IMG/VR virus record: IMGVR_UViG_2824317532_000002
Coordinates: 1-64,000 of that record
Length of the DNA: 64,000 nucleotides
Direction: 5' to 3' (one strand)
Source of the DNA: a virus
Lineage: Duplodnaviria > Caudoviricetes
Shown: piece by piece, positions 1-64,000 of the stretch
How positions within the stretch are numbered: the first letter of the stretch is position 1
Layout: each line of letters opens with the position of its first letter
The notes under the pieces: model-generated
Databases searched by the model: none
The model's input: the letters and a program-made list of their open reading frames with translations, nothing else
What the model was told of the DNA's origin: nothing
Program-made: the position numbers and the translations under genes

Positions 1-354
1 TCAGCGGCCGTCCTTAGGTACGGCGTCCGCACACGTGCCCGACGTGACCCAGTTGGAGTCTTCGTGGACCCAGCCGAAACAGCACGTCTTGATCGGCCTG
101 CCGCATCCGCAGATGGAGCGGCGCCTCCTGGCCTCGGTCCACTGCTGCGGCGGTATCGCCAACTGCGTGCCGTCTGCTGCGCCCGTCATGGTCGCCTCCC
201 TGATCCAGGGGTGGACGAGGCGGCGCGGCGCCGGTGATCGAGTCCAGCACCGCGCCGCCTCTAGGTCAGGGACTTTAGGACCATCTAGAAGGATCGTAAA
301 GAGTGAACGGGTATTACGTACCGTAAAGTGCGAAGTCACTTAGCGTTCGATCTT

Positions 355-573
355 GTGGACCTCGACGACGTGCGACTGATGGGCACCGCAGAGATCGCGC
401 GGGCGCTCGGCGTCACCGCGGCGCGCGTCTCACAGATCGCCGATAGCCGCAAGCTGGCCTTCCCGGCCCCGCGGTGGGAGCTGAAAGCGGGCAGGATCTG
501 GCTCGCCCAGGACGTCGAGGCCTGGATCGCCGAGCACCGGCCGGCGCTCGCCGAGGACCCCGAAGGCGAGTAG
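355..573 (+). CDS. AlpA/excisionase-like HTH DNA-binding protein
   Basis: LMGTAEIARALGVTAARVSQI...FPAPRWELKAGRIWLAQDVEAW; GTG start shortly after a TAGCGT -10-like hexamer. Confidence 0.75.
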   Translation: MDLDDVRLMGTAEIARALGVTAARVSQIADSRKLAFPAPRWELKAGRIWLAQDVEAWIAEHRPALAEDPEGE

Positions 574-675
574 CCCGAACGGCTGGACATCGCCGACGAT
601 CATCCGGCCGCACTGGCGCTGGCCTCGGCGGGACAGCGATGCTCGTGCGTCTACGCCTCACGCCCGGGAGAGCCC

Positions 676-1059
676 GTGTCCTACCCGCCGTCGTACCCGC
701 CCGGCTACAAGCCGCCGCAGCAGCCGAAGCCGAAGCGGACCCTACCCATCGTGCTCGGCGCCGGCGGTGGCGTCCTCGTGCTGTGCCTCGGGGGCTTCCT
801 CGCCATCGGCGCGACTGCCGACCGGGAGGACCGGCCCGCCGGCACGGTCACCACCCGGTCCACTGCCACCACGGTGGTGACCGAGGTCGCCACGTCGCGG
901 CCGGCCACCCGCACCAAGGAGGCCGACCCGGAGCGGGACCTGGGCGCGGGCAAGCCTGGCGCGTTCTGCGCCACCAACCGGCGCGGGCAGAGCTTCACCA
1001 AGGACGGCGTCCGCTACACCTGCAAGGGACCGAAGCCGTACCGCTGGCGCCGCGACTGA
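676..1059 (+). CDS. Membrane-anchored accessory (moron) protein
   Basis: Pro-rich N-terminus, one hydrophobic segment, Thr-rich linker, small Cys-containing C-terminal domain; opposite strand to lysis genes. Confidence 0.7.
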   Translation: MSYPPSYPPGYKPPQQPKPKRTLPIVLGAGGGVLVLCLGGFLAIGATADREDRPAGTVTTRSTATTVVTEVATSRPATRTKEADPERDLGAGKPGAFCATNRRGQSFTKDGVRYTCKGPKPYRWRRD

Positions 1060-1070
1060 CCCTGAACAGC

Positions 1071-1114
1071 ATGAAGCGCCCCACCCGGCCGGGTGGCCAG
1101 GTGGGGCGCTTCAT
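1071..1114. terminator. Bidirectional hairpin between convergent genes
   Basis: ATGAAGCGCCCCACC...GGTGGGGCGCTTCAT inverted repeat. Confidence 0.75.
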
Positions 1115-1130
1115 GGGGACGTCTGTAGTA

Positions 1131-1358
1131 CTACTCGGCGCGGCGCTTCCGCCAGTAGCGGAGCCCGAAGTGCACGGGGAGCCAGGCCGCGAGCGCGCCG
1201 AGGACCAAGGCAGTGATCTCGCCCGGCACATAGCCCACGATCAGGTCGGTCCACGGCACCGTGTCGGGGCTGCTGTCCCACGATGCCCAGCACTCGGCGA
1301 CCAGCGCGACCGTGGTGACGCCGAGGAATGCGGTGATCCAGACCGCCCGGCGGCTCAC
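1131..1358 (-). CDS. Small two-TM membrane protein (lysis module)
   Basis: GTGA overlap with holin stop; two hydrophobic helices, basic C-terminus. Confidence 0.6.
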   Translation of the reverse strand: MSRRAVWITAFLGVTTVALVAECWASWDSSPDTVPWTDLIVGYVPGEITALVLGALAAWLPVHFGLRYWRKRRAE

Positions 1359-1573
1359 TCGACCACGCTGGGGCTCGACGTGGAGCCGATGGCCGTAGAC
1401 GCCAGTGAGGTCAGGATCGACAGCACTGCGGCGCCGGCCGCGATTCCGCCGGCGAGGCGCGGGTCGGCGTTGAGGATGTTGAACTGGTCGAGCGGCCACA
1501 GGCCGAGTAGCGCCTGAGCGGCCGACTTCACGGCGCGCTCGGTGGTCTCCCGCCAGAAAACTGCGGTGCGCAT
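1355..1573 (-). CDS. Holin (r1t-like)
   Basis: FWRETTERAVKSAAQALL...AAVLSILTSLAS signature; downstream of endolysin. Confidence 0.8.
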   Translation of the reverse strand: MRTAVFWRETTERAVKSAAQALLGLWPLDQFNILNADPRLAGGIAAGAAVLSILTSLASTAIGSTSSPSVVE

Positions 1574-1751
1574 GATGTCTCCGATCACAACGAAGGCCCC
1601 CGGCGGCATGCCGAGGACCGAAAGGGCTGAGCTGGGGCGCACCAACCGAACGGGCAGGGTCAGCACCAATCGAACGGGTGGCGGCGGTCGGGGACCTTAA
1701 CCAGACCTAAGGTGCCCATCTCCTACGGACCAGAAAGGTTTAGGGCGGCAG

Positions 1752-2000
1752 CTACTTCTTGTAGAGCGCCACGAGGATCGCCACCGCCAGCGACCCCAAC
1801 GCGATCAGCGCGGTCGCCGAGGCCAGTGGCCAGCGGCCACGCTCCAGCGACCGTAGGCGCGACTCATGGTCCGTCAGCATCTCCTCATGGTGGTCACCAC
1901 GCGACAGGGCCGTATCCACCCGGGTAGCCAGCCCGACAAGCTGCTGATAGATGTCTCGCAAGGTGATGACGACGCCCCCGTGATCGCCCGGCGCGGTCAT
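1752..2000 (-). CDS. Lysis-associated membrane protein
   Basis: DHESRLRSLERGRW coiled coil plus C-terminal TM; ATGA overlap with endolysin. Confidence 0.7.
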   Translation of the reverse strand: MTAPGDHGGVVITLRDIYQQLVGLATRVDTALSRGDHHEEMLTDHESRLRSLERGRWPLASATALIALGSLAVAILVALYKK

Positions 2001-2794
2001 GCCTGGAGCCGCTCGGCCAGCTTGTCCGCGACCTGCTCGGCCAGCTCAGCCGGGATCGCTGCAGCGATAGCCTCCGGCGTGAGCGCCGCCAGGACCACCG
2101 CGCCGATCGCGGCCTCGTCGACCACGTCAGCCGACGCCAGCGCGGCAACCGCCCGCGCCAGCTCGGAGACCTGGCCGCGGGAGGTGCTGTATTTGAGCCA
2201 CGTCCCGGCGGGGAGTTTCCGGGACGGATCGGTCGGCGCGTATGGATCTTGAAGCCCGTACGCCCAGACCGCCCGGGCAATATCCTCAGCAGACGGCATG
2301 TCGTCCTCCTCAATGCCCCACGGGCGTGTGTCGCTCTCGGCGCCGGTCAGGTACCGCGCGGAGAAGTGCGCGTGATCGAAGTGCGCGGACGGGCCGGAGT
2401 AGGGGCGCCACTCGGACCAGCCCCACGAGCGGGAGATGATCCGGCCGCGCCAGATGATGTTCTGCAACCGGCCGTAGACGTCCGGGCTCTCGTACTCGAC
2501 CCGTTCCTGCTCGGCGAGGCGCCGGATCTGCTGGTCGAACCAGCCGCCCGCCTCGCCGCCCTTGCCGTCCGGCCACGGCCCGGTCGAGTCAATATCGGTG
2601 GCGTGGACCTCGTGATCGCTGTCCGCATCGCGATCGCGCAGGACGTCCGAGGCCTCGTCGTCGGCGTGGTCCGACGAGGAGGTGTGCGAGCTGTCGCCGA
2701 TCGAGCCGTCCGCGCCTCGATCACGGTTCGGCGCGACCGTGTTGAACTCGCCGCGCAGCTGCCCGAGACAGGGCACGAGGATCCAGGTGGCCAT
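1997..2794 (-). CDS. Endolysin (Zn peptidase-like)
   Basis: DGSIGDSSH..SSDH, VHATD and HFDHAHFS motifs typical of actinophage lysins; position after tail genes. Confidence 0.8.
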   Translation of the reverse strand: MATWILVPCLGQLRGEFNTVAPNRDRGADGSIGDSSHTSSSDHADDEASDVLRDRDADSDHEVHATDIDSTGPWPDGKGGEAGGWFDQQIRRLAEQERVEYESPDVYGRLQNIIWRGRIISRSWGWSEWRPYSGPSAHFDHAHFSARYLTGAESDTRPWGIEEDDMPSAEDIARAVWAYGLQDPYAPTDPSRKLPAGTWLKYSTSRGQVSELARAVAALASADVVDEAAIGAVVLAALTPEAIAAAIPAELAEQVADKLAERLQA

Positions 2795-2803
2795 AGCGTC
2801 CCC

Positions 2804-3349
2804 TCAGGAGATCTTGCGGATGCGGAACGTGCTGCCCGGCTGCACATTGACGTTGGAGGCAGTCGAGACGCTCTGCGCCCATTGCAGGCTGAGGTTGCCG
2901 GTCACGGTCACCTCGGCGCCGTACACCGTCTCGGTCACCGCGGTGTAGGCGGTCGAGGTCGACGAGTTGTAGACGGCGTCCTGGCTGGTGAGGCCGTATC
3001 CGCGAAACGTGGCGTCCGTGACCGCGTCGGGGGCGCCGACGTTGGCCGAGCCGGGGCCGTGGCACACCCGGATGCTGTTCGTGATCGTCCCGGTGAACCC
3101 CCACCGGGTCTTGATCTTGGGCGTGGTCGACGCCACCGTGTAGAACAACAGCAGCTCGATGTCGTAGACGCCCACCGCCAGGGCGATCCCGGCCAGGTCC
3201 GGGTCGTCGGCCAGCGTGGTCGTGGACTGCCGCGACGTGACGTTGTCCTTGACGTACAGCTTCGGCAGGCTCGCCACCACGGAGTTGATGTCGGCGGCAT
3301 AGATGATGTCGCCGCCGAACACCTCGATGCCGGACTCGCGCGTCGTCAC
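2804..3349 (-). CDS. Minor tail / fibre protein
   Basis: GGDIIYAADIN N-terminus, Thr/Ser-rich beta content, end of tail module. Confidence 0.65.
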   Translation of the reverse strand: MTTRESGIEVFGGDIIYAADINSVVASLPKLYVKDNVTSRQSTTTLADDPDLAGIALAVGVYDIELLLFYTVASTTPKIKTRWGFTGTITNSIRVCHGPGSANVGAPDAVTDATFRGYGLTSQDAVYNSSTSTAYTAVTETVYGAEVTVTGNLSLQWAQSVSTASNVNVQPGSTFRIRKIS

Positions 3350-5451
3350 CGCGCCCACCTCCCGGGAGTAGCGATGTGGACCTCGGCCCCGACGGGCAAC
3401 GTCTTGCGGACGCCGTTCTTGCTGCGGACGGCGCCGGTGAGCACCTGCTGATACGCGCCGGCCGATCCGGTGCGCGCGCCCATGCCGCCGACGGGCACGC
3501 CGACCAGTTCGCCGGCGATCATCAGGTCGTAGGCGCTGGTCGACGACCACGCCTCGTCGTCGGTGATACCGATCGTCAGCGTGGTAGCGGTCGGGCCGGC
3601 CACCGCCGACACGGTTGCCGTGCGCAGGTCGTAGCGGCGGTCGCCGTCGTAGGTGCCGACGTCAAAGATCTGGTCCGGGACCGTGGTGAACACGATGCTG
3701 CGGGCGTTGGGCCAGCCGATCGTCTCGGTGTAGCCGACGACCTGCAACCGGATGTCGTATTCGCGGTAGCCGGTGATCTCCAGGGCGTCGCCGACGTCGA
3801 TGTCCTCAATCTCGGCGACCTTGTCCGGGTCGAGGGCGGCCAGGTTGACCGTGACCGCCGGATACCGGGGAAGGTCGACGGTGCCGCGGTTCAGCCACCA
3901 GCCGGCCAGGCCAGGCAGTACCGCCTCGTCGTCGATGTTGACGTCGATCGTCTGCTCGTAGGGTCCGATGCCGTCCGGGGACGACTGCGACCCGATTGGG
4001 CTGGTGGCGTCTTCGGCGGCCGCTTCGCCGCCGTCGCGTTGCGACACTGTGACGATGTTGTAGACGCCCAGGTCGTCGGTGACCTCCCGGGGCCGGCCGG
4101 GCAACTCGTTGACGTCGATGCGGACTGCGGTGCGGTTGTACCGCGCGTTGCGCAGCAGGAAGATCACCGCGATGTTGTCGATGGCGTCGAACATGAGGCC
4201 GTCTTCGGTGTCGCGGATCTCCTTGAGGATGTCCGCGAACGGCGCTGCGGGCTGCACGCCCATCGGTTCCGACAGGGCCGTGGTGCCGATCGCATTCCAG
4301 GGCAGGCCCATTTCGTTCATGAGCCGGCCGAACCGGTTCCGGGCCCGTTCCCCGGCGTGCCCGTTGAATGCGGCCAGCACGCCACTGTCGCTAACCAGGT
4401 CGATGTCCGGGTCGTCGACCGCGTACACGCAGGAGTAGAACGCGCCGGTGCTGTAGTCGGTTCTGGGAGTGAGCCACGTTCGGGGCTGGCCGGTGGCCGT
4501 GCCGGAGAACGTCTGGGTCGATCCGGTCGTGAACGTCGCGCCTTCCGGGTACCAGGCCGGCTCGTAGGTGATCGTGCCGCCGGACACGGTCACCTTCATC
4601 CGGAACCGAACCCACTGGACCGGGCTCTGGGTGCCGTAACTGTCGGAGGTGTACGACAGGGTCGATCCGTCGGAGTCGTAGATCCGATAGGCGTAGCTGG
4701 CGTCGTTGATCTCCCACGCCCACACCCGGTTCCGGCTGTCCGTCCAGCGGAAGATCTCCTGGTAGGCGGCCGTGAGGGTGGCCGGGATGTAGGCGGAGAA
4801 GGTCAGCTGGTAGCCGGACGCCGTCGACCGCAGGAAGCGTCCGGTGAGCACGCCGTCGGCGGCGACCTCGGCGGCCGCCGTGGCGCCACCGGGCCGCTGT
4901 TCGCCGCCGAGGGTCACCTCGCCGAAGGTCACGCCCGCGATCCCGCCGGGCATCGGCGTCGACAGGTACGGCGCGTCCCGCGGGTCCTCGAGCGGCCAGA
5001 ACCCGATCAGGTTGGACAGCGACAGGGTGTTGCGCACGAGCGGACTCTTGAGCGGCTCTTTCCACTGATGGATCTGCTGGAGCAGGCCACCCGCCTCGAC
5101 GTCGACCCATGCGCTGCCGCGCTTCGGCTTGGCCCGGAAATCGCGGGATTCGCTGGCCTCCCACCGCGACACCTGGACGTGCCCGCGGACCACCCCGCCG
5201 ACGGATACCCGGATCGGGACGTTCCGGCCCGCCTTGCCGTAGAGCGGCGACTCCGGGTTGCTGTTGCGGAACAGGTCCTCGTCGTTGCTGAGCTGGGCGG
5301 TCAGCAGAGCGGGGCGCATGGCCGCGGACTGCGCCCCGTCGCCGCGCTGAATCTTGATCTGCTGGCCGGCCAGCACGTAGTCGCCAATGACCAGGTCGTG
5401 CCAGGCGCCGTCGTAGTAGACCTCGAGGGCAACATCGTTCTTACGCGGCAT
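3346..5451 (-). CDS. Minor tail protein (hub/tip)
   Basis: 701 aa directly after tape measure; SPLYGKAGRNVPIRV, FWPLED and RSKNGVRKTLPVGAEV motifs of actinomycete prophage tail proteins. Confidence 0.75.
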   Translation of the reverse strand: MPRKNDVALEVYYDGAWHDLVIGDYVLAGQQIKIQRGDGAQSAAMRPALLTAQLSNDEDLFRNSNPESPLYGKAGRNVPIRVSVGGVVRGHVQVSRWEASESRDFRAKPKRGSAWVDVEAGGLLQQIHQWKEPLKSPLVRNTLSLSNLIGFWPLEDPRDAPYLSTPMPGGIAGVTFGEVTLGGEQRPGGATAAAEVAADGVLTGRFLRSTASGYQLTFSAYIPATLTAAYQEIFRWTDSRNRVWAWEINDASYAYRIYDSDGSTLSYTSDSYGTQSPVQWVRFRMKVTVSGGTITYEPAWYPEGATFTTGSTQTFSGTATGQPRTWLTPRTDYSTGAFYSCVYAVDDPDIDLVSDSGVLAAFNGHAGERARNRFGRLMNEMGLPWNAIGTTALSEPMGVQPAAPFADILKEIRDTEDGLMFDAIDNIAVIFLLRNARYNRTAVRIDVNELPGRPREVTDDLGVYNIVTVSQRDGGEAAAEDATSPIGSQSSPDGIGPYEQTIDVNIDDEAVLPGLAGWWLNRGTVDLPRYPAVTVNLAALDPDKVAEIEDIDVGDALEITGYREYDIRLQVVGYTETIGWPNARSIVFTTVPDQIFDVGTYDGDRRYDLRTATVSAVAGPTATTLTIGITDDEAWSSTSAYDLMIAGELVGVPVGGMGARTGSAGAYQQVLTGAVRSKNGVRKTLPVGAEVHIATPGRWAR

Positions 5452-6943
5452 TGCGGCCGCCCAAGACCAGCTGCACGTTGCCGCCGCGGCGGCCCACCTG
5501 TCGGGCGAGGCCCTCGATGAGGACGTCGGAGTCGAGCATGACGACCACCTGGACGCTGTCGGAGGGTGACCGGCCCGCGGGGAGCACGGTCTCGCCGGCC
5601 AGGCCGAGGAACGGCACCTCTTGCCCGGGCAGGCCGGGGATCTTGCCGCCGGTGTGGAAGGTCGGCAGCTTCGGTGCGCTGACCGAGGATCCGCCGACTC
5701 CGGGCACCCATCCGGGCACGGTCCAGCTCAGCTGACCGACCGTGGAGTTCCAGGCGCGGGAGATCGCGTTGAATGCGGCCCGAAACGGCGCACTGATCTT
5801 GGTGCCGATGCTGGAGAATGCATCGGCGATCTTCCCGGGCAGCTTCTTCAGGTACTCCCACACCTGGGACGACTTGTCCTTGACCCAGTCCCACGCCTTA
5901 CGGAACGGTGTCGTGAGCCCCCGCCACACCGCCTCGAAGTGGTCGGCGATCTTGCCGGGAATCGTCTTCAGGTAGTCCCACGCCTGGATCGCCTTCTCCT
6001 TGATCCAGTCCCACGCCTGGCCGGCCTTCTCCGCGACCCAGTCCCAGTTCGCCACGAGCAGCACGATGATGGCGATCAGGGCGACGATCCCGAGGATGAT
6101 CCAGGTCAGCGGGTTCGCGAGCTGCGCCGCGTTCCACGCCCACTGCGCCGCGGTCACCAGCGACGTCACGCCGATCACCGCGGTGAGCAGCGGCGTGATC
6201 AGGGCGAGCTTATCGGCCCACTCCTGCAACTGGGGAGGGTTCGCCTCGTGCATGGCGTCATTGAGGTCGATCTGCGACTGGCGGGCATCGATGTTCGCCT
6301 GCTTGCCGTCCTCGGTGGCTTGCTTGAGGTCGGTCTGCGCCTGCGTCGCGTCGGCCGCCGCCTGGTCCGCGTCCAGCATCGCCTGAGCCTGATCCTGCTG
6401 CGCCTGCTCCAGATCCAGAGCGGCCTGCTTGGCCTCGTCGCTGCCCTTGCCGTGTTCCGCGACCGCCTCGTTGTACTCCTTCACCGCAGTCTGCGCATCG
6501 AGGATCGCCTGCTTCTCGTCGATCAAGGCCTGGTCCAGATCGAGGCTGGCCTGCTGCCCGTCGAGTTTGGCCTGGTTCAGGTCGACGATCGACTGCTCGA
6601 GGTCGATCGCGGCCTGACGCGTATCGGCCATCGCCTGCTCAACGTCGGTCTCCGCCTGCTCAAGGCGCTGCGCACGCTGGCGGGCGTAGTCCTGGATGTC
6701 GGCGACCGCCTGCATGCCACCAGCGAGCGAGTCGACGGCGTCGGTGAGGCCGGCCGTGGCCGCACCGAGGTTGCCCATCCGCTGCTCGAAACGCGACGCA
6801 TCCTGGCTGGACTGCTGGAAACTGGAGCCAGCGTCATTGGCCGCCCGGGCCACCGAGTCGGTGGCCTCGGTCGCCTGCTGAGCCGCCCGCTGGAGCCTGG
6901 TCGCGTCGCCGGCGAACTCCAGGGTGACCGCATTGCCCGCCAC
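5441..6943 (-). CDS. Tape measure protein (500 aa)
   Basis: Ala/Gln coiled coil, WAWNAAQLANPLTWII TM motif, 11-residue Trp repeats, FHTGG C-terminus. Confidence 0.85.
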   Translation of the reverse strand: MAGNAVTLEFAGDATRLQRAAQQATEATDSVARAANDAGSSFQQSSQDASRFEQRMGNLGAATAGLTDAVDSLAGGMQAVADIQDYARQRAQRLEQAETDVEQAMADTRQAAIDLEQSIVDLNQAKLDGQQASLDLDQALIDEKQAILDAQTAVKEYNEAVAEHGKGSDEAKQAALDLEQAQQDQAQAMLDADQAAADATQAQTDLKQATEDGKQANIDARQSQIDLNDAMHEANPPQLQEWADKLALITPLLTAVIGVTSLVTAAQWAWNAAQLANPLTWIILGIVALIAIIVLLVANWDWVAEKAGQAWDWIKEKAIQAWDYLKTIPGKIADHFEAVWRGLTTPFRKAWDWVKDKSSQVWEYLKKLPGKIADAFSSIGTKISAPFRAAFNAISRAWNSTVGQLSWTVPGWVPGVGGSSVSAPKLPTFHTGGKIPGLPGQEVPFLGLAGETVLPAGRSPSDSVQVVVMLDSDVLIEGLARQVGRRGGNVQLVLGGRNAA

Positions 6944-7360
6944 CTAGTCCTCCTCGAGGCCGGCGCCGGAGATCACGGCGGAGATGGAATCCTGCAGTAC
7001 CTGCTCGATTTCGGGCCGGATCTCGGCGAGCGTCGGGTACACGTACCGGCCCTCGTTGATGAACGCCCTGGGCGCCGGCCGCCCCTTGACTCGCCCCTGG
7101 CCGCCGAAGTCCAACCAGGGGAAGTACGGGGCCTTCTTGCCGCCGACGGCAACGCGGGCGGAGGTGCGGGTGGACCGAGCCTTGAGGCTGGACCGGGCCG
7201 CCCCGGTGACAGCGGGGATCTTCGGGCGGGTTTTGGTGACGAGCAGTTCGGCGGCCTCGTTGAGCGCGAGGCGCAGTTGCTTCGGCGCTTCGCTGTCGAT
7301 CGCCCGGAGTCCGCGGTTGAGCTGAGCCAGGCCGGTGACGGCGATCCGCATCTCGGTCAC
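6944..7360 (-). CDS. HK97 gp10-like tail completion protein
   Basis: VTGLAQLNRGLR...PAVTGAARSSL...PYFPWLDFGG pattern. Confidence 0.7.
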   Translation of the reverse strand: MTEMRIAVTGLAQLNRGLRAIDSEAPKQLRLALNEAAELLVTKTRPKIPAVTGAARSSLKARSTRTSARVAVGGKKAPYFPWLDFGGQGRVKGRPAPRAFINEGRYVYPTLAEIRPEIEQVLQDSISAVISGAGLEED

Positions 7361-7363
7361 GAC

Positions 7364-7552
7364 TCACCTCCTGGACTGCTCCATCGCGAGTTCGCGTTCC
7401 TGATGGCGGCGCAGGAAGTAGATTCGCCAGCGCTGCCACTCCGCCGACGTCATTCCCCGGCGCATCTCCGTCACTGACCGCCATCCGAGCTTGAGGCACA
7501 GGAGGTGGTCGAATTCCAGGTCAGGACTCGTCTCGAAGCTCTCGTAGATCGC
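7364..7552 (-). CDS. Tail assembly chaperone gpT segment (reached by frameshift)
   Basis: Reads AIYESFETSPDLEFDHLLCLKLGWRSVTEMRRGMTSAEWQRWRIYF...; +1 frame relative to gpG. Confidence 0.7.
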   Translation of the reverse strand, partial: AIYESFETSPDLEFDHLLCLKLGWRSVTEMRRGMTSAEWQRWRIYFLRRHQERELAMEQSRR

Positions 7553-7874
7553 TTTTGTCGGCGTCCTCGCCGAGCCCGGACAGCCGCATGATCTCCCGTT
7601 CCACGCGGGCGAAGTCCGCGGACCGGCCGGGGGCCTTCTGCCACGCCTCGACCTGGCCGAGCGAGAGCGCCGGCTCGACCATGCCGTAGTGCACGATCTG
7701 GCCCTCGAACTGGTTGACGTCCGTCTCGCCGTTGCGCTGCGATTGCTTGCCGGCGAGCATGTACTCGTAGCGGGAGAGGCCGCGCACCCGGACGGTCTTG
7801 CCGCCGGCGAGTTCGACGGTGATGGACTCCGCCTCGCCGCCGGTGAGGTCTTCGAAGCTTGCGATCTCGCTCAT
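7521..7874 (-). CDS. Tail assembly chaperone gpG
   Basis: GKTVRVRGLSR, GMVEPALS; follows major tail protein. Confidence 0.75.
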   Translation of the reverse strand: MSEIASFEDLTGGEAESITVELAGGKTVRVRGLSRYEYMLAGKQSQRNGETDVNQFEGQIVHYGMVEPALSLGQVEAWQKAPGRSADFARVEREIMRLSGLGEDADKSDLRELRDES

Positions 7875-8272
7875 ACCTGGTCCGCCGAATCCCAGTCGTC
7901 GGACGGCTCGGTCTCCAGGGACCAGAGGCGGTAGCCGGCCACTGGGGCGGTCTCGACGTACTTCGTGATGATCGCGTCGAAGCTGTCCTGGGGCAGGCCG
8001 CTCCCGGTGCCCTCCGGCCGGTACTTGACGTTGACCTTCTGCCCGACCAGCGGCTTGAGTACCGCCCGCGGGCCGGTCGCGCCGTCGTCGTACTTGCCGG
8101 AGCAGGCGAACGCGCCGGTGAGCAGCGTCGGATCCTTCACGATGGCGTTCTTGCCGTACGTGGTGTTGTCCTCGGTGCCGGAACTCTGCTCGCAGTTGGA
8201 GTCCGTGCAGAACTCGGAGACGTTGTTGCCGTCGATCAGAATGACCGTCGACTTGGAGTGCTTGCGCGCCAC
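7871..8272 (-). CDS. Major tail (tube) protein
   Basis: EDNTTYG, YRPEGTGSGLP motifs; upstream of chaperone. Confidence 0.7.
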   Translation of the reverse strand: MARKHSKSTVILIDGNNVSEFCTDSNCEQSSGTEDNTTYGKNAIVKDPTLLTGAFACSGKYDDGATGPRAVLKPLVGQKVNVKYRPEGTGSGLPQDSFDAIITKYVETAPVAGYRLWSLETEPSDDWDSADQV

Positions 8273-8282
8273 GTCAGCCTCC

Positions 8283-8792
8283 TCAGGCGCTGGTGCCGAT
8301 GATGACGACGTCGTACGTCACCGAGGTGCCGGACGACGAGTTCGCGACGGTGAGCAGGTCTCCGGTCGACGCGGTGACGGTGACCTTGCCGTCAGCCGGA
8401 CAGGCCCACATGAAGACGCCACCGGGCGGGATGTCGATCCCATCACTGGCCGCCAGGAACAGCGGCACGCCGTTGCTCGCCGGCCGGGTGACCCGGACGT
8501 TGTTGGTATTGCTCGACGATGCGGAGATCAGGATCGCCCGCAGCTCGACGAACGTCAGCGTGTTGCCGAACGGGCCCGCCAGCACGCCGGCCAGGTCCAG
8601 ATCCTCACTCGACGAGGCGTTGATCGTCCGCTGGTCGTGGAACATCCGGTCCGCCGAGTTGGCGCCGGTGCCTTCCGACAGCTCGATCTTCGTCTTCTTG
8701 AGGAACGAATCGGTCGGCGTGCCGAGGTCAAGCACGTTCTTGTAGACGGCGTCGATCTGCGCCGTCACCACAGTTTTCAGCGTGGTGGCCAT
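8283..8792 (-). CDS. Structural protein of unknown function
   Basis: 169 aa Thr/Ser-rich beta protein inside the head-tail operon, with RBS. Confidence 0.6.
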   Translation of the reverse strand: MATTLKTVVTAQIDAVYKNVLDLGTPTDSFLKKTKIELSEGTGANSADRMFHDQRTINASSSEDLDLAGVLAGPFGNTLTFVELRAILISASSSNTNNVRVTRPASNGVPLFLAASDGIDIPPGGVFMWACPADGKVTVTASTGDLLTVANSSSGTSVTYDVVIIGTSA

Positions 8793-8801
8793 CGGCCCCT
8801 C

Positions 8802-9215
8802 CTAGTTGCCCGGTCCGGTGATATCGAGGTGAAAGGTCGCGCCGAGGTAGTCGGTGCCGCCGATCGTGACGACCTCGAACTCACAGCTGGCCACGGTCAC
8901 CTCGTCGCAGGACGTCCAGATGTGCGCCTCAAGCTGTTCGATGACCGACTGATCGCCGGTGTCCGAGCACCAGGCCGACACCTGATCGCGGGCGGACCGG
9001 TCGGTAACCCGCGACGACACGAGGGTCACCTCGACGTCCGGGTAGCTCGTCTCGCCGCGGCCGTAGGTCTGGTGATACTGGATCCCGGGCGGGACCGGAT
9101 AGTTGACGACCCCGGCCGGCGGAGTGACGGTCGACGCCGGGTAGGCCTGCACGCGCAGCCCGGTGACGGTGGCAAGCACGGTGGCCACCTCGTCCATGAC
9201 GTCGGCGAGGATCAT
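8802..9215 (-). CDS. Tail terminator-like protein
   Basis: TVTGLRVQAYPASTVTPPA..., DYLGATFHLDI; position. Confidence 0.6.
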   Translation of the reverse strand: MILADVMDEVATVLATVTGLRVQAYPASTVTPPAGVVNYPVPPGIQYHQTYGRGETSYPDVEVTLVSSRVTDRSARDQVSAWCSDTGDQSVIEQLEAHIWTSCDEVTVASCEFEVVTIGGTDYLGATFHLDITGPGN

Positions 9216-9808
9216 GCGAACCCCGGCAGTACATAGGGCGAGACGAGATCCTCGATGTCCGGGTCGAACCGAGAGACCCGGACGGGGCCCTCGTTCGCCC
9301 AGCCGGCCACACCTTCCGGCGAGTCGCGGCGCATGAATCGCCGATTCGCGAGCAGCAGTGTCGCCTCGGCGATCGGGTCCGGCACGGCCGGCCACCCCCA
9401 CAGCGCGGTGATCCGCCAGCGTCGGGAGGTGCACCACAGCCCGCGGTCGCGGCGCAGGCCGGTGATCGCCCGACTGTCGGCGAGGGCGTTGTCGGGCTCG
9501 GTGAAGTAGTCGGTGACCGCGGTCCAGGCGGATCCGTCACCGAGTTCGACGATCAGGCCCGTCGTTGAAGCGATGTCGTCGACGAGCAGCAGCTCCCCGT
9601 CGCCGTCGTCGCGGACGACCCGGCCGCGAGTGGCGCCGGTGCGGGCCGTGGCGGAGCCGTCGAGCCAGAACCGGCGGCCGGTGCGGTCGTCGATGGCCCG
9701 AGAGGCGCGGGTGAGCGCCTTGTTGAGCGCCGCGTCGTCGGCGGTGTCCGACAGTGGGATCTTCCGCGCGCCTTTGAGTTCGGCGAGGGTGGCGTATTCG
9801 TTGGCCAC
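9212..9808 (-). CDS. Head-to-tail adaptor
   Basis: YATLAELK...ASRAIDDRTGRRF...WGWPAVPDPIAEATLLLA. Confidence 0.85.
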   Translation of the reverse strand: MANEYATLAELKGARKIPLSDTADDAALNKALTRASRAIDDRTGRRFWLDGSATARTGATRGRVVRDDGDGELLLVDDIASTTGLIVELGDGSAWTAVTDYFTEPDNALADSRAITGLRRDRGLWCTSRRWRITALWGWPAVPDPIAEATLLLANRRFMRRDSPEGVAGWANEGPVRVSRFDPDIEDLVSPYVLPGFA

Positions 9809-9809
9809 G

Positions 9810-10565
9810 TCATCCCTCCAGGTTCTGAGCCTCGAACGTCTCCTCGTCGAGGTAGATGAAGCCCTTCTCGTGGGTCGTCTTCACCGCGGTGTCGACGTGC
9901 ACGGGAAGGTCAACGGCCTGTAGCCGGATACAGAACGACAGGTCCTCGGAGAACGTGCGCGGCCGGCCCTTGAGGCCGGTCGGGTGCACGATCGGGTCGA
10001 ACCAGGCATCTCCGTACCGGGCGCGAACCACCTCGAGGGCGCTGCGGTGGATGAGCAGGCAGGCTGCCCCGGTGCCCGCGACCGGCATGACCTGGTCACG
10101 CGGGTAGTCGATGATGGGCCGGAATCCGACCTCGCCGTCGGTCTCGACGTACTCGTAGACGGTCGGCTGGATCAGAAACCGCTCGGCGTAGAGGGTGCGG
10201 ACCTCGGCAGGTTTACGGCGAAGCGCGGCGAAGCAGAGCGCGCCCATCACGGGGCGCAAGGCCGGGTCGGCGGACTTGACGAGCTGGTCGACGGTCTCCG
10301 GCGCGAACCCCATGTCGGAGTCGACGAACCACAGCCATTCGCCATCGGTGTTGTCGAGGAAGTCTCGGGCAACCTTGTTGCGGTTGACGGCAATGCCGCC
10401 GGCACCGGTGACCGCGCGCAGTTCCTTGCCGCCGGGTCGCACGATGCGCTGCGACGAGGCGGCGTCGTAGAGGCACAGGTCGCGGTAGGACAGGCCGAAG
10501 CACGCGCTCCAGGCGCCGGGGTCGAGGAACCCGACGATCACGGTTCCCTCGGTGAACTCAGCCAC
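9810..10565 (-). CDS. Glycosyltransferase family 2-like protein
   Basis: GT-A motifs NRNKVA, WLWFVDSDM (DxD), GTGAACLLIHR, SEDLSFC, VDT..TTHEK. Confidence 0.85.
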   Translation of the reverse strand: MAEFTEGTVIVGFLDPGAWSACFGLSYRDLCLYDAASSQRIVRPGGKELRAVTGAGGIAVNRNKVARDFLDNTDGEWLWFVDSDMGFAPETVDQLVKSADPALRPVMGALCFAALRRKPAEVRTLYAERFLIQPTVYEYVETDGEVGFRPIIDYPRDQVMPVAGTGAACLLIHRSALEVVRARYGDAWFDPIVHPTGLKGRPRTFSEDLSFCIRLQAVDLPVHVDTAVKTTHEKGFIYLDEETFEAQNLEG

Positions 10566-10794
10566 GGGAGAGCCGGCCGCGCTGCTCGCCGGGCCGGCGG
10601 GTGGCGGCCTCGACGGGCGGCTCGTCGGCGGTTTCGCTGTCGACGACGAACAGCCACGGGTAGGCGCGCACCAGCGGGTCGTCGGCGGTGAACTGCTGGG
10701 CGGGGTTGGGGACGGTGAACTCGCCGTGCTCCGGGTGGCGGACGGCGCACGGGCCGCCGGCCGAGGCCGGGCGGACGCGGTAGATCTTGGCCAT
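10558..10794 (-). CDS. Small head-module protein
   Basis: RBS plus DDPLVRAYPWLF and VEAATRRPGEQR motifs, seen after capsid genes in actinomycete prophages. Confidence 0.65.
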   Translation of the reverse strand: MAKIYRVRPASAGGPCAVRHPEHGEFTVPNPAQQFTADDPLVRAYPWLFVVDSETADEPPVEAATRRPGEQRGRLSRG

Positions 10795-10828
10795 GGTTTC
10801 CTCCCGCAGGGCGTCGCAGGGCAGGAGA

Positions 10829-10861
10829 AAGGGCCGGGCGCCCTGCGAGGACCCGGCCCTT
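10829..10861 (-). terminator. Intrinsic terminator after capsid/EndoVII
   Basis: AAGGGCCGGG...CCCGGCCCTT followed by T-rich tract on minus strand. Confidence 0.65.
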
Positions 10862-10876
10862 CTGGATCGTGATCTG

Positions 10877-11491
10877 TTAGCGGTGGCGCTCGATGTAGTC
10901 GGCGGCGGCGCGGAGGCGCGCCGGGTCGTCGCCGAGCTGTCCGATGCCCAGGTTGCAGGAGCCGCACAGCAAGCCACGGACCTTGCTGCTGTTGTGGCAG
11001 TGATCGACGGCCCACTTGGTGAAGTTGCCGCCGGGCTGGTCCGTTCCGCAGATCGCGCACCGGCCACCCTGGGCCGCCATCAGCGCCTCGTAGTCGGCGA
11101 GCGTGATGTCGTAGCGGTACTTCAGGAAGTACTCGTGGTTCCGCTTGCTCCAGCCAGAGCGAGCCACTCGTGCGCGTTCACGGCCACCAGCAGAGCTGAC
11201 GTACTCCCGGTAGTACTCCTTGTCGCACTCCCGGCAGTAGCCCTTAAGGGAACCGGGGCGGTTCTTCGCGCCCTTGCGCCGATCGAACTGGTCGACCGGC
11301 TTGGTCTGGGTGCAGCGCGAGCATCGCTTCTCGACGGCGTCTGGAGGCGTCGGGGAGGAGCGCAGTTGCGCGAGCGGGTCACCGTGTCGCTGCCAGCGCG
11401 AGTAGTGCATTGAGCACCATCCGCGCGTGAAGGACGGCTTGTCGCAACTCTCGATGCAGCATGTCTTGGCCTGCGGGGCACGGGCATCCAT
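10877..11491 (-). CDS. Endonuclease VII domain-containing protein
   Basis: QGGRCAIC...VDHCH..KVRGLLCGSCNLGIG; N-terminal zinc fingers. Confidence 0.9.
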   Translation of the reverse strand: MDARAPQAKTCCIESCDKPSFTRGWCSMHYSRWQRHGDPLAQLRSSPTPPDAVEKRCSRCTQTKPVDQFDRRKGAKNRPGSLKGYCRECDKEYYREYVSSAGGRERARVARSGWSKRNHEYFLKYRYDITLADYEALMAAQGGRCAICGTDQPGGNFTKWAVDHCHNSSKVRGLLCGSCNLGIGQLGDDPARLRAAADYIERHR

Positions 11492-11537
11492 GCCCCGCAG
11501 CCTACAAGACTTGCGCTTGACTGGAATAAGACCAGTG

Positions 11538-12914
11538 CTAGGCCGACGTTTTATCTTGAAGCAGCCGGAACGCCGACAGGTTCACGCAGTCGGCACCGGT
11601 GCGCCAGTACGCGTACCAGCCACGGCGGCCGTCGGGCAGGTTCGCGTTCGTGTTGAACAGGTGCGGGATGTACTCGACGGACATGCCGCCCGGCTTGTCG
11701 ACGATCACGTAGTTCGAGAAGTCGCCGAAGACGATCTCGTTGTCGAGGCTCGTGGTCGTCTGGGTGGTCGGCATGTCGTCGCTCTCGACGACCGGGCGGC
11801 CCAGGATCCGGTCGGTCACCGGCTGGGTCAGGTCGCCGGAGAACGCGCTGGAGACCGCGGTGCCGAGGCGCTTGATGGCCAGGTTGTACAGCGGGTTGGT
11901 CAGCCACGTCGACCGGTTGCGCCAGCGGACCGGCACGCCCCGGTAGACGGCGTGGATGTCGACCTCGCCGATGGTCGCCGCCGTGGTCGACGTGATCTCG
12001 ACCGAGGTGGACGCGTCCAGCGCGGTGACGATGCCCTTCGGCTGGTTGCTGGCGCCGGAGCCGGTGGCGTGCGCGGCGCCCTCGAGGCGGTCGCGGGCGT
12101 CGGCGAACATCATCATCACGTCGGAGGCGAGGTTGTCGATGTCGTCGAACGCCGCGATCGACGCCTGGACGAACGCCTGCGCGATGTTGGTTGCGATCGA
12201 CACTCGGCCCAGGGTCGGGGTGTCGTCGGAGACCTCCGCGAGCTCGCCGTCCCACGAGGCGGTGACGCCGGCCGAGGTGACGCCGTTCCAGGTGGTGCCC
12301 TGGGTGAGGGTGACCACGCGGGAGATCTGCCGGATGTTGTTGGAGCTGCCCGAGTTGGTGAGGATGATCGTCGGGTCGAGGTGGGTCGGGAGCAGGTAGC
12401 CGCCGTTGGTGTTGGAGCCGACCGACATTGCGGTCCGCTCTTCGGCGGTGAGCAGCTCGGCGCGGCCCATCATCAGCTTCGCGAAGCCGGACTGGTACTC
12501 CGGGCGGGACCGGGCCAGCAGGTTCGCCGCCCAGGCGGTGTCACCGGCGTGCCGCTTGATCACCCACTCGAAGTGGGCCTGGTTGGGGCCTTCGATGTCG
12601 CGGTGCTCGTTGGCGCGGATCAGCGAGTCGACGAGTTCCTGCCGGCCGGCGGCCGGGTTGTTCAGGGCGTCGAACGTGCCGGGCTTGCTGGAGAACCGGG
12701 TGGACTGCCAGCGGGCACGCGAGTCGGCGACCCGGGCGGCGCGCTCGGCCGCGGGGATGCGGGTCTCGCGCAGGTCCTTCTCCTCGGCGTCGAGGGAGTC
12801 CCAGCGGGCCTGCTGTTCGGTGGTCGGGTCGGCGTTGCCGATCTCGTCGTTCAGCGCGCGCAGCTCGTCGGCGATCTCCGACTGCCGGGCGCGCAGCTCC
12901 TCCAAAGTCTTCAT
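11538..12914 (-). CDS. HK97-fold major capsid protein
   Basis: Coiled-coil delta domain, GGYLLP, ILGRPVVESDDMP, IVFGDFSNYVIVD. Confidence 0.95.
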   Translation of the reverse strand: MKTLEELRARQSEIADELRALNDEIGNADPTTEQQARWDSLDAEEKDLRETRIPAAERAARVADSRARWQSTRFSSKPGTFDALNNPAAGRQELVDSLIRANEHRDIEGPNQAHFEWVIKRHAGDTAWAANLLARSRPEYQSGFAKLMMGRAELLTAEERTAMSVGSNTNGGYLLPTHLDPTIILTNSGSSNNIRQISRVVTLTQGTTWNGVTSAGVTASWDGELAEVSDDTPTLGRVSIATNIAQAFVQASIAAFDDIDNLASDVMMMFADARDRLEGAAHATGSGASNQPKGIVTALDASTSVEITSTTAATIGEVDIHAVYRGVPVRWRNRSTWLTNPLYNLAIKRLGTAVSSAFSGDLTQPVTDRILGRPVVESDDMPTTQTTTSLDNEIVFGDFSNYVIVDKPGGMSVEYIPHLFNTNANLPDGRRGWYAYWRTGADCVNLSAFRLLQDKTSA

Positions 12915-12931
12915 GGAGAGCGGTTCCCTTC

Positions 12932-13750
12932 TCAGGACTGGAACGCGGCGAGCCGCGCTTCACGGATACGCCGGGCGCGTTCGCCGCGGCGGTTCCCGTC
13001 CGAGTGGCGCGAAGCCGGGTCGGCGGTCGGTACTGTCGCGGGTCCGTCGGCCGGCCGAGTGACGGTGTCGGGTCGGCTGCCGCGGAGTGCGGTGAGGCGT
13101 GCCCGCATGCCCTCGACCCGGTGCGGGTCGAGGCGGGCCAGGTGCTCGTAGTACATGTCGGTGCCGGACATGCAGCGCATGCCGGAGCTGGCGGCCGGGT
13201 TCGCCGGCCAGGTGACCGGGCCTGCCTCGAAGACGCGGACCTCTTTGAGGGTGCGTTCGGGCAGGCCGTCGGGGTTGTGGTCGCTGGCGCCGGGCTCGTT
13301 GTTCCATTCGTCCTTGACGACGCGGAACATGAACGAGCTGCCGTAGACACCGGCACGCAGGCCGGGCAGCAGGTCCCGGTTGTAGGAGGTGTCGAACAGG
13401 CGCACCTGCGACACCGGGGAGTCGGCCTCTTCGCGAAGCTTCTCGATCCGGCCGAGGATCTTGTCGCCGATGTGGAAGTCCATGCCGTGGTTGAAGAGGG
13501 TCTTGATGTTGTGGGCGTCTTCGGCGGCGGCCGAGTTGTGGGCCTTGATGGTGCGCTTGAACGCGCCCGGCGCGGACCGTTCGAGGAACGATCCCTCCCA
13601 CATCGAGTCGATGCGGTACCACGAGTTGAACGGCGACCAGCGGACGTCCATGACGCCCAGGTCGTCGCCGGCCTCGTCGTCGGCGCGCAGCTCGCACGCG
13701 ATCAGGGTGGTCCGCACGACGTCCAGGTCGGGCAGCGTGAGCGTGTCCAT
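12932..13750 (-). CDS. HK97 prohead protease
   Basis: FLERSAPGAF, LFNHG, GSSFMFRV, EAGPVTWPA. Confidence 0.9.
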   Translation of the reverse strand: MDTLTLPDLDVVRTTLIACELRADDEAGDDLGVMDVRWSPFNSWYRIDSMWEGSFLERSAPGAFKRTIKAHNSAAAEDAHNIKTLFNHGMDFHIGDKILGRIEKLREEADSPVSQVRLFDTSYNRDLLPGLRAGVYGSSFMFRVVKDEWNNEPGASDHNPDGLPERTLKEVRVFEAGPVTWPANPAASSGMRCMSGTDMYYEHLARLDPHRVEGMRARLTALRGSRPDTVTRPADGPATVPTADPASRHSDGNRRGERARRIREARLAAFQS

Positions 13751-14937
13751 CAGTTCCCCTCGCCCTCGTCGGGTTCGTCGTCGGGTTCGTCTTGCGGCTC
13801 GGCCGGCGGCGCGGGCGGAGGTTCTTCGGCGGGGCCGTCGCCCCACGGCACCGGGCCCCAGTCCTCGTCGTCGCGGACCTCGTTGATCGCACGGGCCTTG
13901 GTGCTGAGCTGGAGCTGGTAGACCTTCCAGCGGTCCAGCGCGGTCGCCTGCAACAGCGCGTCGCGGTCGAGGCGCGCATACCAGGGCCGGGGCAGCATGT
14001 CGGTGAGCACACGCTCCAGCCGGCGCAGCCATTTGTTCAGGCTGTAGACGAGCAGGTGTGTTGATCTGCTCTCGACGTTGGCGTAGGTCAGCGACCCGCC
14101 GGATTCGTAGCCGAGGATCTCGGCGATGCCGGGACCGAAGATCCGGCAGCACTGGGCCTCGGTGTAGCCCTGGGTCTCCAGGAACTGCGACTCTTCCGGC
14201 GCGACCTGGATGTTCTGGTACTTCCAGCCGCGGCCCAGCACGACCGGCTCCCGGGATCCGCGGACTGCGGCCATGAAGCGGTCCTTGGCGGTTTTGGCCT
14301 GCTCGGGCTTGAGGTCGGTCAGCTCGTTGGTGAGCATGCCGCCTGGGTGAGCGCCGTCGCCGAACCACTGCAGCCCGTACCTGGTGGTCGTCAGGGACAG
14401 CCCGATTTGAGTGGCGTGCATGCTGATTGGGCCCAGGCCCTGGACGCGGTCCGGGATCGGGTTGACGCGGCGGTGCCAGAACCGTGACGTCTCGATGCGT
14501 TTGCCGTTGACGGTCCACACCGGGTTGCCGGACTGGTCGATCCAGCCGCCGATCTCGTCGGGGTGGAACAGCCGGACCTGGGTGGGGTATCCGGACGGCG
14601 CGATGGTGAGGATGTCGCCGTAGCCGTTGCCGCGCAGTAGCCACGACGTGAGCAGCTGGTAGGCCCAGTCGGGCAAGCCGTTCCCGTCGCCGGCCGGGTC
14701 GAGCAGGTAGCCGGGGGTCGGCTTCTTGGTCCGGGCGGCGCCCTCGCCGGCGTAGACGTGCACCGGCAGTTCGGAGCCGAGCGACGCGATGAGGTCGACG
14801 GAGGAGTGCACCGCGATCGACTGAAGGCTCGACTCGGCCGACGACAGGTCGACGCTGGCGAACGACGGCGGGCCGCTCATCTCCTGCCGTGGCAGGCTGC
14901 GCCGTTCGGGCTGAGGCTTGCGGAACCAGATGCCCAT
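13750..14937 (-). CDS. Portal protein (HK97 family)
   Basis: LLRGNGY, GLGPI, APEESQFLET, INEVRDDEDWGPV. Confidence 0.93.
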   Translation of the reverse strand: MGIWFRKPQPERRSLPRQEMSGPPSFASVDLSSAESSLQSIAVHSSVDLIASLGSELPVHVYAGEGAARTKKPTPGYLLDPAGDGNGLPDWAYQLLTSWLLRGNGYGDILTIAPSGYPTQVRLFHPDEIGGWIDQSGNPVWTVNGKRIETSRFWHRRVNPIPDRVQGLGPISMHATQIGLSLTTTRYGLQWFGDGAHPGGMLTNELTDLKPEQAKTAKDRFMAAVRGSREPVVLGRGWKYQNIQVAPEESQFLETQGYTEAQCCRIFGPGIAEILGYESGGSLTYANVESRSTHLLVYSLNKWLRRLERVLTDMLPRPWYARLDRDALLQATALDRWKVYQLQLSTKARAINEVRDDEDWGPVPWGDGPAEEPPPAPPAEPQDEPDDEPDEGEGN

Positions 14938-15149
14938 CAGACCCGCCTGTCGAGCGCCCAGAGCGCCAGGCCGGCGAAGATGAAACCGAGGGGCGCCCAC
15001 GCCAGCCACAGCCCGAATGCCACCAGTAGGGGGCCGCCGATGCCGGGTAGGCCGCGGCCGATCTTGCCGACCAGCGCGCCGGCCAGGGTGGCGATCCGGC
15101 CGGTGGCCAGGTCCCAGCGCGGGCGTAGCCGCGCGGCGAGCACCGTCAC
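14937..15149 (-). CDS. Small membrane protein between terminase and portal
   Basis: Hydrophobic GLWLAWAPLGFIFAG segment; TGATG overlap with portal. Confidence 0.6.
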   Translation of the reverse strand: MTVLAARLRPRWDLATGRIATLAGALVGKIGRGLPGIGGPLLVAFGLWLAWAPLGFIFAGLALWALDRRV

Positions 15150-15161
15150 CGGGAACCCCTT

Positions 15162-16733
15162 TCAGAAGATGTTGCCCAGCGGGTCGTATTCGTCTTCCCG
15201 CGGCTTCGCATCCCGCCGGGCGTAGAAGGACCACCGGGCTTCGGTGACCGCGACCAGGGCGGTGATGTCTACGGCCCGATCGGTACGCGCCCAGGCGATC
15301 GACTCACCGGTACGCCGCGTCTTGCCGACGCCGACCGCGTCGTCGAGCTGCTTGGCCGGCACGTGCCGGATCGTCGACTCCTTGGTGGCGTCAAGGATCT
15401 GCCCGCACGCGGCCGCCATGTCGGTTCCGCCGAGCACGACCAGGTCGCCACGCCGGGGATCCTTGTCGTCGCTGCGGCTCGGCTCGTCGTCGTCGCCGCG
15501 GTCCTCGGGCCGGATGATGCCGCGCTTCTTGAGGTCCTCGCGCAGCGACGCGTACGTGCCGCGGGCCATGCCGACCGCGACCGGATCGAGGGCGTCACGG
15601 TACTCGGCGATCTTGTCGAGCAGGCCGGCGACCGGGCCGTAGTGGATTAGCTGCACGTGACCGAGGTCGTCGGCACGGTGGCCGTACAGACCGATCGCAG
15701 CCCAGTCCCGTTCGGGGGCGATGTCGACGGCGATGGCCACATCGCCGTCACGGCGCGACTCCGGATCACCGAGCTTCTTCCACCGCTCGGCATCGATCGC
15801 GGCGCCGGTCTCCAGCTCGGAGTACACACCGAGCCGCTCGCGCAGGAACTGCTCGACGCCGGTGGCGCGGACCTCGCGCAGGATTGACGACTCGGAGATG
15901 CGAATCCCGAACGCCCGGTTCGCCTCGGCGACCGCGGCGAACAGGCGGCCGCGCAGCTCCTGCCCTTCGGCCGTGTCCTCGTCCTCGTCGGACAGTGCCT
16001 TGTTCTGCTCGACGAGTTTGAACAGGTCGTCGTAGCGGCCGCGCGCCGACCACTCGTAGTAGACCAGGCCGCGGGCGCCGCGCCGGCCGCGCTTGCATGT
16101 CTCGCGCAGCACCTCGGAATCGGCGAGCGGCGCCGAGGACATGTACCAGACCTGCGGGTTCGCGGCCGCCGATGTGGCGTACATGATCGCCGCGACCTGC
16201 TCGGCGGTGAGCGCGAACGCCTCGTCGAGGAACAGCGGACTGACGCCGGCGAAGCCCCGGCCGGATCCGCCGGACCGGGCGAGGAACGCCAGCGTCTGCC
16301 CGGTCTTGAGGATGATCTCGGTGGAGTGTGTCGACGACCGGATCGTACGGACCCGCTTGCGCAGGTGGTCGTAGTTGTCAAAGTAGTGGCGCATCCGCAT
16401 GAAGCCCTGATGCGCGGTCTTGAACTCGTGCGCCGTCCAGATGATCAGCGGCTCTTTGACCAGCAGCAGCCCCGACAGCGCGCGGGTCTCCAGGATCACG
16501 CCCTTGCCGTTCTGCCGCGGCTCGACGTCCGCAACCTCGGACGCCAGCCACTTCCTGTCGGCGCCCTCGGACATGCCATCGCAGATGGTCTCCCGCTGGC
16601 CCGGATCGAGCGTCACCCCGACCGTGGCCATCAGGTCGATGGCTTCGTCACCCCAGGTGGACACCGCCCCCTGCGGAACGGCCCGGTAGCGGGGGGTCTG
16701 TGATCCGATCAACACGGCGCCGGCTGAGATCAT
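15162..16733 (-). CDS. Terminase large subunit
   Basis: PRQNGKG Walker A, LFLDEA Walker B, AVDIAPER and DITALVA nuclease motifs. Confidence 0.93.
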   Translation of the reverse strand: MISAGAVLIGSQTPRYRAVPQGAVSTWGDEAIDLMATVGVTLDPGQRETICDGMSEGADRKWLASEVADVEPRQNGKGVILETRALSGLLLVKEPLIIWTAHEFKTAHQGFMRMRHYFDNYDHLRKRVRTIRSSTHSTEIILKTGQTLAFLARSGGSGRGFAGVSPLFLDEAFALTAEQVAAIMYATSAAANPQVWYMSSAPLADSEVLRETCKRGRRGARGLVYYEWSARGRYDDLFKLVEQNKALSDEDEDTAEGQELRGRLFAAVAEANRAFGIRISESSILREVRATGVEQFLRERLGVYSELETGAAIDAERWKKLGDPESRRDGDVAIAVDIAPERDWAAIGLYGHRADDLGHVQLIHYGPVAGLLDKIAEYRDALDPVAVGMARGTYASLREDLKKRGIIRPEDRGDDDEPSRSDDKDPRRGDLVVLGGTDMAAACGQILDATKESTIRHVPAKQLDDAVGVGKTRRTGESIAWARTDRAVDITALVAVTEARWSFYARRDAKPREDEYDPLGNIF

Positions 16734-16947
16734 CGATCGGGTCAGCCTCCTCCGGCGCAGCGTCGGCCATGGCCCGTAGATCGGTGAGTGCGGCCCGCAT
16801 CTCCTTGGCCACCGCAGCGGAGTCTCGGGCCCCGCAGCCCTCGTCGAGGACGTCGGCCAGGTTGCGTGCCACCGCGGCGAGGGTGCTGGACTGGACGGCG
16901 GCGGGCATCTGCTCGAGGTCCGCCTCGAGGGCGTCGCGCACCGACAT
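16648..16947 (-). CDS. Terminase small subunit
   Basis: AKEMRAALTDL...DPIDDLSRRR, typical actinophage TerS; directly upstream of TerL. Confidence 0.75.
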   Translation of the reverse strand: MSVRDALEADLEQMPAAVQSSTLAAVARNLADVLDEGCGARDSAAVAKEMRAALTDLRAMADAAPEEADPIDDLSRRRVDRITDPPLPGRSAGGGVHLG

Positions 16948-18134
16948 CAGGAGCCCCAGTTGGCGACCCGGTACCGCAACGGATAGGCGGCGCCGGCGTA
17001 CAGCTTGCCTCCGCCGGACGGATTCAAGATTGCGAAGCCGAAGGTGATGGTGCCGCCAGAGAGGTCGCCGGATTCGCAGGTGACGACCATGCCGAGGCCC
17101 GGCTTCGACCGGAAGGCGGAGTCCGGGTACAGCCCGGGGTCGCCTTCGATGGCCGGCGTGCCGGTGCCGGTGGACGCGTACCGCACGGGTGAGCCGTCGA
17201 CCAGCACGCACAGGTCCCAGAACAGGCCGGTGGCGGTGGCCTGGAGTCCGGCCCAGGAGAACTCGACGGCATCCCCGGCGACTGCGGCGATCGAGAACGT
17301 GGGCCCGCCGGTGAGTGCGGCCCATGAGCCGATGGTCTGCGGGGTGACGTCGCCGGTGGTGACGTAGCCGTGGGCGATGGCGACCGTGCCGCCGCCCGCG
17401 TGGGTGTGGTCTCCGGCGGCGGCTGTCGAGTCGGTCTCGCCGAGTGCCAGGCTGGACGTGCCGGCACCGATCGCGGTTCGGGCCGCGGCGGCGTCGGCGG
17501 CGGTCAGTACCGCTCGGCCGGTGGCCGTGGAGTCGGAGATCTGTGAGGCGGTGGGTGCGGCCGGGGTGCCGTGGGTGTGGTCGCCGCGGGAGTAGGTCGA
17601 TGCGGCGCCGGCCGTCGAGGACCGGCCGTAGCTGGTTTCGGCGGTGACGGTGCCTGCCGGTGTTCCGCTGGCCCCACCGCCGACGATCTTGTTGCCTGCC
17701 GCGTCGATGACGTCGCCGTCGGCGTCGAGCCCGGCGACTCCGGAGGCGACGGACCGCTGCGAGGTGAGCAGGTACGAGGTTCCCGCGGTTGCGGTGCCGT
17801 CGACCTGGAGTAGGTCGGCGAGCTGCACGCTGGCGGTCTGGTAGTCGAGCTGGAGGGTGCCGGTGATCGTGGCCCCGTTAACCCGTCCCTCAACGGCGTA
17901 TGACCAGCCGGTCGGGCTCCATTGCGGATCGTTGTTGGCCGGCAGCTGGACCGATCCGGAGCCGTCGGCGGCCAGGTCGGCCCGCAGTGTGAACGGCGGG
18001 ACGATCGAGTTGTCGGCACCCCCGAGCAGTGGACGGGCCGCGGTGAATTCGAACCACCCGGTGGCCGCACCGCTGGGCGGAAGGTCGCACTGAATACCGA
18101 CCGTGACCAGGGTCAACGTCCCCGGGAATGGCAT
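16947..18134 (-). CDS. Tail fibre-like virion protein
   Basis: Actinophage fibre N-terminal domain, RGDHTH/AGDHTH repeats, AARTAIGAGTS motif. Confidence 0.7.
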   Translation of the reverse strand: MPFPGTLTLVTVGIQCDLPPSGAATGWFEFTAARPLLGGADNSIVPPFTLRADLAADGSGSVQLPANNDPQWSPTGWSYAVEGRVNGATITGTLQLDYQTASVQLADLLQVDGTATAGTSYLLTSQRSVASGVAGLDADGDVIDAAGNKIVGGGASGTPAGTVTAETSYGRSSTAGAASTYSRGDHTHGTPAAPTASQISDSTATGRAVLTAADAAAARTAIGAGTSSLALGETDSTAAAGDHTHAGGGTVAIAHGYVTTGDVTPQTIGSWAALTGGPTFSIAAVAGDAVEFSWAGLQATATGLFWDLCVLVDGSPVRYASTGTGTPAIEGDPGLYPDSAFRSKPGLGMVVTCESGDLSGGTITFGFAILNPSGGGKLYAGAAYPLRYRVANWGS

Positions 18135-18179
18135 CCGGAACCCCCTTACCCAGAGTCACTGACTACGGTCTGTAGCGAT

Positions 18180-18283
18180 CAGGCTTGGGTTTATTTGCGT
18201 GCGCACACAAACGCGGAAAGGGTCAGCGGGTGTTCCGCCTACCCCCTCCTGAAAAAATCTTGGCGCGCGAGCCTCTGACCAGG
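18180..18283. other. Candidate cos/packaging region of prophage 1
   Basis: Non-coding gap directly after HNH gene, with TTTTTTCAGGAGGGGGTAGG on minus strand; position typical of cos phages. Confidence 0.4.
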
Positions 18284-18616
18284 TCAAATGCAACTGGGGT
18301 CGATGCTCATCGCCTCGCGGTCAACCCTCGGCTTGCGGTTGCGCTCCTGGTTGCAGCAGCGGGCACGCCCTGTAGTGGGGCTCACGCAGACTGGGCACGG
18401 TGCGTTACTTCCGTGCGATGGCCTGAGGTTGGCCACGTCGTACGGTGACCCTCCGTCAGTACGCCTGTGTAGGTGGTCTACCTCGTATGCGCCTGGGTGC
18501 CCGCACCACCAGCAGTCTGTGCCCCAGGTCTGGAACGTCGCCTCGCGTGCGCGTTGGCGTGGGCGCCGTGATTGCCAGGGGTCCACCACGTTGGCCTCCT
18601 GTGGTGTGGGGCGCAC
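18284..18616 (-). CDS. HNH endonuclease (packaging associated)
   Basis: CWWCG...VDHL...NLRPSH...CCNQERN. Confidence 0.85.
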   Translation of the reverse strand: MRPTPQEANVVDPWQSRRPRQRAREATFQTWGTDCWWCGHPGAYEVDHLHRRTDGGSPYDVANLRPSHGSNAPCPVCVSPTTGRARCCNQERNRKPRVDREAMSIDPSCI

Positions 18617-18767
18617 AGCTCACCAGCCCAGTTGCTGTGCGCCCCGGTTTCCCCGCCGTCCGGTCCGCACCGGAGTCTGGATACGACGAAGGCCCCCGCT
18701 AGCGACGGGGGCCTGATCGTGGTCTGTGCCTGGTCAGCGGCCCTGTAGGCGCACCTGTCCCAGAGCG

Positions 18768-18811
18768 TGATTGTGACACCTTGATCCGCCGCACTGCAAG
18801 CGGGTGTCACA
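18768..18811 (-). promoter_or_regulatory. Putative late promoter with 9-bp inverted repeat
   Basis: TTGCAG-N18-CACAAT on minus strand, bracketed by TGTGACACC-N22-GGTGTCACA. Confidence 0.55.
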
Positions 18812-19751
18812 CGTGTTGGCGAGCCTGCTCCTGCTCCTTCATGGCCACCAGGGCCAGCACTTCGTCGAGCGCGTACAGCGGGTTGCCTTCGTGCTCCCCG
18901 TGAACCGTGAGTAGTCCGGCTTTGCGCCACCTCCCGATGTTGGTGCGGTGGACGACGCCGGGGTATGCCTGCTCGATCTCGGCGGCCGTGTACCGGTAGC
19001 TGTGGGCGAGGGCGGTCCGCTCGGCGATGCGCTGGTCGGGGTTGTGTTCTGCCCCGCACGTCCGGCAGGTGGCCTTGCCGGCGCCGAGGCGGCCGTAGAG
19101 CGGCTCGACGCAGGGCGCGAGTCCCAGCCTCGCGACCGCCGGGTTGATGCCGTGCTCCTCGGCGACCTCCGGCGCGATCGGGACGAACGGCGCCCCGCAC
19201 GTCCCGAGGTAGATCCGCTCCCGTGGCCCGCTCGCCAGGCTGCGGATGATCCGGTGGCTCGCCTCGACGTCGCGCACGAACTCGTCGACAGCAGGCCGGT
19301 GACGGCTCCACTCGACCTGATCGACGAGCCACCGCGCCACCCACTCGATCTCATCCGAGGCCCTGAGCGGCTCCCTGAGCGCTCGACATGATCCATGGTT
19401 ACACGACCATGGGCGGGCGCATGTCGGGCCGCTGGCGGGCCGTACAGCGGGCGGACGGGGGATCTCTACGCCACGGGTCTCGGCGATGTCGCGCGCCAGG
19501 GTGGTGAGCGCGTTCTGGACCGCGTCGAGCCGCGAGGTGGTTTCGAGGCCGAGGGGCAGTTGCGATCCGGGCTTGCCGACCGTCCCGCCTCCGGTGCCGC
19601 GTACGGCCTGCCGCTGGGCGACGTCCCGGGCCGCCTGGGCCATGTCGCCTACCTCGCCGAGCAGCCGTCGGGTGCGGGCCAGGCACTCGGTGCACCCGTA
19701 GGCCCCGTGGGCTGGTCGGTCGCCGCAGATGACACACAGGTCGTCGCTCAC
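18807..19751 (-). CDS. Zn-finger / MerR-HTH protein (putative late regulator)
   Basis: CVIC..CTEC, CRTC, C-terminal NIGRWRKAGLL..PLYALDEVL; last gene before the late operon. Confidence 0.7.
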   Translation of the reverse strand: MSDDLCVICGDRPAHGAYGCTECLARTRRLLGEVGDMAQAARDVAQRQAVRGTGGGTVGKPGSQLPLGLETTSRLDAVQNALTTLARDIAETRGVEIPRPPAVRPASGPTCARPWSCNHGSCRALREPLRASDEIEWVARWLVDQVEWSRHRPAVDEFVRDVEASHRIIRSLASGPRERIYLGTCGAPFVPIAPEVAEEHGINPAVARLGLAPCVEPLYGRLGAGKATCRTCGAEHNPDQRIAERTALAHSYRYTAAEIEQAYPGVVHRTNIGRWRKAGLLTVHGEHEGNPLYALDEVLALVAMKEQEQARQHV

Positions 19752-21036
19752 TCGCTCCCCCATCGCATGCAGCCGTCCTTGTGCTTGCCGCCGTGTCCGG
19801 CGTCGAGTTCGCAGCGGTTGAGCACGTAGCCGCTGGACAGCCACATCTGGGCGGGGCAGATGGCGGCCACGTCGCGCAGGTGGCGGCGCAGCCGGTTCCG
19901 GCTGCCGAAGCGCTTCACGCCCCCTCCCCGCGTCCGTCACTGATGCGGCTGTGGGTGGGCCTGTGGTGCTCGGGTGCTCCACAGGTGCGTTCCGGCTCGC
20001 AGTCCGGGCCACTTCCCGAGCACTCCTCGCCGTGCCAGCAGCGTTCGGCCTGCCGCCACCGGTCGGGGTCGGCGGCGAGGTAGTCGGCGGCCCACCGTGC
20101 GGCGTCGCTGCCGGTACGTGCGGCAACGCCCTGGAGGACGGCGACCGCCCGGTCGTATCCGGCAACCAGGGAAGGCCGGGCACTGAGGTCGGCAGCGGCG
20201 CACATGGCCCGCGCGTTGCACTCCCCGCGCTCGCAGTCGCGTGACGAGCCGCCGCCGATGCAGGGGTCGAAGTGGCCGTCGGTCCGGATTTCGGTGGTCA
20301 CGGTCAGATCACCGCCCCGTGTCGCGGGCAAGTGCGTCCGGAGCCGTCGCAGATGCAGCCGGGCGGGTTCGGCGGCTTGGGTCCGCGTGCCCGGCGTCCC
20401 TGGTGGACGGGGCAGTCGGGATCGGGTTCGGCCGAGCAGGTGCACGAGTCGCCAACGGTGCCGCCGGGCATGCCGTCGGCAAGGTCGTGGTTGCGCCACG
20501 CTCCAGCGCAGTCGTGCAGGCCGACGCGGGTGCAGCCGTCGCCGTTGAGCAGCGCACAGATCCGTTCGGCGAGCGCCTGGTCCCCGTTGACGACGACGGC
20601 GACCAGCTCGGCAGCGCCGGTGATGTGCCCCTCGGGTGTGCGCTCGCCTTCGCGGACGATGGTGACGCCCCAGTGGTTTCCGGTGCGGTAGGTCATCGGG
20701 TCCTCCGGCGGTAGGCGGCGCGGATGCGGCTGAGGCGGGCGTCGCGGCGGTCGGTGTCCTGGCATTCGTCGCACCCGGCGGCGATGCCCCGGATCAGGCG
20801 GCGGCCGTAGCGGCGGCGGGTGTCGGGCTGGTCCTGGATGAAGTACCGGATCAGCTCCCGGGTGCCGTGCGGGTCGTTGTCGGCGTCGGTGTAGCGGCGC
20901 TTCATCACGCCTCCTTCGGCGGGTCGAATCGGCAGTCGCTGCACTCCCAGCCGCCGTCTTCGCGGGGGATCCACTTCCAGCCGTGTCGCGGGAGGGGGCA
21001 GGGCTTGGGCGGGTAGTCGGGGCGGCCCTGGAGGGT
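19748..21036 (-). other. Cluster of small overlapping hypothetical phage genes
   Basis: Chain of short Cys-rich ORFs with ATGA/GTGA overlaps and RBSs. Confidence 0.5.
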
Positions 21037-21467
21037 CACGCGTCCTCCTCGGTGGCGATGGGCACGATGGCCGGGCATGTCGCCTTGTCGGGCCGGGCGG
21101 CCGGCCGGTGCCCGTCGCGGTGGGGCAGTTCGGCGGGTGGCCAGCCGCAGCAGTCGGTGAGGTCCTGGCCGTAGCGGGCCAGGTGCACGGCCGGTCCGGG
21201 CTTCTTCCGCTTGGCCTTCTCGCGCTGTTCGGGTGTGGTGCCGCCCCACACGCCGTGGCGCTGCCGGGTTTCGGTGGCCCAGTCGCGGCAGGCGGTGATG
21301 TGTGGGCATTGCCGGCAGATGCGGACGGCGGCGGCGATTTCGATGGTGTTCATGGCGCCGGCGTGGCGTGGGAAGAACGTTTCGGGGTCGACGTCGCGGC
21401 AGGCGATGTCGGGCTGGTAGGCGAAGGCGGGCCAGCCGGGGTCGTTGAATTCACGGCGGCCGGTCAT
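21036..21467 (-). CDS. WhiB family transcription factor
   Basis: ACRDVDPETFFP...ICRQCP...CRDWA...GVWGG. Confidence 0.93.
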   Translation of the reverse strand: MTGRREFNDPGWPAFAYQPDIACRDVDPETFFPRHAGAMNTIEIAAAVRICRQCPHITACRDWATETRQRHGVWGGTTPEQREKAKRKKPGPAVHLARYGQDLTDCCGWPPAELPHRDGHRPAARPDKATCPAIVPIATEEDA

Positions 21468-21829
21468 GCGATCCGCCCGTCTGGGCCGAGTAGACCCATG
21501 CTGATGGCCCGGCGTCGGGCCCGGTACACGGCTTCCCGGCCTACACCGAGCCGTTCGGCGATCTGCTTGGTGGTGAGGCCCTGGTCCGCAAGGGAGTCGT
21601 ACTCTTCGGCGAACTCAGCTACTGGCCGGTGTTGGCGCTGAGGGTTGTGCTGGCGTTCGGTGCCGTTGCGGCAGGCGGTTTCGTAGCAGCTGCGGCAGAG
21701 TCCGCGGGCGCCGACGGGCCGGTCGGGGTGGCAGTCGGCGGCCTTGACGATGACAACGACGTAGCCGGCCGGGATGTCGGGGGCGAGCAGTTGGCGGGCG
21801 GTGGTGAGCGTCTCGGCGAGGTCGGTCAT
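21464..21829 (-). CDS. HTH DNA-binding protein
   Basis: RGLCRSCY zinc motif plus GLTTKQIAERLGVGREAVYR. Confidence 0.7.
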   Translation of the reverse strand: MTDLAETLTTARQLLAPDIPAGYVVVIVKAADCHPDRPVGARGLCRSCYETACRNGTERQHNPQRQHRPVAEFAEEYDSLADQGLTTKQIAERLGVGREAVYRARRRAISMGLLGPDGRIA

Positions 21830-22031
21830 CGCTTGCTCCTGCTCTGGTCGAGTTCGGCGACGTATTCGCGGGCGAGTTCGGTGTGGGCTTCGCACAGCAG
21901 CAGCACGGCGGTGGTGTCGACGGCGATCCCGGTGCAGCCCATGTACTTGTGCCGGTACCGGCAGTAGCTCGGGGTGGGCGTTCGTTTCTCGGGTGGCATT
22001 CAGGTCTCCTTCCGCAGTGCCGGATGTCGGG

Positions 22032-22217
22032 GTGGACGGCGGGCGGTGGCGTTCCCCCCTCCTACAGAGGGGGAGGGGAACGTCCACCCCTGGCGCGTCC
22101 ACCCCCGTCCACCCAGCCGTCCACCTGTTGAGCTGGGGTTTTGGGATGCCGCGTCCACCTGTGTCCACCTGTCGTCCAGGTGGACGCGGAAGTGGACGCG
22201 TCCACCCCGCCGTCCAC
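22032..22217. repeat. GTCCAC repeat cluster (candidate replication origin)
   Basis: 8 direct and 3 inverted copies of GTCCAC in ~190 bp directly downstream of primase-helicase. Confidence 0.7.
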
Positions 22218-22232
22218 TTGTCTTGCGCCTAG

Positions 22233-23912
22233 TCATGCGGCGGCCGCCTGGCGCAGGTAGTAGCGGCTCGGGTCGCCGCCGGGCGATCCCTCGATGCACG
22301 ACAGGACGCCCTCGGTGACCTTGCGGTCGAGTGCCCGCTGTGCCCGCTTCTTCTGGGCGGCGGTCGGCTTGGCGACCTCGAACAGCAGCACCGCGTACTC
22401 CAGTGCGGTCAGTCCGCGGATTCCGCTGCGGCTGACGGCGGCGATCAGGTCGATGCGCTGCTCGACCTCGCTGACGCCCCGCTCGTGGTCGTGGACGACG
22501 TCGAACGGGCCGACCTCAACCTCGGGCTGCTTCAGGTGCCGCCACTTGACGATCGGGTCGCCGGCCTCGCCCCACAGCAGTGCCACCGATCCGGCCCCCG
22601 CGGTCAGCCAGGTGGATCCGTAGATGTCGTCGAGGGTGTTGGGCGTCTTGTTGTCCGAGCTGCCCTTGCGCATGTGGTGCAGCTCGATGACCTCGACGCC
22701 TTCGGACAGCGCGTTCTGCCGGGCACGGTTGTATCCGGCACCCACCTCGTCCTTGGCGATGCCGACAGCCGCGTCCTTGATGCTGTCGATGAACAGGGTG
22801 TCGGCCCCGGCTGCCTCGCACATCTCGATCAGCAGGGCCGGTCGGGCGGCGACGTCCTGCGGTGGTGGGCCCTTCCAGACGACCATGCGGTCATCGAGCA
22901 GCTTGCGTTCCTCCTCAGTGAACGCGCGGGCGGCCGCGCGCCGGAACTGTGCGGGCCGGTCCATCACCAGGTAGAGCACCCGGGTGCTGGTCTCGGCGAC
23001 TGAGTAGCCGAGCACCTTGGTCTGCAACCCGACCCGGGCACGCAGCAGTTGAACGGCGATGGTGGTCTTGCCGACCCCGGACGGGCCGCACAGCATGAGC
23101 GCTTCGCCTTGCGCCCAGATGACCTCCTTGCCGTCGCCCCACACCGCGGGCGCCACGTCGGGCACGTCGAGGACGAACGAGCCGCCCTTGAGGAACGCGA
23201 ACGGCCGGGGCTTCTCCGGCAGCGGCGGCGCGTACGGTTCGAAGTCGGTCAGCCCGTATCCGGCGGCGATGTGGTCGCTGGCGTCCTTGCCCGCGGCGGC
23301 ACGCATGAACCGGTACTTGGCGGCGATCCCGTCGATCTTCTCGGCGACCTGGGCGGCCCATTTGTCTCCGGCGCCGTCGCGGTCGACGATGACGGTGACC
23401 CAGTGCCCTCGTAGCGGCTCGATGTCGACCTTGTGGAACGAGTCGGCTCCCTGCGGCCCGGTGGTAGCCACTCCGCCGGCCGATTCGATGGCGTCGACAT
23501 CGGCCTCGCCCTCGACGAGGAAGACGGTTCGTCCGGGCTGGACGGCGGCCAGTGCCTCCCGGTGATACAGCGTCGAGGTGGCTGTGGCGCCGGTCTGCGT
23601 GAACCGCTTCTTGCCGCGCTCGTCGTAGTAGCGGCGAACGGTGCGGCCATCGTCGTAGCGGTAGGTGGCCGAGCGTTCGTCGTACAGGTCGGCCATGGTG
23701 AGTTCGAGTTCGGCGAGCACGTCCCGGGTGTCGCATTCGGGGTTGTGGCACCAGACGAGCGTGCGGCCGTTGATGGCAGTGACGGACAGGCTGGGGCTGT
23801 GGTCGTCATGGGCGGGACAGGTGGCGTCGGCGCGTCCGCCACTTTTTTCGATGACTTTGCGGCCGTGTTCGCGCAGCTTCCGGACCACCCGGTCGTAGGC
23901 GGTCTCGTTCAC
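22233..23912 (-). CDS. Primase-helicase (Zn finger + TOPRIM + RecA-like AAA)
   Basis: CPAHDDHSPSL, VEGEADV, DRD, GPSGVGKTT, LFIDS, HHMRK. Confidence 0.9.
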   Translation of the reverse strand: MNETAYDRVVRKLREHGRKVIEKSGGRADATCPAHDDHSPSLSVTAINGRTLVWCHNPECDTRDVLAELELTMADLYDERSATYRYDDGRTVRRYYDERGKKRFTQTGATATSTLYHREALAAVQPGRTVFLVEGEADVDAIESAGGVATTGPQGADSFHKVDIEPLRGHWVTVIVDRDGAGDKWAAQVAEKIDGIAAKYRFMRAAAGKDASDHIAAGYGLTDFEPYAPPLPEKPRPFAFLKGGSFVLDVPDVAPAVWGDGKEVIWAQGEALMLCGPSGVGKTTIAVQLLRARVGLQTKVLGYSVAETSTRVLYLVMDRPAQFRRAAARAFTEEERKLLDDRMVVWKGPPPQDVAARPALLIEMCEAAGADTLFIDSIKDAAVGIAKDEVGAGYNRARQNALSEGVEVIELHHMRKGSSDNKTPNTLDDIYGSTWLTAGAGSVALLWGEAGDPIVKWRHLKQPEVEVGPFDVVHDHERGVSEVEQRIDLIAAVSRSGIRGLTALEYAVLLFEVAKPTAAQKKRAQRALDRKVTEGVLSCIEGSPGGDPSRYYLRQAAAA

Positions 23913-24366
23913 GCACCACCGCCGGGGATGGCGACCGGTGGCCATTCGCAGTCGAGTGGCGTGCCGACCTGGTTGCTGGCGTCCTGGGCGTGACGGTCCC
24001 TCGCCGCGGCGTCGTAGCCGCGGCCCCATGCGTCGAGTTCGGCGGGGGTGGAGGGTCGCCAGTCCGGGTCGTGGTGGCGAGCGAGGATGCGTGCCGCGGC
24101 GCTGAGCAGGCTTTCGTCGGCGCTCATCGGGCACCGACCGCAGTGATTGAGCACACGGTGTGTTTCGGCCCTAGGGGGCGCAGCCATGGCATCATGGGCG
24201 CAGGGCTCCTTCCGGTTCGGGTTTGGCGAATCGGTGTTGCCTTAGGCCGGAAATTGGGTGTTACCAGCACCCGTTCCGGCCGACTCAATTCTCCCAGCTC
24301 ACGACGCTCGCGGACCCGCGCCGTGCCCATTCCGGATGTAGTGTCGATCACTATTCGCCTCGTTCT

Positions 24367-24400
24367 TTATCCACAGCCTGTGTGCAATTCCTGTGGGTAT
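24367..24400. promoter_or_regulatory. DnaA-box cluster
   Basis: Perfect TTATCCACA at 24367-24375 plus two degenerate inverted boxes. Confidence 0.55.
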
Positions 24401-24401
24401 C

Positions 24402-24438
24402 GGGAATGCGCCCTAGAGTGATTCCGGGGCGCATTCCC
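24402..24438. terminator. Hairpin
   Basis: GGGAATGCGCCC...GGGCGCATTCCC inverted repeat after gene cluster. Confidence 0.55.
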
Positions 24439-24445
24439 GTATCAG

Positions 24446-27203
24446 CTATCCGTCGCCTGGCCGCGGGTCGGGCACCGGGTCGGGCATGGTGTGGTGGGCG
24501 TCGCCGGGCCGACTCATCCGGCCGCAGTCACGGCAGGCGCGGGCGGGCGGGTCACGCCGGTCGAGCGGGTCCGGCGGCACGGACGGGTCGACGACGTGCA
24601 CGTGCGGCTTCGGGCGGCTCACCGGGCACCTCCCGGCTCGCCCTCGTCCGGCTCGGCCAGTGCCCACAGGTCGCAGTGCACGATCGGCCCGGCCTTGACC
24701 GCCCGGCCGTTGCCGCCGCATTCGGGGCACTGGGCGTAGACGGGCCCGCCGACACCGAACCGGGGCCGGAAGATCTCGCCGGTGAACACCTGGTTCGCGC
24801 CGTGGCACCGCTCGCACTCCGGCCGCCCGGCCAGGCTGACGCCCGCGGCGCACGACTCGTCGCCACTGGCGCAGCCCACGCAGCCTTGCGGCGCGTCGCA
24901 GGTGTCGTCCCACGGCGGCCGGTAGTGCGTGCAGGTCTTGCAGCCGCGCGCGGCCGGGTTGGTCCAGCAGCGGCCGATGTGGTCCCGGACCCGGGCCCGG
25001 ACCGCCCCTGTGCGAGGGCAGTGCGGGCACCGGTATCGGGTGGTTGTGAAGGCGATCGGCTCGGTCACCGGGCACCTCCCGCCAGGTCGAACAGGTCCAG
25101 CTGCCCGTGCAGCTCCCGGTGCCGACGCGTCTCCGGCTGCCCGTGCCGTTTCACCCGGGCCGGGCCGGCATCGAACAGCCCCGGGTTCGTTTCCGGCTCC
25201 GGCGGCGGGCAGTCGCACGGGCACACCCACCGGCACGGGCGGCCCGACAGCCACACCTCGGTGCGGGCGGCACCGCGGTGGTTGACGATGAACGTCTCGC
25301 AGACGATGTGCGGCTGCTGCTTGGTCCGGCACAGGTGGTGCCGTCCGGCGTCGCAGTGCCCGCACTGGCCGGCGTGACAGCGGCAGTTGACGATGGTCCG
25401 CGGGTTGCCTTCGATCGTGCAGCTGTCGCGGTAGGTGTCGGTGAGCACCTCGTGGTAGATCCAGTCGGCGGCGGCCGCCGTCATCGGGGCGATCACCGCT
25501 GCCTCCACTCGTTCACCTCGGGGCAGGTCGTGAAGTGGGCCTTGCGCCGGGTGCCACCGAACAGCGTCGGCCCGGAGACGACGGTGGCGACCGGGCCGAC
25601 CCACAGGCCGGGCTGGAGCGACAGCTCGACGTTGCCGCCCTCGCTCGGCTCGGCGTCGACGGGCATCGGCTTGCCGCCGCTGCTGGTGGCCCACACGATC
25701 GGGGCGTCACAGGAGCGGCAGGCGGCGATCTCGTAGCCCTCGGGCGTCCGGCCGCTCACGGCGCGCCGTCCGAATCGGCAAGACGTAGCAGCTCACGCGC
25801 CTCGTCCAGCGCCCGGCGGCGTCGCGCCTTCTCGCCCGGCAGTGGGAACGGACCCATCCCGACGACCTTGATGCAGGAACCGGCCGAGGCTTCCCGCCGG
25901 GCCCGGCACCAGTCGATGGCGTACCGGACCAGCGCGTACGGCATCAGCAGCACGACCAGCGGCACGATGCCGCCGCACCAGGTGCCGTTGGGGTAGCGGC
26001 GGGTCATGCGGCACCGACCTCAGGCCAGGGCAGCGGGCGCAGCTCCCGACGCCGCACAACGTGCTGACGCACCAATTCCAGGCCATGGCCATCGAGGTCG
26101 ATGCGCATCCGGCCGTTGCTGTCGTGCCAATAGATGGGGATCCGCCATTCCTGGGTCGCCGAGTCGTAGGCAAACTGGGCGTAGACGGGGACTCGGGTGT
26201 AGTTGATGCGGTGATCGGTGAGCCAGGCATGGATCTGTTCGCGCTGGTCGGCCATCAACTGGAGGTATGGAACGTGCTCGGCCATCACGATCCCCCCTCG
26301 CCGCCGGGCCACAGACGGAGCCGCCGGTCCAGCAGCGCGTCCATCGCGGCCCGCGTGAGCGGCGTCCGCGGCCGTTCGACGCGGTACTCGTCCAGCTTCG
26401 TGTCGATCTCGGCAAGCCGATCCGCGAGCGGGCTCGGCGTGGCGGCCTTGGGGTCGATGCCGGCCGGCTGGGAGCGGTTGAGGAATCGGTCGAACATCAG
26501 GACCTCCCGAGCCGGGTCAGCCCGCTCGGCAGAGTCCGGATCGACATGGCGCAGATCTCCAGCAGGGCCGAGCCGTACCGGCCCCGCTCCCAGCCGTCCG
26601 GGACCTCGGCGACCTTGCGCAGCAGCGCCTCGAACGCCGCCTGGTCGCCGTTGCCGCGTGCCTGGATCAGATCCATTGCCCACTGCTTCGGGGCCTCCAG
26701 GTCGCCACCGAGTTCGCCGGTCTCCACGGCCATCGGGATGACCCGCATCGGCGAGAAGTCCCACGTGCCGCCGTTGATGTGGGCGAGGACGGTGTCGCAC
26801 CAGCCGATCAGGGCGTCGATGATCCCGTCGGGGCATTCGGTGGCGAGGCGCTCGAAGGCGCTCTGGGCGCGGGGAATGTTGCCCGCGACCATGGCGTAGA
26901 GCGCGACGGAGGCGAGACGAATGGGCTTGCTGTGCTGTCGGTCGGTCATCAGGAGGCTCCGTCCTGGTCGGTGAAGATGACAGCCAGACGGCGCGCGGCC
27001 GCACAGACCGTGCACGTCTCCCGGCTGCTGTCGGAGTAGTGGTAGTGCCGGGGCAGCTCGGCGAGCACGGCAAGGATGTCGCGGGCGACCTGGCCGAGCG
27101 CCGACTCCAGCCCGCTCCGGACACCCTCGGCGGTCGGGTTGAGCGACAGCTCGTCGGCGATCGTGTTGGTCATGCGGGTGAGCAGGGTTTCGCGGATGGT
27201 CAT
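24446..27203 (-). other. Cluster of small hypothetical early genes (several Cys-rich)
   Basis: Overlapping ORFs 24619-25068, 25065-~25495, 25493-25759, 25756-26007, 26004-~26285, 26285-26497, 26497-26949, 26949-27203. Confidence 0.55.
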
Positions 27204-27559
27204 GCCGCACCGTCCAGCGGGGTGCCGTAGCCGGCCTGCCGCAGCAGCCGGGCCATCTGCGCCACCGTGCACGTCGCATACCACTCGCCGGCATCGCCCT
27301 TGCCGCGCCGCTTGTGCACGACGATCCCGTAGTCGGCGCCGTCGTTGGCCTGCTCCAGCACGGCCTCGTCGACCCAGCCCGCCAGGTTGAGGCTGGCGTG
27401 GTTCTTCACCTCGACGACCACGCCGGGGATGCCCGCCAGGTCGCCGCGGTCCTGGGCGGATCCGGCGAGGCGACGCTCGGCGTGCGGGAAGCCCGCGGTG
27501 CGCAGGTAGTCGACCAGGCCCCGCTCGGCGGCCGTGCCCTTGCGCTTGGAGGCGCTCAC
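27200..27559 (-). CDS. Holliday junction resolvase (PD-(D/E)xK type)
   Basis: KRKGTAAER..., DRGDL, VVEVKN, VVHKRRGKG. Confidence 0.8.
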   Translation of the reverse strand: MSASKRKGTAAERGLVDYLRTAGFPHAERRLAGSAQDRGDLAGIPGVVVEVKNHASLNLAGWVDEAVLEQANDGADYGIVVHKRRGKGDAGEWYATCTVAQMARLLRQAGYGTPLDGAA

Positions 27560-28374
27560 TCGGCACCGCCCGGGACCTCGGCGGGGGCGGGCCAGTCCTC
27601 GGCCACCTCGCCCTCGATGGCGTCCTGCCGCGACGGGGCGACGGTGGCCGGCGGCGCGTACGTCACCGGCATGACTGCGGACTGCTGCGGGGCGGCCATC
27701 CGGGCGATCTCGCGCCGATACTCGGTGCTGGACGGCACCCATTTCTCCAGCTCGTGCACCGCGCACTTGAGCCACATCGACCGCTCCCACTTCTTCCACG
27801 GGGAGTCGGAGCGGCTGTTGGACGGGTTCATGTCGCGGTGGGCGAGAACCTCCTCGCGACCCATCTCGACCGGGCGGGACATGCCGCCGTCGAGCATCAC
27901 CGCGTACGCCCACACGCCGACCAGCTCGCCGCGTTCCTCCGCCGACGCGAACCGCTCGAATCGGTGGATCGGGTGCGGCATGCCCTCCTCGTACTCGTAG
28001 AAGTCGTTCTTGCGAACGACCTCCGCGCGCACCGACTGCACGGCCCCGGCCCGGTAGATGCGCTCGATGACGCCCCGGTAGCCTTCCCAGCCCTCCACGG
28101 CGCCCTTGATCGGGACGAAGTAGTAAGCGGGGGTGCCGGGCTCGTGGCCGAGGCGGGCGCAGTCGAGCATCGCCGTCATCAGCGACCCGGCGTTGTTCAT
28201 GGCCGCCCGCATCAGGTTCTGATCACGGCGTAGCACACCCTGGGCGAGGCGGACGAAGGTCGCGGGCGGCAGGTGCGAGGGCAGGACCGCGGCGAAGTCG
28301 TCGCGGTAGCCGGCGACCAGCGTGGTCGGCGAGGTGTCCCGCTGGGCGACGGCGCTGGTGACGGTCTCGGGCAT
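27556..28374 (-). CDS. recT: RecT-like single-strand annealing protein
   Basis: CARLGHEPG, GYRGVIERIYRAG, SPWKKWERSMWLK. Confidence 0.9.
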   Translation of the reverse strand: MPETVTSAVAQRDTSPTTLVAGYRDDFAAVLPSHLPPATFVRLAQGVLRRDQNLMRAAMNNAGSLMTAMLDCARLGHEPGTPAYYFVPIKGAVEGWEGYRGVIERIYRAGAVQSVRAEVVRKNDFYEYEEGMPHPIHRFERFASAEERGELVGVWAYAVMLDGGMSRPVEMGREEVLAHRDMNPSNSRSDSPWKKWERSMWLKCAVHELEKWVPSSTEYRREIARMAAPQQSAVMPVTYAPPATVAPSRQDAIEGEVAEDWPAPAEVPGGAE

Positions 28375-28595
28375 CAGAAGCTCTCCCCGTGGGATGCGGC
28401 GTGCTGGTTGATGAAGTCGATGAACTCGGCGAGCCGGGTGGGCTCGAAGTACGGCTTGTCGCGGCGGATGACGTTCCAGCCGTAGTAGGCGATCGAGCCG
28501 TGCTCGTATGTGTCGCAGCCCGAGTGGTGGCAGTCGAGAGAGACGTCACCGTCCTCGTCGCCGGTGAGCCGTAGGTACTCCGGGATCTCAGGCAT
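28374..28595 (-). CDS. Hypothetical protein
   Basis: 73-aa ORF translationally coupled between exonuclease and recT. Confidence 0.55.
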   Translation of the reverse strand: MPEIPEYLRLTGDEDGDVSLDCHHSGCDTYEHGSIAYYGWNVIRRDKPYFEPTRLAEFIDFINQHAASHGESF

Positions 28596-29616
28596 AGGAG
28601 TCCGCCCTTCCGGGGTTGAGTCGGTCGGTGGTCGGCCACGCGTCGTCGATGGCCATCAGTTCGTGCTCGTCGTCGCTGCGCCGCTCGAAGACGGAGCGGG
28701 AGGCGACGAGCTTCTTGCCGCACATGGCCCGGTTGAAGTCGGAGCCGAGCGCCGCCCGGATCTCCGCCTCGCACGCCGCGACCCGGGCCTTCGCCTCGTC
28801 CCGGTCGGCGCGGGCCTGCCGGTACCGCTCGGCCAGCTCGACCGACACCTGCACCTCGCCGTCGCCGAGCGTCGGATGGAGCCGCTGGAGAGCGCTGATC
28901 GTGGCGTCGTGGCCGCCCAGGTCCGGGGCGTCGCCGCCTTCCAGGCGCTGGAAGAAGTCGAAGCCGGCGGCCCGCATCACCTCCAGGTCGGCCTGTGCCG
29001 CCTCGTTGATGTGCACGACGTACGACCGGAATCCGGTCGGGCCGAGGGCGGCGATGTAGACGGTGGAGACGCCGAGGACGTCGGCCTGCCACAGCACCTG
29101 GGCGCGGTAGTAGACGGGGATCTCGTCGGTGCCGGGCTCGCCCCAGCCGTCCCAGCTGTGAGCCACCCACTTGCACTCCAGCAGGGCGACCAGCGAGCCG
29201 CCCTTGCCGTTGCAGTCCGGGCAGTAGTAGGTGAACCGGCCGCTCGGGTAGAGCCCGGTGCCCTCGCAGTCCGCGCAGGGCGTGAGCAGCAGCCCGTCCG
29301 GGGTGGCGAGCTGCCACGGCCGATCCGGGTGGGCGTAGAGCCCGGCCGACCGCTTGATCAGGTTCTCCAGCGGGTCGCACGCGGCCATCCACCAGTCGGC
29401 GATGGCGTCCTCGAGGTGGCTTCCCGCCGAGGTGAGGTCGTTGCCGTCCCACCGCCAGTCGTTGACCTTCGCCCAGAACAGGCTGAACGGGCTGTCGTAC
29501 GGGCTGATCCCCATGACGACGGCGATCTCCGACGCGGTCACGCCCTCACGGCGCAGCTGATGCCACTGCTCGTCGTGGTTTCCGGTGCCGGGCGGCAGCA
29601 GCTCGACGGGGGTCAC
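28588..29616 (-). CDS. YqaJ/lambda-exonuclease family protein
   Basis: WHQLRREGVTASEI, ATPDG, LECK, YYRAQVLWQ. Confidence 0.9.
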   Translation of the reverse strand: MTPVELLPPGTGNHDEQWHQLRREGVTASEIAVVMGISPYDSPFSLFWAKVNDWRWDGNDLTSAGSHLEDAIADWWMAACDPLENLIKRSAGLYAHPDRPWQLATPDGLLLTPCADCEGTGLYPSGRFTYYCPDCNGKGGSLVALLECKWVAHSWDGWGEPGTDEIPVYYRAQVLWQADVLGVSTVYIAALGPTGFRSYVVHINEAAQADLEVMRAAGFDFFQRLEGGDAPDLGGHDATISALQRLHPTLGDGEVQVSVELAERYRQARADRDEAKARVAACEAEIRAALGSDFNRAMCGKKLVASRSVFERRSDDEHELMAIDDAWPTTDRLNPGRADSYA

Positions 29617-32172
29617 CCGGCCACCTCCGCCGGGTGCGGGTTGAGGTCGAACCGGAGCCGGGTGACGTGCACCCACCGCTCCCCGGCCTCGGCCTCGGCC
29701 GGCCACCACCGGGCGAGCAGCCCACACCGCACGCACCGGCCGTACCGCTCGTCGGCGGCGTAGGCGATGTCGGCGGGGATCAGGTCCAGGGCGGCGAGGA
29801 CACGGAGCACCTCGGCGGCGTCGCGGATGCCGTCCATCCCGGCGTACAGCTCCGGCTTACCGTGAACCGGCTTGTGCTTCACGGTGAGGTCGATGCCGCC
29901 GTTGCCGCTACGCCACCGCCACACCTCGACCTCACGGCCATCGGCGAGTTTCCAGGCCAGCTCCAGAGCAGTGGAATCGCGCACGTTGTCGAGCACAAAT
30001 CGCGGCGCGGTGACGCTCTTCTGCTGCCGGGCCCACCGCATCGCGCGGCCCACCGCGCGCCAGTTCGGAAACGTCTTCACAGGACCACCTCCGAGGCGGA
30101 ACGGTGCAGGCGGATGGCGAGCGCGGCGACGGCCTCGGCGAGTTCCCTCGACCCCAGCCGCCCGGCCATCCACTCGGCGAGGTCGACGCTCGCCTCCAGC
30201 ACGTCGAGGCCGTCGCGGTCGGCAGCCTGGGCGAGCAGCCAGTCGACGAGGTTGTTCAGCTCGCGGTCGCGGTCGGCTCGGCGGGCGGCGGGCAGGTCGG
30301 TCGGCTCAGGCACGGCGACCACCGCCTCGACGGCGGATGCCGAACACGTCGTAGAAGTCGTGCCCGTCGGCGGCTTCCTGCTTGCTGATCTCCCGGTAGT
30401 GCCGGTCCCGGACCCACGGCCGGTCGTCGATGCCCGGGAACCCGCAGCACGGCGACGTCCACACCGAGCAGTCGGCGTAGCGGGCGGTGACCTTGACGTG
30501 CGTCAGGCTGTAGACGCCCCGGCAGTGCATGCACCGGACGGGGAACATCATCTCGGCGGCGGGGGGCTGTTCGATCTTCCAGTCGGGAGCCTGAGCCATC
30601 ATGCGTTCACCTCCCAGCGGACCGGGCCGACGACGCGGCAGAACGCCAGCAGCACCCGCCGGTGGTCCACATCGCTGCACGGGCACAGCGGGTGCACGCA
30701 CACCCGGCCCCGCTCGTCGACCTCCGCCGACACGTCGATGCCGGCCCGGTGCAGCTGCTCGCACACGGCCGCCAGGTCCTCGAGGAGTGCCTGCTGCGGG
30801 GTGCGGCAGGTCGCGGCGAACCGGTCCCGGGCACGCATCGCACCCCACCGGGTCCAGGTCAGACCCTCGCCGAGGACGTGCAGCGGGCCGTCTCCGACCT
30901 GCCACGCCCAGCGGCGGTCCAGGCGGTGCGGCATCGGGGTGTGGAGGAAGTCGCGGTAGACGGGGGCGGTCATCGGACACCGCCCTCGGTCGCGCCGGGC
31001 ACCTGCTCGGGCTCGGTGACGAGCCGGATCGTGCGAATGTCCTCCTCGCGGGCGGACAGCGTCAGCTTCCAACGACCGTCGATCTCGGCGTGCATCTGGA
31101 TGCGGTCCGGGCCCTTGTCGCCGCCCGCCTGACCGAACAGGTCCCGCATCATGAACTCGCCACGGCGCGGCCAGGACAGCTGGTGCGCCTGGATGGTCTC
31201 GATGTGCCCGGACATCCAGGTGATCTCGTAGACGTCGGCCGGGCCGCGGTCGATGTCGGTCACCACGAGACCCACCCCCCGAACAGGGCGCGCAGGCGGG
31301 CGACCGGGCCAGGCTGGTCGGCGCTGCGGTGACGGCCGGCCGGCTCGGCGACCGGCCGGTTCGAGTAGAAACGGTTGAACCGGCGCTGCAACGCGTCGAT
31401 CGGCGGCTCCTGGTCGGGCGGGGAGTCGAAGGCCCCGATCGTGCGCGGGATGACGACCCGCTGTTCACCGGTGGCGTTCGGGCGGCGGAACGACGGGGTG
31501 ATGCGGACGGTCGGGGGCTCCGACCCGGACGAGAGCAGGATGCCGAGGGTGTCCCCGATGTCGACGAGGCTCCCGTCGCGGTTGTGAATGGTGATGGTCA
31601 TCTGCGTCTCCTGCGAAGTAGGTGCGAAGCAGGTGGGAAGAGGTGCGAAGTTCGGGGCCCGGGGTGCTGCCTGGCGGGACAGCGCCCCGGGCCGGCGCCG
31701 GGCCCGCTAACGACGGGTCCGGCCGGGTTAGGTCAGGGGGAAGCGGTCGCGTGCCGGGGAATCTCGCCGAGCCCCAGCCCGCCGAGACGCGCCGCCGACT
31801 CCGCGTGGGACGCGCACACCTCGGCGACGGCCAGGAACCAAACGCCCAGGTCCGGGCGGTCGAAACGCACCCGATGAGTCGCGATCTCCGCGCAGATCTC
31901 CGGCAGCGCCGCCGGGGCGATGTCGTCCAGGCGCTCCAGGCCGTCCATGAGCAGCGCCCACGCGCACGGCGCGCTCACCGCCGGTACCCGCTCACCACGT
32001 CGCGCGACAGCGCGTCCCGGCAGGCCGGGCAGGTCGCGTTACGGCCGACGCCGGTGGTGTTGTCCATGAACGGGATCGCCGCCGGGGCCAGGCCGCACGC
32101 GGTCGGGCCGAACTTCTCAGCGACATGCACGACCGGCTCCGGGCGGGCGGCCTCACCGCGGTGGATGGCCAT
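29613..32172 (-). other. Cluster of small hypothetical early genes
   Basis: Overlapping short ORFs with RBSs (e.g. 30077-30322, 30970-31263, 31260-31601, 31733-31978). Confidence 0.5.
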
Positions 32173-32495
32173 CAGCGACCACCGTCCGCGCCGCAGTTCA
32201 GGCACGCCGCCCCGGACGCCGGCCGGTCCTCGCACACCAGGCATGCCGGGCCGGGACCAAGCAGCCTCTCGACCGGCATCCTCAGGACCCGGGCGAACGC
32301 GACCGCCTCGTCGACGGTGATGTTCGCCCGATAGCCCGACTCGACCTTCCAGACGCCGGACTCCGGGAGCGGGCAGCCGATGTCGGCCAGGCGCTGCGTC
32401 AGCTGCTTCATGGTCAGGCCGAGGTCGAGACGGCGGATACGGATGCGGATCGCGGCTTTGCGGGACACCTCGGTCCCGGTCGCGCGCGGCCTCAT
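32172..32495 (-). CDS. XRE-family HTH protein
   Basis: IRRLDLGLTMKQL..GVWKVESG..ITVDEAVAFARVL. Confidence 0.8.
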   Translation of the reverse strand: MRPRATGTEVSRKAAIRIRIRRLDLGLTMKQLTQRLADIGCPLPESGVWKVESGYRANITVDEAVAFARVLRMPVERLLGPGPACLVCEDRPASGAACLNCGADGGR

Positions 32496-33046
32496 CGCCG
32501 GGCCTCGGCGGCGATCCGGGCCGGGCAGTCCATGCGGCACGGGCGGTCGGCGTCCTGGCCGTCGCACTCCTTCGAGTGCTTAGCCGCCGGCGGATGCGCC
32601 TCGACCCGCTCCCGCCACGACAGGTCACCGACCGGGGCGGGGGACGCCGGCTCGGCGACGGCCGGGGGAGCCTGCTCGGGCTCGGCGAACCGGGCCGCCG
32701 CACCGGAGTCGATCCAGTGCTGGCGCTGCTCGTCGGTGATCGGGTCGCGGGCGCCAAGGTGCAGCATGGTCCCGCGCCAGTTGAAGTAGATGTTGGTCAG
32801 CCACTCATCAGACTTGGCCGGGTCGGCGAGGTCCGGGTGCGGCTGGCCTTCGGTCGCCGGGATGGTCTGGGTGTAGCCGAACCAATCGGCCCAGCCGCAC
32901 AGGTCAGCGGCGGAGTCGAGGTCGATGTGGTTCGAGTGGAGGCGGATGTCGCACGGCGCGGGCAGGCCGAAGTCGACCCCGGCGTTGATCGCGGCGATCA
33001 GTTCGCGGCGGCGAGCCTGCTGGTCGTGGATGATGGGCTGAGTCAC
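32492..33046 (-). CDS. Hypothetical protein
   Basis: 184-aa ORF with AAAGGA RBS. Confidence 0.6.
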   Translation of the reverse strand: MTQPIIHDQQARRRELIAAINAGVDFGLPAPCDIRLHSNHIDLDSAADLCGWADWFGYTQTIPATEGQPHPDLADPAKSDEWLTNIYFNWRGTMLHLGARDPITDEQRQHWIDSGAAARFAEPEQAPPAVAEPASPAPVGDLSWRERVEAHPPAAKHSKECDGQDADRPCRMDCPARIAAEARR

Positions 33047-33319
33047 TGGACTGTCCTTTCTTCGCAGGGAGTTGCTGTCCGGTGCGCGCGCCGTCCGGTG
33101 GCTGCCGGGCGGCGCGATCTATGTCAGGGCAGGGGCAGGCGCATCAGGCCGAGGCCGGGCACCTCGCCGACCCACCAGCGGGAGACCGGGCCGAACGCAT
33201 CGACCAGGTCCGGGTCGTCGGTCACTTCTTCGGCCTCGGCCACCACCACGGGCGGCGGCGAGGACGCACCGGGCGCGGAGTCACCGGCCGCGACGGCTCC
33301 GGCCCGGACGGGCCCGGGC

Positions 33320-33808
33320 TCACGCGGCGTCATCCGCCAGCAGCCCGGTCTCGGCCAGGTACACACCGAACGTCAGCTCACCGGGAGCTCGGCCCGCCTT
33401 CTGCTGAGCCGCCGACCAGGCCTCCATCAGCTCGGCCTCGACCTGGTCCTGAACGGCGCGCTCCTGCGCCCGGTCCGCGTTCGTCGCCGATCGGCGCGCC
33501 TCCGCCCGCTTGTGCCGCGCCAGTGCCCGCGAGTTCTCGATCACGTTGCCCTGGTCGTCGGCGACGAGCCGATCCGGCTCGTACTCGAACAAACCCAGGC
33601 CCGGCAGCGCCACCTTCCCGGCCGGCGCCGTCTGCCCCGGCCGCTTCCGCGCCGACACCACCCGCTGCGCCTTCTTGCGACGCTCCTCGGCCGGATCGAA
33701 ATCGATCACCCGCTCGACGATGTCGACGAGCGACTTCTCGACGGCCTGCCCGTCGTCGTTGCGCGGCGCGTTCGCCAGCGCGAACCGGTATGCCTGCGTT
33801 CCGTTCAC
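33320..33808 (-). CDS. Hypothetical protein
   Basis: GTGA overlap with upstream gene; typical codon usage. Confidence 0.6.
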   Translation of the reverse strand: MNGTQAYRFALANAPRNDDGQAVEKSLVDIVERVIDFDPAEERRKKAQRVVSARKRPGQTAPAGKVALPGLGLFEYEPDRLVADDQGNVIENSRALARHKRAEARRSATNADRAQERAVQDQVEAELMEAWSAAQQKAGRAPGELTFGVYLAETGLLADDAA

Positions 33809-34977
33809 TGCCGCTCCCCCAGGTAGTGCTCGACGCGGTCGGCCTGCTTCCGCAGGAAGGCCGCCATGTCCTCGGTGAAGAGGCCGGTCTCGCCGTACAG
33901 CACGGCGGCCTCGATGTCGGTGATGAAGCCGGACACCTCGGTCTGGAGCCGCTCGGCGACTCGGCGCGCGTGGGCGATCGCACGGCCCCGCTCGGCCTCG
34001 GCCTGGATCCGCTGCACCTCCTCCGGCGACAGCAGCGGCGGCCTGGCCGGCTCGGGCTCCGGCGCGGGCTCGTCGGTGGGCGGGTTGCAGCCCAGGCACA
34101 GGCCGCCGTCACCGTCGGCCCAGTGCTCGCCGGCCGGATCGCAGTCGCCGCACCGGCGATAGCCGGACGCGGCCGAGGCGAAGGGAACCCCGCCGCCGCA
34201 CGCCTCGCAGGCGCGCCCGGCGGGAAGCTTGTCGGCCGCGACAGCGCCCACCACAGACGCGTCGCTTGCGTCGCCCGGGGCATCGGGCGACGGGAGGCCG
34301 GCCGACCGGCCCTCTCCCGGTGCGGGCACCGGGAGGTCTTCGGGGGGCTGCTCGGCGAGCGCCCACAGGTCCACCACGCGGTTGCCGTTCATCCCACGAC
34401 CGGCAGGCTCGACCTGTCCGCCGTTGGCCAGCTCGCGGACCGCGGCCTCGATCTGGGCGATGACGATGCCCAACGGCCAGTCGCTGCCGCGGTCGGAGAT
34501 CTGCGCGACCGAGGCACCGTTCGGGCCGACCTCGGCGAGGACCCGCAGGACCTCGGCGGCGATGGCCGGGGCGGGGTCGGCGCGCTCCTCGGCGGCGGGG
34601 CGGGCGGCGGGGCGGGCGCGGCCATCAAGGGAGACGATCCGCTCGGGCTGACCGTCTGAACCCTTTGTGTTCAGACGTTCGAGGTCCCGCATCACCTGGG
34701 TCTGGCCGATGCCGAGCGCCGAACCGATGGCCCGGGTCGACATCCCGGCACCGCGCAGCTCGGCCACGGCGGTCGGTCGGTCGCCGAGCGGCACCCGGAC
34801 GTCGCCGAGCTCGGCCGCGCAGTACGCCTGCCACGACGCGTAGCCCAACGCCCGGTCCGCACGGCCCTCGAATGCCCGCTTAACCTTCGGAAGAAGGCCG
34901 TCCAGGTCCCGGCGGATCTCGGCGGTCAGCTCGCGCGCCTCGTCGGCGGTCAGTTCGATGGGGGCGAGGTCGCTCAT
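33805..34977 (-). CDS. HTH DNA-binding protein
   Basis: LGYASWQAYC and GMSTRAIGSALGIGQTQVMRDL motifs. Confidence 0.7.
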   Translation of the reverse strand: MSDLAPIELTADEARELTAEIRRDLDGLLPKVKRAFEGRADRALGYASWQAYCAAELGDVRVPLGDRPTAVAELRGAGMSTRAIGSALGIGQTQVMRDLERLNTKGSDGQPERIVSLDGRARPAARPAAEERADPAPAIAAEVLRVLAEVGPNGASVAQISDRGSDWPLGIVIAQIEAAVRELANGGQVEPAGRGMNGNRVVDLWALAEQPPEDLPVPAPGEGRSAGLPSPDAPGDASDASVVGAVAADKLPAGRACEACGGGVPFASAASGYRRCGDCDPAGEHWADGDGGLCLGCNPPTDEPAPEPEPARPPLLSPEEVQRIQAEAERGRAIAHARRVAERLQTEVSGFITDIEAAVLYGETGLFTEDMAAFLRKQADRVEHYLGERQ

Positions 34978-35204
34978 GCCGCGCTCCGCAGGCCCTCGAT
35001 GTACTCCTCGAGCGCCTGGCGGGTGACCCTGCGGGAGCGGCCGATCTTGATGGACTTGATGACGCCCTCGTGGACCAGCTTCCACGCCTGGCGGTCACTG
35101 ATGTCCAAGGCTCGGGCGGCGTTGGGGACGGTGTAAGCCAGCTGCCTGTTACCCACGAGCCCACCGTCGCGCTCGGGATTGATCGGCGTTGCAGCGTCAT
35201 GCAT
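34974..35204 (-). CDS. Excisionase / Cro-like HTH protein
   Basis: AYTVPNAARALDIS..AWKLVHEG.IKSIKIGRSRRV; divergent from repressor. Confidence 0.85.
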   Translation of the reverse strand: MHDAATPINPERDGGLVGNRQLAYTVPNAARALDISDRQAWKLVHEGVIKSIKIGRSRRVTRQALEEYIEGLRSAA

Positions 35205-35423
35205 GGGACTAACCTAGCGCGGTCCCATGCATGGCACCACTCATACTTTCGGCTGATTCGACCATGGGCCGCCATGACTACCGTGTAAACCATGCAACGC
35301 AGTGCAATCAGGCGATCAATACGCCAGAGACCGGGCACCCAGCGGCCGCCGCGCCGGTTTCGCGCACGGGACCGTTCCCATCCGCGGGACAATCGTCCCG
35401 GAAATGGGACTTACCGTGGCAGC
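35198..35423. promoter_or_regulatory. Lysis-lysogeny switch with divergent leaderless promoters
   Basis: TAGGTT and TACCGT -10 boxes each 6 nt before start codons; CATGCATGGGAC/GTCCCATGCATG inverted repeat and repeated GGGAC half-sites. Confidence 0.65.
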
Positions 35424-35861
35424 GTGGCCATGCCCCTAGACCCCGCCGTCGCTCGCGTACGCTTCGCCGCGTTCGTCACCCGCGCCCTCGAGCAGGCGCG
35501 CGCCAACGGCATGACGGATACGAAGATCTCCGAGATCAGTGGGGTCGGGTCGTCTACCTTCCACCGGTGGCGCCGCGGTGAAGGCCGTGACCTCCCCCAG
35601 CTCGAGCGGGTCCGTCGCTTCTGCACGGCCGTCGGGGCCAGCATCGATGACGCGATGGCCGCGCTCGGCATGACGGACGCCGCCCCCACGCCCACGCCCG
35701 GACCGCCGCTCCCCCGCGACGTCCAGATCATCATGCGCCGGCTCGCAGACCCGACCACTCCCGAAGTCGAGAAGGACTTCATCCGCAAGTCCCTGCAAAT
35801 GCTCGCCGGCCGTGTTGCCGCCGATGAGCGAGCAGAGCAGAGGACGCGCAACGCAGGCTAG
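35424..35861 (+). CDS. Immunity repressor (XRE family)
   Basis: MTDTKISEISGVGSSTFHRWRRG HTH; directly upstream of integrase. Confidence 0.8.
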   Translation: MAMPLDPAVARVRFAAFVTRALEQARANGMTDTKISEISGVGSSTFHRWRRGEGRDLPQLERVRRFCTAVGASIDDAMAALGMTDAAPTPTPGPPLPRDVQIIMRRLADPTTPEVEKDFIRKSLQMLAGRVAADERAEQRTRNAG

Positions 35862-35869
35862 GAGCAGCG

Positions 35870-37150
35870 ATGCCCCGCAATCGGTACCCGACTATCAGGA
35901 AAGGCGCCGATGGGCTCTGGCACGCCTGGATCACCGTCGGCACCAAGCCCAACGGCCGCCCCGACCAGCGGCACATCAAGCGCGAGACCAAGACCTTGGT
36001 CGAGGACCGCATCGACGAGCTACTCGACCAGGTCCGCGGCGGCGCCGTCGTCAAGCCGGGCCGGCCGGACAGTGTCGCCCAGTGGCTCGACACCTACCTC
36101 ACTACGGTCGCCCCGCGGCGGTGCGACCCGGGGACCGTCAAGGACTACCGGTCGAAGATCGACCATTGGGTGCTGCCGGTGATCGGCTCGACCCGGCTCG
36201 ACCGGCTCCAGCCGCACCAGCTCGAGGAGGTCTACCTCGGCATGCAGCGGGCCGGCCGGGCCGACTCCACTCAGCTCAAGGTGCACCGCATCCTGTCGCG
36301 CGCCCTCGAGGTGGCCCTGCGACGGCGCCTGGTGACCCGTAACGTCGCGAAGCTCATCGACGCGCCCACGACGGAGCAGATCGAACAGGCCGCCCTGACG
36401 CGGGAGGACGCTGTCGCGGTGCTCGACGCCGCAGCCGGTCGGCGTAACGCCACCCGGTGGTCGCTGGCCCTGGCGTTGGGCCTGCGTCAGGGTGAGGCGC
36501 TCGGGTTGCGCTGGTCCCATGTCGACCTGGACCGCGGTGAGATCCGCGTGTTCTGGCAGTTGCGACGCAGAGCTTTCGACCACGGTTGCGACGGGGCGTG
36601 CGGCCGGCGGCGGGGCGGGAACTGCCCACAGCGGTCCATGACGCTGCGGTCCGCGGAGTCGACGGTGCTCGACCTGTCGAAGCCGCCGGACAGCGACCGC
36701 CGCACCGGGCTGGTGCTCAAGAGCCCGAAGGGCAAGAGCAAGCGGACCGTGCCGATCCCGGACCAGCTGATCGAGCAACTGCGGCGGCATCAGACGGAGC
36801 AGGGCATCGAGCGGATCCTGGCCGACGACGCGTGGCAGGACCACGGGTTCGTGTTCGCGCGTCTCGACGGACAGCCGATCGATCCCGGACCGGACCACCG
36901 GGAGTGGAAGGCGCTCCTGTCGGCGGCCGGCGTGCCGGAGAGCCGGCTTCACGACGCCCGGCACACGGCGGGAACGATGATGGCCGCGCTCGGTGTGCCC
37001 CTCCAGGTGGTGCAGGAGGTGCTCGGGCACTCCGACCTTCGGACGGCCCGGCGGTATGTGCACGTGGCCAGCGAGATGGCCCGCGCGGCTACGGAGCGCA
37101 TCGGCGGGGCACTGTTCCGGGAGGTAGTACACCCTGACCTACACCCTTGA
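35870..37150 (+). CDS. int: Tyrosine integrase
   Basis: GLRQGEALGLRW, HDARH, LGH, catalytic Y in ARRYVH. Confidence 0.96.
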   Translation: MPRNRYPTIRKGADGLWHAWITVGTKPNGRPDQRHIKRETKTLVEDRIDELLDQVRGGAVVKPGRPDSVAQWLDTYLTTVAPRRCDPGTVKDYRSKIDHWVLPVIGSTRLDRLQPHQLEEVYLGMQRAGRADSTQLKVHRILSRALEVALRRRLVTRNVAKLIDAPTTEQIEQAALTREDAVAVLDAAAGRRNATRWSLALALGLRQGEALGLRWSHVDLDRGEIRVFWQLRRRAFDHGCDGACGRRRGGNCPQRSMTLRSAESTVLDLSKPPDSDRRTGLVLKSPKGKSKRTVPIPDQLIEQLRRHQTEQGIERILADDAWQDHGFVFARLDGQPIDPGPDHREWKALLSAAGVPESRLHDARHTAGTMMAALGVPLQVVQEVLGHSDLRTARRYVHVASEMARAATERIGGALFREVVHPDLHP

Positions 37151-37167
37151 TCTTGCCGGAACGAAAA

Positions 37168-37215
37168 CGAGAGGGCCCGCTACCTGGGCAAACACCCTGG
37201 TAGCGGGCCCTCTCG
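37168..37215. terminator. Bidirectional hairpin between int and tRNA
   Basis: 17-bp perfect inverted repeat CGAGAGGGCCCGCTACC/GGTAGCGGGCCCTCTCG. Confidence 0.8.
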
Positions 37216-37223
37216 GTACCCTG

Positions 37224-37297
37224 AGCCGCCTGTCGGAATCGAACCGACGACCTACGCATTACGAGTGCGTCGCTCTAGCCGACTGAGCTAAGGCGGC
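37224..37297 (-). tRNA. tRNA-Thr(CGT), probable integration target of prophage 1
   Basis: GCCGCCT acceptor stem, TAGCTCAGTCGG D arm, CT-CGT-AA anticodon loop, GGTTCGATTCC T arm; CCA not encoded. Confidence 0.97.
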
Positions 37298-37355
37298 AAC
37301 GGTTAGTCATCCTACTGCATAGACGGACACCCGCTCATCGGGGGAGGATCGTTCG

Positions 37356-39065
37356 GTGGCCATCGTTCCCCGACAGCATCCTGCCCGGCCCGAGACGAAT
37401 GTGCCGAACCGGCCACGCAGCCTCGACCCACAGGAGCTCGGCTTCACCCGGAAAGGGCCGATCGGCTGGCTGGCGCCGTTGCTCCTGCTCAGCACCGGGT
37501 TGCGGGCGGTGCTGCACCTGTTCTTCGGGGCGTACCTGGACAAGCGTGAACTCCAGAACGCGCTGGACGGCGACGTCTTCGACCACTCCACCACGGCGAC
37601 CGGCGAGCTGTGGCTGGACTACGTGGCCGACCTGGGGGACGGGTTCGACGCGACGTACTCGGTGGCGTACCTGTTGTCGCAGGAGGAGCTGGAGGTCGAC
37701 GGCGAGCGGCTGCCCCGCGGCCGGCTGCTGCTGATGGGCGGCGACCAGGTGTACCCGCTGGCCAGCGGCGACGGCTACGAGAACCGGATGAAGGGCCCGT
37801 ACCGTGCGGCTCTTCCGGAGGCGCCGGCCGGTGCGCCGCGGCCGACCCTGTTCGCGCTGCCCGGCAACCACGACTGGTACGACGGGCTCACCGCCTTCCT
37901 GCGCCTGTTCGCCCGGCGTAAGGACGGGCACATCGGCGGCTGGCGTACCGAGCAGCGCCGGTCGTACTTCGCGGTGAAGCTGCCCGCCGACTGGTGGCTG
38001 TTCGCGGTGGACGAGCAGTTCGGGGCGTACATCGACGACCCGCAGCTGCTGTACTTCGAGAAGGCCGCCGAGCAGGTCGGCCCGGACGACCGGGTCATCA
38101 TCATGACGCCGTCGCCGACGTGGGTGAAGGCGAAGGACAACCCGCACGCGTACGACGCCGTCGACTACTTCATCCGGACCATCGTGGCGCCGACACAGGC
38201 CCAGGTGCGGGTGCTGGTGTCCGGGGACCTGCACCACTACGCGCGCTTCTCCGGGGAGGACCGGGAGCTGATCACCTGCGGGGGCGGTGGGGCGTACACG
38301 CTGGGCACCCAGAACCTGCCGGACCACATCATGGTGCCGCCGAAGGAGACGTTGACCCGCAGCCGGAGCCGCAGCCTCCGGTACGACCTGCGCGGCACCT
38401 TCCCGGACGCGCCGACCTCACGGCGGATGGGCTGGGGCGTCTTCCACCGGATCCCGTGGCGCAACGCCAATTTCGCCAACCTGCTCGGCGTCATCCACAC
38501 GCTGACCATGCTGGCCATGGCGGGCGCGGCCAGTCAGGGCGGCAACATCCAGCGGCTGTTCAGCATCCCGCTGGTGCTCATGCTCGTACTGATCATGGCC
38601 GGAACCATCGCCTTCGCGAAACCGGACGGCCATGCCCGGCACTGGGTCCTCGGGGTGGCACACGGTCTGACCCAGATCGCCCTGGCGATCGGCGGCACGT
38701 GGGTGTGGTTGCAGCTCCCGTTCCGCGACTGGCCATGGCCGGGCCCACTGGCGGTGGCCGCCTTCGTCTACGGCCCGCTGATCGCGATCCTGTCCAGTCA
38801 GGTGGTGGCGCTCTACCTGCTGATCGCCGCCCGTTTCAACGTCAATCTCAACGAGCTCTTCGCCGGCCAGGGCATCGAGGACGCCAAAAGCTTCCTGCGC
38901 ATGCACATCACGCTCGACGGCTCACTCACCATCCACCCGATCGGCGTCGACCGGATCTGTCACGAGTGGGTGGCCGACCCTGACGGCGATCCGCACGAGT
39001 CCTGGCTGCGCCCGGCCACACCGTTGACCGCGCACCGCATCGAGCCTCCGATCAGGATCAACTGA
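37356..39065 (+). CDS. Host membrane-bound metallophosphoesterase
   Basis: ADLGDG, GGDQVYP, PGNHDWYD, SGDLHHY motifs; C-terminal TM helices; start codon uncertain. Confidence 0.9.
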   Translation: MAIVPRQHPARPETNVPNRPRSLDPQELGFTRKGPIGWLAPLLLLSTGLRAVLHLFFGAYLDKRELQNALDGDVFDHSTTATGELWLDYVADLGDGFDATYSVAYLLSQEELEVDGERLPRGRLLLMGGDQVYPLASGDGYENRMKGPYRAALPEAPAGAPRPTLFALPGNHDWYDGLTAFLRLFARRKDGHIGGWRTEQRRSYFAVKLPADWWLFAVDEQFGAYIDDPQLLYFEKAAEQVGPDDRVIIMTPSPTWVKAKDNPHAYDAVDYFIRTIVAPTQAQVRVLVSGDLHHYARFSGEDRELITCGGGGAYTLGTQNLPDHIMVPPKETLTRSRSRSLRYDLRGTFPDAPTSRRMGWGVFHRIPWRNANFANLLGVIHTLTMLAMAGAASQGGNIQRLFSIPLVLMLVLIMAGTIAFAKPDGHARHWVLGVAHGLTQIALAIGGTWVWLQLPFRDWPWPGPLAVAAFVYGPLIAILSSQVVALYLLIAARFNVNLNELFAGQGIEDAKSFLRMHITLDGSLTIHPIGVDRICHEWVADPDGDPHESWLRPATPLTAHRIEPPIRIN

Positions 39066-39210
39066 AAACCCATCAAGGGGTACGCGCGAACACCGCCCCC
39101 GCCGAATCCGGCCCGTCCCGCCGGTTCCACGCGAGCCTCTGCCCATCCACGCCCGGTGCCGCGCCCGCCGGGCGGAGCTGCCCACTCACCCTCGCCGGCA
39201 GGAACTTCTC

Positions 39211-39423
39211 CTACTCGGCGTTGTAGTGGGCGTCGTGGGCCTGGCGGGGAGCGCAGACCGAGGCGCGGCTGCAGGAGCAGCGGGAGCCGTCGGCGTCCAT
39301 GCGGACCACGACCGCGTCCTTGGGGACGCTGTGGGCCACCACCCGGCCGTCGCCCTCGGGCGTGGTGACGCGGGATCCGACGGCCGGGGCCGAGGCCTGG
39401 AACTTCTGGTACAGAGGGTGTTC
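39211..39423 (-). pseudogene. 3' fragment of PSP1/RicT(YaaT)-like host gene split by prophage 2
   Basis: Start-less frame EHPLYQKFQASAPAVGSRVTTPEGDGRVVAHSVPKDAVVV..., matching the region after the CCLKYE motif of PSP1-C proteins; stops abruptly at phage DNA. Confidence 0.75.
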
Positions 39424-39491
39424 TTACTTGTTCGTAGCCCACTCTAAACGTAGACTCGACTCATGACAACTCCCCTCCTTATCGGTCAGCG

Positions 39492-41048
39492 ATGACGCCG
39501 CCGCAGATTAAGTCCAAGGCTCGGCTTCGGGCGATGCGCATCGGCCAGCCGGGCATGCAGGCGGCCATCCCTCGCGTGATCATCTACCTGCGGATGAGCC
39601 TCGACAAGACCGGCGAGGGCGCTGGCCTCGAACGGCAGGAGCAAGCATGTCGGGCACTCTGCCTGGCTCGCGGCTGGGAGGTAGTCGCCGTCGTCGAGGA
39701 CACGGTCTCGGCCACCGATTGGCGGCTCGCCGACCGGGCCGGCTGGTCGCAGGTGGTCACGGCGATCGAGGCCGGCGAAGCCGATCTGGTGGTTGCCTGG
39801 CACCTCGACCGAGTAACCCGCGACATGCGCGACCTCGAAGCACTGATCGAGCTTGCCATTGACAAGGGCATCGGTCTGGCCACCGCGACCGGCGACATCG
39901 ACCTCACGACCGACGTGGGCCGCATGGTGGCCCGCATCCTGGCCGCCGTTGCGACCGCCGAGGGTGAACGGAAAGCCGAGCGACAGATTCTGGCCAGCGA
40001 TCAGCGGGTCGCCCGGGGTAAGCCCAACTGGATTCGCCGCCCGTTCGGATTTAACAAGGATGGCACGCACGTTCCCGACGAGGCTGCCGCGATCAAGCAG
40101 GCGTACTACGACTTAGTCAAGGGCAAGGCGCTCACGGCCATCGCCGCGGACTGGAACGAGAAGGGATTCCGCACGAGCGCACCCAGCGAGGAGGAGGCCC
40201 GGCCACGGGCACCTCGTCAGCGCGCCTATAACCCTACCGGCCTGTGGGGCAACGTCGCAGTGAGGCTCCTACTACGCAACCCGCGCAACATGGGCATGAT
40301 CACCCTCTACGGGGAGATCATGGGCAAGGGTTCGTGGAAGCCGATCATCGACGAGGCGACCTTCCTCAAGGTTGACAAGCTTCTCGCGGACCGGCAGCGG
40401 CCCGAGTCCCTCAAGGGCAAGCTGGCCAACCTGCTTTCGGGCATCGCGGAATGCGGCGTGTGCGGCGGCCCGGTACAGGCGACCAAGCGAAACGATGAGC
40501 CGCTCTACACCTGCAAGGGCAACAAGTGGAAACCGGAGGAAGGCCGGGGCCACACGTCCCTCCCGCTCGACTATGCGGAGGGCCTGGTTCTGCGCCGGCT
40601 AGTAGAGCAGATGAAGCGAACGAATCGGGTGTCGTTCCATCCGATGCCGACTGGGGTTGACGTGAGTCCGCTGGAGGCGCGCGAGCGAGCGATTGACAAG
40701 CGGCTCAACGAGCTAATCGTGGAAGAGGTGACTGGCAAGATCACTCGCCAGCAGTTGCATGCGGGTACCGCAGAGCTGCGTCACGAACTGGCTGGCATTC
40801 AGATGGAGATCGCCAGGGCGGGCAGCTTCGGGCCGGTGAAGACCATCGACATCGAGGCGGCTTACGAGGAGTTCGGCGCCCTGGACTTGGGCGAGCAGCG
40901 TGGCATCCTCAGCGATGCGTTCCAGTTCATTCGGCTCATTCAGCGCGGACGGGGGCGGCCACGGGCCGGCGAGCCGATCTGGAAACCCGAGCACCTTGAA
41001 ACTGAGTTCACGCCCGAGTGGCAACGAGTGTTCGAGCCGAAAGCCTGA
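39492..41048 (+). CDS. int: Large serine integrase
   Basis: IYLRMS catalytic Ser, LDRVTRD, RPFGF, LLSGIAECGVCG zinc ribbon, coiled coil. Confidence 0.96.
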   Translation: MTPPQIKSKARLRAMRIGQPGMQAAIPRVIIYLRMSLDKTGEGAGLERQEQACRALCLARGWEVVAVVEDTVSATDWRLADRAGWSQVVTAIEAGEADLVVAWHLDRVTRDMRDLEALIELAIDKGIGLATATGDIDLTTDVGRMVARILAAVATAEGERKAERQILASDQRVARGKPNWIRRPFGFNKDGTHVPDEAAAIKQAYYDLVKGKALTAIAADWNEKGFRTSAPSEEEARPRAPRQRAYNPTGLWGNVAVRLLLRNPRNMGMITLYGEIMGKGSWKPIIDEATFLKVDKLLADRQRPESLKGKLANLLSGIAECGVCGGPVQATKRNDEPLYTCKGNKWKPEEGRGHTSLPLDYAEGLVLRRLVEQMKRTNRVSFHPMPTGVDVSPLEARERAIDKRLNELIVEEVTGKITRQQLHAGTAELRHELAGIQMEIARAGSFGPVKTIDIEAAYEEFGALDLGEQRGILSDAFQFIRLIQRGRGRPRAGEPIWKPEHLETEFTPEWQRVFEPKA

Positions 41049-41073
41049 TGGCGGGGCGGCGTACCCTGGCCAG

Positions 41074-41337
41074 GTGGATGACCTGTATGCGGTTGAGATC
41101 CCGCTCGATCCGGCAACCGCGCGATGGGTGGCCGAGAAGGCGCAAGCCCTGACTCAGGGCAATGAGGGCCGGTACATCGGCAAGCTCCTGCAACTCCTGC
41201 GTGAGCAGGAGGAGGAGCGCCGGGCCCTCGGGCTGCTCGACGGCGAGCCGTTGCCGCCGCATGCGTGGGGCGTCCTGCAGAGGGAGAACATCGAGCGGGC
41301 TAAGAGCGCCGCTTCACTGGATACTCGTCTATGGTGA
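41074..41337 (+). CDS. Small leaderless protein (RHH-like?)
   Basis: TACCCT -10 six nt before GTG; VEIPLD strand followed by two helices. Confidence 0.5.
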   Translation: MDDLYAVEIPLDPATARWVAEKAQALTQGNEGRYIGKLLQLLREQEEERRALGLLDGEPLPPHAWGVLQRENIERAKSAASLDTRLW

Positions 41338-41478
41338 CGGGCTCCCGCTCGGGAGGGTCGCTGACGAGGGGCGGGTCCTCTACCTGCAGATCCAGCCAGA
41401 TGAGCTGGAAGCCAGCAAGCTCGAAGACCCGCACCGCCTCGATCTCGATCAGGAGCACGCCCTCAGGCTAGGGCCCGT

Positions 41479-41889
41479 TCAGCCGACGCTCTCGATTTCC
41501 GCCAGGAACAGGGGCAGTGCAGTGATGTTCATGGGATTCACCCAGGCGGGCTTGGAGCGCTTGCTTCCGGACCACCCGCTGGCGCGCTCGGTGAGCACCT
41601 GAACGGTGATGACCTCGTACGGCTCCTCGTAGCGAACCATCGGCCGGGGCGGGGTCAGCCAGTCCGCGATGAAGTCGGCATCCTCGCCGGGCTCGGCCTC
41701 GCGGGCGCGACGTCCTATCCTCTGCTCGACCTTGATCTGCTTGACCTCGCCGACGGCCATCTGCTGTCCCCGGCCTGCCCCGATGCAGTAGATGACCCGC
41801 TCGCCGACCCGAAACCGGTTGCCGAGCCAGTCGACCGCGGAGACCGGTGCGCCGTTCTCGTCGTACTCAGGGCTGCTGGGTTTGCTCAC
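41479..41889 (-). CDS. Hypothetical phage protein
   Basis: 136-aa ORF; GTGA overlap. Confidence 0.65.
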   Translation of the reverse strand: MSKPSSPEYDENGAPVSAVDWLGNRFRVGERVIYCIGAGRGQQMAVGEVKQIKVEQRIGRRAREAEPGEDADFIADWLTPPRPMVRYEEPYEVITVQVLTERASGWSGSKRSKPAWVNPMNITALPLFLAEIESVG

Positions 41890-42308
41890 AGGCTGGCCGC
41901 CTGAGTGATGCCGGCAGCCTCGGCCTGGTCGAGGATCTCTGCCTCCTGGCGGGCGAGTTCGTGTTCGGCGTAGGTGATCGTGTCGTACTGCTCGATGTGG
42001 TAGAACCGGCCGCCTCGCTGGCGAACGACCCGCTCCAGCTCCGCCCAGAACCGTTCGCTGTGCTTGGTGTCCGTGGTGAATGCGTTCGGGGTGACGTATA
42101 CGTGGCGGAACCGCCGACCGAGCAGCCTCTCGGCCGCGTTCGTGCTGTAGACCTGGTTGTCGCGGAACTGCGGGAAGTCGGTGGCTTCCCTGATCCAGGC
42201 GACAACGAGGATGTCGTCGGGGTGGGCCGGCTCGACGTAGCCGACGAGGGCGGCTTCGGTCTTGCCGTTTACCGGCTGGTCGATGACGGCGATTTCGATA
42301 TCGGTCAC
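41886..42308 (-). CDS. Hypothetical phage protein
   Basis: 140-aa ORF; GTGA overlap. Confidence 0.65.
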   Translation of the reverse strand: MTDIEIAVIDQPVNGKTEAALVGYVEPAHPDDILVVAWIREATDFPQFRDNQVYSTNAAERLLGRRFRHVYVTPNAFTTDTKHSERFWAELERVVRQRGGRFYHIEQYDTITYAEHELARQEAEILDQAEAAGITQAASL

Positions 42309-42522
42309 TGGTAGGTCTCCGTCACGTCGATGGGAGCGGCTGCGATGAGGTGGATGCGGAGGGAGTCGATGCGGCCGGGGTCGACGTTGTTGCGGAACCA
42401 GGCCAGCGCGAGCTTGAGGGCCCGCTCACCCTCGTAGTAGCGGGGCTTGAGGGCGCGGCCCTCGACCGTGATGTTGAGCCGGAATATCGGAACCAGCATG
42501 CGGCCAGGTGTCGAGTAAACAC

Positions 42523-43248
42523 TCACGGCGCAACGCGCCCGTGCTTGTTGAACGCGCGCCACGTGACAGGCATGAGGTCGGCGAAGTATTCCTCGACCTG
42601 CTGGGCGGCCCGATCGATTTCCCACAGCGGGTGCGTCGGGAAGTATCGCTCGGCGGTCGCCGTGGATCGAAGGCTCAGGAAGTTGAGCAGCGACCGAGCG
42701 TTGATCGTCCAGAAAAACGACGTGAACACGTTGACTGGGAGAACCTGCCGAGCAACTTCGCGGGCAGCCCCGGAGGCCAGGAGTGCCTCGTACCGGCGAT
42801 ACGATTCCGTCGAATTTTGCATGATCGTGCTGGCGACGACCTCGTGCAGTTCGTCGCCGCCGTCAACCAGCTCGTAGCTCGTTGCCTTGCCGATCTGCAT
42901 GGTGGGGCGCGCACGCGGCGGCACGTAGAACCGGGGTGCGAGCACCTTGTAGCGGGCGCTTTCCTCGTTGAACGAGGAGATCCGGTGTGTACGCCACTCG
43001 CGGATGACAAAGATCGGCGTCTCAATGAAGAACCGCAACGTGCAGTGCTCGAATGGCGTGCCGTGCCGATCGCGCATCAGGAAGCTGATGAAGCGGTCCG
43101 GGTCGGTTGCGGCGATACCCTGACGGCGCGCCTCGTCGATCAGGTTGACGCCTTGCGTGCTGACGCGGGCGGCCCTAATCACGTCGAGGTCGTCGGACAT
43201 GTGGTTGTCCAGCTCCACGGTGGAGTGCGTACGGAACTCGATGGTCAC
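42523..43248 (-). CDS. thyX: FAD-dependent thymidylate synthase
   Basis: AARVS, HGTPFEH, REWRTHRISSFNEESARY, REVARQVLP, NARSLLNFLSLR. Confidence 0.95.
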   Translation of the reverse strand: MTIEFRTHSTVELDNHMSDDLDVIRAARVSTQGVNLIDEARRQGIAATDPDRFISFLMRDRHGTPFEHCTLRFFIETPIFVIREWRTHRISSFNEESARYKVLAPRFYVPPRARPTMQIGKATSYELVDGGDELHEVVASTIMQNSTESYRRYEALLASGAAREVARQVLPVNVFTSFFWTINARSLLNFLSLRSTATAERYFPTHPLWEIDRAAQQVEEYFADLMPVTWRAFNKHGRVAP

Positions 43249-43706
43249 TAGAAGGACTCCGGGTCGGTATCGACGGTGTCGGGGGTCATCGGGACAGGCT
43301 CGGGTTGGTGCTTCTTCTTCACCCACGGAAGCCGGACGGCGGTGTAGCCGCGGGCGATGCTGGCGTTGCGGTAGCCGGACTCGATCACGCCGCAATCGGC
43401 CAGGGCATCGAGCAGCCGCTGATACTTCTCCCAGGTCATCGGCTTGTCGATGATTAGGTGGTTGTGCCCCTCGGTGCTGGAGGGGATTACCTGGACCGGC
43501 AGGTCGATGTCGAGCACGGGCTTGTGCAGTGGGCCGACAGCGGCCTCGACCGCCGGGTCGAGCGCCACCTTGGAGGTCATCACGTTGGCGTCATCGAGGG
43601 TGACGCCTTCGGTGGTGGGGCGGCTGTACTCCTCGCCGGTGTTGTGGTTGAAGTCGACGCGGCCATAGAGCTGACCGGCAAGCGGGGCCTGGAACGAGAC
43701 GTTCAC
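43248..43706 (-). CDS. Hypothetical protein with AEP-like motifs
   Basis: VLDID...SSTEGHNHL. Confidence 0.6.
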   Translation of the reverse strand: MNVSFQAPLAGQLYGRVDFNHNTGEEYSRPTTEGVTLDDANVMTSKVALDPAVEAAVGPLHKPVLDIDLPVQVIPSSTEGHNHLIIDKPMTWEKYQRLLDALADCGVIESGYRNASIARGYTAVRLPWVKKKHQPEPVPMTPDTVDTDPESF

Positions 43707-44380
43707 GCGTACCGCCGGGGAGACAGGAGTTGCTCGCGCAGACGGCTAATGGCGGCGGCCGGGGTGATCCGGTCGATGCCGGAATCGATCGGGGCGAGCA
43801 GGTCGCGCAGGCCGCCGATGCCGGCCTCGTAGCGGTCGACGGCCTTCTTGTACTCGTTGCGCTGGTGCTTGGACTTCTCGACCGCGCTGAGGATGCCCTT
43901 GGCCTCGCCTGCGGTCATGGGCTGCTTCTCGTCAACCCGCTGGCCGAAGAGGCGGGCGATCTTGAGCAGGGCTTCGCGCTCGATGGGGGCCTTGGGCGGG
44001 ACCGGCTGGTCCTCGATTTCGGCCAGCTCGGACTCCAGGTCGCGGACCTTGCGCTCCAGCTCGGCGATGCGGTTGCGCAGGGTAAGGCGTTCTGCGCGCT
44101 CGGCCGTATGCAGTGCGCTGATCGTGTCGCGGGACTTCTTTAGGGCGATCACGCCGTCGAGGGCGCGGCGCATGTTGCTCGGGGACCAGCGGTCGCCGCC
44201 GAGCGGGTTGGTGGACAGCTCGACGCCCAGCTCCCGCGCGACCGCGCCGACGATGACTCGGGCGGCGGCGCCGCGCTCGTTCTCCTGGTGGACGGCGTTC
44301 TCGGCCATGCCCTGGACTGCGCACAGGGCGGCCTTGGTGTTGTCGAGCTGCTTCATCAGCAGGTTCATCTCGGTAGTCAT
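43703..44380 (-). CDS. Coiled-coil hypothetical protein
   Basis: RBS GAGGA; heptad-rich centre. Confidence 0.6.
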   Translation of the reverse strand: MTTEMNLLMKQLDNTKAALCAVQGMAENAVHQENERGAAARVIVGAVARELGVELSTNPLGGDRWSPSNMRRALDGVIALKKSRDTISALHTAERAERLTLRNRIAELERKVRDLESELAEIEDQPVPPKAPIEREALLKIARLFGQRVDEKQPMTAGEAKGILSAVEKSKHQRNEYKKAVDRYEAGIGGLRDLLAPIDSGIDRITPAAAISRLREQLLSPRRYA

Positions 44381-44598
44381 GCGCGGACGTTCCTCCTGCT
44401 CATCCCGGTCAGGTGCCAGAGGCCGGCCGGGCATTCGTAGTGACGGTTCTCGACTCGCATTCCGCGGCGGGTGCCGGCCTTGTCGGCGGCGCGGCTACGG
44501 TGGGTCCGGGCCCTTCCGAGGGCCTTGCTGGCGTCGTGTTCGCAGGTGAACCCGCGCTTCTCGCACGTGTCGCACCAGGTGTGACTGACGGTCTTCAT
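44377..44598 (-). CDS. Small Zn-binding protein
   Basis: CDTC...YECPAGLWHLT. Confidence 0.6.
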   Translation of the reverse strand: MKTVSHTWCDTCEKRGFTCEHDASKALGRARTHRSRAADKAGTRRGMRVENRHYECPAGLWHLTGMSRRNVRA

Positions 44599-44614
44599 GG
44601 CTGCTGATCACTCG

Positions 44615-45046
44615 CTACTTTCGGAACTTGTCGCAGGGGCAGACTTCGAGCCCGCATCGGCCGCGGGCAGAACCGTCCATGAGGTGGGCCCATCCGGCAT
44701 GTCCACAGTCGGGGTGCTGGCAGAAATCCTTGGCCCCCTTGCGGGAGCTGACGTTGCCGAGCAGGCGGCCGGTGCTGTTGAGGGTGACGACGGAGAACTC
44801 CCCGCCGAGCCCGCCGAGCTTCTCGCCCGTGCTGGTGGCGTCGATGACGCTGGCGAATGGGCCCCAGTTGAGGCCGAGCTGCCCCTTGCTGAATCGGTGA
44901 GAGAGGGCAACCCAGTCGCGCATGGCCATCAGGTCGGCCATGTCTTTGAGCAGGGCTTTCGCCATCTGCTCGGGGGTGTCGTAGTCGCCGGATTCGAGGA
45001 TGCCGACTACGCGCTTGACCTCTTCGGCCCGGGGGGTGAATCGCAC
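44615..45046 (-). CDS. Hypothetical protein with C-terminal Cys/His domain
   Basis: CGH...H...C...CPC. Confidence 0.6.
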   Translation of the reverse strand: MRFTPRAEEVKRVVGILESGDYDTPEQMAKALLKDMADLMAMRDWVALSHRFSKGQLGLNWGPFASVIDATSTGEKLGGLGGEFSVVTLNSTGRLLGNVSSRKGAKDFCQHPDCGHAGWAHLMDGSARGRCGLEVCPCDKFRK

Positions 45047-45069
45047 TCACTGACTCCCAGGACTAGACT

Positions 45070-45687
45070 TCACACCTTGGCAACGCTGACGGGCTCCAGG
45101 TAGCGCGCGGCGACCGGCCAGCCGGTGGGGCGGGAGGACCAGGGGGACGCGTTGTCGAACACGACCATCCAGGTCGGTTCCAGGGCGCCAGGCTGCGGGC
45201 CGATGACCGTGCCGAAGCTGCCCGTCTTCACGCCGAAGATTTCACCGTTCACGATGAGGCGTACCCGCTGGTTGACGGTGATCTCGGGGCCGGCCTCCAG
45301 CGGGGCGACCTCGTCCGGCTTGAGCGGCATGACCAGGCCGTTGCCGTCTCGGACGTGCAGCATCTCGCCGTAGATCCGCTCGACCACGCAGACGGCTCCG
45401 GGGGTGATGGCGAGCGCGTAGTCGGCGGTGAGCACCTTGATCAGGTCGCCGAGCTTGTAGCCGTCCAGGTCGGCGAGGGACAGCTCGTCGTAGTTGGTGA
45501 CGACGGCCGGCAAGTAGCAGGAGACGGCCGGGTCGAACATGCGGGCCTGGAGCACCTCGGACCACCATCCGCCGTTGCGCTCGCGGGTCCAGTGGTCGCC
45601 GTCCTTGTCGCGGATAACGGTTCCGACCGGTAGGGCGGCGAGTTGTTCGATGGCGGCGATCTCGCGGGTCAGCAGGTTGGTGCTCAC
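45070..45687 (-). CDS. Hypothetical multi-SH3-like domain protein
   Basis: LPVGTVIRDKDGDHW, YKLGDLIKV repeats; RBS GAGGAG. Confidence 0.65.
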   Translation of the reverse strand: MSTNLLTREIAAIEQLAALPVGTVIRDKDGDHWTRERNGGWWSEVLQARMFDPAVSCYLPAVVTNYDELSLADLDGYKLGDLIKVLTADYALAITPGAVCVVERIYGEMLHVRDGNGLVMPLKPDEVAPLEAGPEITVNQRVRLIVNGEIFGVKTGSFGTVIGPQPGALEPTWMVVFDNASPWSSRPTGWPVAARYLEPVSVAKV

Positions 45688-45723
45688 TGGCTCTCCTCGG
45701 TGTGCGTCGTGCTTGCGAGGACA

Positions 45724-45752
45724 AGACTACACACCGATGCCGCCCGTGTTAA
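45724..45752 (-). promoter_or_regulatory. Sigma70-type promoter overlapped by two 13-bp motifs
   Basis: TTAACA-N17-TAGTCT. Confidence 0.65.
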
Positions 45753-45759
45753 GTCTTAA

Positions 45760-46152
45760 CTAGGTGCTGGGGGCCACATTCTTGCGAGGGTCCTGGCGGT
45801 CGTCGTACAGGGCCCGCATCTCCTCGCTCGCGCCCCACTCCAACATGGCGAACGCGTGCCAGGCCACGGCCACAAGGTGCGGCTGCCCGGTCTCCGCGTC
45901 CATGTCCTCGCCAGCCCAGAACGCCCAAGCGTGGCGCTGCATCGCGGCGAACGAGGAGGACCAGGGGTAGCCCTTGCGCCAGTTGTCGACCTCGCCGGCC
46001 CCGCTCGGGTACTTCTCGGGGCCGATGCCGTACCTCTCGGCCAGCAGGCGCAGCGGGCCAGATGGGATCAGGTCGTAGCGGGCTCGCTTAACGTCCTTGG
46101 CGCCGCCCGTCTCGCTGACGGGGCGCGTTACCTGCGGTTTGTCCGGGGTCAC
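45760..46152 (-). CDS. dATP/dGTP diphosphohydrolase domain protein (DUF5664)
   Basis: RYDLIP, G.EKY...NWRKG, AAMQRH, GED.D.ETG.PHL...AW. Confidence 0.85.
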   Translation of the reverse strand: MTPDKPQVTRPVSETGGAKDVKRARYDLIPSGPLRLLAERYGIGPEKYPSGAGEVDNWRKGYPWSSSFAAMQRHAWAFWAGEDMDAETGQPHLVAVAWHAFAMLEWGASEEMRALYDDRQDPRKNVAPST

Positions 46153-46295
46153 TCGGCGGCTCCTTGTCTCGTTTCCATCTGGCTTCCAACTCCGCCCGAA
46201 TCTCGGCGGCCCGCTCGATAGGGAACACTCCCGGGCGCGGGCCGAACGCGCCGGGCCTACGTTCTGGCTGCTTCTCGCTGGTCATGTCCTCGACG

Positions 46296-46595
46296 CTACG
46301 CCGTGGCGGGGCCGGTCAGAATGGCCTCCCACATCACCGGGCTACGCAGCCGCTGGCCGGCGCCCACCTTTGCGCGCACCGCGTCGCGGGGCACGATGCG
46401 CCGGTTGAACCGGGAGGCGCGGTCGACCTGGCCGGGCTGGCGGCCGTGGTCCGCGGCGAGGAACTTGACGTACACCCACTCACCGGTGATCAGCTCGACC
46501 CGGCAGCGGCTGAGTGTGTCGTCATCGTTCACCCAGTAGGCCAGGTCGCCCGCCTCGACGATCCAGCGCCGTTGGTCGGTTATGAACGTCGCCAT
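46296..46595 (-). CDS. Hypothetical phage protein
   Basis: 99-aa ORF with GGAG RBS. Confidence 0.55.
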   Translation of the reverse strand: MATFITDQRRWIVEAGDLAYWVNDDDTLSRCRVELITGEWVYVKFLAADHGRQPGQVDRASRFNRRIVPRDAVRAKVGAGQRLRSPVMWEAILTGPATA

Positions 46596-46642
46596 GCTGT
46601 CAGTCTCCGTCGTTAAGCGCCGCCTTGGGCGCGGAATTCCGT

Positions 46643-47047
46643 CTATGCCGCTGACTCGCGGTCGAGCACTGATACCCAGGTGGGGGACACGTCGAGCAAC
46701 GCGGCGACATCGCGCACGGTCAGCTTCATGCTCCTCAGCCTGGCCACGGCTTGCCGGGTCTGCTGGTCGGCCTGTCGCTGAGCCTCGGCCGCAGCGTCCT
46801 TGGCCGCTTTCACGCCGGCCACCACGTTCGCGACCTGCCCGGACGGGGTGATGGTCACCGCGAAGCTGTCCGCCGGTACGTCGAGCAGGAGAGAGAGCAT
46901 GTCCCGCACCATCGGCTCAACGTCGGCTAGCTTGCGCGCCTGCGTGTACGCCATGTCCACGCCGGGGACCTCGACGAACCACCAGTCCCCGGACCTTCTC
47001 ACCCGCGCCTCGTAGGTCTTCACCGCTCGAAGCTCCCTCGTGCTCAT
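46643..47047 (-). CDS. hicB: HicB-like antitoxin
   Basis: WWFVEVPGV..YTQARKL..VEPMVRD; C-terminal HTH LTVRDVAALLDVS. Confidence 0.85.
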   Translation of the reverse strand: MSTRELRAVKTYEARVRRSGDWWFVEVPGVDMAYTQARKLADVEPMVRDMLSLLLDVPADSFAVTITPSGQVANVVAGVKAAKDAAAEAQRQADQQTRQAVARLRSMKLTVRDVAALLDVSPTWVSVLDRESAA

Positions 47048-47232
47048 TTGTCCACCCCTCGCAGGATCGCTCGCGCTGTCATCTCGTTGATCTCGGCGTG
47101 CCGGGGGATAACCACATTGCGCCCGTTGTACCGGTACACGCTGTGACTTCCTCCCTCTCGCACGAACTCGAACGCCGCACCCTGCTCCTTGGCCTTGCGC
47201 TCCAGGGAGGCTATCAGTTCTCGCCGCTTCAC
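47044..47232 (-). CDS. hicA: HicA toxin
   Basis: REGGSHSVY...IPRHAEINEMTARAIL. Confidence 0.9.
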   Translation of the reverse strand: MKRRELIASLERKAKEQGAAFEFVREGGSHSVYRYNGRNVVIPRHAEINEMTARAILRGVDK

Positions 47233-47282
47233 ATGTTTAGTCTATTCTACTGGACGGATCTTGTAAAGTTGAGTGCACAGCC

Positions 47283-47687
47283 TCAGTGCACAACGTCGAT
47301 CAGCGGGACGGTCTCAACCTTGCGGGTGCGCGGCTTGGGCTTCCTGAACGCATGCCGCACCTTCTCGCGGCACCACTGCCAGTGCTTGACGTGCATCTCG
47401 TGGTGGCGCTCGTTGGGCTCGCGGGCCTCCCAATCCTCGACGTCCCGCACAGTCCGCTTGAACGCCAGCTCGACGCCTTGGGTGCCGTGCCTGGCCAGAA
47501 CCATCTTGACCGTCTCCCGGACCACGTAGATCCGGTTGTGGTCACGCGAGTGGTACGGCATCTGGTCGATACGGGACGCCCAATGCGTCGCCAGGTACAG
47601 CGCCTTCGCGTAGTCGTCGGGCTCCAGGCGGTGCTCGACCTTGCAGGGCATGAGCGACCGGGCCAGCTCGGACAGGTGGCGGATCAT
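47283..47687 (-). CDS. Hypothetical phage protein
   Basis: ORF with upstream GAGGAG; start uncertain. Confidence 0.55.
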   Translation of the reverse strand: MIRHLSELARSLMPCKVEHRLEPDDYAKALYLATHWASRIDQMPYHSRDHNRIYVVRETVKMVLARHGTQGVELAFKRTVRDVEDWEAREPNERHHEMHVKHWQWCREKVRHAFRKPKPRTRKVETVPLIDVVH

Positions 47688-47733
47688 CGGGTCATGTCTC
47701 CTCTGTCGATGGTGCGGGGAAGTGGCGTGATCA

Positions 47734-49131
47734 CTAGGCGGGTTGAGCAACCGCCTCCCCCAGAGCCTCGGCGACGACCTTGAGCACTGGCTCCCACGAG
47801 TCGACGGCGTGCCCGGCCGCCAGGACTACGTTCACGGTTCGGCTCCTCGATGGCGTGGTCACTTGGAAGGCGGCCCCCAGCGACTGGCGGGCGGTATTCA
47901 AGGCCACGCGCACCTCCGTGCCGAGCGCCCGCGTGGGGCTACCGATCCGCAGGTCGAACGTGAAGCCGTCGACCTCGCCCCGACCGGCCACGCTCACCGT
48001 GTTCAGTCGCGCCACCGGCTCCGGGGTCGACGCCTTGCGCTGGTCCGGCACCGTCGACTTCTTCGGGCCGGGCATCGCAGGCTTCGGCGGGACGGTCATC
48101 TTCCCCGCCTTCGGCTTGGGGGCCGCCTTCGGTTTCGCGGCCGGCTTGGACCTGGTCGAGACTTCGGCCTTGGACGCCTCGGCCAGGTGGCGTGTTGCGA
48201 ACCACGTCACCTGGCTCAGGATCTGACTTTCGGCCAGCTCGCGATCGAAGTCCTTGCAGGAGCACTTCCAGTGGTACAGCGGGACGTAGGTCAGGGCTCC
48301 GGCGTCGTCGTAGCCGGATACGGCCAGGCTCTGAGTCATGACCAGCTTGTGACCCGGGATCGGCTCGAACTTCGGCAGAACCTCGCGGGCAGGCTTCGCG
48401 GGCGTCGGCTCGGTCCCGGCAGCCTGCTGCGTCTCCACGAGGTGGCCGTGGCTCATCAGGTGCCGGGCAGCCTGCCGGGCGGCCTGGCCTGCGTAGTACA
48501 CGGTCTCGCGCTCCTGCGCCTTCGCGCCGCATTCGCACCGCCAGGTATGCCCGTCTGCCCAGTCGTTGAACTGGATCCCGCCGAAGACTTCGACCCGGTG
48601 CCCCGGCTCAATACGGAGCTTCCAAATCCTGTTCTCGCCAGCGGGCAGACCGCAACTGGCGTCGTCTGCGATTTCAGCGAAAGCCTCAGTCTCCGTGACA
48701 TACACGGGCACGGGGTAGCACCCGGCGATCACCGCTTCGGGGTCGAGGTCATGGCGCAGCTTTGCCCACACCTCAGTCACGACGGTGACCGGCTCGGGTT
48801 CCGACTCGGCCGACATGACCTCCAGACCGGGCAGGGCCTCCGGCTCGACCGGCTCGACCGGCTCGACCGGCGCGGCTGGCGCGGCTGGGGCCCGCTGGCC
48901 CATTTGCCGGATGTACCGCGCGGTGTCGAATTCGATTCCGATACCGGCCGCCCACGCTCCAGCCTCAGTGGTCACGTACTGGCCGGATTCTTCGGCCTCG
49001 ATCCACTCGGCGACAATGCACGCCGCGATGGTGGAGTCGCGCGGTCGGGTCAGCTTGGCGCTCTCGTGTCCGGCGTACCGCAGGATCGCGTTTCGCTGCG
49101 CCGGGGTCGGCTTCCTGGCGATCGTTCCCAT
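47734..49131 (-). CDS. Hypothetical multidomain early protein
   Basis: Two WxCxC...H zinc-like motifs, PVE tandem linker, Lys/Pro linker. Confidence 0.7.
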   Translation of the reverse strand: MGTIARKPTPAQRNAILRYAGHESAKLTRPRDSTIAACIVAEWIEAEESGQYVTTEAGAWAAGIGIEFDTARYIRQMGQRAPAAPAAPVEPVEPVEPEALPGLEVMSAESEPEPVTVVTEVWAKLRHDLDPEAVIAGCYPVPVYVTETEAFAEIADDASCGLPAGENRIWKLRIEPGHRVEVFGGIQFNDWADGHTWRCECGAKAQERETVYYAGQAARQAARHLMSHGHLVETQQAAGTEPTPAKPAREVLPKFEPIPGHKLVMTQSLAVSGYDDAGALTYVPLYHWKCSCKDFDRELAESQILSQVTWFATRHLAEASKAEVSTRSKPAAKPKAAPKPKAGKMTVPPKPAMPGPKKSTVPDQRKASTPEPVARLNTVSVAGRGEVDGFTFDLRIGSPTRALGTEVRVALNTARQSLGAAFQVTTPSRSRTVNVVLAAGHAVDSWEPVLKVVAEALGEAVAQPA

Positions 49132-49159
49132 GGCGGATCCCTTCATCATGACTAAACAC

Positions 49160-49483
49160 CTACTCCTTGCGAGTGCGCTCTTCCGCGCACACCTCGCGCC
49201 ACTGCTCGATAACCTGGCCACGCAGGATCGTCAGGCCGGAAACCATGTCGTCGAGCGTGTCGATCAAGTGGCTCAGCGCGTCTGATCGGTTCTCCGGGTA
49301 CTCGCCCGCCTCCCTGGCGCGCAGTGTCGCGTTCTCGCCAGGCTTGCGGTCCGGCGGCGACACGTACACCGTGCCCGACACATCCCAGATGCCCTGGAGC
49401 GTCGCCGCGCCAGCACGGACCGCGCGCAGGACTTTCAGGATGTGGCGACGACTCGCGGCACGCGGGCTACCGGAACGGCTCAC
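49160..49483 (-). CDS. Hypothetical early protein
   Basis: GTGA overlap with upstream gene. Confidence 0.55.
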   Translation of the reverse strand: MSRSGSPRAASRRHILKVLRAVRAGAATLQGIWDVSGTVYVSPPDRKPGENATLRAREAGEYPENRSDALSHLIDTLDDMVSGLTILRGQVIEQWREVCAEERTRKE

Positions 49484-49836
49484 CGGGTCACGCCCACGGC
49501 GTCAGCGATCACGAGCAGGTCATCGGCCGTACGGTGGTCGAGCCAGACGACGCTGTACGCCAAACCCAGGTCATGCGTGCAGTCACCGTCAAGGCGCGAC
49601 GGACCGTAGACGGTACCCTCACGGTCGCGCTCCACCATGAGATCAATCTCCAGCGCGGCCGGAGCGCATGACTGCGGACCTTCCGGGTCTTCCGGATTGT
49701 TCGGCATCCATGCCAGTTCGCCGCGCTCCAGCTCGGCACGCAAGTACTCCCACGCCTCACGGGCAGTGTCGAATACCGGCGGCTCGTCATCCATCGGCAG
49801 GTAGCCAGGGATGTTCACGTAGGCAGTAAATGACAT
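49480..49836 (-). CDS. Acidic early protein
   Basis: NIPGYLPMDDEPPVFDT..EAW; RBS. Confidence 0.7.
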   Translation of the reverse strand: MSFTAYVNIPGYLPMDDEPPVFDTAREAWEYLRAELERGELAWMPNNPEDPEGPQSCAPAALEIDLMVERDREGTVYGPSRLDGDCTHDLGLAYSVVWLDHRTADDLLVIADAVGVTR

Positions 49837-49865
49837 TGCATTCCCTCTCTGCGGGCATTCTTACG

Positions 49866-49918
49866 TGCCCCGGGCAGGGATCGAACCTGCATTCGCACGC
49901 CTGTTGTGCGCCCGGGGC
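49866..49918 (-). ncRNA. D-arm-less tRNA-like element
   Basis: GCCCCGG-G-CGCAC(AACAGGC)GTGCG-AAT-GCAGG(TTCGATC)CCTGC-CCGGGGC-A. Confidence 0.7.
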
Positions 49919-49923
49919 CAACA

Positions 49924-50283
49924 TCAGTTGTCGAGCAGCAAATCGGTCATGTCATCGGGCTCCGGCAGGTAGTGCGCGCCAAGCGCATCGCGCGTGTCGG
50001 CACTAGACAGGCTCAGCGCGTCCGTAAGGATGGCCTTCCACCACTCATCCATCGGCGCTTCTTCCAGCCATTCCGAGAGCAGGTTCGCGACCGCGATTCC
50101 AACCACGCGCACGCAGTCGGAATAGTCGGCACCGTGCGCATAGGCCGCCCGGTATGCATCCTGGCTCGGCGGGACTGATCCCATGTCGTTAACGATTGCC
50201 TCCTGCGCGGCTTCCGTGATCGCGTAGTAGCGCGCGAAGTCATTGTTGTCAGCGATAAGTGTCACGGCGTCAATGAGACTCAT
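49924..50283 (-). CDS. Acidic early protein
   Basis: 119 aa, Asp/Glu-rich; GAGAGG RBS. Confidence 0.7.
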   Translation of the reverse strand: MSLIDAVTLIADNNDFARYYAITEAAQEAIVNDMGSVPPSQDAYRAAYAHGADYSDCVRVVGIAVANLLSEWLEEAPMDEWWKAILTDALSLSSADTRDALGAHYLPEPDDMTDLLLDN

Positions 50284-50343
50284 TGGGGTTTCCTCTCAGC
50301 ATTGCCCACGGAATGCAGGCAGGGGGGTGAAGGCGAATTCGGA

Positions 50344-50715
50344 TCAGTACTGCGGAAGGTCTTTCCAGCCGTCCACATCTTTGCCGCCGTCCGTGACGAA
50401 ACGGTGTTCCAGGTAAGCGAGCATCGCCGTGCGAATCGCAAGGTCCGATTCGGTAGGGTCGCCATGCGGAGAATCCATCCACCAGCCAAAGAGGGATTCG
50501 TCCATGTAATCCACTGGCGTTGCGAATTGATCCTCAGCGTGGTTGAAGTCGTATGGGAAGGCAAAGTTTCCTGTGCTGTCAAACCAGCAGGAAGCCCAGT
50601 TCCACGTGTAGGCGTGCGCGAACTGGCGCGCGGCGCGATCGGAAATGATGGCGTCATTCGCGTTAGCCTCGCGAGCCTCAGCCAGCGACCAGCTACTCAC
50701 GTGCGCATTTCCCAT
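50344..50715 (-). CDS. Acidic aromatic-rich early protein
   Basis: 123 aa, many D/E and W/F. Confidence 0.7.
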   Translation of the reverse strand: MGNAHVSSWSLAEAREANANDAIISDRAARQFAHAYTWNWASCWFDSTGNFAFPYDFNHAEDQFATPVDYMDESLFGWWMDSPHGDPTESDLAIRTAMLAYLEHRFVTDGGKDVDGWKDLPQY

Positions 50716-50746
50716 TAGGCCGTTCCGTTCTCTCGGTATTGCGGAG

Positions 50747-50794
50747 TGCCGTACCGGGCCATGACACCCGTGCCCGCCTACGCGGGAGTACGGC
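50747..50794 (-). ncRNA. Second tRNA-like three-way junction
   Basis: GCCGTAC-T-CCCGC(GTAG)GCGGG-CA-CGGGT(GTCATG)GCCCG-GTACGGC-A. Confidence 0.55.
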
Positions 50795-50800
50795 CGTGAA

Positions 50801-51178
50801 TCATTCGCGCGACATCTGAGCGGAGTAGTTCAGGAACGTTTGGCCAGACATGCCCGTGCCGTACCGGCTGGCGCAGTTCGGGCAGAGGTAGTAGCCATCG
50901 GCCGGAACGCTGTCGATGAACACGCGCGCCGGAATGGTGCGGAACCGTGCCGTGTCCATGTGGCAAATGAGGCACAGCTCGCCGCGCTCACCGCTCTTCG
51001 CATAGAACGCCAGCGTTTCCACCAGGGTCCATGCCGCACGATGAGCCTCTTCGCAGGTCCACAGGTACGCGTTCCGGTCCTGGGGCAGGCCCGTCTCGTC
51101 GGCCTTCCGCGCAGCTCTACTGATCTTGAGATCCCAGAGGTCCCGTAGGTCAACAATCAAACGCAATTCAGGGGTCAT
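50801..51178 (-). CDS. Zn-finger early protein
   Basis: CLIC...LCPNC; GGAG RBS. Confidence 0.65.
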   Translation of the reverse strand: MTPELRLIVDLRDLWDLKISRAARKADETGLPQDRNAYLWTCEEAHRAAWTLVETLAFYAKSGERGELCLICHMDTARFRTIPARVFIDSVPADGYYLCPNCASRYGTGMSGQTFLNYSAQMSRE

Positions 51179-51242
51179 GGTAAGACTCCATTTCGTGAGG
51201 GAGGAATTGCAGGGGGAAGTGCCTCGGATCTCAGTCCGTGAG

Positions 51243-51317
51243 TGGCAGGCCATCATCGGGCACGGAATGCCAATCCGCGCGACGGTATGACCCGTTTCCG
51301 GGTCCACCGTTTCGGCC
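51243..51317 (-). ncRNA. Type II hammerhead ribozyme (variant core, pseudoknot)
   Basis: GGCC-GAAA-stem III-GUC-stem I-CCGAUGA-U-GGCC-UGCCA; three helices pair and loop I is complementary to the 3' tail. Confidence 0.85.
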
Positions 51318-51323
51318 GTGAAA

Positions 51324-51971
51324 TCAGACCAGCGCGGGTCGTCCGAGCGATTTCCGCTTGAGGTTGCGAAGCGAGATCAGTAGGAACTTCTCGGCCGAGT
51401 CACCCCAGATCACATCGTTACCGGAACACTCCGGGTAGAAGTCGTCCTCGCTCACCGCCTGCCAGAAACCCTGTTCGATTTCCTCGCGAGTGAATTCGTC
51501 CGCCACTTCCTGCCACCACTCCGGAAGGTCGGAGTACAGATCGGCGAACAGGTAGCCGCTGAATGACTCGTGAGCAGCCTCGTATTCAAGCTCACTCAAG
51601 TCGGACTCGTCGTAAACCGGGTACTGCTCTTTCAGGCCGATGACCGTGTTGATCAGGCGATCCGAAACCGAGTGCAGGAAGAACCCGAGTCCGTCGCACC
51701 CGGTGTATCCGACACGAAAGAACGCCATGCCGTAATCGCGCTCCAAGCTGCGGAAGTTGCTGATCTCCCAGAATGAGACCTGTCCCGCCCAATCCTCAGA
51801 GATCGCGCCGTCCACCTCGACAAACGGGCGCTCCGTCTCGTCGTAAGCGAACGGGTGAGCGTAAGCGGAGTGAATCCGGCCCTTCTCGTAAACGTCGGCC
51901 GGATCGGCGTAGCGCACGCTGAAACCAGCGCGCTTCAAATCGTCGATACGCTCTGCAAGCTTGACGTTCAT
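51324..51971 (-). CDS. Highly acidic first early protein
   Basis: 215 aa; YPVYDESDLSELEYE; first gene after the leftward promoter. Confidence 0.75.
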   Translation of the reverse strand: MNVKLAERIDDLKRAGFSVRYADPADVYEKGRIHSAYAHPFAYDETERPFVEVDGAISEDWAGQVSFWEISNFRSLERDYGMAFFRVGYTGCDGLGFFLHSVSDRLINTVIGLKEQYPVYDESDLSELEYEAAHESFSGYLFADLYSDLPEWWQEVADEFTREEIEQGFWQAVSEDDFYPECSGNDVIWGDSAEKFLLISLRNLKRKSLGRPALV

Positions 51972-52042
51972 GCCCTGCCTTTCGGGTGCTGAGTAAACAC
52001 TAGGCTCGCTCGGTTCGCTGCGCTGCCGAACCGATGGGAAGA

Positions 52043-52071
52043 ACGCTAGTCCAGGACAAGACTAAACACAA
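52043..52071 (-). promoter_or_regulatory. Putative major early leftward promoter with operator in the spacer
   Basis: TTGTGT-N17-TAGCGT; 13-bp motif at 52057-52069; 5' hairpin TCGGTTCG/CGAACCGA. Confidence 0.6.
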
Positions 52072-52394
52072 GTCCGGGGTGGAACTTTCTTGTTTTCCCT
52101 GCTCAGAACGCCTGTCAGGCGCTGGGACGCGAGGCCTGCGCGCCCATGGGCACGGCTACCAGGCAGAGGCGTTCGCCCCGCCCGTGAACGTCACGCTGCG
52201 GTCCGCTCGCGCCTCCGCACGTGTAGCCGTGACCCTCGCATGCGTGCGCGCGCCTGCGTGCCTCTCAGGTCCACGGGTGCCCATGCAGCGGCGAGGTGCC
52301 CTAGTCGCATGACACAGCCGGCATCTCACTGGCCTAGTCACTAGGACAGTAGTCATCTGACAGCTTGCCGTATCCCAGCGTGACTCACCCGTTA

Positions 52395-52470
52395 CCGGGG
52401 GTATGACCCCCTGCGAGCTGGGACGCTCACCGGCCGTGGCTAGCACCTGAGATTCTGCCACGGTTCCAAA
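52395..52470. other. Candidate cos site of prophage 2 (near CGGCCGTGGCT, 52431-52441)
   Basis: Lies between divergent arms after GGGGGTATGACCCCC; resemblance to cluster A/BD end sequences is from memory only. Confidence 0.35.
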
Positions 52471-52989
52471 GTCGCCCAAGACGCGACGAAGCGCCGCCAC
52501 CCGATGGGCAACGGCGCTGGTCAGACAGTGTTCCGGCGGCGAGCTAGTCCTCGTACATGGCTGCCCGGTTCGCCTCCTGAAATTCCTCCTGGCTGAGGTC
52601 GCCGGCAAGGTGCATGCCCAGGGTTGTGTAGGTGACGTGAGCGACTTCCAGGCGCTGCATCACCGATCAGCCCGTGATGGTCTCTCATGTTCTTACCTGG
52701 CTGCCCGACCTACGCGGCCACGGTACCAAGGCCGATCCGTCCTGTAAGTGAACGAGGCCAGGACGATTGCGGTGTATGGCCGGTTGGTCTCATCGAAGGA
52801 AGCGGCTCCCATAGGACATGACTATACACGACCGGGGCCTTCGGCCCCACGAGCGGGTTAGCCGGCTAGCAAGGGATTCCGCTGCCTTCTCTTCGCCGAT
52901 GCATGGGGCCTCCGGCCCCTGTGGGTTTCCTTCGCCGCTGGGCGATCACATGGCTGGTTCTCTTGGAAGGGTTCAAGAGCATGGTTTGG

Positions 52990-53163
52990 GTGCACTCCAC
53001 TGCACCCCGGTTACGAACTAGAGTTCACCCCGGTCAGGAACTACAGTGCACCCCGGTTGCCGGACCGGGGTGAATCCCACTGCACCCCTGTGGATAAACC
53101 GGGGTGAACTGCGCTGCACCCCGCCTGAGCTGCGAAAACAAGCCGGGGTGAACTGGAGTGCAC
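52990..53163. repeat. CACCCC(GGT) iteron-like array with DnaA box
   Basis: Direct copies at 53003, 53026, 53049 (23-bp period), inverted copies, TGTGGATAA at 53089-53097. Confidence 0.7.
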
Positions 53164-53491
53164 CTCGGTCTGCCGCCGACGCAATCCCGGGGTCGTGACC
53201 TGAACCACAGCCAACCTCCGTTAGCCCGAGCTGAACCCGTACTACTAGTGAAGGGGTTAACCAGTAAGCCTGCTGACCAGCTAGCCAACTACCGAGCTAG
53301 CCCAGTAGAGAGCTAGGAAGTTAGAGAGCTTGGATCTGACGAGCCAACCCGCTGACCCGGTTGGAAGTTGGAGAGATGAAGAGCTTGGATCTAACCCGCT
53401 AGCCGGTTAACCCCAGCAGACCAGGTCTCGGGTCTACGCCTACGGGCAAACGTAGCCGAGACCTACAGCAAGACAGTACTGGTGGTGACTC

Positions 53492-53809
53492 GTGGGCAAC
53501 GGCAGATGGCAAGGTAGTGATCGCCGGCAGCGACTCCCCCAGAACTGGCCATCCATTCAGCGACGCATTCTCAAGAACGCTGAATTCCGGTGCACCGTGA
53601 GAACCGAGGGGAAACGGTGCACCGAGCAGGCGACGGAAGTCGACCACATTCGTGCTGGTGACGATCATCGAGATTCCAACCTGAGAGCTATCTGCGGATG
53701 GCATCACCAGCAGAAATCATCCCGTGAAGGCGGGGAGGCGTACGCCGCGAACCGGCGACGCCAGGCCGCCAAGTTCAAGCGCACAGAGGCACACCCCGGC
53801 CTGCTGTAG
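53492..53809 (+). CDS. HNH endonuclease
   Basis: ATEVDHI..GDDH..SNLRAICGWHH. Confidence 0.9.
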   Translation: MGNGRWQGSDRRQRLPQNWPSIQRRILKNAEFRCTVRTEGKRCTEQATEVDHIRAGDDHRDSNLRAICGWHHQQKSSREGGEAYAANRRRQAAKFKRTEAHPGLL

Positions 53810-53901
53810 CGCTGCGGCGAGGGTCGAGGGCTCTCCCCTTGCTGCTTGTGCCCCAGCTCGCCCCTCTCCGAGCTGGGGCCTTCAACGTTTCCGGAGGTGC
53901 C

Positions 53902-54363
53902 GTGAGCCTGCATACGGTTCCGCTTACACGCACTCAGGCCAACGACCTGATTGCCCGCCGGCACCGGCACCACAAGCCTGTTCACGGGCTCCGGTTCGCG
54001 ATCGGCCTGGTCGACGAGGTCGGCCAGCTCCGCGGCGCAGCGGTTGTTGGCCGACCGGTGGCACGCATGACCGACCCGTACCGGGTTGCGGAGGTGACCC
54101 GCCTCGTCACTGATGGGGTGCCGAACGGCTGCTCAATGCTCTACCAGGCGGCAGCCAGGGCCGCGAAGGCTATGGGCTACGAGCGCATTCAGACCTTCAT
54201 CCTCTTGAGCGAGCCAGGCACCTCACTTCGGGCTTCCGGTTGGGAGATGGATCGAACCACGAAGCCTGAGGGGTGGTCGAGGCCGAGCCGCATTCGAGAA
54301 GACGAGCACCCCACCGAGGCCAAGATGCGCTGGTATCGGCAGCTCAACACGCCACGCCTGTAG
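53902..54363 (+). CDS. XF1762-family / Mom-like GNAT-fold protein
   Basis: HRHHKP, VGRPVAR, EVTRLVTDG, NGCSMLY, EPGTSLRASGW. Confidence 0.8.
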   Translation: MSLHTVPLTRTQANDLIARRHRHHKPVHGLRFAIGLVDEVGQLRGAAVVGRPVARMTDPYRVAEVTRLVTDGVPNGCSMLYQAAARAAKAMGYERIQTFILLSEPGTSLRASGWEMDRTTKPEGWSRPSRIREDEHPTEAKMRWYRQLNTPRL

Positions 54364-54375
54364 GAGGTGATCGCC

Positions 54376-54807
54376 TTGCCAGGTCCCGTACCGAACCGCG
54401 AGGCGGACCTCGCCCGGCCCCGTGAGCGCAAGGGTGCCGACCAGCAGTCGGTGACCCGCGGAACCGCTCGGCCGGCGAAAGCCCCGAACGCTGATCGGTC
54501 CTGGCACCCGATCGCCCAGCGACTCTGGGATGCCGCGAAGGAGTCCGGCCAGTCGGACTTCTATCAGGCGTCCGACTGGGCACTGCTGTACTCGCTGTGC
54601 GAAGACCTCAGTGTTTACAAGAAGTCCACGAAACGGTCCGGCCAGATGCTCCAGACCATTTACTCCGCATTCGAGCGCCTACTGATCGCCGAAGGCGACC
54701 GGCGCCGAGTGCGCATCGAACTGCACGAACCCGAGGACGAGACCGCCACGCCAGCCAGCGTGACCGTCATGAACGAGTACAGGGCGGCCCTCGGCATCGC
54801 GAACTAA
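54376..54807 (+). CDS. Terminase small subunit
   Basis: PGPVPNR, WHPIA, SGQSDFYQASDW, EGDRRRVRIEL. Confidence 0.85.
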   Translation: MPGPVPNREADLARPRERKGADQQSVTRGTARPAKAPNADRSWHPIAQRLWDAAKESGQSDFYQASDWALLYSLCEDLSVYKKSTKRSGQMLQTIYSAFERLLIAEGDRRRVRIELHEPEDETATPASVTVMNEYRAALGIAN

Positions 54808-54822
54808 CCGAGGGGGTGAGGC

Positions 54823-56463
54823 ATGGCTGCGGCCACCCTGACCCCCGAGGAGATTGAAGCACTGGAGCCCGACTTCTACGGGCCGACCTGGCAGCGCAAC
54901 GACGACGGCTCCTGGCACCTGCCTCGCTGGACGCTCGGATGGCAGATCGCCGCCTGGTGCGCCGAGTACCTGCGTGCCGAGGACGGCGGGCCCTGGCGGT
55001 TCACGCCGGAGCAACTGCGCTTCATCTTGTGGTGGTACGCGGTCGACGAGAGCGGCCGGTTCGTCTACCGCAAGGGAGTTCTGCAGCGGCTCAAGGGCTG
55101 GGGTAAGGACCCGATCGTTGCGGTCATGTGCCTGGTCGAGCTGGCCGGGCCGAGCCGGTTCTCGCACTTTGAGCTGGATCAGGCGTTCGGCGTGCCGCAC
55201 CCGCAAGCCTGGGTTCAGGTCGCCGCGGTTTCGCGTGACCAGACCCGCAACACCATGACGCTGTTCCCCTCGCTGATGAGCGACAGGTTCATCGAGACCT
55301 ACGGCATCAAGGCGGGCGCCGAGCTGATCCGTGCGAACGGTGGCCGGCAGCGCCTCGAAGCGGTGACCAGCTCCTATCGGGCGCTGGAAGGTGGCCGCTC
55401 GACGTTCGTCGTCCTGAACGAGACGCACCACTGGATCGCCGGGAACAACGGCCACCAGATGTACGACACGATCGACGGCAACACGACCAAAAAGGACTCC
55501 CGGTATTTGGCGATCACCAACGCCTTCTTGCCTGGTGAGGACTCGGTTGCCGAGAAGATGCGCCTGGCCTGGGAGAAGATTCGCGAGGGTAAGGCAATCG
55601 ATGTCGGCTTCCTCTACGACTCGATCGAGGCGCACCCGAAGACCCCGTTGACGCCTGAGGCGTTGCGGATCGTCCTGCCGAAGATTCGCGGCGACGCGGT
55701 CTGGCTCCGGGTCGAGACGATCATCCAGTCGGTTCTCGACCTGACGATCGCGGCCAGCCGGTCGCGTCGGATGTGGCTCAACCAGATCGTCGCCGAAGAG
55801 GACGCGCTCTTCTCGTCGGCCCAGTGGGTTCCGCTGGAGATCGAAGGCGCGATCCTCAAGCCTGGCGACGAGATCACGCTCGGGTTCGACGGCGGTAAAA
55901 CCGATGATGCCACCGCCCTTGTGGCTCTCCGGCGGTCGGACAACTGCGCGTTCGTGCTTGGCCTGTTCGAGAAGCCGGACGGTCCGGCCGGCGAAGGCTG
56001 GCGGGTCAGTCAGGCGGCGGTCGACTCGGTAGTGCATGACGCGTTCCGCCTGTTCAAGGTGCTCGGGTTCTACGCCGACGTGGCGTTGTGGGAGTCCTAC
56101 ATCACTGCGTGGACGGAGACGTACGGCGAGGGCCTGAGCGTCAAGGCGGGTGCCGGAGGCGCGATTGCCTGGGACATGCGGACCAGCTTGAAGCGCTCAA
56201 CCATGGCGCATGAGCGCCTGATGCAATCCGTGTTCGACGGCAAGATCCACCATGACGGTGACCTGGCGCTGCGGCGCCACGTGCTCAACGCACATCGCCG
56301 TGTCAACAACTACGGCATCAGCTTCGGCAAGGCCGGCGGGCGCGAGTCGCCCCGCAAGGTCGACGCCTACGCGGCCCTGATGCTCGCCCACGAGGCGATG
56401 CACGACTTCCGTACCCGCGGCAAGCGCGTCAAGGAGCGCTCAGGTCGCGGCTATTTCCTCTGA
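54823..56463 (+). CDS. Terminase large subunit
   Basis: RLKGWGKDP, LNETHHW, GFDGGKTDDAT, KVDAYAA. Confidence 0.95.
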   Translation: MAAATLTPEEIEALEPDFYGPTWQRNDDGSWHLPRWTLGWQIAAWCAEYLRAEDGGPWRFTPEQLRFILWWYAVDESGRFVYRKGVLQRLKGWGKDPIVAVMCLVELAGPSRFSHFELDQAFGVPHPQAWVQVAAVSRDQTRNTMTLFPSLMSDRFIETYGIKAGAELIRANGGRQRLEAVTSSYRALEGGRSTFVVLNETHHWIAGNNGHQMYDTIDGNTTKKDSRYLAITNAFLPGEDSVAEKMRLAWEKIREGKAIDVGFLYDSIEAHPKTPLTPEALRIVLPKIRGDAVWLRVETIIQSVLDLTIAASRSRRMWLNQIVAEEDALFSSAQWVPLEIEGAILKPGDEITLGFDGGKTDDATALVALRRSDNCAFVLGLFEKPDGPAGEGWRVSQAAVDSVVHDAFRLFKVLGFYADVALWESYITAWTETYGEGLSVKAGAGGAIAWDMRTSLKRSTMAHERLMQSVFDGKIHHDGDLALRRHVLNAHRRVNNYGISFGKAGGRESPRKVDAYAALMLAHEAMHDFRTRGKRVKERSGRGYFL

Positions 56464-56478
56464 GCGAGGTGTTTACTC

Positions 56479-57927
56479 TTGTCCGTTACGACGGCTGACT
56501 CTGCCCTCGCCCAGGCTAAGGAGCTGCTCCGGATCATCCACAAGGATCGTCCCCGGTTGCAGCGAATCGACCGGTACGAGCGTGGCGATCACGATGACCC
56601 GTACATGCCGCCCCATGCGAGCGACGAGTACCGGCTGCTCGCGAAGCGGTCGGTGTCGAACTGGATGGGCGTACTCATCTCGACGCCGGTCCAGGCGATG
56701 TACGTCGACAACTTCCGGCGCGGCCAGGCTGCCGTGCGTGGCAGCGACGGGGCGGCGCTTCCGGAGTGGACGCACTGGCAGAACAGCCGGCTCGACGCCC
56801 GGCAGACCTCGGTGCACCGGGGCGCGGTGAAGTTTGGGCACTCCTTCACGATCACCGAGAAGACCGACAAGGGCACCCGCACCAAGGGTCTGAGCGCCCT
56901 GAACACCTCGGCCCTCTGGGAAGATCCGGCCAACGATGACGCCCCGGTGGTCGCGCTGACGATCACCCAGGAGGCGGCCGAAGGCAGCCGCGGCAAGGCC
57001 CGCATGTGGGACGGCGCTCTCGAGTACGAGGTGACGTTCGGCGCGCTGCTCGACGACGACAGCCTGACGGTCACGGAAGTCGGGAAGCACGGCAACAGCG
57101 AATGCCCGGTGACCCGGTTCGCCGCGCACATCGATCTCGAAGGCCGCACGGTCGGCGTGGTCGAGCCGCTGATCCCACTGCAAGACCGCATCAATCAAAC
57201 CATTATGGACTTGCTGGTCGCACAGTCCTATACCGCCCATGTGGTGCGTTATACGACCGGTATGGCGCCGCCGCTCAAGATGGTGCCAGTCAAGGACGAG
57301 TCCGGCGAGGTCGTCGACTGGCAGCCCGAGCGCGGCCCGGACGGACGGCCGATCCCAGCGAACATCAACGTCAACTCGTCGCGGTTCCTGTTCGCCGAGG
57401 ACCCGGACGTGCGGTTCGGCAGCCTCGAAGGCGGCCCGTTGTCGGGGTTCATCGAGTCGATCGACATGAGCATTCGCCACCTGGCCGCGATCGGCCAGAT
57501 GCCCCCGCACCACCTGCTGGGGCAGATCGCGAACCTGTCAGCGGAGGCCCTCCTGGCTGCAGAGACGGCGTTGAGCCGCAAGGTCGAAGAGTTCCGCAAG
57601 CTCATGGGCGAAGCCTGGGAACGCGTGTTCCGCCTGGCCGCCGAGCTTGAGGGTGTCGAGGCTTCCGCCCTGGACTACTCCGGCGAGGTCATCTGGCGCG
57701 ACATGGAGATGCGTTCACTCGCTCAGTCCGCCGATGGTCTCGGCAAGCTTCGCGAGCAGCTCGCCATCCCGGTCAAGGGCCTCTGGGCCCGGGTGCCCGG
57801 CGTGACCAAGAACGAGCTGGACCAATGGTCAGCGCTGGCCGAACAGGAGAATGCCGACCTGCAGCTCGTCGACGCGCTGCTCCGGTCGACCGGTGAGGAC
57901 CCGGCCGATGGCCGCGAGTCGCGCTGA
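56479..57927 (+). CDS. Portal protein (SPP1 gp6-like)
   Basis: PLQDRINQT, NLSAEALLAAE, GEAWERVFRLA. Confidence 0.93.
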   Translation: MSVTTADSALAQAKELLRIIHKDRPRLQRIDRYERGDHDDPYMPPHASDEYRLLAKRSVSNWMGVLISTPVQAMYVDNFRRGQAAVRGSDGAALPEWTHWQNSRLDARQTSVHRGAVKFGHSFTITEKTDKGTRTKGLSALNTSALWEDPANDDAPVVALTITQEAAEGSRGKARMWDGALEYEVTFGALLDDDSLTVTEVGKHGNSECPVTRFAAHIDLEGRTVGVVEPLIPLQDRINQTIMDLLVAQSYTAHVVRYTTGMAPPLKMVPVKDESGEVVDWQPERGPDGRPIPANINVNSSRFLFAEDPDVRFGSLEGGPLSGFIESIDMSIRHLAAIGQMPPHHLLGQIANLSAEALLAAETALSRKVEEFRKLMGEAWERVFRLAAELEGVEASALDYSGEVIWRDMEMRSLAQSADGLGKLREQLAIPVKGLWARVPGVTKNELDQWSALAEQENADLQLVDALLRSTGEDPADGRESR

Positions 57928-58891
57928 CGAGGCCGAGCGCGCGGCGGTCGCCTACAACATCGCCCTGAACAAGATCGGCGCGACGACGGTCCAGGAAGCG
58001 ATCAAGCTGTGGGGCCGCATGCCGACCGCGCAGACGCGGGCGGTGTCCGCGGCCTGGTTGAACCAGGCGCTCAAGCTGATCAGCACACAACGCGGGCGCT
58101 CCCGCGAGCTGGCGCTCGCCTACTACCGGCTGGTCCGCGCGCTGCGGACCGGTAAGACGGTGGCCGACCCGTACCACCCCATTCCTTCCCACGTCACGCT
58201 GGCCGACCTGCGGCGTGAGTTCGCCACCCTGGCCGGCCAGGAAGACGACGACCAGGGTGGCGGGGACACGCGGGTTGAGGTGGAGAAGCTTCCGGGCCTG
58301 GGTAGCGCGATGGACCGCATTGAGCGGGCATCCGTGGCCGAGGCCCGGGACTCTTTGATCAACCTCGGGCCTCGCAACTACGTCGACAAGATTAAGGCCG
58401 TCGACACGAGCAAGCCGGCCGTCGGGGTCGACGCTGCCCGCGAGACCGCACACAAGGAAGCCGGTAATCGGCAGGCCGCATCCGCGGCTCGACTCGCCAT
58501 GAACGGTGCCAGGAGCACCGTGTGGGTGGCGCACGAGCAGGACGGCCGAGCCATCGGCTACGTGCGGCTGAGCAGGACCGGAACCCCGTGCGGGTTCTGC
58601 GCGATGTTGATCAGCCGGGGCGCCGCGTACAAGAGCGAACGCGCGGCCACGTATGCGGACGGCGACCTGTTTCACGACAACTGCATGTGCTACGCCGAGC
58701 CCGTCTTCTCCAAGGACCAGTTCGGCAGTGGCGACCTGTACGCCCTCAACCGGCAGTACAGCGAGCAGTGGCCCGAGGTCACCAAGGGCCTGAGCGGCAG
58801 AGCCGCACTCAGCGCATGGCGGCGCTTCATCCGCCAAGAACAGAAAGCCTCTGCCCAGGCGGCGAGGTCAGCCAGCGTCCAGGAGGCGTAA
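57908..58891 (+). CDS. MuF-like / capsid maturation protein
   Basis: PCGFCAMLISRG...FHDNCMCYAEPVF. Confidence 0.8.
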   Translation: MAASRADEAERAAVAYNIALNKIGATTVQEAIKLWGRMPTAQTRAVSAAWLNQALKLISTQRGRSRELALAYYRLVRALRTGKTVADPYHPIPSHVTLADLRREFATLAGQEDDDQGGGDTRVEVEKLPGLGSAMDRIERASVAEARDSLINLGPRNYVDKIKAVDTSKPAVGVDAARETAHKEAGNRQAASAARLAMNGARSTVWVAHEQDGRAIGYVRLSRTGTPCGFCAMLISRGAAYKSERAATYADGDLFHDNCMCYAEPVFSKDQFGSGDLYALNRQYSEQWPEVTKGLSGRAALSAWRRFIRQEQKASAQAARSASVQEA

Positions 58892-58895
58892 CCCC

Positions 58896-59417
58896 GTGCC
58901 ACCCGAAGAGACCCCCACCCCCACCACTGAGACCGAGTCGACCGAGACTGCCGAGACGCCCGTCGAGTCCCCGGAGGACACCGCCGGAGAGACCGCAGGC
59001 GAGACGAAGTCCCAGGAAGACGAGCTTCCCGAGTGGGCGCGCAAGGCGCTGACCAAGGCCAACGCGGAGGCAGCGAACTACCGCACCCGCGCGAAGGAGG
59101 CCGAGGCCAAGCTCGCCGGCGCGAAGACTCCGGAAGAGCTGGAAGCCGTGGTGAAGGAGATCACCGCCCGCGCCGAGAAGGCCGAGCGGTTCCTGCTGGT
59201 CTCCGATGTGGCGCGCAAGCACGACCTGCCGGACGAGCTGGCAGAGGTTCTCAAGGGCGAGACCCGCGAGGACCTGGAGGCGCACGCCAAGAAGCTCGCC
59301 AAGTTCGCGACCCCCGTAAAGCCGCGGGTGCTGCGCGGCGGCCTGGACCCGGTCGACGACGACGGTTCGCCGAACGACCCGCGCGAGCTGGCCCGCAAGT
59401 ACGGCGGACGCCGCTAA
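58896..59417 (+). CDS. Scaffolding protein
   Basis: Acidic N-terminus, LPEWAR..ANAEAANYR, LKGETREDLEAHAKKL. Confidence 0.85.
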   Translation: MPPEETPTPTTETESTETAETPVESPEDTAGETAGETKSQEDELPEWARKALTKANAEAANYRTRAKEAEAKLAGAKTPEELEAVVKEITARAEKAERFLLVSDVARKHDLPDELAEVLKGETREDLEAHAKKLAKFATPVKPRVLRGGLDPVDDDGSPNDPRELARKYGGRR

Positions 59418-59485
59418 CCGAACCCCCTCGAATCCCTGAGCCCCGCGCCTGATGGCCGGGGCTTTCTTCATGCCCGGAGGCATAA

Positions 59486-60541
59486 GTGGCTGAGCATCTC
59501 CTCGTCAAGCCGGAAAAGCTGATCGCTACGGCGGTCGGCATGCTGGAGCAGGAGCTGGTCGTTCCTTCCCTGTTCACCAAGCACAGCATCGACCAGTACA
59601 AGGGCGCCGACAACGACACCGTGTCCGTGCCGGTCGAGGGCGTGCTGCCGTTCCACGAGTACGCGTGGCGCAACGACCGGTCGGCTCCGATCGTGTTCGA
59701 CGAGTACAAGGAGACCAAGGTCGCCACGACCTTCGGTGGCAACGTGTACTCGGCCGTGCAGCTCACGGACGAGCAGTACGACATGGACCTGAACGGCTGG
59801 GCGAAGCTGCTCAAGCCGCAGGTGAAGGCCGTGGCCCGGGGCCTGTCGCGGCGCGCTGTGGCCCGGCTGACCGGTGCGGCGTACAACGTCGTCATCGGTA
59901 ATGCCGAGCGGAACCTGCGCGGTGCGATCACCGAGGCGCGGCGCGTGCTGAACAAGTTCAACGTGCCGGATGGCTCCCGCTACCTGCTCGTCGGTACCGA
60001 CTTCGAGAGCGCGCTGCTCAATGACGAGAAGCTGAACCTGGCGAGCAACGTTGGCGACAGTGACGCGCAGTCCGCGCTGCGGTCGGCGAGCCTGGCCCCG
60101 CGCATGGGCTTCAACATCGTGGTCTCCCAGGAGATCCCGAGCGACGCCGCGTTCGCGTTCGCGTCGAGCGCGTTCATCTTCCTCAACGCGGCCCCGGCCG
60201 TTCCGCAGTCCGTGCCGTTCGGTGCCACCCAGGGCTTCGAGGGCGTGTCCCTGCGCTGGGTGCGCGACTACGACCCGCTCTACATGCGGGACCGGTCGGT
60301 CGTGAACACCTACGCCGGCTTCCAGGATGTCAAGGACACCCTGGTCGGCTGGGATGCGGTGCTGGAGAAGGAGGTCGTGTCGACCTCGCAGCACTTCGTG
60401 CGCGGCATCAAGCTCACCCTCGACGGCGCGAGCAACTACCCGCCGGCCGCGAGCGAGCTGGCCACCATCACCGGCATCTCCGACGCCTCGGTGTGGACCC
60501 CGACCGGCCGCTTCGCTGAGGGCAACGCGGCGAACGCCTGA
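59486..60541 (+). CDS. Major capsid protein
   Basis: 351 aa after scaffold; VYSAVQLTDEQ, VSLRWVRDYD. Confidence 0.9.
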   Translation: MAEHLLVKPEKLIATAVGMLEQELVVPSLFTKHSIDQYKGADNDTVSVPVEGVLPFHEYAWRNDRSAPIVFDEYKETKVATTFGGNVYSAVQLTDEQYDMDLNGWAKLLKPQVKAVARGLSRRAVARLTGAAYNVVIGNAERNLRGAITEARRVLNKFNVPDGSRYLLVGTDFESALLNDEKLNLASNVGDSDAQSALRSASLAPRMGFNIVVSQEIPSDAAFAFASSAFIFLNAAPAVPQSVPFGATQGFEGVSLRWVRDYDPLYMRDRSVVNTYAGFQDVKDTLVGWDAVLEKEVVSTSQHFVRGIKLTLDGASNYPPAASELATITGISDASVWTPTGRFAEGNAANA

Positions 60542-60549
60542 TCCATCTG

Positions 60550-60587
60550 AACGGGCAGGGTGTTTAGTCATAACCGCCCTGCCCGTT
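60550..60587 (+). terminator. Hairpin after capsid gene, containing the 13-bp motif
   Basis: AACGGGCAGGGTG...CGCCCTGCCCGTT. Confidence 0.6.
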
Positions 60588-60609
60588 TCGAGGCAGTGAG
60601 GAGAACCCC

Positions 60610-61086
60610 ATGGATCCCTACGCCACCATGGAAGAACTGGTGGCCCGCCTCGACTGGGAGATGGACGAGGACGAGGAGCGCATCGCCGCCTCTGCACTCG
60701 AAGATGCTTCCGACGAAGCCCGCCACCACGGCCGGGACTGGGACGCGGAGACCGCTCCTCGCCTGGTGAAGACGCTCGTCCTCAAGGCGGTCATCCGCTA
60801 TCTGCGCAACCCTGACGGCTACGTCAGTTCGCGGGCTGGCGACGAGACGCTGACCTGGTCGGACCGCGGCGCGACCTCGGGCACCCTGCAGTTCACCCGC
60901 GACGAGATCGCCCTGCTCAAGGATCTGGCCGGGCGCCGGTCCGGCATCATCTCCGCCCAGGTGTCGGCTTGGGGTACGAGCCTGCACCGCAATCGCAGGC
61001 TCGGCAACTGCGAGCCCCCCGGCTACGTGCCCAGCTCCGAGGGCGCGCATTTCCCGCTGTTCCCGTCCGAGGCGGACAACTGGTGA
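60610..61086 (+). CDS. Head-to-tail adaptor
   Basis: PYATMEEL, LEDAS, YLRNPDGY..AGDE. Confidence 0.85.
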   Translation: MDPYATMEELVARLDWEMDEDEERIAASALEDASDEARHHGRDWDAETAPRLVKTLVLKAVIRYLRNPDGYVSSRAGDETLTWSDRGATSGTLQFTRDEIALLKDLAGRRSGIISAQVSAWGTSLHRNRRLGNCEPPGYVPSSEGAHFPLFPSEADNW

Positions 61087-61421
61087 GCTTCCAGCGACGA
61101 CGGCACGGGCAGCCCGCGACCGTCTATCAGTCCAGGACGGTCACCGACAGCCGCGGCAACGACGTCAAGATCGTCGACCTGGACGCGCCGATCGAGGTGC
61201 GCGCGGTGTTCATCCCGCAGCGATCCAGCAAGGCGGAGGTGCCCGGCCAGGCGCAGATCAACGTGTATCGGATGATCGTGCGCCCCGATCTGCCGGGCGT
61301 GGACCTGTGGTCCCGCGTCACCTGGAACGGCCGGGACTGGGATGTGGTCACCCCGCCGTCACACCGGCACGGCACCCGCCGAACCCGGCACTGGTCGATC
61401 GACATTCGGGAGCGGCCCTGA
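61083..61421 (+). CDS. Head-to-tail stopper
   Basis: DSRGN, WSRVTWNGRDWDVVTPP. Confidence 0.8.
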   Translation: MSFQRRRHGQPATVYQSRTVTDSRGNDVKIVDLDAPIEVRAVFIPQRSSKAEVPGQAQINVYRMIVRPDLPGVDLWSRVTWNGRDWDVVTPPSHRHGTRRTRHWSIDIRERP

Positions 61422-61858
61422 TGGCGCACCTGTTCAAGAGGATCAAGGGGATGAAGTGGGAGCGAGCCATCGCCGCCCACGTCGACGTGCAGGACGATCT
61501 CGGCCGCCGGGCCTTCGCGATGAAGGCGACCGGTGACCGGATTCTGCAGGAGACCCCGTCCGCCAAGCAGCGGGCCGCGGGCCTGACCACCGAAGGCCAC
61601 TCGGAAATCCGGGTGGAGATGGGTGACGAGACCGACTGGTATGTAGTGCTGTCCGACGACCGCGGCGACAAGGCCGCGGCTGCGATCGAGTACGGCCGGG
61701 CCGGCTACATCGACCCGGACACGGGTGAACGATACGGCGGCACCGAGGGCCTGAACGTGCTGCACCGGGCGACCGGCGGCAAGCTCGCGAAGCGCGGCAA
61801 GGTCAAGCTTCCGGTCACGCGCAAGCGCCGTAAGCGGCGCGGATGGTTCGTGACCTGA
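61421..61858 (+). CDS. Neck protein (DUF5403-like)
   Basis: AAAIEYGR, EGLNVLHRA. Confidence 0.7.
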   Translation: MAHLFKRIKGMKWERAIAAHVDVQDDLGRRAFAMKATGDRILQETPSAKQRAAGLTTEGHSEIRVEMGDETDWYVVLSDDRGDKAAAAIEYGRAGYIDPDTGERYGGTEGLNVLHRATGGKLAKRGKVKLPVTRKRRKRRGWFVT

Positions 61859-62349
61859 TGGCTGGACTTCCCCCCGCTGTGCGGGCCCTCGTGGAGATGA
61901 GCCCGGTTGAGGATTTCGTTCAGGCTGTACTCGCCGAGGCGCTTCCGGGTGTCAACGTGCAGACCCTGATTCAGCCGGCCCAGGCGTTCCCGCTGGTTTT
62001 GATTCGCCGCTACCCGCAGGTCGGTGACTGGTCCGGCGACACCCGCTTTGTCGATGTCGCGGACATGATCATCCACACGTTCGCCGAGGATCCGGACGGC
62101 GACGAGGATGCCGCCCTGCTGGCCGAGGCCGTGCGGGTGGTGCTGCGTGACGCCTGGCTGCTCAACCGCATCGTTCCCGGTCGCGGCCACCTGGTCCGGT
62201 ACGAGATGACCTCCGCCCCGCGACGGGCCACCGACTGGGCTACGGCCACCGGGCCGGTGCAATACGCGGACCTGCCGTCCGGCGTCTGGCGCTACGAGAC
62301 CCTCTTCCGGCTCGCGGTTCGCAAGCCGAAGACCAAGCCCTTCTCCTGA
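61858..62349 (+). CDS. Tail terminator
   Basis: DPDGDEDAALLAEAV, GVWRYE; position. Confidence 0.75.
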   Translation: MAGLPPAVRALVEMSPVEDFVQAVLAEALPGVNVQTLIQPAQAFPLVLIRRYPQVGDWSGDTRFVDVADMIIHTFAEDPDGDEDAALLAEAVRVVLRDAWLLNRIVPGRGHLVRYEMTSAPRRATDWATATGPVQYADLPSGVWRYETLFRLAVRKPKTKPFS

Positions 62350-62415
62350 CCCCTTCCACGTCACCCCGCCCTATGCCGGCGGGGCTTTCGGCGTGCCCTC
62401 GAAAGGACCCCCTCA

Positions 62416-62964
62416 GTGCTGAACGACGCCGCGACCCTCGTCATCGGCTCCGGCAACTACTTCACCGCGCCGACCGGAACCACCCTGCCGGCCATGCTCA
62501 CGGCGGTCACCACGCCGTGGGAGAACGTCGGCCACACCAGCCTGGAGGACATCTTCTCGGTGACCTCCGAGGGCGGCGAGGCCACCACGGTCGGCACGCT
62601 GCAGGCCAAGGCCCTGCGGACCACGTACTCCACGCGGACCGAGACCATCGCGATCACCCTGCAGCAGTTCGACAAGCCCGCGCTCAAGCTCTACTACGGC
62701 TCCAACTCGGTCGAGCTGCCCAACGGCCTGATCGGTGTGCCGGAATCCCCGGTGCCGACCACCTGCGCCTTCCTGGCCGTCTTCATCGACGGCGAGAACG
62801 TCTTCGCGATCTACGCACCGAAGGCCGAGATCTACCGCAACGACGACCTGGCGGCCTCGGACACCGAGAGCCTCGCCGGTTTGCCGCTGGGGGTCAAGCC
62901 TCTGGCGCACTCCACCAACGAGTGGACGTACGCGGTCACTCCGCTGGATGCCGTCGAGCCCTGA
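62416..62964 (+). CDS. Major tail protein
   Basis: WENVGHTSLED, EGGE, LQQFD..LKLYYG. Confidence 0.9.
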   Translation: MLNDAATLVIGSGNYFTAPTGTTLPAMLTAVTTPWENVGHTSLEDIFSVTSEGGEATTVGTLQAKALRTTYSTRTETIAITLQQFDKPALKLYYGSNSVELPNGLIGVPESPVPTTCAFLAVFIDGENVFAIYAPKAEIYRNDDLAASDTESLAGLPLGVKPLAHSTNEWTYAVTPLDAVEP

Positions 62965-63067
62965 TCCCTCGAACCCCCGAGCGCGTGAGCTGCGGACCCT
63001 CACGCGCTCGGGTTTCCACCTGGTCCGCGCCCCGTCTTCATCCCTTTCACCCGGAGGTCCGCACCCC

Positions 63068-63409
63068 GTGTCCACGTTCACGCTCGACTCCATCCGCGAA
63101 GCCGCCGAAGCCAAGTACGGCTCGACCGATATCGAACTCCCGAACGGCTCGGAGGTTCGGCTGGTCAACGTCCTCAAGCTCAAGAAGGACAAGCGCGCTG
63201 CCCTGATCGCCCTGCAGGACGGCATGCGTGAGGACGGCGCCGACCAGGAGGAGATGATCAACGAAGCGTTCCGGCTCGTCGCCGCCACGCCGGCCCAGGC
63301 CGAGGCGCTCATCGAGGCGATCGAGGGCGATCTGACCGTGGCCGCCGAGCTGTTCCAGCGCTACGTCAAGGGCACTCAGGTGGGGGAAGCCTCGGGCTCG
63401 CAGGGCTGA
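63068..63409 (+). CDS. Tail assembly chaperone gpG
   Basis: FTLDSIREAAEAKYG...TQVGEA; GGGGGAA slippery site at 63382-63388. Confidence 0.9.
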   Translation: MSTFTLDSIREAAEAKYGSTDIELPNGSEVRLVNVLKLKKDKRAALIALQDGMREDGADQEEMINEAFRLVAATPAQAEALIEAIEGDLTVAAELFQRYVKGTQVGEASGSQG

Positions 63410-63774
63410 TCGACCAATACGGCGAGGGGGTCTACCGGGACCTGCGTCTCTTCTACGGGATCGACCTGATCTCCGTAATCAACGGAGACGGTCCCGCCCC
63501 CTCGCTCGTGGTCGCGCTCGTGACGGGCCTACCCGACACCTCCTATACCGCGGCCCTCGCGTCGGGCGGTCGCGAGTTCCTCGGCTGGGGAATGGACCGC
63601 CAGTTGCTCGCCGGGTTGTACGACGCACTCAACGTGAACACCCGGGCGACCGGCCAATGGCGCAAGAGGCCGCCGGAGTTGCCGGCGTGGCCGCGCCCGA
63701 AGTCGGCCACCAAGCCCGAGCGCAAGAAGCCGGTCACGGTGGCCTCCCTCTACTCCCAAATGCAGCGGAGGTAG
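63385..63774 (+). CDS. Tail assembly chaperone gpT (-1 frameshift extension)
   Basis: -1 frame open from slippery site: GSLGLAGLIDQYGEGVYRDLRLFYGIDL... Confidence 0.85.
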   Translation, partial: GSLGLAGLIDQYGEGVYRDLRLFYGIDLISVINGDGPAPSLVVALVTGLPDTSYTAALASGGREFLGWGMDRQLLAGLYDALNVNTRATGQWRKRPPELPAWPRPKSATKPERKKPVTVASLYSQMQRR

Positions 63775-63777
63775 CCC

Positions 63778-64000
63778 ATGCCCAGCGGCGAACTGATTGG
63801 CCGCCTCAAGGTCAAGATCCTGCCCGATACCTCGGAGTTCAAGGCCAGGGCGCAACGCCAGCTCAACAACATCGAGGACGACCTCGATGACATGGAAGTC
63901 ACGATCCATGCCCGTGTCGATGACGAAGGCGTGGAGAAGGACGCCGAGGCGGCGGAGCGCAAGGCCCAGAACGCGGTCGACGGCATCACGATCAAGGTCG
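63778..64000 (+). CDS. Tape measure protein (5' part, truncated by window)
   Basis: MPSGELIGRLKVKILPDTSEF, typical actinophage TMP N-terminus. Confidence 0.85.
   Translation, partial: MPSGELIGRLKVKILPDTSEFKARAQRQLNNIEDDLDDMEVTIHARVDDEGVEKDAEAAERKAQNAVDGITIKV

What the first reader, a model, noticed from the sequence alone, without database searches (positions are those of the whole stretch)
49840..52075. Early phage operon punctuated by a ribozyme and tRNA-like elements: candidate RNA-processing system
Seen: downstream of the putative early promoter (~52.05 kb, minus strand), three of the four spacers between the first five genes hold a compact structured RNA a few nt after the stop codon. 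These are a hammerhead (51243-51317) and two tRNA-like junctions (50747-50794, 49866-49918). Two spacers begin alike, TGA-TT(T)CACGGCCG. Four of the five proteins are strongly acidic. Inference: the first transcript made on infection or induction is cut into gene-sized units by self-cleavage plus host RNase P/RNase Z, functionally like RNase III processing of the T7 early mRNA, and may release small tRNA mimics. I do not know of this mixed architecture being described in actinophages.
Basis: partly seen in the sequence, partly recalled or inferred. Interest (0 to 1): 0.88.

Follow-up and report, generated by a model that had tools for sequence, protein, structure and literature searches.

The report
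Hammerhead plus mini-tRNAs punctuate prophage operon
Three of the four gaps between the first five genes of an Actinoplanes prophage hold a small folded RNA: a genuine but slightly off-consensus self-cutting hammerhead, a shrunken tRNA look-alike, and a second junction of the same shape. These probably chop one long early message into single-gene pieces, but no cut has been shown.

Summary
At 51317-51243 (minus) lies a type II hammerhead. A covariance model built only from ten hammerheads of Streptomyces phage VieEnRose scores it 33.9 bits (E 2e-5). It misses Rfam's cut-off (15.9 vs 37 bits) because position 4 is C, not U, and one U follows A9. Both deviations recur in phage hammerheads: 7 of 246 and 38 of 246.

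At 49918-49866 lies a 53-nt tRNA-derived element with a perfect acceptor stem and canonical T arm, but no D arm and no U33. At 50794-50747 lies a junction of the same topology without a T-loop consensus. Such compact junctions are rare.

No cleavage was tested and no RNA run exists. Nothing shows covariation for the two junctions.

Hammerhead clusters flanking single prophage genes have been known since 2011 (PMC3088659), so that part is not new. I did not find the hammerhead plus mini-tRNA mix in print. This scan has noted the same mix on other DNA (e1-6020673).

Relatives put different elements in equivalent gaps: a hammerhead in VieEnRose, a T-arm element in genome G384, a truncated tRNA in L025, or nothing.

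Verdict: a real, modestly novel variant of a known arrangement.

The parts
51243..51317 (-). Type II hammerhead ribozyme, core variant. Stem II strands are 51317-51314 and 51251-48. G12-A14 is 51313-11. Stem III is 51310-51282 with a GAAA tetraloop. C17 is at 51281, and the predicted cut lies between 51281 and 51280. The stem I hairpin is 51280-51260. The core CCGAUGA is 51259-53, with C at position 4 = 51258. There is an extra U at 51252. The tail UGCCA at 51247-43 is complementary to the loop UGGCA at 51272-68.
50747..50794 (-). Compact three-way junction of tRNA-like topology. The outer stem is 50794-88 / 50754-48. The linker is U. Hairpin CCCGC-GUAG-GCGGG is 50786-73. The linker is CA. Hairpin CGGG-UGUCAUGG-CCCG at 50770-55 is flush with the outer 3' strand. 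A follows at 50747. There is no T-loop consensus.
   Evidence: No Rfam match.
49866..49918 (-). 53-nt D-arm-less mini-tRNA. The acceptor is 49918-12 / 49873-67. The linker is G. Hairpin CGCAC-AACAGGC-GUGCG is 49910-49894. The linker is AAU. The T arm is 49890-74 with loop UUCGAUC. The discriminator is A49866. No CCA is encoded.
50284..50343 (-). Spacer 3 (gp3-gp4), with no notable structure.
   Evidence: z 0.03. (no junction).
51324..51971 (-). gp1, an acidic 215-aa protein of unknown function. Its homologs in other phages and prophages also lie next to hammerheads.
   Evidence: Model pLDDT 86 with no PDB match.
50801..51175 (-). gp2, 124 aa, with no homolog found.
50344..50715 (-). gp3, acidic, 123 aa.
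49924..50283 (-). gp4, acidic, 119 aa.
49480..49836 (-). gp5, acidic, 118 aa. It is 45% identical to VieEnRose gp71.
52054..52070 (-). Copy of the repeated motif GTGTnTAGTCWTGTCCT upstream of gp1. It may be a promoter -10 region or a repressor site.
   Evidence: No consensus promoter.

Best explanation
The leftward early operon belongs to a serine-integrase prophage of Actinoplanes campanulatus. It is transcribed as a polycistronic RNA and is probably cut in three of its first four intercistronic gaps by two routes.

(1) The type II hammerhead after gp1 self-cleaves 3' of C51281. This leaves gp1 mRNA ending in the stem III hairpin with a cyclic phosphate. The gp2 mRNA then starts with the stem I hairpin and a 5'-OH. 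The C at core position 4 probably makes it slower than consensus hammerheads.

(2) The mini-tRNA after gp4, and less certainly the junction of the same shape after gp2, are taken for pre-tRNAs by host RNase P and RNase Z. RNase P would cut 5' of G49918 / G50794. RNase Z, or exonucleases, would act 3' of A49866 / A50747. This would release 29-31-nt leaders carrying the next gene's ribosome-binding site, and possibly a free ~50-nt tRNA mimic.

Shown here: the identity and family of the hammerhead, the tRNA ancestry of the 49.9-kb element, and the rarity of the junction architecture.

Inferred: all cleavages, co-transcription, and any benefit such as uncoupled stability or translation of the early genes.
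For: Hammerhead:
- Independent model R1 gives 33.9 bits, E 2e-5, and is the sole hit in the phage region.
- It aligns column for column with the VieEnRose hammerheads.
- My descriptor found 246 type II hammerheads in 1.29 Mb of held loci and 0 in a Markov null of equal size. Of those 246, 7 have C4, 0 have A4 or G4, and 38 have one nucleotide inserted after A9.
- Perreault 2011 states that a U4C viroid variant still supports infectivity. It also reports that clustered prophage hammerheads cleave in vitro and in vivo.

Context:
- Serine integrase 39492-41048, ThyX 42523-43395 and portal 56479-57927.
- Relatives carrying gp1 or gp5 homologs are hammerhead-rich: VieEnRose has 11, G384 has 3, and L009 and L002 have one each upstream of the gp1 homolog.

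Mini-tRNA:
- 12 of 12 Watson-Crick pairs in the acceptor plus T stems, and a UUCGAUC loop.
- Its T arm matches annotated phage tRNAs.

Junction architecture:
- Only these two hits in 211.5 kb on both strands, both on the sense strand.
- 1 hit per 600 kb of random sequence.
- 3 hits in 1.10 Mb on both strands of hammerhead-bearing viral contigs.

Equivalent gaps in relatives:
- A hammerhead before VieEnRose gp71.
- A T-arm element straight after the G384 gp1 homolog.
- A tRNA with a truncated anticodon arm 22 nt before a start codon in L025. It scores 38.4 bits with Rfam tRNA, and ARAGORN calls none.
Against: - No RNA data are available.
- The hammerhead fails Rfam's cut-off (15.9 vs 37 bits). 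It is invisible to the whole-window and 2.9-kb scans.
- U4C 'considerably decreases activity in vitro'.
- The hammerhead ends 67 nt before the gp2 start. The VieEnRose hammerheads abut the ribosome-binding site.
- Spacer folding energies are ordinary (z -0.8 to -1.2).
- The junction thresholds were set after seeing the two elements, so the rarity figures are post hoc.
- No relative of either junction was found. All 5 of 5 pattern hits in viral contigs were not tRNA-like.
- No mini-tRNA was found in 1.1 Mb of hammerhead-bearing contigs. The one scanner hit lacked an acceptor helix in its fold.
- Three gp5-homolog loci have short empty spacers.
- The spacers after gp1 homologs in L006 and L009 have hairpins but no hammerhead.
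- The G384 element has an imperfect acceptor, as a decaying tRNA would.
- Spacer 2 lacks a T-loop consensus, and its minimum-energy fold uses a different outer helix.
Confidence: 0.5

Rival explanations
1. Relics and plain hairpins. The hammerhead is a decaying copy that no longer cleaves at a useful rate. The 49.9-kb element is a tRNA gene that lost its D arm. The 50.8-kb junction is just a stable GC-rich fold. At most they act as 3'-end hairpins that slow exonucleases or pause transcription.
For: U4C plus an insertion in one ribozyme occurs in 1 of 246, and the Rfam score is low. Phage tRNA remnants exist: Gordonia phage Keelan has a T-arm fragment inside its tRNA cluster, and G384 has an imperfect acceptor. 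The elements are not kept at homologous spacers. Folding z-scores are ordinary.
Against: All helices of all three elements are intact. Spacer 2 has lost any T-loop sequence yet keeps 16 perfect pairs, which points to selection on shape. C4 is the only position-4 variant seen, 7 against 0 for A or G. C4 is also reported as tolerated in vivo. Both junctions lie on the sense strand, 5-6 nt after a stop and 29-31 nt before a start.
Confidence: 0.27
2. tRNA mimics with a job of their own. In this reading the two junctions are made in order to be released as small RNAs. They would bind or distract host tRNA-handling proteins, such as the CCA-adding enzyme, modification enzymes, or tRNA-targeting defence nucleases. 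mRNA processing would be a side effect.
For: The topology and the G-1 / G1-C72 / C2-G71 / C3-G70 / A73 / C74 ends are shared by both elements, although the rest of their sequences differ. There is no U33 and no normal anticodon loop, so decoding is excluded. The neighbouring genes are small acidic early proteins of the kind often linked to counter-defence. That link is my inference. No family match was found.
Against: No conserved family was found. There is no linked enzyme gene. The positions are exactly intercistronic.
Confidence: 0.13
3. Chance resemblance: none of the three is a functional or ancestral RNA element.
For: Very many windows were read, so near-misses to small motifs will turn up. 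Perreault 2011 warns of chance hammerhead matches in large databases.
Against: E is 2e-5 with an independent model. There were 0 descriptor hits in a 2.6-Mb null. Three rare structures fall within 1.5 kb, all on the sense strand and all just after stop codons.
Confidence: 0.03

Closest known systems
Clustered hammerhead ribozymes flanking single genes in prophages (Perreault et al. 2011, PMC3088659; passages and section 8 read)
   Same: A type II hammerhead with a loop I-tail pseudoknot, lying between small genes of a prophage operon. The proposed role is cutting long phage transcripts into gene-length mRNAs. Slower core variants are noted in phages.
   Different: There is only one hammerhead here, with C4 plus an insertion after A9. 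The neighbouring gaps hold tRNA-shaped junctions instead of further ribozymes.
Hammerhead array of Streptomyces phage VieEnRose
   Same: An actinophage with a leftward operon of small genes, a gp5 homolog, the same ribozyme subtype, and a loop ..UGGCA.. paired to a tail.
   Different: VieEnRose has 11 consensus hammerheads that abut the ribosome-binding sites, and no mini-tRNA.
Natural U4C hammerhead of a viroid (as cited in the discussion of PMC3088659; the primary paper was not read)
   Same: The same core substitution. It is reported as weak in vitro yet sufficient in vivo.
   Different: That one is a viroid replication ribozyme, not a phage mRNA element.
t-elements of plant mitochondria and the mitochondrial tRNA-punctuation model (Forner et al. 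2007, PMC1920247, abstract seen in a search listing; punctuation model recalled)
   Same: tRNA-like folds that are not tRNAs lie next to coding regions and are used by RNase P / RNase Z to make mRNA ends.
   Different: Those act in an organelle, not a phage. Cleavage is shown there and only inferred here.
mascRNA-type and tmRNA-type tRNA mimics (recalled)
   Same: An acceptor stem plus T arm without a decoding anticodon, excised by tRNA-processing enzymes.
   Different: They differ in kingdom and architecture. The element here keeps a 17-nt middle hairpin and has no CCA.
RNase III processing of phage T7 early mRNA (recalled)
   Same: An early polycistronic phage transcript is cut between cistrons.
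   Different: The signals there are long irregular hairpins cut by RNase III. None is seen here.

Membership tests
Type II hammerhead ribozyme (Rfam RF02276) | Three helices around the core, with stem II open (type II permutation) | tested here: met
   Stem II has 4 bp, stem III 5+6 bp, and stem I 6 bp.
Type II hammerhead ribozyme (Rfam RF02276) | Core G12-A13-A14, the A15.1-U16.1 pair, and an NUH cleavage triplet | tested here: met
   GAAA at 51313-10, U51282, and triplet GUC ending at 51281.
Type II hammerhead ribozyme (Rfam RF02276) | Core C3-U4-G5-A6-N7-G8-A9, directly followed by stem II | tested here: inconclusive
   6 of 7 positions match; position 4 is C, and one U follows A9. C4 is seen in 7 of 246 phage hammerheads and the insertion in 38 of 246. 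U4C is reported as viable in vivo. I therefore file it as a core-variant member, not a consensus member.
Type II hammerhead ribozyme (Rfam RF02276) | Tertiary pseudoknot between the stem I loop and the 3' tail | tested here: met
   UGGCA 51272-68 against UGCCA 51247-43. This is the same place as UGG..GCCA in the Rfam and VieEnRose consensus. There is no covariation test for this copy.
Type II hammerhead ribozyme (Rfam RF02276) | Score at or above Rfam's gathering cut-off (37 bits) | tested here: not met
   15.9 bits. My own clade-specific model gives 33.9 bits, E 2e-5.
Type II hammerhead ribozyme (Rfam RF02276) | Self-cleavage | not testable with these tools
   No RNA run is held.
tRNA (Rfam RF00005) | Cloverleaf with a D arm, a 7-nt anticodon loop with U33, and a score over the cut-off | tested here: not met
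   There is no D arm, the loop is AACAGGC, ARAGORN makes no call, and the best clan score is 13.2 bits. It is not a tRNA.
tRNA-like processing elements (t-element / mascRNA kind) | A 7-bp acceptor stacked on a 5-bp T stem, with a T loop (U54..A58, G53-C61) and an unpaired discriminator | tested here: met
   Met for 49918-49866.
tRNA-like processing elements (t-element / mascRNA kind) | The same feature, tested for the 50794-50747 junction | tested here: inconclusive
   The stems stack (7 + 4 or 5 bp) and A follows. However, the loop UGUCAUGG is 8 nt and keeps only the U..A of the T-loop consensus.
tRNA-like processing elements (t-element / mascRNA kind) | Cleavage by RNase P and RNase Z | not testable with these tools
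   No data.
RNase III sites of T7-type early mRNA | A hairpin of about 20 bp with an internal loop between cistrons | tested here: not met
   The folds show no such hairpin in the four spacers. This is an analogy only.

The most novel reading that the evidence does not exclude
Actinophage operons may use interchangeable 'punctuation cassettes'. A self-cleaving type II hammerhead and a host-processed mini-tRNA are both open-stem three-way junctions, and they can replace each other in equivalent gaps. The window shows a hammerhead after gp1 and a mini-tRNA before gp5. G384 shows a T-arm element after its gp1 homolog. VieEnRose shows a hammerhead before its gp5 homolog. Spacer 2 starts with the same 13 nt as the hammerhead spacer, but the core strands are replaced by a paired GUAC/GUAC. 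It could be a snapshot of a conversion from one cassette type to the other.
Probability: 0.25. Interest if true: 0.72.

Novelty: new variant of a known kind. Interest (0 to 1): 0.5.

Why it matters
If the cuts occur, this prophage uses a ribozyme and the host's tRNA-maturation enzymes side by side to split one early message. That would extend the 2011 picture of ribozyme-punctuated phage operons. It would also bring the organellar 'tRNA punctuation' idea into phage biology. The system is easy to test: one cultivable, non-pathogenic actinomycete, three sites and predicted nucleotides. The U4C count (7 of 246, with no A or G) also suggests that consensus-only searches under-count phage hammerheads. 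If the cuts do not occur, the locus is still a clean example of how ribozymes and tRNA genes decay in phage spacers.

Tried and rejected
- Rfam at gathering score on the whole window gave only the host tRNA-Thr. The 2.9-kb E<=10 scan gave only a chance snoRNA match.
- Spacer 2 has no Rfam family at E<=10, so twister, pistol, hatchet and HDV readings were dropped.
- ARAGORN in mitochondrial and relaxed modes did not call either junction.
- The att-site reading of the mini-tRNA was rejected. The integrase (39492-41048) and the host tRNA-Thr (37223-37297) lie 9-12 kb away.
- gp1-gp6 have no Pfam family. gp1 alone has a weak PHROG of unknown function. The gp1 model (pLDDT 86) has no PDB match at E<=0.001, so an ArdA-like reading was not supported.
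- Relatives: gp1 has no match in cultured phages. gp2, gp3 and gp4 have no relatives in viral contigs.
- The MAFFT alignment of the spacers after gp1 homologs was uninformative.
- The two-sequence alignment of the junctions was out of register, so no covariance model was built from it.
- My loop-tail complementarity script missed the window's copy and gave mixed results for VieEnRose. I do not use it.
- The first loose mini-tRNA scanner gave 0.43 hits per random 64 kb, so it is not used as a significance test.
- No RNA holder is listed for this stretch.
- Supplements of PMC3088659 (figures S6, S7 on core variants) are closed. They may list U4 variants that were tested.
Full report
**Where we are.** The window is identical to a contig of Actinoplanes campanulatus JCM 3059. 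Bases ~39.4-64 kb are a prophage:
- a serine integrase at 39492-41048;
- a long minus-strand operon from 51971 down to ~41008 that includes ThyX;
- a plus-strand structural arm with an SPP1-type portal.

The finding concerns the first five genes of the minus-strand operon. None of them has a Pfam family. Four of the five are acidic, with pI 4.05-4.40; gp2 has pI 6.12.

**The hammerhead.** Standard scans see nothing here. Rfam at gathering score over the window reports only the host tRNA-Thr. A 2.9-kb scan at E<=10 reports no ribozyme. Restricted to 111 nt, Rfam's Hammerhead_II model aligns end to end at 51317-51240, but at 15.9 bits against a cut-off of 37.

Read directly, the sequence has these features in order:
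- GGCC;
- GAAA;
- a two-tier stem III closed by a GAAA tetraloop;
- GUC;
- a 6-bp stem I with loop AUUGGCAUU;
- CCGAUGA;
- an extra U;
- GGCC;
- a tail UGCCA complementary to the loop's UGGCA.

The only departures from consensus are C at position 4 and the U after A9.

**Independent test of the hammerhead.** The decisive evidence came from a relative. gp5 is 45% identical to gp71 of Streptomyces phage VieEnRose. The 73-nt gap in front of gp71 is a textbook type II hammerhead. The whole VieEnRose record has 10 Hammerhead_II matches, 8 above Rfam's cut-off, all on the operon strand between genes.

I built a model from those ten alone. It found:
- an eleventh VieEnRose copy;
- the window's element at 33.9 bits, E 2e-5 over 137 kb;
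- one hammerhead upstream of the gp1 homolog in metagenome contig L009;
- one hammerhead upstream of the gp1 homolog in a Kribbella genome, L002.

With filters off, nothing else in 38-64 kb exceeds 14.3 bits. The window's copy aligns column for column with the VieEnRose set.

**Are the two deviations tolerable?** I wrote a structural descriptor: GAAA, stem III of at least 4 bp, UH, stem I of at least 5 bp, CNGANGA, 0-1 inserted nt, and a 3-bp stem II. I ran it over 1.29 Mb of held loci. These were mostly 120 viral contigs fetched with a consensus hammerhead pattern, so consensus copies are over-represented.

The descriptor found 246 hammerheads, and 0 in a Markov null of the same number of strand-bases. 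They split as follows:

| Position 4 | Insertion after A9 | Count |
|---|---|---|
| U | none | 202 |
| U | one nucleotide | 37 |
| C | none | 6 |
| C | one nucleotide | 1 (the window's) |
| A or G | either | 0 |

The inserted nucleotide is U or A in the printed examples. Three of the six C4 copies are the same sequence on related contigs. The insertion is therefore a common subtype. C is the only alternative seen at position 4.

Perreault et al. 2011 state that a U4C variant 'considerably decreases activity in vitro' yet suffices for viroid infectivity. I conclude that this is a genuine, probably slow, hammerhead. Self-cleavage remains inferred.

**The mini-tRNA.** At 49918-49866 the layout is:
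- a 7-bp acceptor;
- G;
- a 5-bp hairpin with a 7-nt loop;
- AAU;
- a 5-bp T stem with loop UUCGAUC;
- the acceptor 3' strand;
- A.

Every pair is Watson-Crick. Its T arm and acceptor resemble annotated tRNAs of many actinophages. The element lacks a D arm, U33 and an encoded CCA. ARAGORN and Rfam do not call it. It is tRNA-derived but is not a tRNA.

It lies 5 nt after the gp4 stop and 29 nt before the gp5 start. That is the gap which holds a hammerhead in VieEnRose.

**The second junction.** At 50794-50747 the topology is the same:
- a 7-bp outer stem;
- U;
- a 5-bp hairpin;
- CA;
- a 4-bp hairpin flush with the outer 3' strand;
- A.

The sequence is otherwise different, and the loop is not a T-loop consensus.

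A scan for this architecture, requiring perfect pairs, gave these results:
- 0 of 3000 random 85-mers and 0 of 3000 shuffles;
- only these two sites in 211.5 kb on both strands;
- 1 per 600 kb of random sequence;
- 3 in 1.10 Mb on both strands of hammerhead-bearing viral contigs, of which one was the antisense of a hammerhead and one was AT-rich low complexity.

The thresholds were fitted after the fact, so the numbers are indicative only. The minimum-energy fold of spacer 2 also prefers a different outer helix.

**Relatives.** Conservation at homologous positions is absent.
- Three viral contigs with gp5 homologs have short empty spacers.
- The spacers after gp1 homologs in L006 and L009 have hairpins but no hammerhead.
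- No close relative of the mini-tRNA exists in IMG/VR. All 5 of 5 pattern hits were not tRNA-like.
- No canonical mini-tRNA turned up in the 1.1 Mb of hammerhead-bearing contigs.

Against that, tRNA-derived non-tRNAs do recur in spacers of this gene neighbourhood:
- L025 has a tRNA with a 12-nt stump for an anticodon arm, 22 nt before a start codon. It scores 38.4 bits with Rfam tRNA, and ARAGORN calls none.
- Genome G384 was the one other hit among the 401 Actinomycetia-class genomes searched, besides the centre genome G001. Directly after its gp1 homolog it has a canonical T arm with a 5-bp acceptor. Three consensus hammerheads follow in later gaps.

**Reading.** The elements behave like movable spacer modules rather than fixed parts of particular genes. 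[quoted passage not shown] The best-supported mechanism is intercistronic cutting by self-cleavage plus host tRNA-processing enzymes, at 0.5. The main rival is that the modules are decaying relics acting at most as hairpins, at 0.27.

**Novelty.** Hammerhead punctuation of prophage operons is published (PMC3088659). I found no paper in the held library that describes tRNA-like elements alternating with hammerheads in phage operons, or hammerheads in Streptomyces phages. Subscription journals are largely absent from that library. Earlier notes of this scan report the same mix on other DNA (e1-6020673). They also report mini-tRNA families between phage genes (e1-6069331, e1-6047295). I treated these as leads only.

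Noticed in passing
L013 (VieEnRose ON526983 42339-48436) plus L016 and L019: Eleven type II hammerheads lie in the leftward operon of a cultured Streptomyces phage, and none is annotated in the record. Four of them follow directly on a conserved GTGTGATAGTGT motif, which may be a promoter -10.
   Followed up: partly
window 52054-52070, 45719-45735, 52814-52830 (minus): A 17-nt motif GTGTnTAGTCWTGTCCT occurs in three minus-strand copies. There were 4 matches to its 11-nt core against 0.34 expected. Another first-reader note calls it stoperator-like, with more copies (e1-6252192).
   Followed up: partly
L154 (G384:C6) 6596-9525, minus strand: A second actinobacterial prophage has a gp1 homolog, a T-arm element right after it, and three consensus hammerheads. 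It also has its own repeated motif ACTAGTGAGA in front of the spacer elements.
   Followed up: partly
L025 4809-4876: A tRNA-like element has its anticodon arm cut down to 12 nt. It scores 38.4 bits with Rfam tRNA, and ARAGORN makes no call. It sits between genes of a viral contig that carries a gp5 homolog.
   Followed up: partly
L076 2721-4653, minus strand: Two hammerheads lie inside an array of ten tRNA genes on the same strand. One ends 3 nt before a tRNA-Asn. This was seen in 1 of 120 hammerhead-bearing viral contigs.
   Followed up: no
L077, L091, L109, L111, L114 (coordinates): Six further hammerheads have C at core position 4 and intact helices. L077 has two of them, 300 nt apart.
   Followed up: no
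window 48442-48521 (minus): A weak hammerhead-model hit (14.3 bits, E 0.14-0.71) has CUGAUGAGCC but GCA in place of GAAA. It lies inside the 495-aa ORF 49221-47734. It is either chance or a dead copy.
   Followed up: no
window 51972-53838: About 1.9 kb lies between the divergent arms with no ORF of coding-like GC3, apart from an HNH-type ORF at 53492-53809. It probably holds regulatory and packaging sites.
   Followed up: no
window 37223-37297 and 1-37 kb: The host tRNA-Thr(CGT) has no encoded CCA. Other first-reader notes treat 1-37 kb as a separate prophage.
   Followed up: no

Follow-up and report, generated by a model that had tools for sequence, protein, structure and literature searches.

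Between two leftward early genes of a prophage lies a 53-nt stretch that folds like part of a tRNA, and we asked which part of a tRNA it retains, where it came from and what, if anything, it does at this site. The window, by which we mean the whole 64,000-nt stretch of DNA that was analysed, is a contig of Actinoplanes campanulatus JCM 3059 (100% identity) and carries two prophages side by side (Table 1). The tRNA-Thr(CGT) gene next to the tyrosine integrase is probably the attachment site of the left prophage; it is the only host-type tRNA gene in the window and has no encoded CCA. The element itself lies within the leftward early operon of the second, serine-integrase prophage, on the coding strand, where it sits in an 87-nt spacer (the other spacers of the operon measure -148 to 214 nt). 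None of the proteins encoded on either side of it matched a Pfam or PHROG family that has to do with tRNA. A cysteine-rich 45-aa open reading frame (49787-49924, minus strand) overlaps the element, and its start overlaps the stop of the upstream ORF (TGATG); we rejected it as coding on a GC3 of 0.59 against 0.75 for its neighbours, which is a weak test at such a length.

The wider early region holds several further features. A 17-nt motif (AGGACAAGACTAHACAC on the plus strand) occurs in four copies, at 45059, 45718, 52053 and 52813, the last two of which lie upstream of the operon; as judged from their sequence, these copies are candidate leftward early phage promoters, one of them perhaps feeding the operon of the element. 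The early region also encodes a HicA toxin (47044-47232, minus strand; PF07927, 33 bits) together with a HicB-like antitoxin (46643-47047, minus strand), and between the divergent early and late blocks a repeat of 24-28 nt is present in four copies, partly as inverted pairs (52988-53169), which could be operator, origin or cos-type sites.

Table 1. Coordinates of the tRNA-like element, its parts and its surroundings in the window
Feature	Position	Strand	Remarks
Left prophage	1-37300		ends at tyrosine integrase
Left prophage, capsid	11538-12914		
Left prophage, portal	13750-15234		
Left prophage, RecT	27556-28374		
Left prophage, YqaJ-like exonuclease	28588-29736		
Left prophage, tyrosine integrase	35870-37150		
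tRNA-Thr(CGT)	37223-37297		adjoins tyrosine integrase
Second prophage, serine integrase	39492-41048		
Second prophage, early genes	41479-51971		leftward
Second prophage, terminase, portal, protease, scaffold and capsid genes	from 54367		rightward
Downstream early ORF, 118 aa	49480..49836	-	ATG 29 nt past element; ribosome-binding motif GAGAGGGAA precedes start
Whole 53-nt anticodon-arm-less tRNA-like element	49866..49918	-	from fold, scans and chance tests
Discriminator A	49866	-	followed by CGT; CCA not encoded
Acceptor stem, 3' strand	49867..49873	-	
T arm	49874..49890	-	5-bp stem, loop TTCGATC; satisfies GGTTCRANYCC
Connector, 4 nt	49891..49894	-	G26-like base and AAT, at the site of tRNA positions 27-45
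D arm	49895..49909	-	4-bp stem GCAC/GTGC, 7-nt loop with A14, A15, G18 and G19; lacks A21
Positions 8-9	49910..49911	-	G, C; usual U8 absent
Acceptor stem, 5' strand (element positions 1-7)	49912..49918	-	7/7 Watson-Crick with 49867-49873
Upstream early ORF, 119 aa	49924..50283	-	no family; stop codon 5 nt before element
17-nt motif copy	52053..52069	-	TAGTCT, -10-like hexamer, in the reverse complement

The structure at this site is real. An earlier note on this DNA had described a 7-bp acceptor stem, a T arm, a 5-bp hairpin with a 7-nt loop and a discriminator A, and all of them are present on the minus strand. The note was also right that no CCA is encoded after the discriminator; the sequence 3' of the element reads ACGTAAGAA, and the core of the T arm reads GGTTCGATCC. 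Mismatches and G-U pairs are absent from the 16-17 base pairs of the element, all of which are Watson-Crick, and the third acceptor pair is C:G. C9 is able to pair with the G at 49894 and would then supply the fifth pair of the hairpin, which in this 5-bp form is joined to the acceptor stem by a 1-nt linker and separated from the T stem by a 3-nt spacer. We scanned the window for GTTCRANYC with a 5/5 T stem and a 7/7 acceptor stem within 75 nt, allowing Watson-Crick pairs only. The only matches were the element and tRNA-Thr(CGT), from which the element differs, as had been claimed, and the same scan of 600 Markov-1 random 64-kb windows gave no match at all. With a looser scan, 0.13 matches are expected per window.

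In folding calculations the three-helix form reaches -29.2 kcal/mol, 1.5 kcal/mol above the minimum free energy (MFE) fold at -30.7 kcal/mol, in which the outer stem is lengthened to 9 bp, and the 66-nt context is more stable than shuffled sequences (z -2.54; 2 of 200 shuffles were equally stable). The long outer stem and this stability would also suit a plain GC-rich hairpin that acts as a terminator, an attenuator or a protector of a 3' end, its likeness to a tRNA being irrelevant. We consider that reading very unlikely: no T run follows the 3' side of the stem, the element does not appear in the scan for intrinsic terminators, and a plain hairpin leaves both the exact T-arm consensus and the D-arm signature unexplained.

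The earlier note had taken the element for a tRNA without its D arm, and here the assignment has to be reversed, as the middle hairpin is the D arm and it is the anticodon arm (positions 27-45) that is absent. When aligned with real actinophage tRNAs using MAFFT, the hairpin falls on the D arm, and the numbering of the element follows canonical tRNA numbering through position 20, with G10, C11, A14, A15, G18 and G19 in place. A covariance model built from the element as a single sequence led to the tRNA-Arg(TCT) of Mycobacterium phage StAugustine, from whose D arm (GCAC/GTGC, a loop beginning AAC, and GG) the hairpin differs by one substitution and one extra base. Local alignment of element positions 10-25 against 30 tRNAs likewise ranked the D arm of this tRNA-Arg (its positions 10-25) best, with a score of 22 against 16 for the next. 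The note had been correct in reporting that U33 is lacking, since the hairpin loop has A at both 32 and 33, and Y32 is missing too. The size of the hairpin, 5 bp with a 7-nt loop, is that of an anticodon arm and is what speaks for a decoding D-armless tRNA. The results contradict such a tRNA, however, and we give it practically no credence: besides the missing U33 and Y32 and the match of the hairpin to a real D arm, the hairpin follows the acceptor stem after a single nucleotide, and ARAGORN in the mitochondrial modes that had been suggested for this locus (-mt, -mt -ps and -mtx) returned 0 genes, although D-armless tRNAs are allowed in them.

The remaining parts of the element point to the same kind of source. 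Its T arm and acceptor 3' strand are identical at 26 of 27 or 25 of 26 positions (96%) to actinophage tRNA-Met, tRNA-Arg and tRNA-Lys genes, found in phages of Gordonia, Mycobacterium and Rhodococcus. From this near-identity we conclude that the element descends from a phage-type tRNA gene, and by sequence its derivation from a tRNA is nearly certain. The closest likenesses are to StAugustine tRNA-Arg(TCT) in the D arm and to the tRNA-Met of Gordonia phage Bantam in the acceptor stem and T arm; these are, however, full decoding tRNAs of 73-76 nt, whereas the element is without positions 27-45. It further departs from the tRNA norm in G8, C9, the missing A21 and the 4-nt connector. Owing to G8, the missing A21 and the short connector, the canonical elbow of the element may not form; the last T of the connector could serve as the 15:48 partner of A15. 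A Mycolicibacterium plasmid tRNA-Leu has a variable arm that resembles the element (76.9% identity, E=5); we put this down to chance.

Standard searches for tRNAs and known RNA families pass over the element. ARAGORN with default settings did not call it, and at an 80% threshold the program proposed a 97-nt 'tRNA-Ile' at about 49865-49961 that shares the T arm, which we regard as a low-threshold artefact. Among the Rfam tRNA clan, the best score on an 86-nt stretch was 13.2 bits (tRNA-Sec, E=2), where the threshold of RF00005 is 29 bits. An Rfam search of 2 kb gave nothing on the minus strand. The best Rfam match was on the opposite strand, to a plastid leader family (23.6 bits against a threshold of 65.7 bits). 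No tmRNA was found by ARAGORN -m or Rfam. The tRNA-like domain of tmRNA resembles the element in having an acceptor stem and a T arm, a reduced D region and no anticodon, but the element is far smaller and lacks both an mRNA-like domain and G3:U70. The earlier note had also called the element mascRNA-like. MascRNA and menRNA are small tRNA-like RNAs that RNase P and RNase Z cut from a longer transcript and that are then CCA-tailed. Their family (RF01684) is absent among Rfam matches with E up to 10, and they are eukaryotic and nuclear and retain a four-arm cloverleaf, so that the comparison holds as an analogy and does not extend to an Rfam match.

The same architecture recurs in many phages. 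In IMG/VR we looked for GGTTCRA lying 1-16 nt after a standard D arm, an arrangement that is impossible for an ordinary tRNA, and obtained at least 117 loci (L053-L169). Among the 117 matches listed, 79 have a full T stem; the 38 without one, mostly tRNA-His genes in which the anticodon stem mimics the motif, were dropped. If G-U pairs are counted, 59 of these 79 listed loci have a complete 7/7 acceptor stem, 11 have 6/7 pairs and 9 have fewer. The 59 intact loci among the matches listed comprise 50 distinct sequences and 44 distinct acceptor strands, with a length of 56-63 nt (mode 58) and a connector of 6-13 nt (mode 8), and ARAGORN called none of the 59. Another tRNA lies within 300 nt of 10 of these 59 listed members, while the other 49 stand alone, and the GC content of the listed loci ranges from 25 to 69%. 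Across the 50 distinct sequences, changes on both sides of a pair occur at all seven acceptor pairs and at three T-stem pairs; the 100% pairing in this set arises by construction, intact stems having been selected, and the finding is the diversity of the stems. The standard D arm of the members is in the same way forced by the search pattern.

In a second IMG/VR scan, with a gap of 17-22 nt, at least 117 loci (L191-L307) were found. Of the 117 matches listed, 85 have their stems intact and 95 yielded no tRNA call with ARAGORN; these tRNA-likes possess normal acceptor, D and T arms with 14-19 nt between the D and T arms. Forms with a stunted anticodon arm are thus common as well, and the length distribution provides no argument for one sharp class.

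A BLAST search with a class member as query returned 42 phage records. Anticodon-arm-less tRNA-like elements of phages are commonly left unannotated or labelled 'tRNA-OTHER'. Polaribacter phage Danklef carries a 58-nt example, annotated 'tRNA-OTHER, Undet (NNN)', which is flanked by two genes on the same strand and ends 13 nt short of the next start; Lactococcus phage ul36 has a related element (about 207-266) that is unannotated and whose acceptor stem is paired 7/7. We found no description of anticodon-arm-less tRNA-like genes in phages in the literature searched, in which subscription journals are thinly covered.

With these phage mini-tRNAs the Actinoplanes element shares a 7-bp acceptor stem, a D arm with A14 and G18G19 joined directly to the T arm, and the lack of an ARAGORN call; members of the class usually have no CCA and are often solitary between genes. 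The element has the 7/7 acceptor stem, the 5/5 T stem, the A14/G18/G19 D arm and the short connector of the class, and no anticodon arm. It differs in being 53 nt long with a 4-nt connector, GC at positions 8-9, a D stem of the GCAC type and no A21, whereas class members measure 56-63 nt, have connectors of 6-13 nt and carry TA at 8-9. When scored with a model of the 50 class sequences, the element reached 16.6 bits (E 0.0047 over 361 kb), rising to 27.3 bits once filters were switched off, and ordinary tRNAs reached 31-52 bits, so that the model does not separate the class and the element is assigned to it by architecture only. By that architecture the element is a compact variant of a widespread and poorly annotated kind of phage tRNA-like.

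The Lactococcus elements raise the matter of integration. In ul36 the element is found some 240 nt past the 3' end of the integrase gene, and the match coordinates place those of other P335-group phages at the same distance. This is where attP is expected, which suggests a link between some mini-tRNAs and integration. The Actinoplanes element could by the same token be the relic of an attachment site, or the landing pad of a tRNA-targeting integrase, all the more as the other prophage of the window probably integrated at tRNA-Thr. The evidence at the locus itself makes this extremely unlikely. The element includes a 5' acceptor strand and a D arm and so amounts to more than the 3' part of a tRNA, and the only integrase of the prophage is a serine integrase 8.8 kb away. 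No second copy of either half of the element exists within the window, even with up to 3 mismatches allowed, and the element is distinct from the tRNA-Thr in question.

Relatives of this exact element are scarce. No near match to 12.8 kb of the early region was present in the phage collection, and a distant search gave one match of 98 nt. The exact 24-mer of T arm and acceptor strand occurs at 1 unrelated locus in IMG/VR. A loop-anchored pattern gave 5 matches in IMG/VR, none of which folds, and a pattern for the GCAC-type D arm gave 21 matches, 1 of which (L185) is a compact tRNA-like. The exact pattern of acceptor stem and T arm was found in 0 of 3 genomes and in 0 of the 401 Actinomycetes genomes sampled. 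The downstream ORF has homologues of 36-77% identity at 3 viral, 3 non-self genomic and 17 metagenomic loci, and a tRNA-like element precedes the homologue at 0 of these 23 non-self loci; for the upstream ORF, no relative was found in IMG/VR. Sixteen viral loci with a portal 32-67% identical to that of the prophage have the structural module in common with it and not the early genes; mini-tRNAs occur in none of these 16 loci, and 4 of them contain ordinary single tRNA genes, 5 in all. In the collections searched the element is thus a singleton. Of sequencing runs containing the stretch, one was listed, a DNA run that is probably its source, and none was of RNA.

These results bear most directly on the possibility that the element is a dead remnant, i.e., a phage tRNA gene that suffered one internal deletion of its anticodon arm and is now transcribed passively or not at all, with no function. 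This is the main and a serious rival, which we rate as rather unlikely but well worth weighing. The single tRNA genes of the portal-related phages supply a plausible starting point, aberrant tRNA-likes stand beside real tRNAs in the loci L003, L009 and L001, the element is a singleton lacking comparators, and G8 and the missing A21 resemble drift. However, while positions 8 and 21 have changed, every pair of the element is still Watson-Crick, and decay would be expected in the stems too. The anticodon arm has also been cleanly lost, and the stems kept intact, in tRNA-likes of unrelated viral contigs with at least 44 different acceptor stems, and the element fills a tight spacer on the same strand as its neighbours. 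The earlier argument that the intact helices speak against a decayed tRNA or att remnant stands in part: the stems are flawless and, as far as the window shows, the locus does not look like an attachment site, but a decayed copy stays plausible.

The explanation that we tentatively prefer, at somewhat less than even confidence, is that the element descends from an Arg-like phage tRNA, is excised by RNase P and RNase Z and thereby splits the early transcript. It is established that RNase P, RNase Z and the CCA-adding enzyme recognise a tRNA by its acceptor/T-arm half and its elbow and not by the anticodon arm, which a tRNA needs for decoding only. Because the retained part is the part that these enzymes read, the element sits inside an operon and no CCA is present, excision by RNase P together with RNase Z is favoured, and such a signal fits the sequence at each of these points. 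Like tRNA-Thr(CGT), the element has no CCA and is therefore predicted to be an RNase Z-type substrate. Counting against this explanation, some members of the class lie near attP and outside operons.

The proposed course of events would start from an actinophage tRNA gene of the Arg-like type that lost exactly its anticodon arm. With the acceptor stem, D arm and T arm kept, the helix of acceptor stem and T arm would still form, and probably the D/T elbow as well. The element would be transcribed as part of the leftward early operon of the serine-integrase prophage in Actinoplanes campanulatus. Host RNase P would then cut at the 5' end, between 49919 and 49918, and host RNase Z would cut after the discriminator at 49866, because no CCA follows. 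The message would be split such that the upstream mRNA ends 5 nt past its stop codon and the downstream mRNA gains a 29-nt leader, with a presumed effect on expression. An RNA of about 53 nt would be released, which the CCA-adding enzyme could tail.

The closest published analogues are the t-elements of plant mitochondria. According to Forner et al. (2007; PMC1920247), t-elements are non-canonical tRNA-like folds with a GGTTCRANYCC motif, and their ends coincide with mRNA termini and were assigned to RNase P and RNase Z. The Actinoplanes element resembles them in this motif, in an acceptor-like stem, in its place on the transcribed strand beside protein genes and in its proposed role as a cis-signal for RNase P/Z. 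The two differ in that t-elements belong to an organelle genome and have mapped RNA ends, whereas the element belongs to a bacterial prophage and is described from sequence alone, and they have no sequence homology to each other.

A different view of the same excised RNA is that the CCA-tailed mini-tRNA is itself the product, a non-decoding mimic that binds a factor reading the acceptor end or the elbow. Such a factor might be a defence toxin that modifies the 3' ends of tRNAs, a synthetase, EF-Tu or a sensor of tRNA damage. The anatomy of the element is as expected here as it is for a processing signal, 49 of the 59 listed class members stand apart from tRNA clusters, and some phages carry members outside operons, where punctuation makes little sense. 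Even so, we think a mimic improbable, as no protein family turns up repeatedly within 300 nt of the 50 class members, the neighbours of the element have no tRNA-related family, and the element has no recognised identity set, with neither G3:U70 nor an anticodon. It is tempting to speculate that the element is one of a large group of phage RNAs, as yet undescribed, that are excised by the host, CCA-tailed and act as acceptor-end mimics, absorbing toxins or hijacking a synthetase or EF-Tu, although the chance that this is so appears small. The earlier note also proposed a decoy for anticodon nucleases, which is unlikely since such enzymes would have no anticodon loop to bind or cleave; the element may yet be a decoy for factors that read the acceptor end.

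If excision by RNase P and RNase Z is indeed the role of the element, temperate bacterial phages would punctuate their messages with the tRNA-trimming enzymes of the host, a strategy so far documented for organelles. More generally, tRNA finders miss a common feature of phages, with at least 59 intact anticodon-arm-less mini-tRNAs and at least 85 tRNA-likes with stunted arms. What the mini-tRNAs retain is precisely the portion of a tRNA recognised by processing enzymes, CCA-adding enzymes and several defence enzymes, which makes them candidates for processing signals or counter-defence decoys.

Two phages encountered in these searches carry aberrant tRNA-likes of their own. L003, an IMG/VR phage whose homologue of the downstream ORF is 45% identical, has two that are adjacent (4309-4376 and 4390-4487), 1.5 kb downstream of the homologue and between same-strand genes, and ARAGORN calls neither. 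One scores 38.4 bits, above the Rfam tRNA threshold, and has a 12-nt stump in place of the anticodon arm; the other, of about 98 nt, combines an acceptor stem and a T arm with extra inner hairpins. In Gordonia phage Fryberger (L009), several unannotated pieces bearing a T arm are located at 280-870, upstream of two annotated tRNAs, and one of these pieces, 62 nt long (315-376), has a 7/7 acceptor stem.

What the first reader, a model, noticed from the sequence alone, without database searches (positions are those of the whole stretch)
51243..51317. Pseudoknotted type II hammerhead ribozyme with a non-canonical core
Minus strand reads GGCC GAA ACGGU G GACCCG GAAA CGGGUC AU ACCGU C / GCGCGGA UUGGCAU UCCGUGC CCGAUGA U GGCC UGCCA. 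Stems I, II and III all pair, the cleavage triplet is GUC (cut between 51281 and 51280), and loop I UGGCA pairs with the 3' tail UGCCA. The core is CCGAUGA instead of CUGANGA (U4C) with one extra U before stem II. Hammerheads in phage intergenic regions are known, but their roles are mostly unresolved, and whether this variant is active needs testing.
Basis: partly seen in the sequence, partly recalled or inferred. Interest (0 to 1): 0.82.

Follow-up and report, generated by a model that had tools for sequence, protein, structure and literature searches.

The report
Prophage hammerhead ribozyme with C4 core
A self-cutting hammerhead RNA sits between two early genes of an Actinoplanes prophage; it is a true relative of ordinary phage hammerheads but has a rare one-letter change in its catalytic core, and whether it still cuts is untested.

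Summary
It lies between a 215-aa and a 125-aa gene of a prophage in Actinoplanes campanulatus JCM 3059.

Rfam does not call it. However, a covariance model built only from two canonical hammerheads of another actinomycete prophage (G384) hits it at 47.6 bits, E about 2e-10. The next best site in the window scores 15.2 bits. Six related elements show 96.7% pairing, with changes on both sides in 12 of 22 pairs.

Its closest relative shares the GAAACGG arm, loop I, the extra U and the UGGCA/UGCCA pseudoknot, but has U4. So C4 is a derived point change.

In 111 viral loci I found 223 unique type II hammerheads: 217 canonical and 3 U4C. The extra U is common (53 of 223). U4C is a published viroid variant, slow in vitro yet functional in vivo (PMC3088659).

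Verdict: a genuine member of a known kind with a rare, recurrent core variant; activity untested. This scan noted C4 phage hammerheads before on other DNA (e1-3754239, e1-5851700).

The parts
51314..51317 (-). Stem II, 3' strand (GGCC; C11.1 = 51314)
   Evidence: Pairs with 51251-51248 in the MFE fold. Aligned to stem II of the G384 hammerheads by model R2.
51311..51313 (-). Core G12 A13 A14 (GAA)
   Evidence: Read. Invariant in all 6 aligned members.
51282..51310 (-). Stem III hairpin, A15.1 (51310) to U16.1 (51282): 6 bp, bulged A, 6 bp, GAAA loop
   Evidence: MFE fold. The outer pairs covary among relatives (helix 2: 7 of 7 pairs fully paired, 4 with changes on both sides).
51281..51281 (-). 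C17, the predicted cleavage site (cut between 51281 and 51280)
   Evidence: GUC triplet read. C at this column in all 6 aligned members. Cleavage itself was not tested.
51260..51280 (-). Stem I hairpin: 7 bp plus loop UUGGCAU (51273-51267)
   Evidence: Against G384_a, two pairs change on both sides and one on one side. Helix 3 is 97.4% paired, with 6 of 7 pairs changed on both sides.
51253..51259 (-). Core C3-A9 reading CCGAUGA; C4 = 51258 where the family has U
   Evidence: The window is the only one of 6 aligned members with C at this column.
51252..51252 (-). Extra U between A9 and G10.1
   Evidence: Also present in G384_a and L002 and in 53 of 223 unique viral type II hammerheads.
51248..51251 (-). 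Stem II, 5' strand (GGCC; G10.1 = 51251)
51243..51247 (-). 3' tail UGCCA, pseudoknot partner of loop I UGGCA (51272-51268)
   Evidence: Complementarity read. The identical pair is present in G384_a. Different but complementary pairs occur in L009 and L002. Helix 4 is 88% paired.
51324..51971 (-). Upstream gene, 215 aa, acidic, function unknown; its stop TGA (51326-51324) lies 6 nt before the ribozyme
   Evidence: Matches phrog_3906, function unknown, E = 2e-6. No Pfam match. Homologs at 38-53% identity.
50801..51178 (-). Downstream gene, 125 aa; ATG 51178-51176 preceded by GGAG 51189-51186; 102 nt downstream of the predicted cut
   Evidence: The start choice is my inference from the Shine-Dalgarno spacing. 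No Pfam or PHROG match.

Best explanation
This is a genuine type II hammerhead ribozyme by descent. It belongs to a widespread phage and prophage lineage characterised by the GAAAC arm, a 7-bp stem I, a YUGGCAU loop I pseudoknotted to a UGCC tail, and often an extra U after A9. It has acquired a single U-to-C change at core position 4.

It is transcribed as part of the minus-strand early operon of an Actinoplanes prophage, starting 6 nt after the stop of the first gene.

Inferred mechanism: the RNA folds as it is transcribed and cuts itself after C17 (51281). That would leave the 215-aa message ending in the long stem III hairpin with a cyclic phosphate. The 125-aa message would begin with a 5'-OH at the base of the stem I hairpin. 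The stability and translation of the two cistrons would then be uncoupled.

Because of C4, cleavage is expected to be slower than in its U4 relatives, but probably not abolished.

Shown here: sequence, fold, homology, covariation, operon position, and recurrence of C4. Inferred only: transcription, cleavage, its rate, and its effect on the messages.
For: Identity:
- Model R2, built only from two G384 hammerheads, scores the element 47.6 bits (E = 1.9e-10). The next best site in the window scores 15.2 bits.
- All other core positions are canonical: C3, G5, A6, G8, A9, G12-A14, A15.1-U16.1 and C17.
- 96.7% of cells pair, 12 of 22 pairs change on both sides, 0 of 500 shuffles reach this, and slid controls give 28-43%.
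- G384_a shares the arm, loop I, N7 = U, the extra U and the identical pseudoknot, while stems I and III differ by compensated changes.

Context:
- Canonical type II hammerheads lie near homologs of the 215-aa gene in 3 of 12 related loci: L002, L009 and L024. L009 scores 40.5 and one G384 copy 38.4, against the Rfam gathering score of 37.
- By contrast, 0 of 151 sampled actinomycete genomes passed that cut-off.
- 139 of 230 viral hammerheads start within 20 nt of the stop of an ORF of at least 50 codons, as this one does.

Activity:
- All 23 helix pairs and the pseudoknot are intact.
- C4 recurs in three other distinct phage hammerheads inside arrays of canonical ones: L037, L046 and L100. 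It accounts for 3 of the 6 unique single-substitution deviants.
- PMC3088659 (discussion passage) says the U4C variant considerably decreases activity in vitro but still permits viroid infectivity.
- U at the extra position after A9 raised the rate 3-4-fold in CChMVd (PMC3705267, passage).
Against: - No Rfam hammerhead model reports the element at gathering score, or at E <= 10 on 251 or 3001 bases.
- U4 is almost invariant: 217 of 223 unique viral members are canonical. PMC3088659 (section 8) says the phosphate linking A6 to N7 interacts with U4, and that most core mutations cause drastic loss of activity.
- All five closest relatives have U4, so C4 could be a recent disabling mutation in a resting prophage.
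- The census that suggests C4 is favoured is small. In the core-free scan, U4C was only 1 of the unique deviants, beside A9U (1) and an N7 insertion (2).
- The L046, L070 and L093 copies are one phage (99.99-100% identical), so they say nothing about long-term retention.
- The hammerhead is absent from 9 of 12 loci carrying the related gene, including the closest one with flanks, L006.
- The alignment behind one search was fitted to the model's structure.
- There is no expression or cleavage data.
Confidence: 0.6

Rival explanations
1. It is a dead or nearly dead hammerhead. The U4C change has inactivated a formerly active ribozyme in a resting prophage. What remains is a stable three-way junction that may at most act as a passive structure, for example a barrier to exonucleases between the two cistrons.
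For: U4 is canonical in 217 of 223 unique viral members and in all five closest relatives. PMC3088659 says most core mutations cause drastic loss of activity and that U4C considerably decreases activity in vitro. That paper also found predicted ribozymes with disruptive core mutations to be inactive (section 8; its Figure S7 was not seen). Prophages accumulate neutral damage.
Against: Only one position has changed. All 23 helix pairs and the 5-bp pseudoknot are intact, despite extensive compensated divergence from G384_a. The same change occurs in three other intact phage hammerheads. The only natural U4C reported in the papers I read still worked in vivo (PMC3088659).
Confidence: 0.3
2. It is a conditionally active hammerhead. 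C4 was selected to make cleavage slow or dependent on a cellular condition, such as a metal ion or pH, so that the two cistrons are separated only at a certain stage of infection.
For: C4 elements sit in arrays next to canonical copies, in ordinary post-stop positions. U4C is the only single substitution seen more than once (3 of 6 unique deviants; P = 0.012 if the 11 possible transitions were equally likely). The phage Bcep176 A6C core variant prefers Mn2+ over Mg2+ (PMC7151607, abstract and introduction). PMC3088659 proposes that slower phage variants may become active under particular conditions.
Against: There is no direct evidence. The enrichment test rests on six sequences with partly biased sampling. 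No accompanying second-site change is shared by the four C4 elements: N7 and the 1.1-2.1 pair differ among them.
Confidence: 0.15
3. It is not a hammerhead at all but a chance three-way junction, an intrinsic terminator, or a tRNA-like processing signal like the neighbouring junction elements.
For: Rfam gives no hammerhead hit. High-GC DNA folds readily. The next two intergenic spacers on this strand hold non-hammerhead three-way junctions. A descriptor allowing one deviation would produce many chance hits over a scan of very many windows (0.02 per window).
Against: The independent model R2 gives 47.6 bits against 15.2 for the best other site. There is near-identity of the arm, loop, extra U and pseudoknot with a canonical hammerhead. 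No terminator-like site overlaps the element. ARAGORN finds no tRNA there.
Confidence: 0.03

Closest known systems
Type II hammerhead ribozymes of bacteria and prophages with a loop I / 3'-tail pseudoknot (Rfam RF02276; Perreault et al. 2011, PMC3088659, sections 6 and 8 read)
   Same: The topology is the same: stems I and III capped, stem II open, GAA, A15.1-U16.1 and a C17 site. The pseudoknot of 4 or more bp lies between loop I and the bases just after stem II. The element is intergenic in a prophage operon, on the strand of the genes.
   Different: C instead of U at core position 4. Stem III is long (12 bp with a bulge, against about 6-8 bp). It does not reach the Rfam score. It is a single copy in this prophage, not a tandem array.
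The three tandem hammerheads of the prophage in genome G384 (L026 9751-9685, 9107-9042, 8659-8596, minus strand)
   Same: These are the closest relatives found. They share the GAAAC arm, a 7-bp stem I, the YUGGCAU loop and the UGCC tail. G384_a also shares N7 = U, the extra U and the identical UGGCA/UGCCA pseudoknot. All start 5-15 nt after a stop codon.
   Different: All three have U4. Their stem III is short. There are three copies about 450-640 nt apart. The flanking genes are unrelated, except for one homolog of the 215-aa gene about 1.2 kb upstream.
Viroid hammerhead with the U4C core change (Ambros and Flores 1998, known to me only through PMC3088659; the paper itself is not held)
   Same: It has the same substitution at the same core position in a natural hammerhead. 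It is reported as much slower in vitro yet sufficient in vivo.
   Different: It is a type III hammerhead in a circular plant-pathogen RNA that processes replication intermediates, not a type II element in a DNA phage operon.
Bacteriophage Bcep176 A6C hammerhead (PMC3088659 section 8; PMC7151607 abstract and introduction)
   Same: It is a natural single-base core variant in a phage intergenic region, with low activity in Mg2+ (k_obs below 0.1 per min).
   Different: The position differs (A6, not U4). Its Mn2+ preference has been measured; nothing has been measured here.
CChMVd (+) hammerhead with an extra residue between A9 and G10.1 (De la Pena and Flores 2001, as cited in PMC3705267 and PMC1636495, passages read)
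   Same: It has one extra nucleotide at the same place. U at that place was the best tolerated, with a 3-4-fold faster rate.
   Different: The natural viroid residue is A. In this phage lineage U is the usual insert (53 U, 4 A, 2 C, 1 G among 223).

Membership tests
Hammerhead ribozyme, type II (Rfam RF02276) | Three-way junction with stems I and III closed by loops and stem II open | tested here: met
   The MFE fold gives exactly this. Model R2 aligns all three helices.
Hammerhead ribozyme, type II (Rfam RF02276) | Core G12 A13 A14, the A15.1-U16.1 pair, and H17 (not G) at the cleavage site | tested here: met
   GAA at 51313-11, A at 51310 paired with U at 51282, C at 51281. These are invariant in the 6-member alignment.
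Hammerhead ribozyme, type II (Rfam RF02276) | Core C3, G5, A6, G8, A9 | tested here: met
   The core at 51259-51253 reads C-C-G-A-U-G-A, so these five positions match.
Hammerhead ribozyme, type II (Rfam RF02276) | Core U4 | tested here: not met
   C at 51258. This is a documented natural exception in a viroid (PMC3088659). It is also found in 3 of 223 unique viral type II hammerheads. I therefore file the element as a variant member by descent, not as a consensus member.
Hammerhead ribozyme, type II (Rfam RF02276) | G10.1-C11.1 pair closing stem II | tested here: met
   G 51251 pairs with C 51314, after one extra U at 51252. The extra U occurs in 53 of 223 members.
Hammerhead ribozyme, type II (Rfam RF02276) | Pseudoknot of 4 or more bp between loop I and the bases just 3' of stem II (the type II consensus in PMC3088659, section 6) | tested here: met
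   UGGCA (51272-68) pairs with UGCCA (51247-43), 5 bp. The same pair is in G384_a. Other complementary pairs occur in L009 and L002.
Hammerhead ribozyme, type II (Rfam RF02276) | Score at or above Rfam's gathering cut-off (37 bits) | tested here: not met
   No hit at gathering score, or at E <= 10. The same model also misses the canonical L002 hammerhead and scores G384_a at 36.8, so this is a sensitivity limit.
Hammerhead ribozyme, type II (Rfam RF02276) | Homology to accepted members, judged by a model that excludes the candidate | tested here: met
   R2 was built from G384_a and G384_b only. One of these passes the Rfam cut-off at 38.4 bits. R2 scores the window element 47.6 bits, E = 1.9e-10.
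Hammerhead ribozyme, type II (Rfam RF02276) | Site-specific self-cleavage giving a 2',3'-cyclic phosphate and a 5'-OH | not testable with these tools
   This needs a transcription and cleavage assay or end-mapping. No RNA run was listed for this DNA.
tRNA or tRNA-like element | Acceptor stem plus T arm with a T-loop motif | tested here: not met
   ARAGORN reports only tRNA-Thr at 37223-37297. There is no Rfam tRNA-clan hit in 49300-52300. Loop I, UUGGCAU, is not a T-loop (reading; the T-loop consensus is recalled).
Intrinsic terminator | GC-rich hairpin followed by a run of U | tested here: not met
   No terminator-like site overlaps 51243-51317. No U run follows either hairpin.

The most novel reading that the evidence does not exclude
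C4 hammerheads may be a deliberately attenuated or conditional class. Replacing U4, whose contact with the A6-N7 phosphate is noted in PMC3088659, with C would make cleavage depend on a cellular variable. Candidates are protonation of C4 (pH) or a particular metal ion. Phages would place such a slow copy at chosen gene junctions to time the separation of neighbouring messages. The natural C4/U4 pair formed by the window element and G384_a would then be a ready-made test system.
Probability: 0.12. Interest if true: 0.65.

Novelty: new member of a known kind. Interest (0 to 1): 0.36.

Why it matters
Hammerheads between prophage genes have been known since 2011, yet their role is still unsettled. 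This element adds a well-supported case from a high-GC actinomycete, a group where the Rfam model finds almost none (0 of 151 sampled genomes above cut-off).

It also shows that the supposedly invariant U4 is replaced by C in several otherwise intact phage hammerheads. If the C4 form still cuts, it gives a natural slow allele beside close U4 relatives, useful for asking what cleavage rate a phage operon actually needs. If it does not cut, it is simply a recently disabled ribozyme.

There is also a practical point. Rfam RF02276 misses members with a long stem III, so surveys that rely on it under-count hammerheads in actinomycete prophages.

Tried and rejected
**Rfam.** Three searches of the window gave no hammerhead. 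I treat this as a weak negative because the model also misses L002's canonical element.

**Alignments and models.** MAFFT alignments A2, A6 and A7 mis-registered stem III or whole sequences and were not used for counting. The single-sequence model R1 ranked the L002 hammerhead first and L009 fourth. However, it gave noise up to 17.8 bits in the window, so I replaced it with R2.

**Searches for relatives.**
- blastn and tblastn against deposited phage genomes: no match.
- Single-protein scans of viral contigs: nothing.
- No whole genome is held for the window or for L001.
- Sub-threshold Rfam hits in actinomycete genomes (L013, L021-L023) lack a CUGANGA core and I rejected them.
- R3 over the order of G384 added only one weak hit, G411 at 27.9 bits, which I did not examine.

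**Rejected or unsupported readings.**
- The ORF ending before L009's hammerhead is not shown to belong to the 215-aa family (E = 0.23).
- Only the 215-aa protein is shared between the window's early genes and the G384 region, so strict synteny of the junction is not supported.
- The terminator and tRNA readings were rejected.
- The compact alternative register 51301-51250 would need a U-G pair at 10.1-11.1 and does not match the family's C-GAAAC arm. I consider it less likely, and it does not change the core or the cut site.

**Census bias.** My first census was biased because its pattern allowed only C or U at position 4. I repeated the scan with the core left free and report both.

**Expression.** No RNA holder was listed for this DNA.

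**Papers.** Ambros and Flores 1998 and Nelson and Uhlenbeck 2008 are not held. For 'not in print' I rely on only two searches. 'hammerhead' with 'U4C' returned only PMC3088659. 'hammerhead ribozyme / core variant / natural variant / phage' from 2012 returned nothing relevant beyond PMC7151607. I opened no supplementary files. Figures S6 and S7 and Dataset S1 of PMC3088659 may list further core variants, including phage U4C.

Full report
**1. The observation**

- Stem II is GGCC (51317-14) with GGCC (51251-48).
- GAA is at 51313-11.
- Stem III spans 51310-51282, and C17 is 51281.
- Stem I is a 7-bp hairpin with loop UUGGCAU, spanning 51280-51260.
- The core reads CCGAUGA at 51259-53, with C4 at 51258.
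- The extra U is 51252, and the tail UGCCA is 51247-43.

The minimum-energy fold of the 75 nt is the proposed three-way junction: -37.9 kcal/mol, z = -2.94, and 1 of 200 shuffles folds as well. In that fold stem III pairs as 6 bp, a bulged A, then 6 bp.

A descriptor of my own allowed at most one deviation anywhere in the core. It found this site and no other in the window. In 100 simulated 64-kb sequences it gave 0.02 loci per sequence, and none with a perfect core. So the site is not expected by chance in this window. Over a scan of very many windows, though, such near-misses would occur, so conservation had to decide.

A second, compact register (51301-51250) also satisfies the descriptor, with the same core and cut site. 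I judge it less likely.

**2. Context**

The window matches Actinoplanes campanulatus JCM 3059 at 100% (L001). A large terminase subunit lies at 54823-56463, and GC drops from about 0.70 to 0.60 around the element. This is prophage DNA.

The element is intergenic on the coding strand. It begins 6 nt after the TGA (51326-24) of a 215-aa acidic protein whose only match is phrog_3906, of unknown function. It ends 64 nt before the ATG (51178) of a 125-aa protein with a GGAG seven bases upstream.

No terminator-like site overlaps it, and ARAGORN sees no tRNA there.

**3. Rfam says no, but that is a sensitivity limit**

Rfam 15 gave no hammerhead match at gathering score, or at E <= 10 on 251 or 3001 bases. 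I record this as evidence against a simple membership claim.

The same library also misses a canonical hammerhead with a long stem III in Kribbella (L002). It scores one of the G384 hammerheads at 36.8 bits, just under the cut-off of 37. It found none above cut-off in 151 sampled actinomycete genomes, and the three sub-threshold hits there are not hammerheads.

**4. Relatives**

That gave 12 loci with a related gene.

In 3 of the 12, a canonical type II hammerhead lies in the fetched flank on the strand of the gene:
- L002, 3753-3832, just upstream of the homolog.
- L009, 245-311, which Rfam scores 40.5 bits.
- G384, L024 307-245.

The other 9 show none, including L006, the closest relative with flanks. 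Presence is therefore patchy.

G384 in fact has three tandem hammerheads at L026 9751-9685, 9107-9042 and 8659-8596. Each starts 5-15 nt after a stop codon. This is the gene-flanking arrangement described for prophages in PMC3088659 (section 6 read).

**5. Independent membership test**

I built model R2 from the two G384 hammerheads alone (A8). Against the window plus three loci (88.7 kb, filters off), it scored:
- the window element at 47.6 bits, E = 1.9e-10;
- L009 at 28.4 bits;
- L002 at 23.9 bits;
- the best other site in the window at 15.2 bits.

The six elements were then aligned to the model (A10):
- 96.7% of 122 cells pair.
- 12 of 22 pairs show changes on both sides.
- 0 of 500 shuffles reach the observed values.
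- Sliding the partners gives 28-43% pairing.

One caveat is that the alignment was fitted to the model's structure.

G384_a is strikingly close to the window element. It has the same GAAACGG arm, a loop I differing in one base, N7 = U, the extra U, and the identical UGGCA/UGCCA pseudoknot. Stem I differs at three pairs, two of them changed on both sides, and stem III also differs by compensated changes.

The window is the only one of the six with C at position 4. C4 is therefore a derived point change in a lineage whose helices have been kept by selection.

**6. How unusual are the two core deviations?**

I scanned the viral contigs twice.
- Scan 1 used a pattern for this lineage that allowed C or U at position 4: 84 stretches, 132 matches, 127 U and 5 C.
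- Scan 2 corrected that bias by leaving the whole 7-nt core free and using the pseudoknot tail for specificity instead. It gave 105 stretches, 149 matches, 122 with good stems, and 111 unique. Of these, 104 were canonical, 1 was U4C, 1 was A9U, 2 had a one-base insertion at N7, 1 was a register shift of a canonical core, and 2 were not hammerheads.

I then ran a position-neutral descriptor census over the union of 111 loci (1,009,819 bases). It found 235 type II hammerheads, 223 unique. Of these, 217 are canonical and 6 have a single substitution: U4C three times (L037, L046, L100), and G12U, H17G and A9U once each. A shuffled control over the first 84 loci gave 0 canonical and 1 single-deviation hit.

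If the 11 possible transitions were equally likely, three or more U4C among six has P = 0.012. The sample is small and its ascertainment is not fully clean.

The C4 copies lie inside arrays of canonical copies, 3-11 nt after stop codons. The L046, L070 and L093 copies are one phage seen in three metagenomes (99.99-100% identical). That rules out a sequencing slip but says nothing about long-term retention.

The extra residue after A9 is ordinary: none in 163, U in 53, A in 4, C in 2 and G in 1 of 223.

**7. What the literature says**

- PMC3088659 (sections 6 and 8 and discussion passages read) establishes several points. It describes the type II consensus with its pseudoknot, the prophage association, and arrays flanking single genes, including the anti-restriction gene ardA. 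It reports the near invariance of the core and a contact between U4 and the A6-N7 phosphate. [quoted passage not shown]
- The phage Bcep176 A6C variant is slow in Mg2+ and prefers Mn2+ (PMC7151607, abstract and introduction).
- An extra A between A9 and G10.1 occurs in CChMVd, and U at that place raised the rate 3-4-fold (PMC3705267 and PMC1636495, passages).
- My two searches for later reports of position-4 variants in phage hammerheads found nothing further. I did not see supplements.

**8. Mechanism**

Shown: a hammerhead homolog with an intact scaffold sits on the sense strand between the first two genes of the early operon, directly after a stop codon. The same holds for 139 of 230 viral members, which start within 20 nt of the stop of an ORF of at least 50 codons.

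Inferred: self-cleavage after C17. This would give an upstream message capped at its 3' end by the 12-bp stem III hairpin with a cyclic phosphate. The downstream message would start with a 5'-OH inside the stem I hairpin, 102 nt before its ATG. The fates of the two messages would then be separated. With C4 the rate should be lower than in U4 relatives.

My probabilities:
- about 0.95 that it is a hammerhead by descent;
- about 0.6 that it still cleaves at a useful rate;
- about 0.3 that it is a disabled relic;
- about 0.03 that it is something else.

A conditional, tuned ribozyme is a bolder subset of the active reading. I give it 0.15 in its general form and 0.12 in the more specific form stated under the novel case.

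**9. Novelty and verdict**

This is a new member of a known kind. It is a type II prophage hammerhead carrying a core variant already published for a viroid, and found here in three other phage elements.

Earlier notes of this scan report C4 phage hammerheads on other DNA (e1-3754239, e1-5851700). My own census agrees with the second note: the extra U is the norm and U4C is a recurrent minority.

The finding is sound and mildly interesting, chiefly as a natural C4/U4 pair for testing, and as evidence that Rfam under-detects hammerheads in actinomycete prophages. Interest 0.36.

Noticed in passing
window 50747-50794 (-): A compact three-way junction lies directly after the stop of the 125-aa gene. 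It shares the 5' lead-in TTCACGGCCG with the hammerhead element. It has no hammerhead core, and its fold is only modestly better than shuffles (z = -1.6).
   Followed up: partly
window 49866-49918 (-): A tRNA-like mini-element sits between two early genes, with a 7-bp closing stem and a T-arm-like GGTTCGATCC (z = -2.5). ARAGORN and Rfam do not call it. It could be a processing signal playing the same role as the hammerhead; that is inference only.
   Followed up: partly
L024 about 1395-1450 (-) (genome G384): Right after the stop of the homolog of the 215-aa gene there is an element with GGTTCGAATCC, again T-arm-like, in the slot where the window has its hammerhead. Its fold is no better than shuffles (z = +1.1).
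   Followed up: partly
L026 8596-9751 (-) (genome G384): There are three tandem type II hammerheads about 450 and 640 nt apart, flanking small genes. Rfam scores two of them 38.4 and 36.8 bits and does not list the third.
   Followed up: yes
L116 2352-2411 (-) and L137 (+, match starting near 11447): Two distinct phage hammerheads have the core CUGAAUGA, a one-base insertion at N7, with otherwise intact stems and pseudoknot tail.
   Followed up: no
L094 7033-10652 (+); L072, L087 and L100 (one contig): Some phage contigs hold very dense arrays. L094 has eight pattern matches in 3.6 kb, and another contig has fourteen over its three loci. The maximum on one locus strand is 12 by my descriptor.
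   Followed up: no
L002 3753-3832 (+) (Kribbella sp. NBC_01505): A canonical type II hammerhead with a long stem III and the extra U is missed by Rfam RF02276 at E <= 1, and is not among the 9 listed genome hits at E <= 10. This is a sensitivity gap for high-GC members.
   Followed up: partly
The sigma-70 consensus scan found no promoter in 49300-52700.
   Followed up: no
window 52113-52182 (-): A GC-rich structured stretch upstream of the operon scored 15.5 bits with the single-sequence model R1 but has no hammerhead core. It is probably noise.
   Followed up: no
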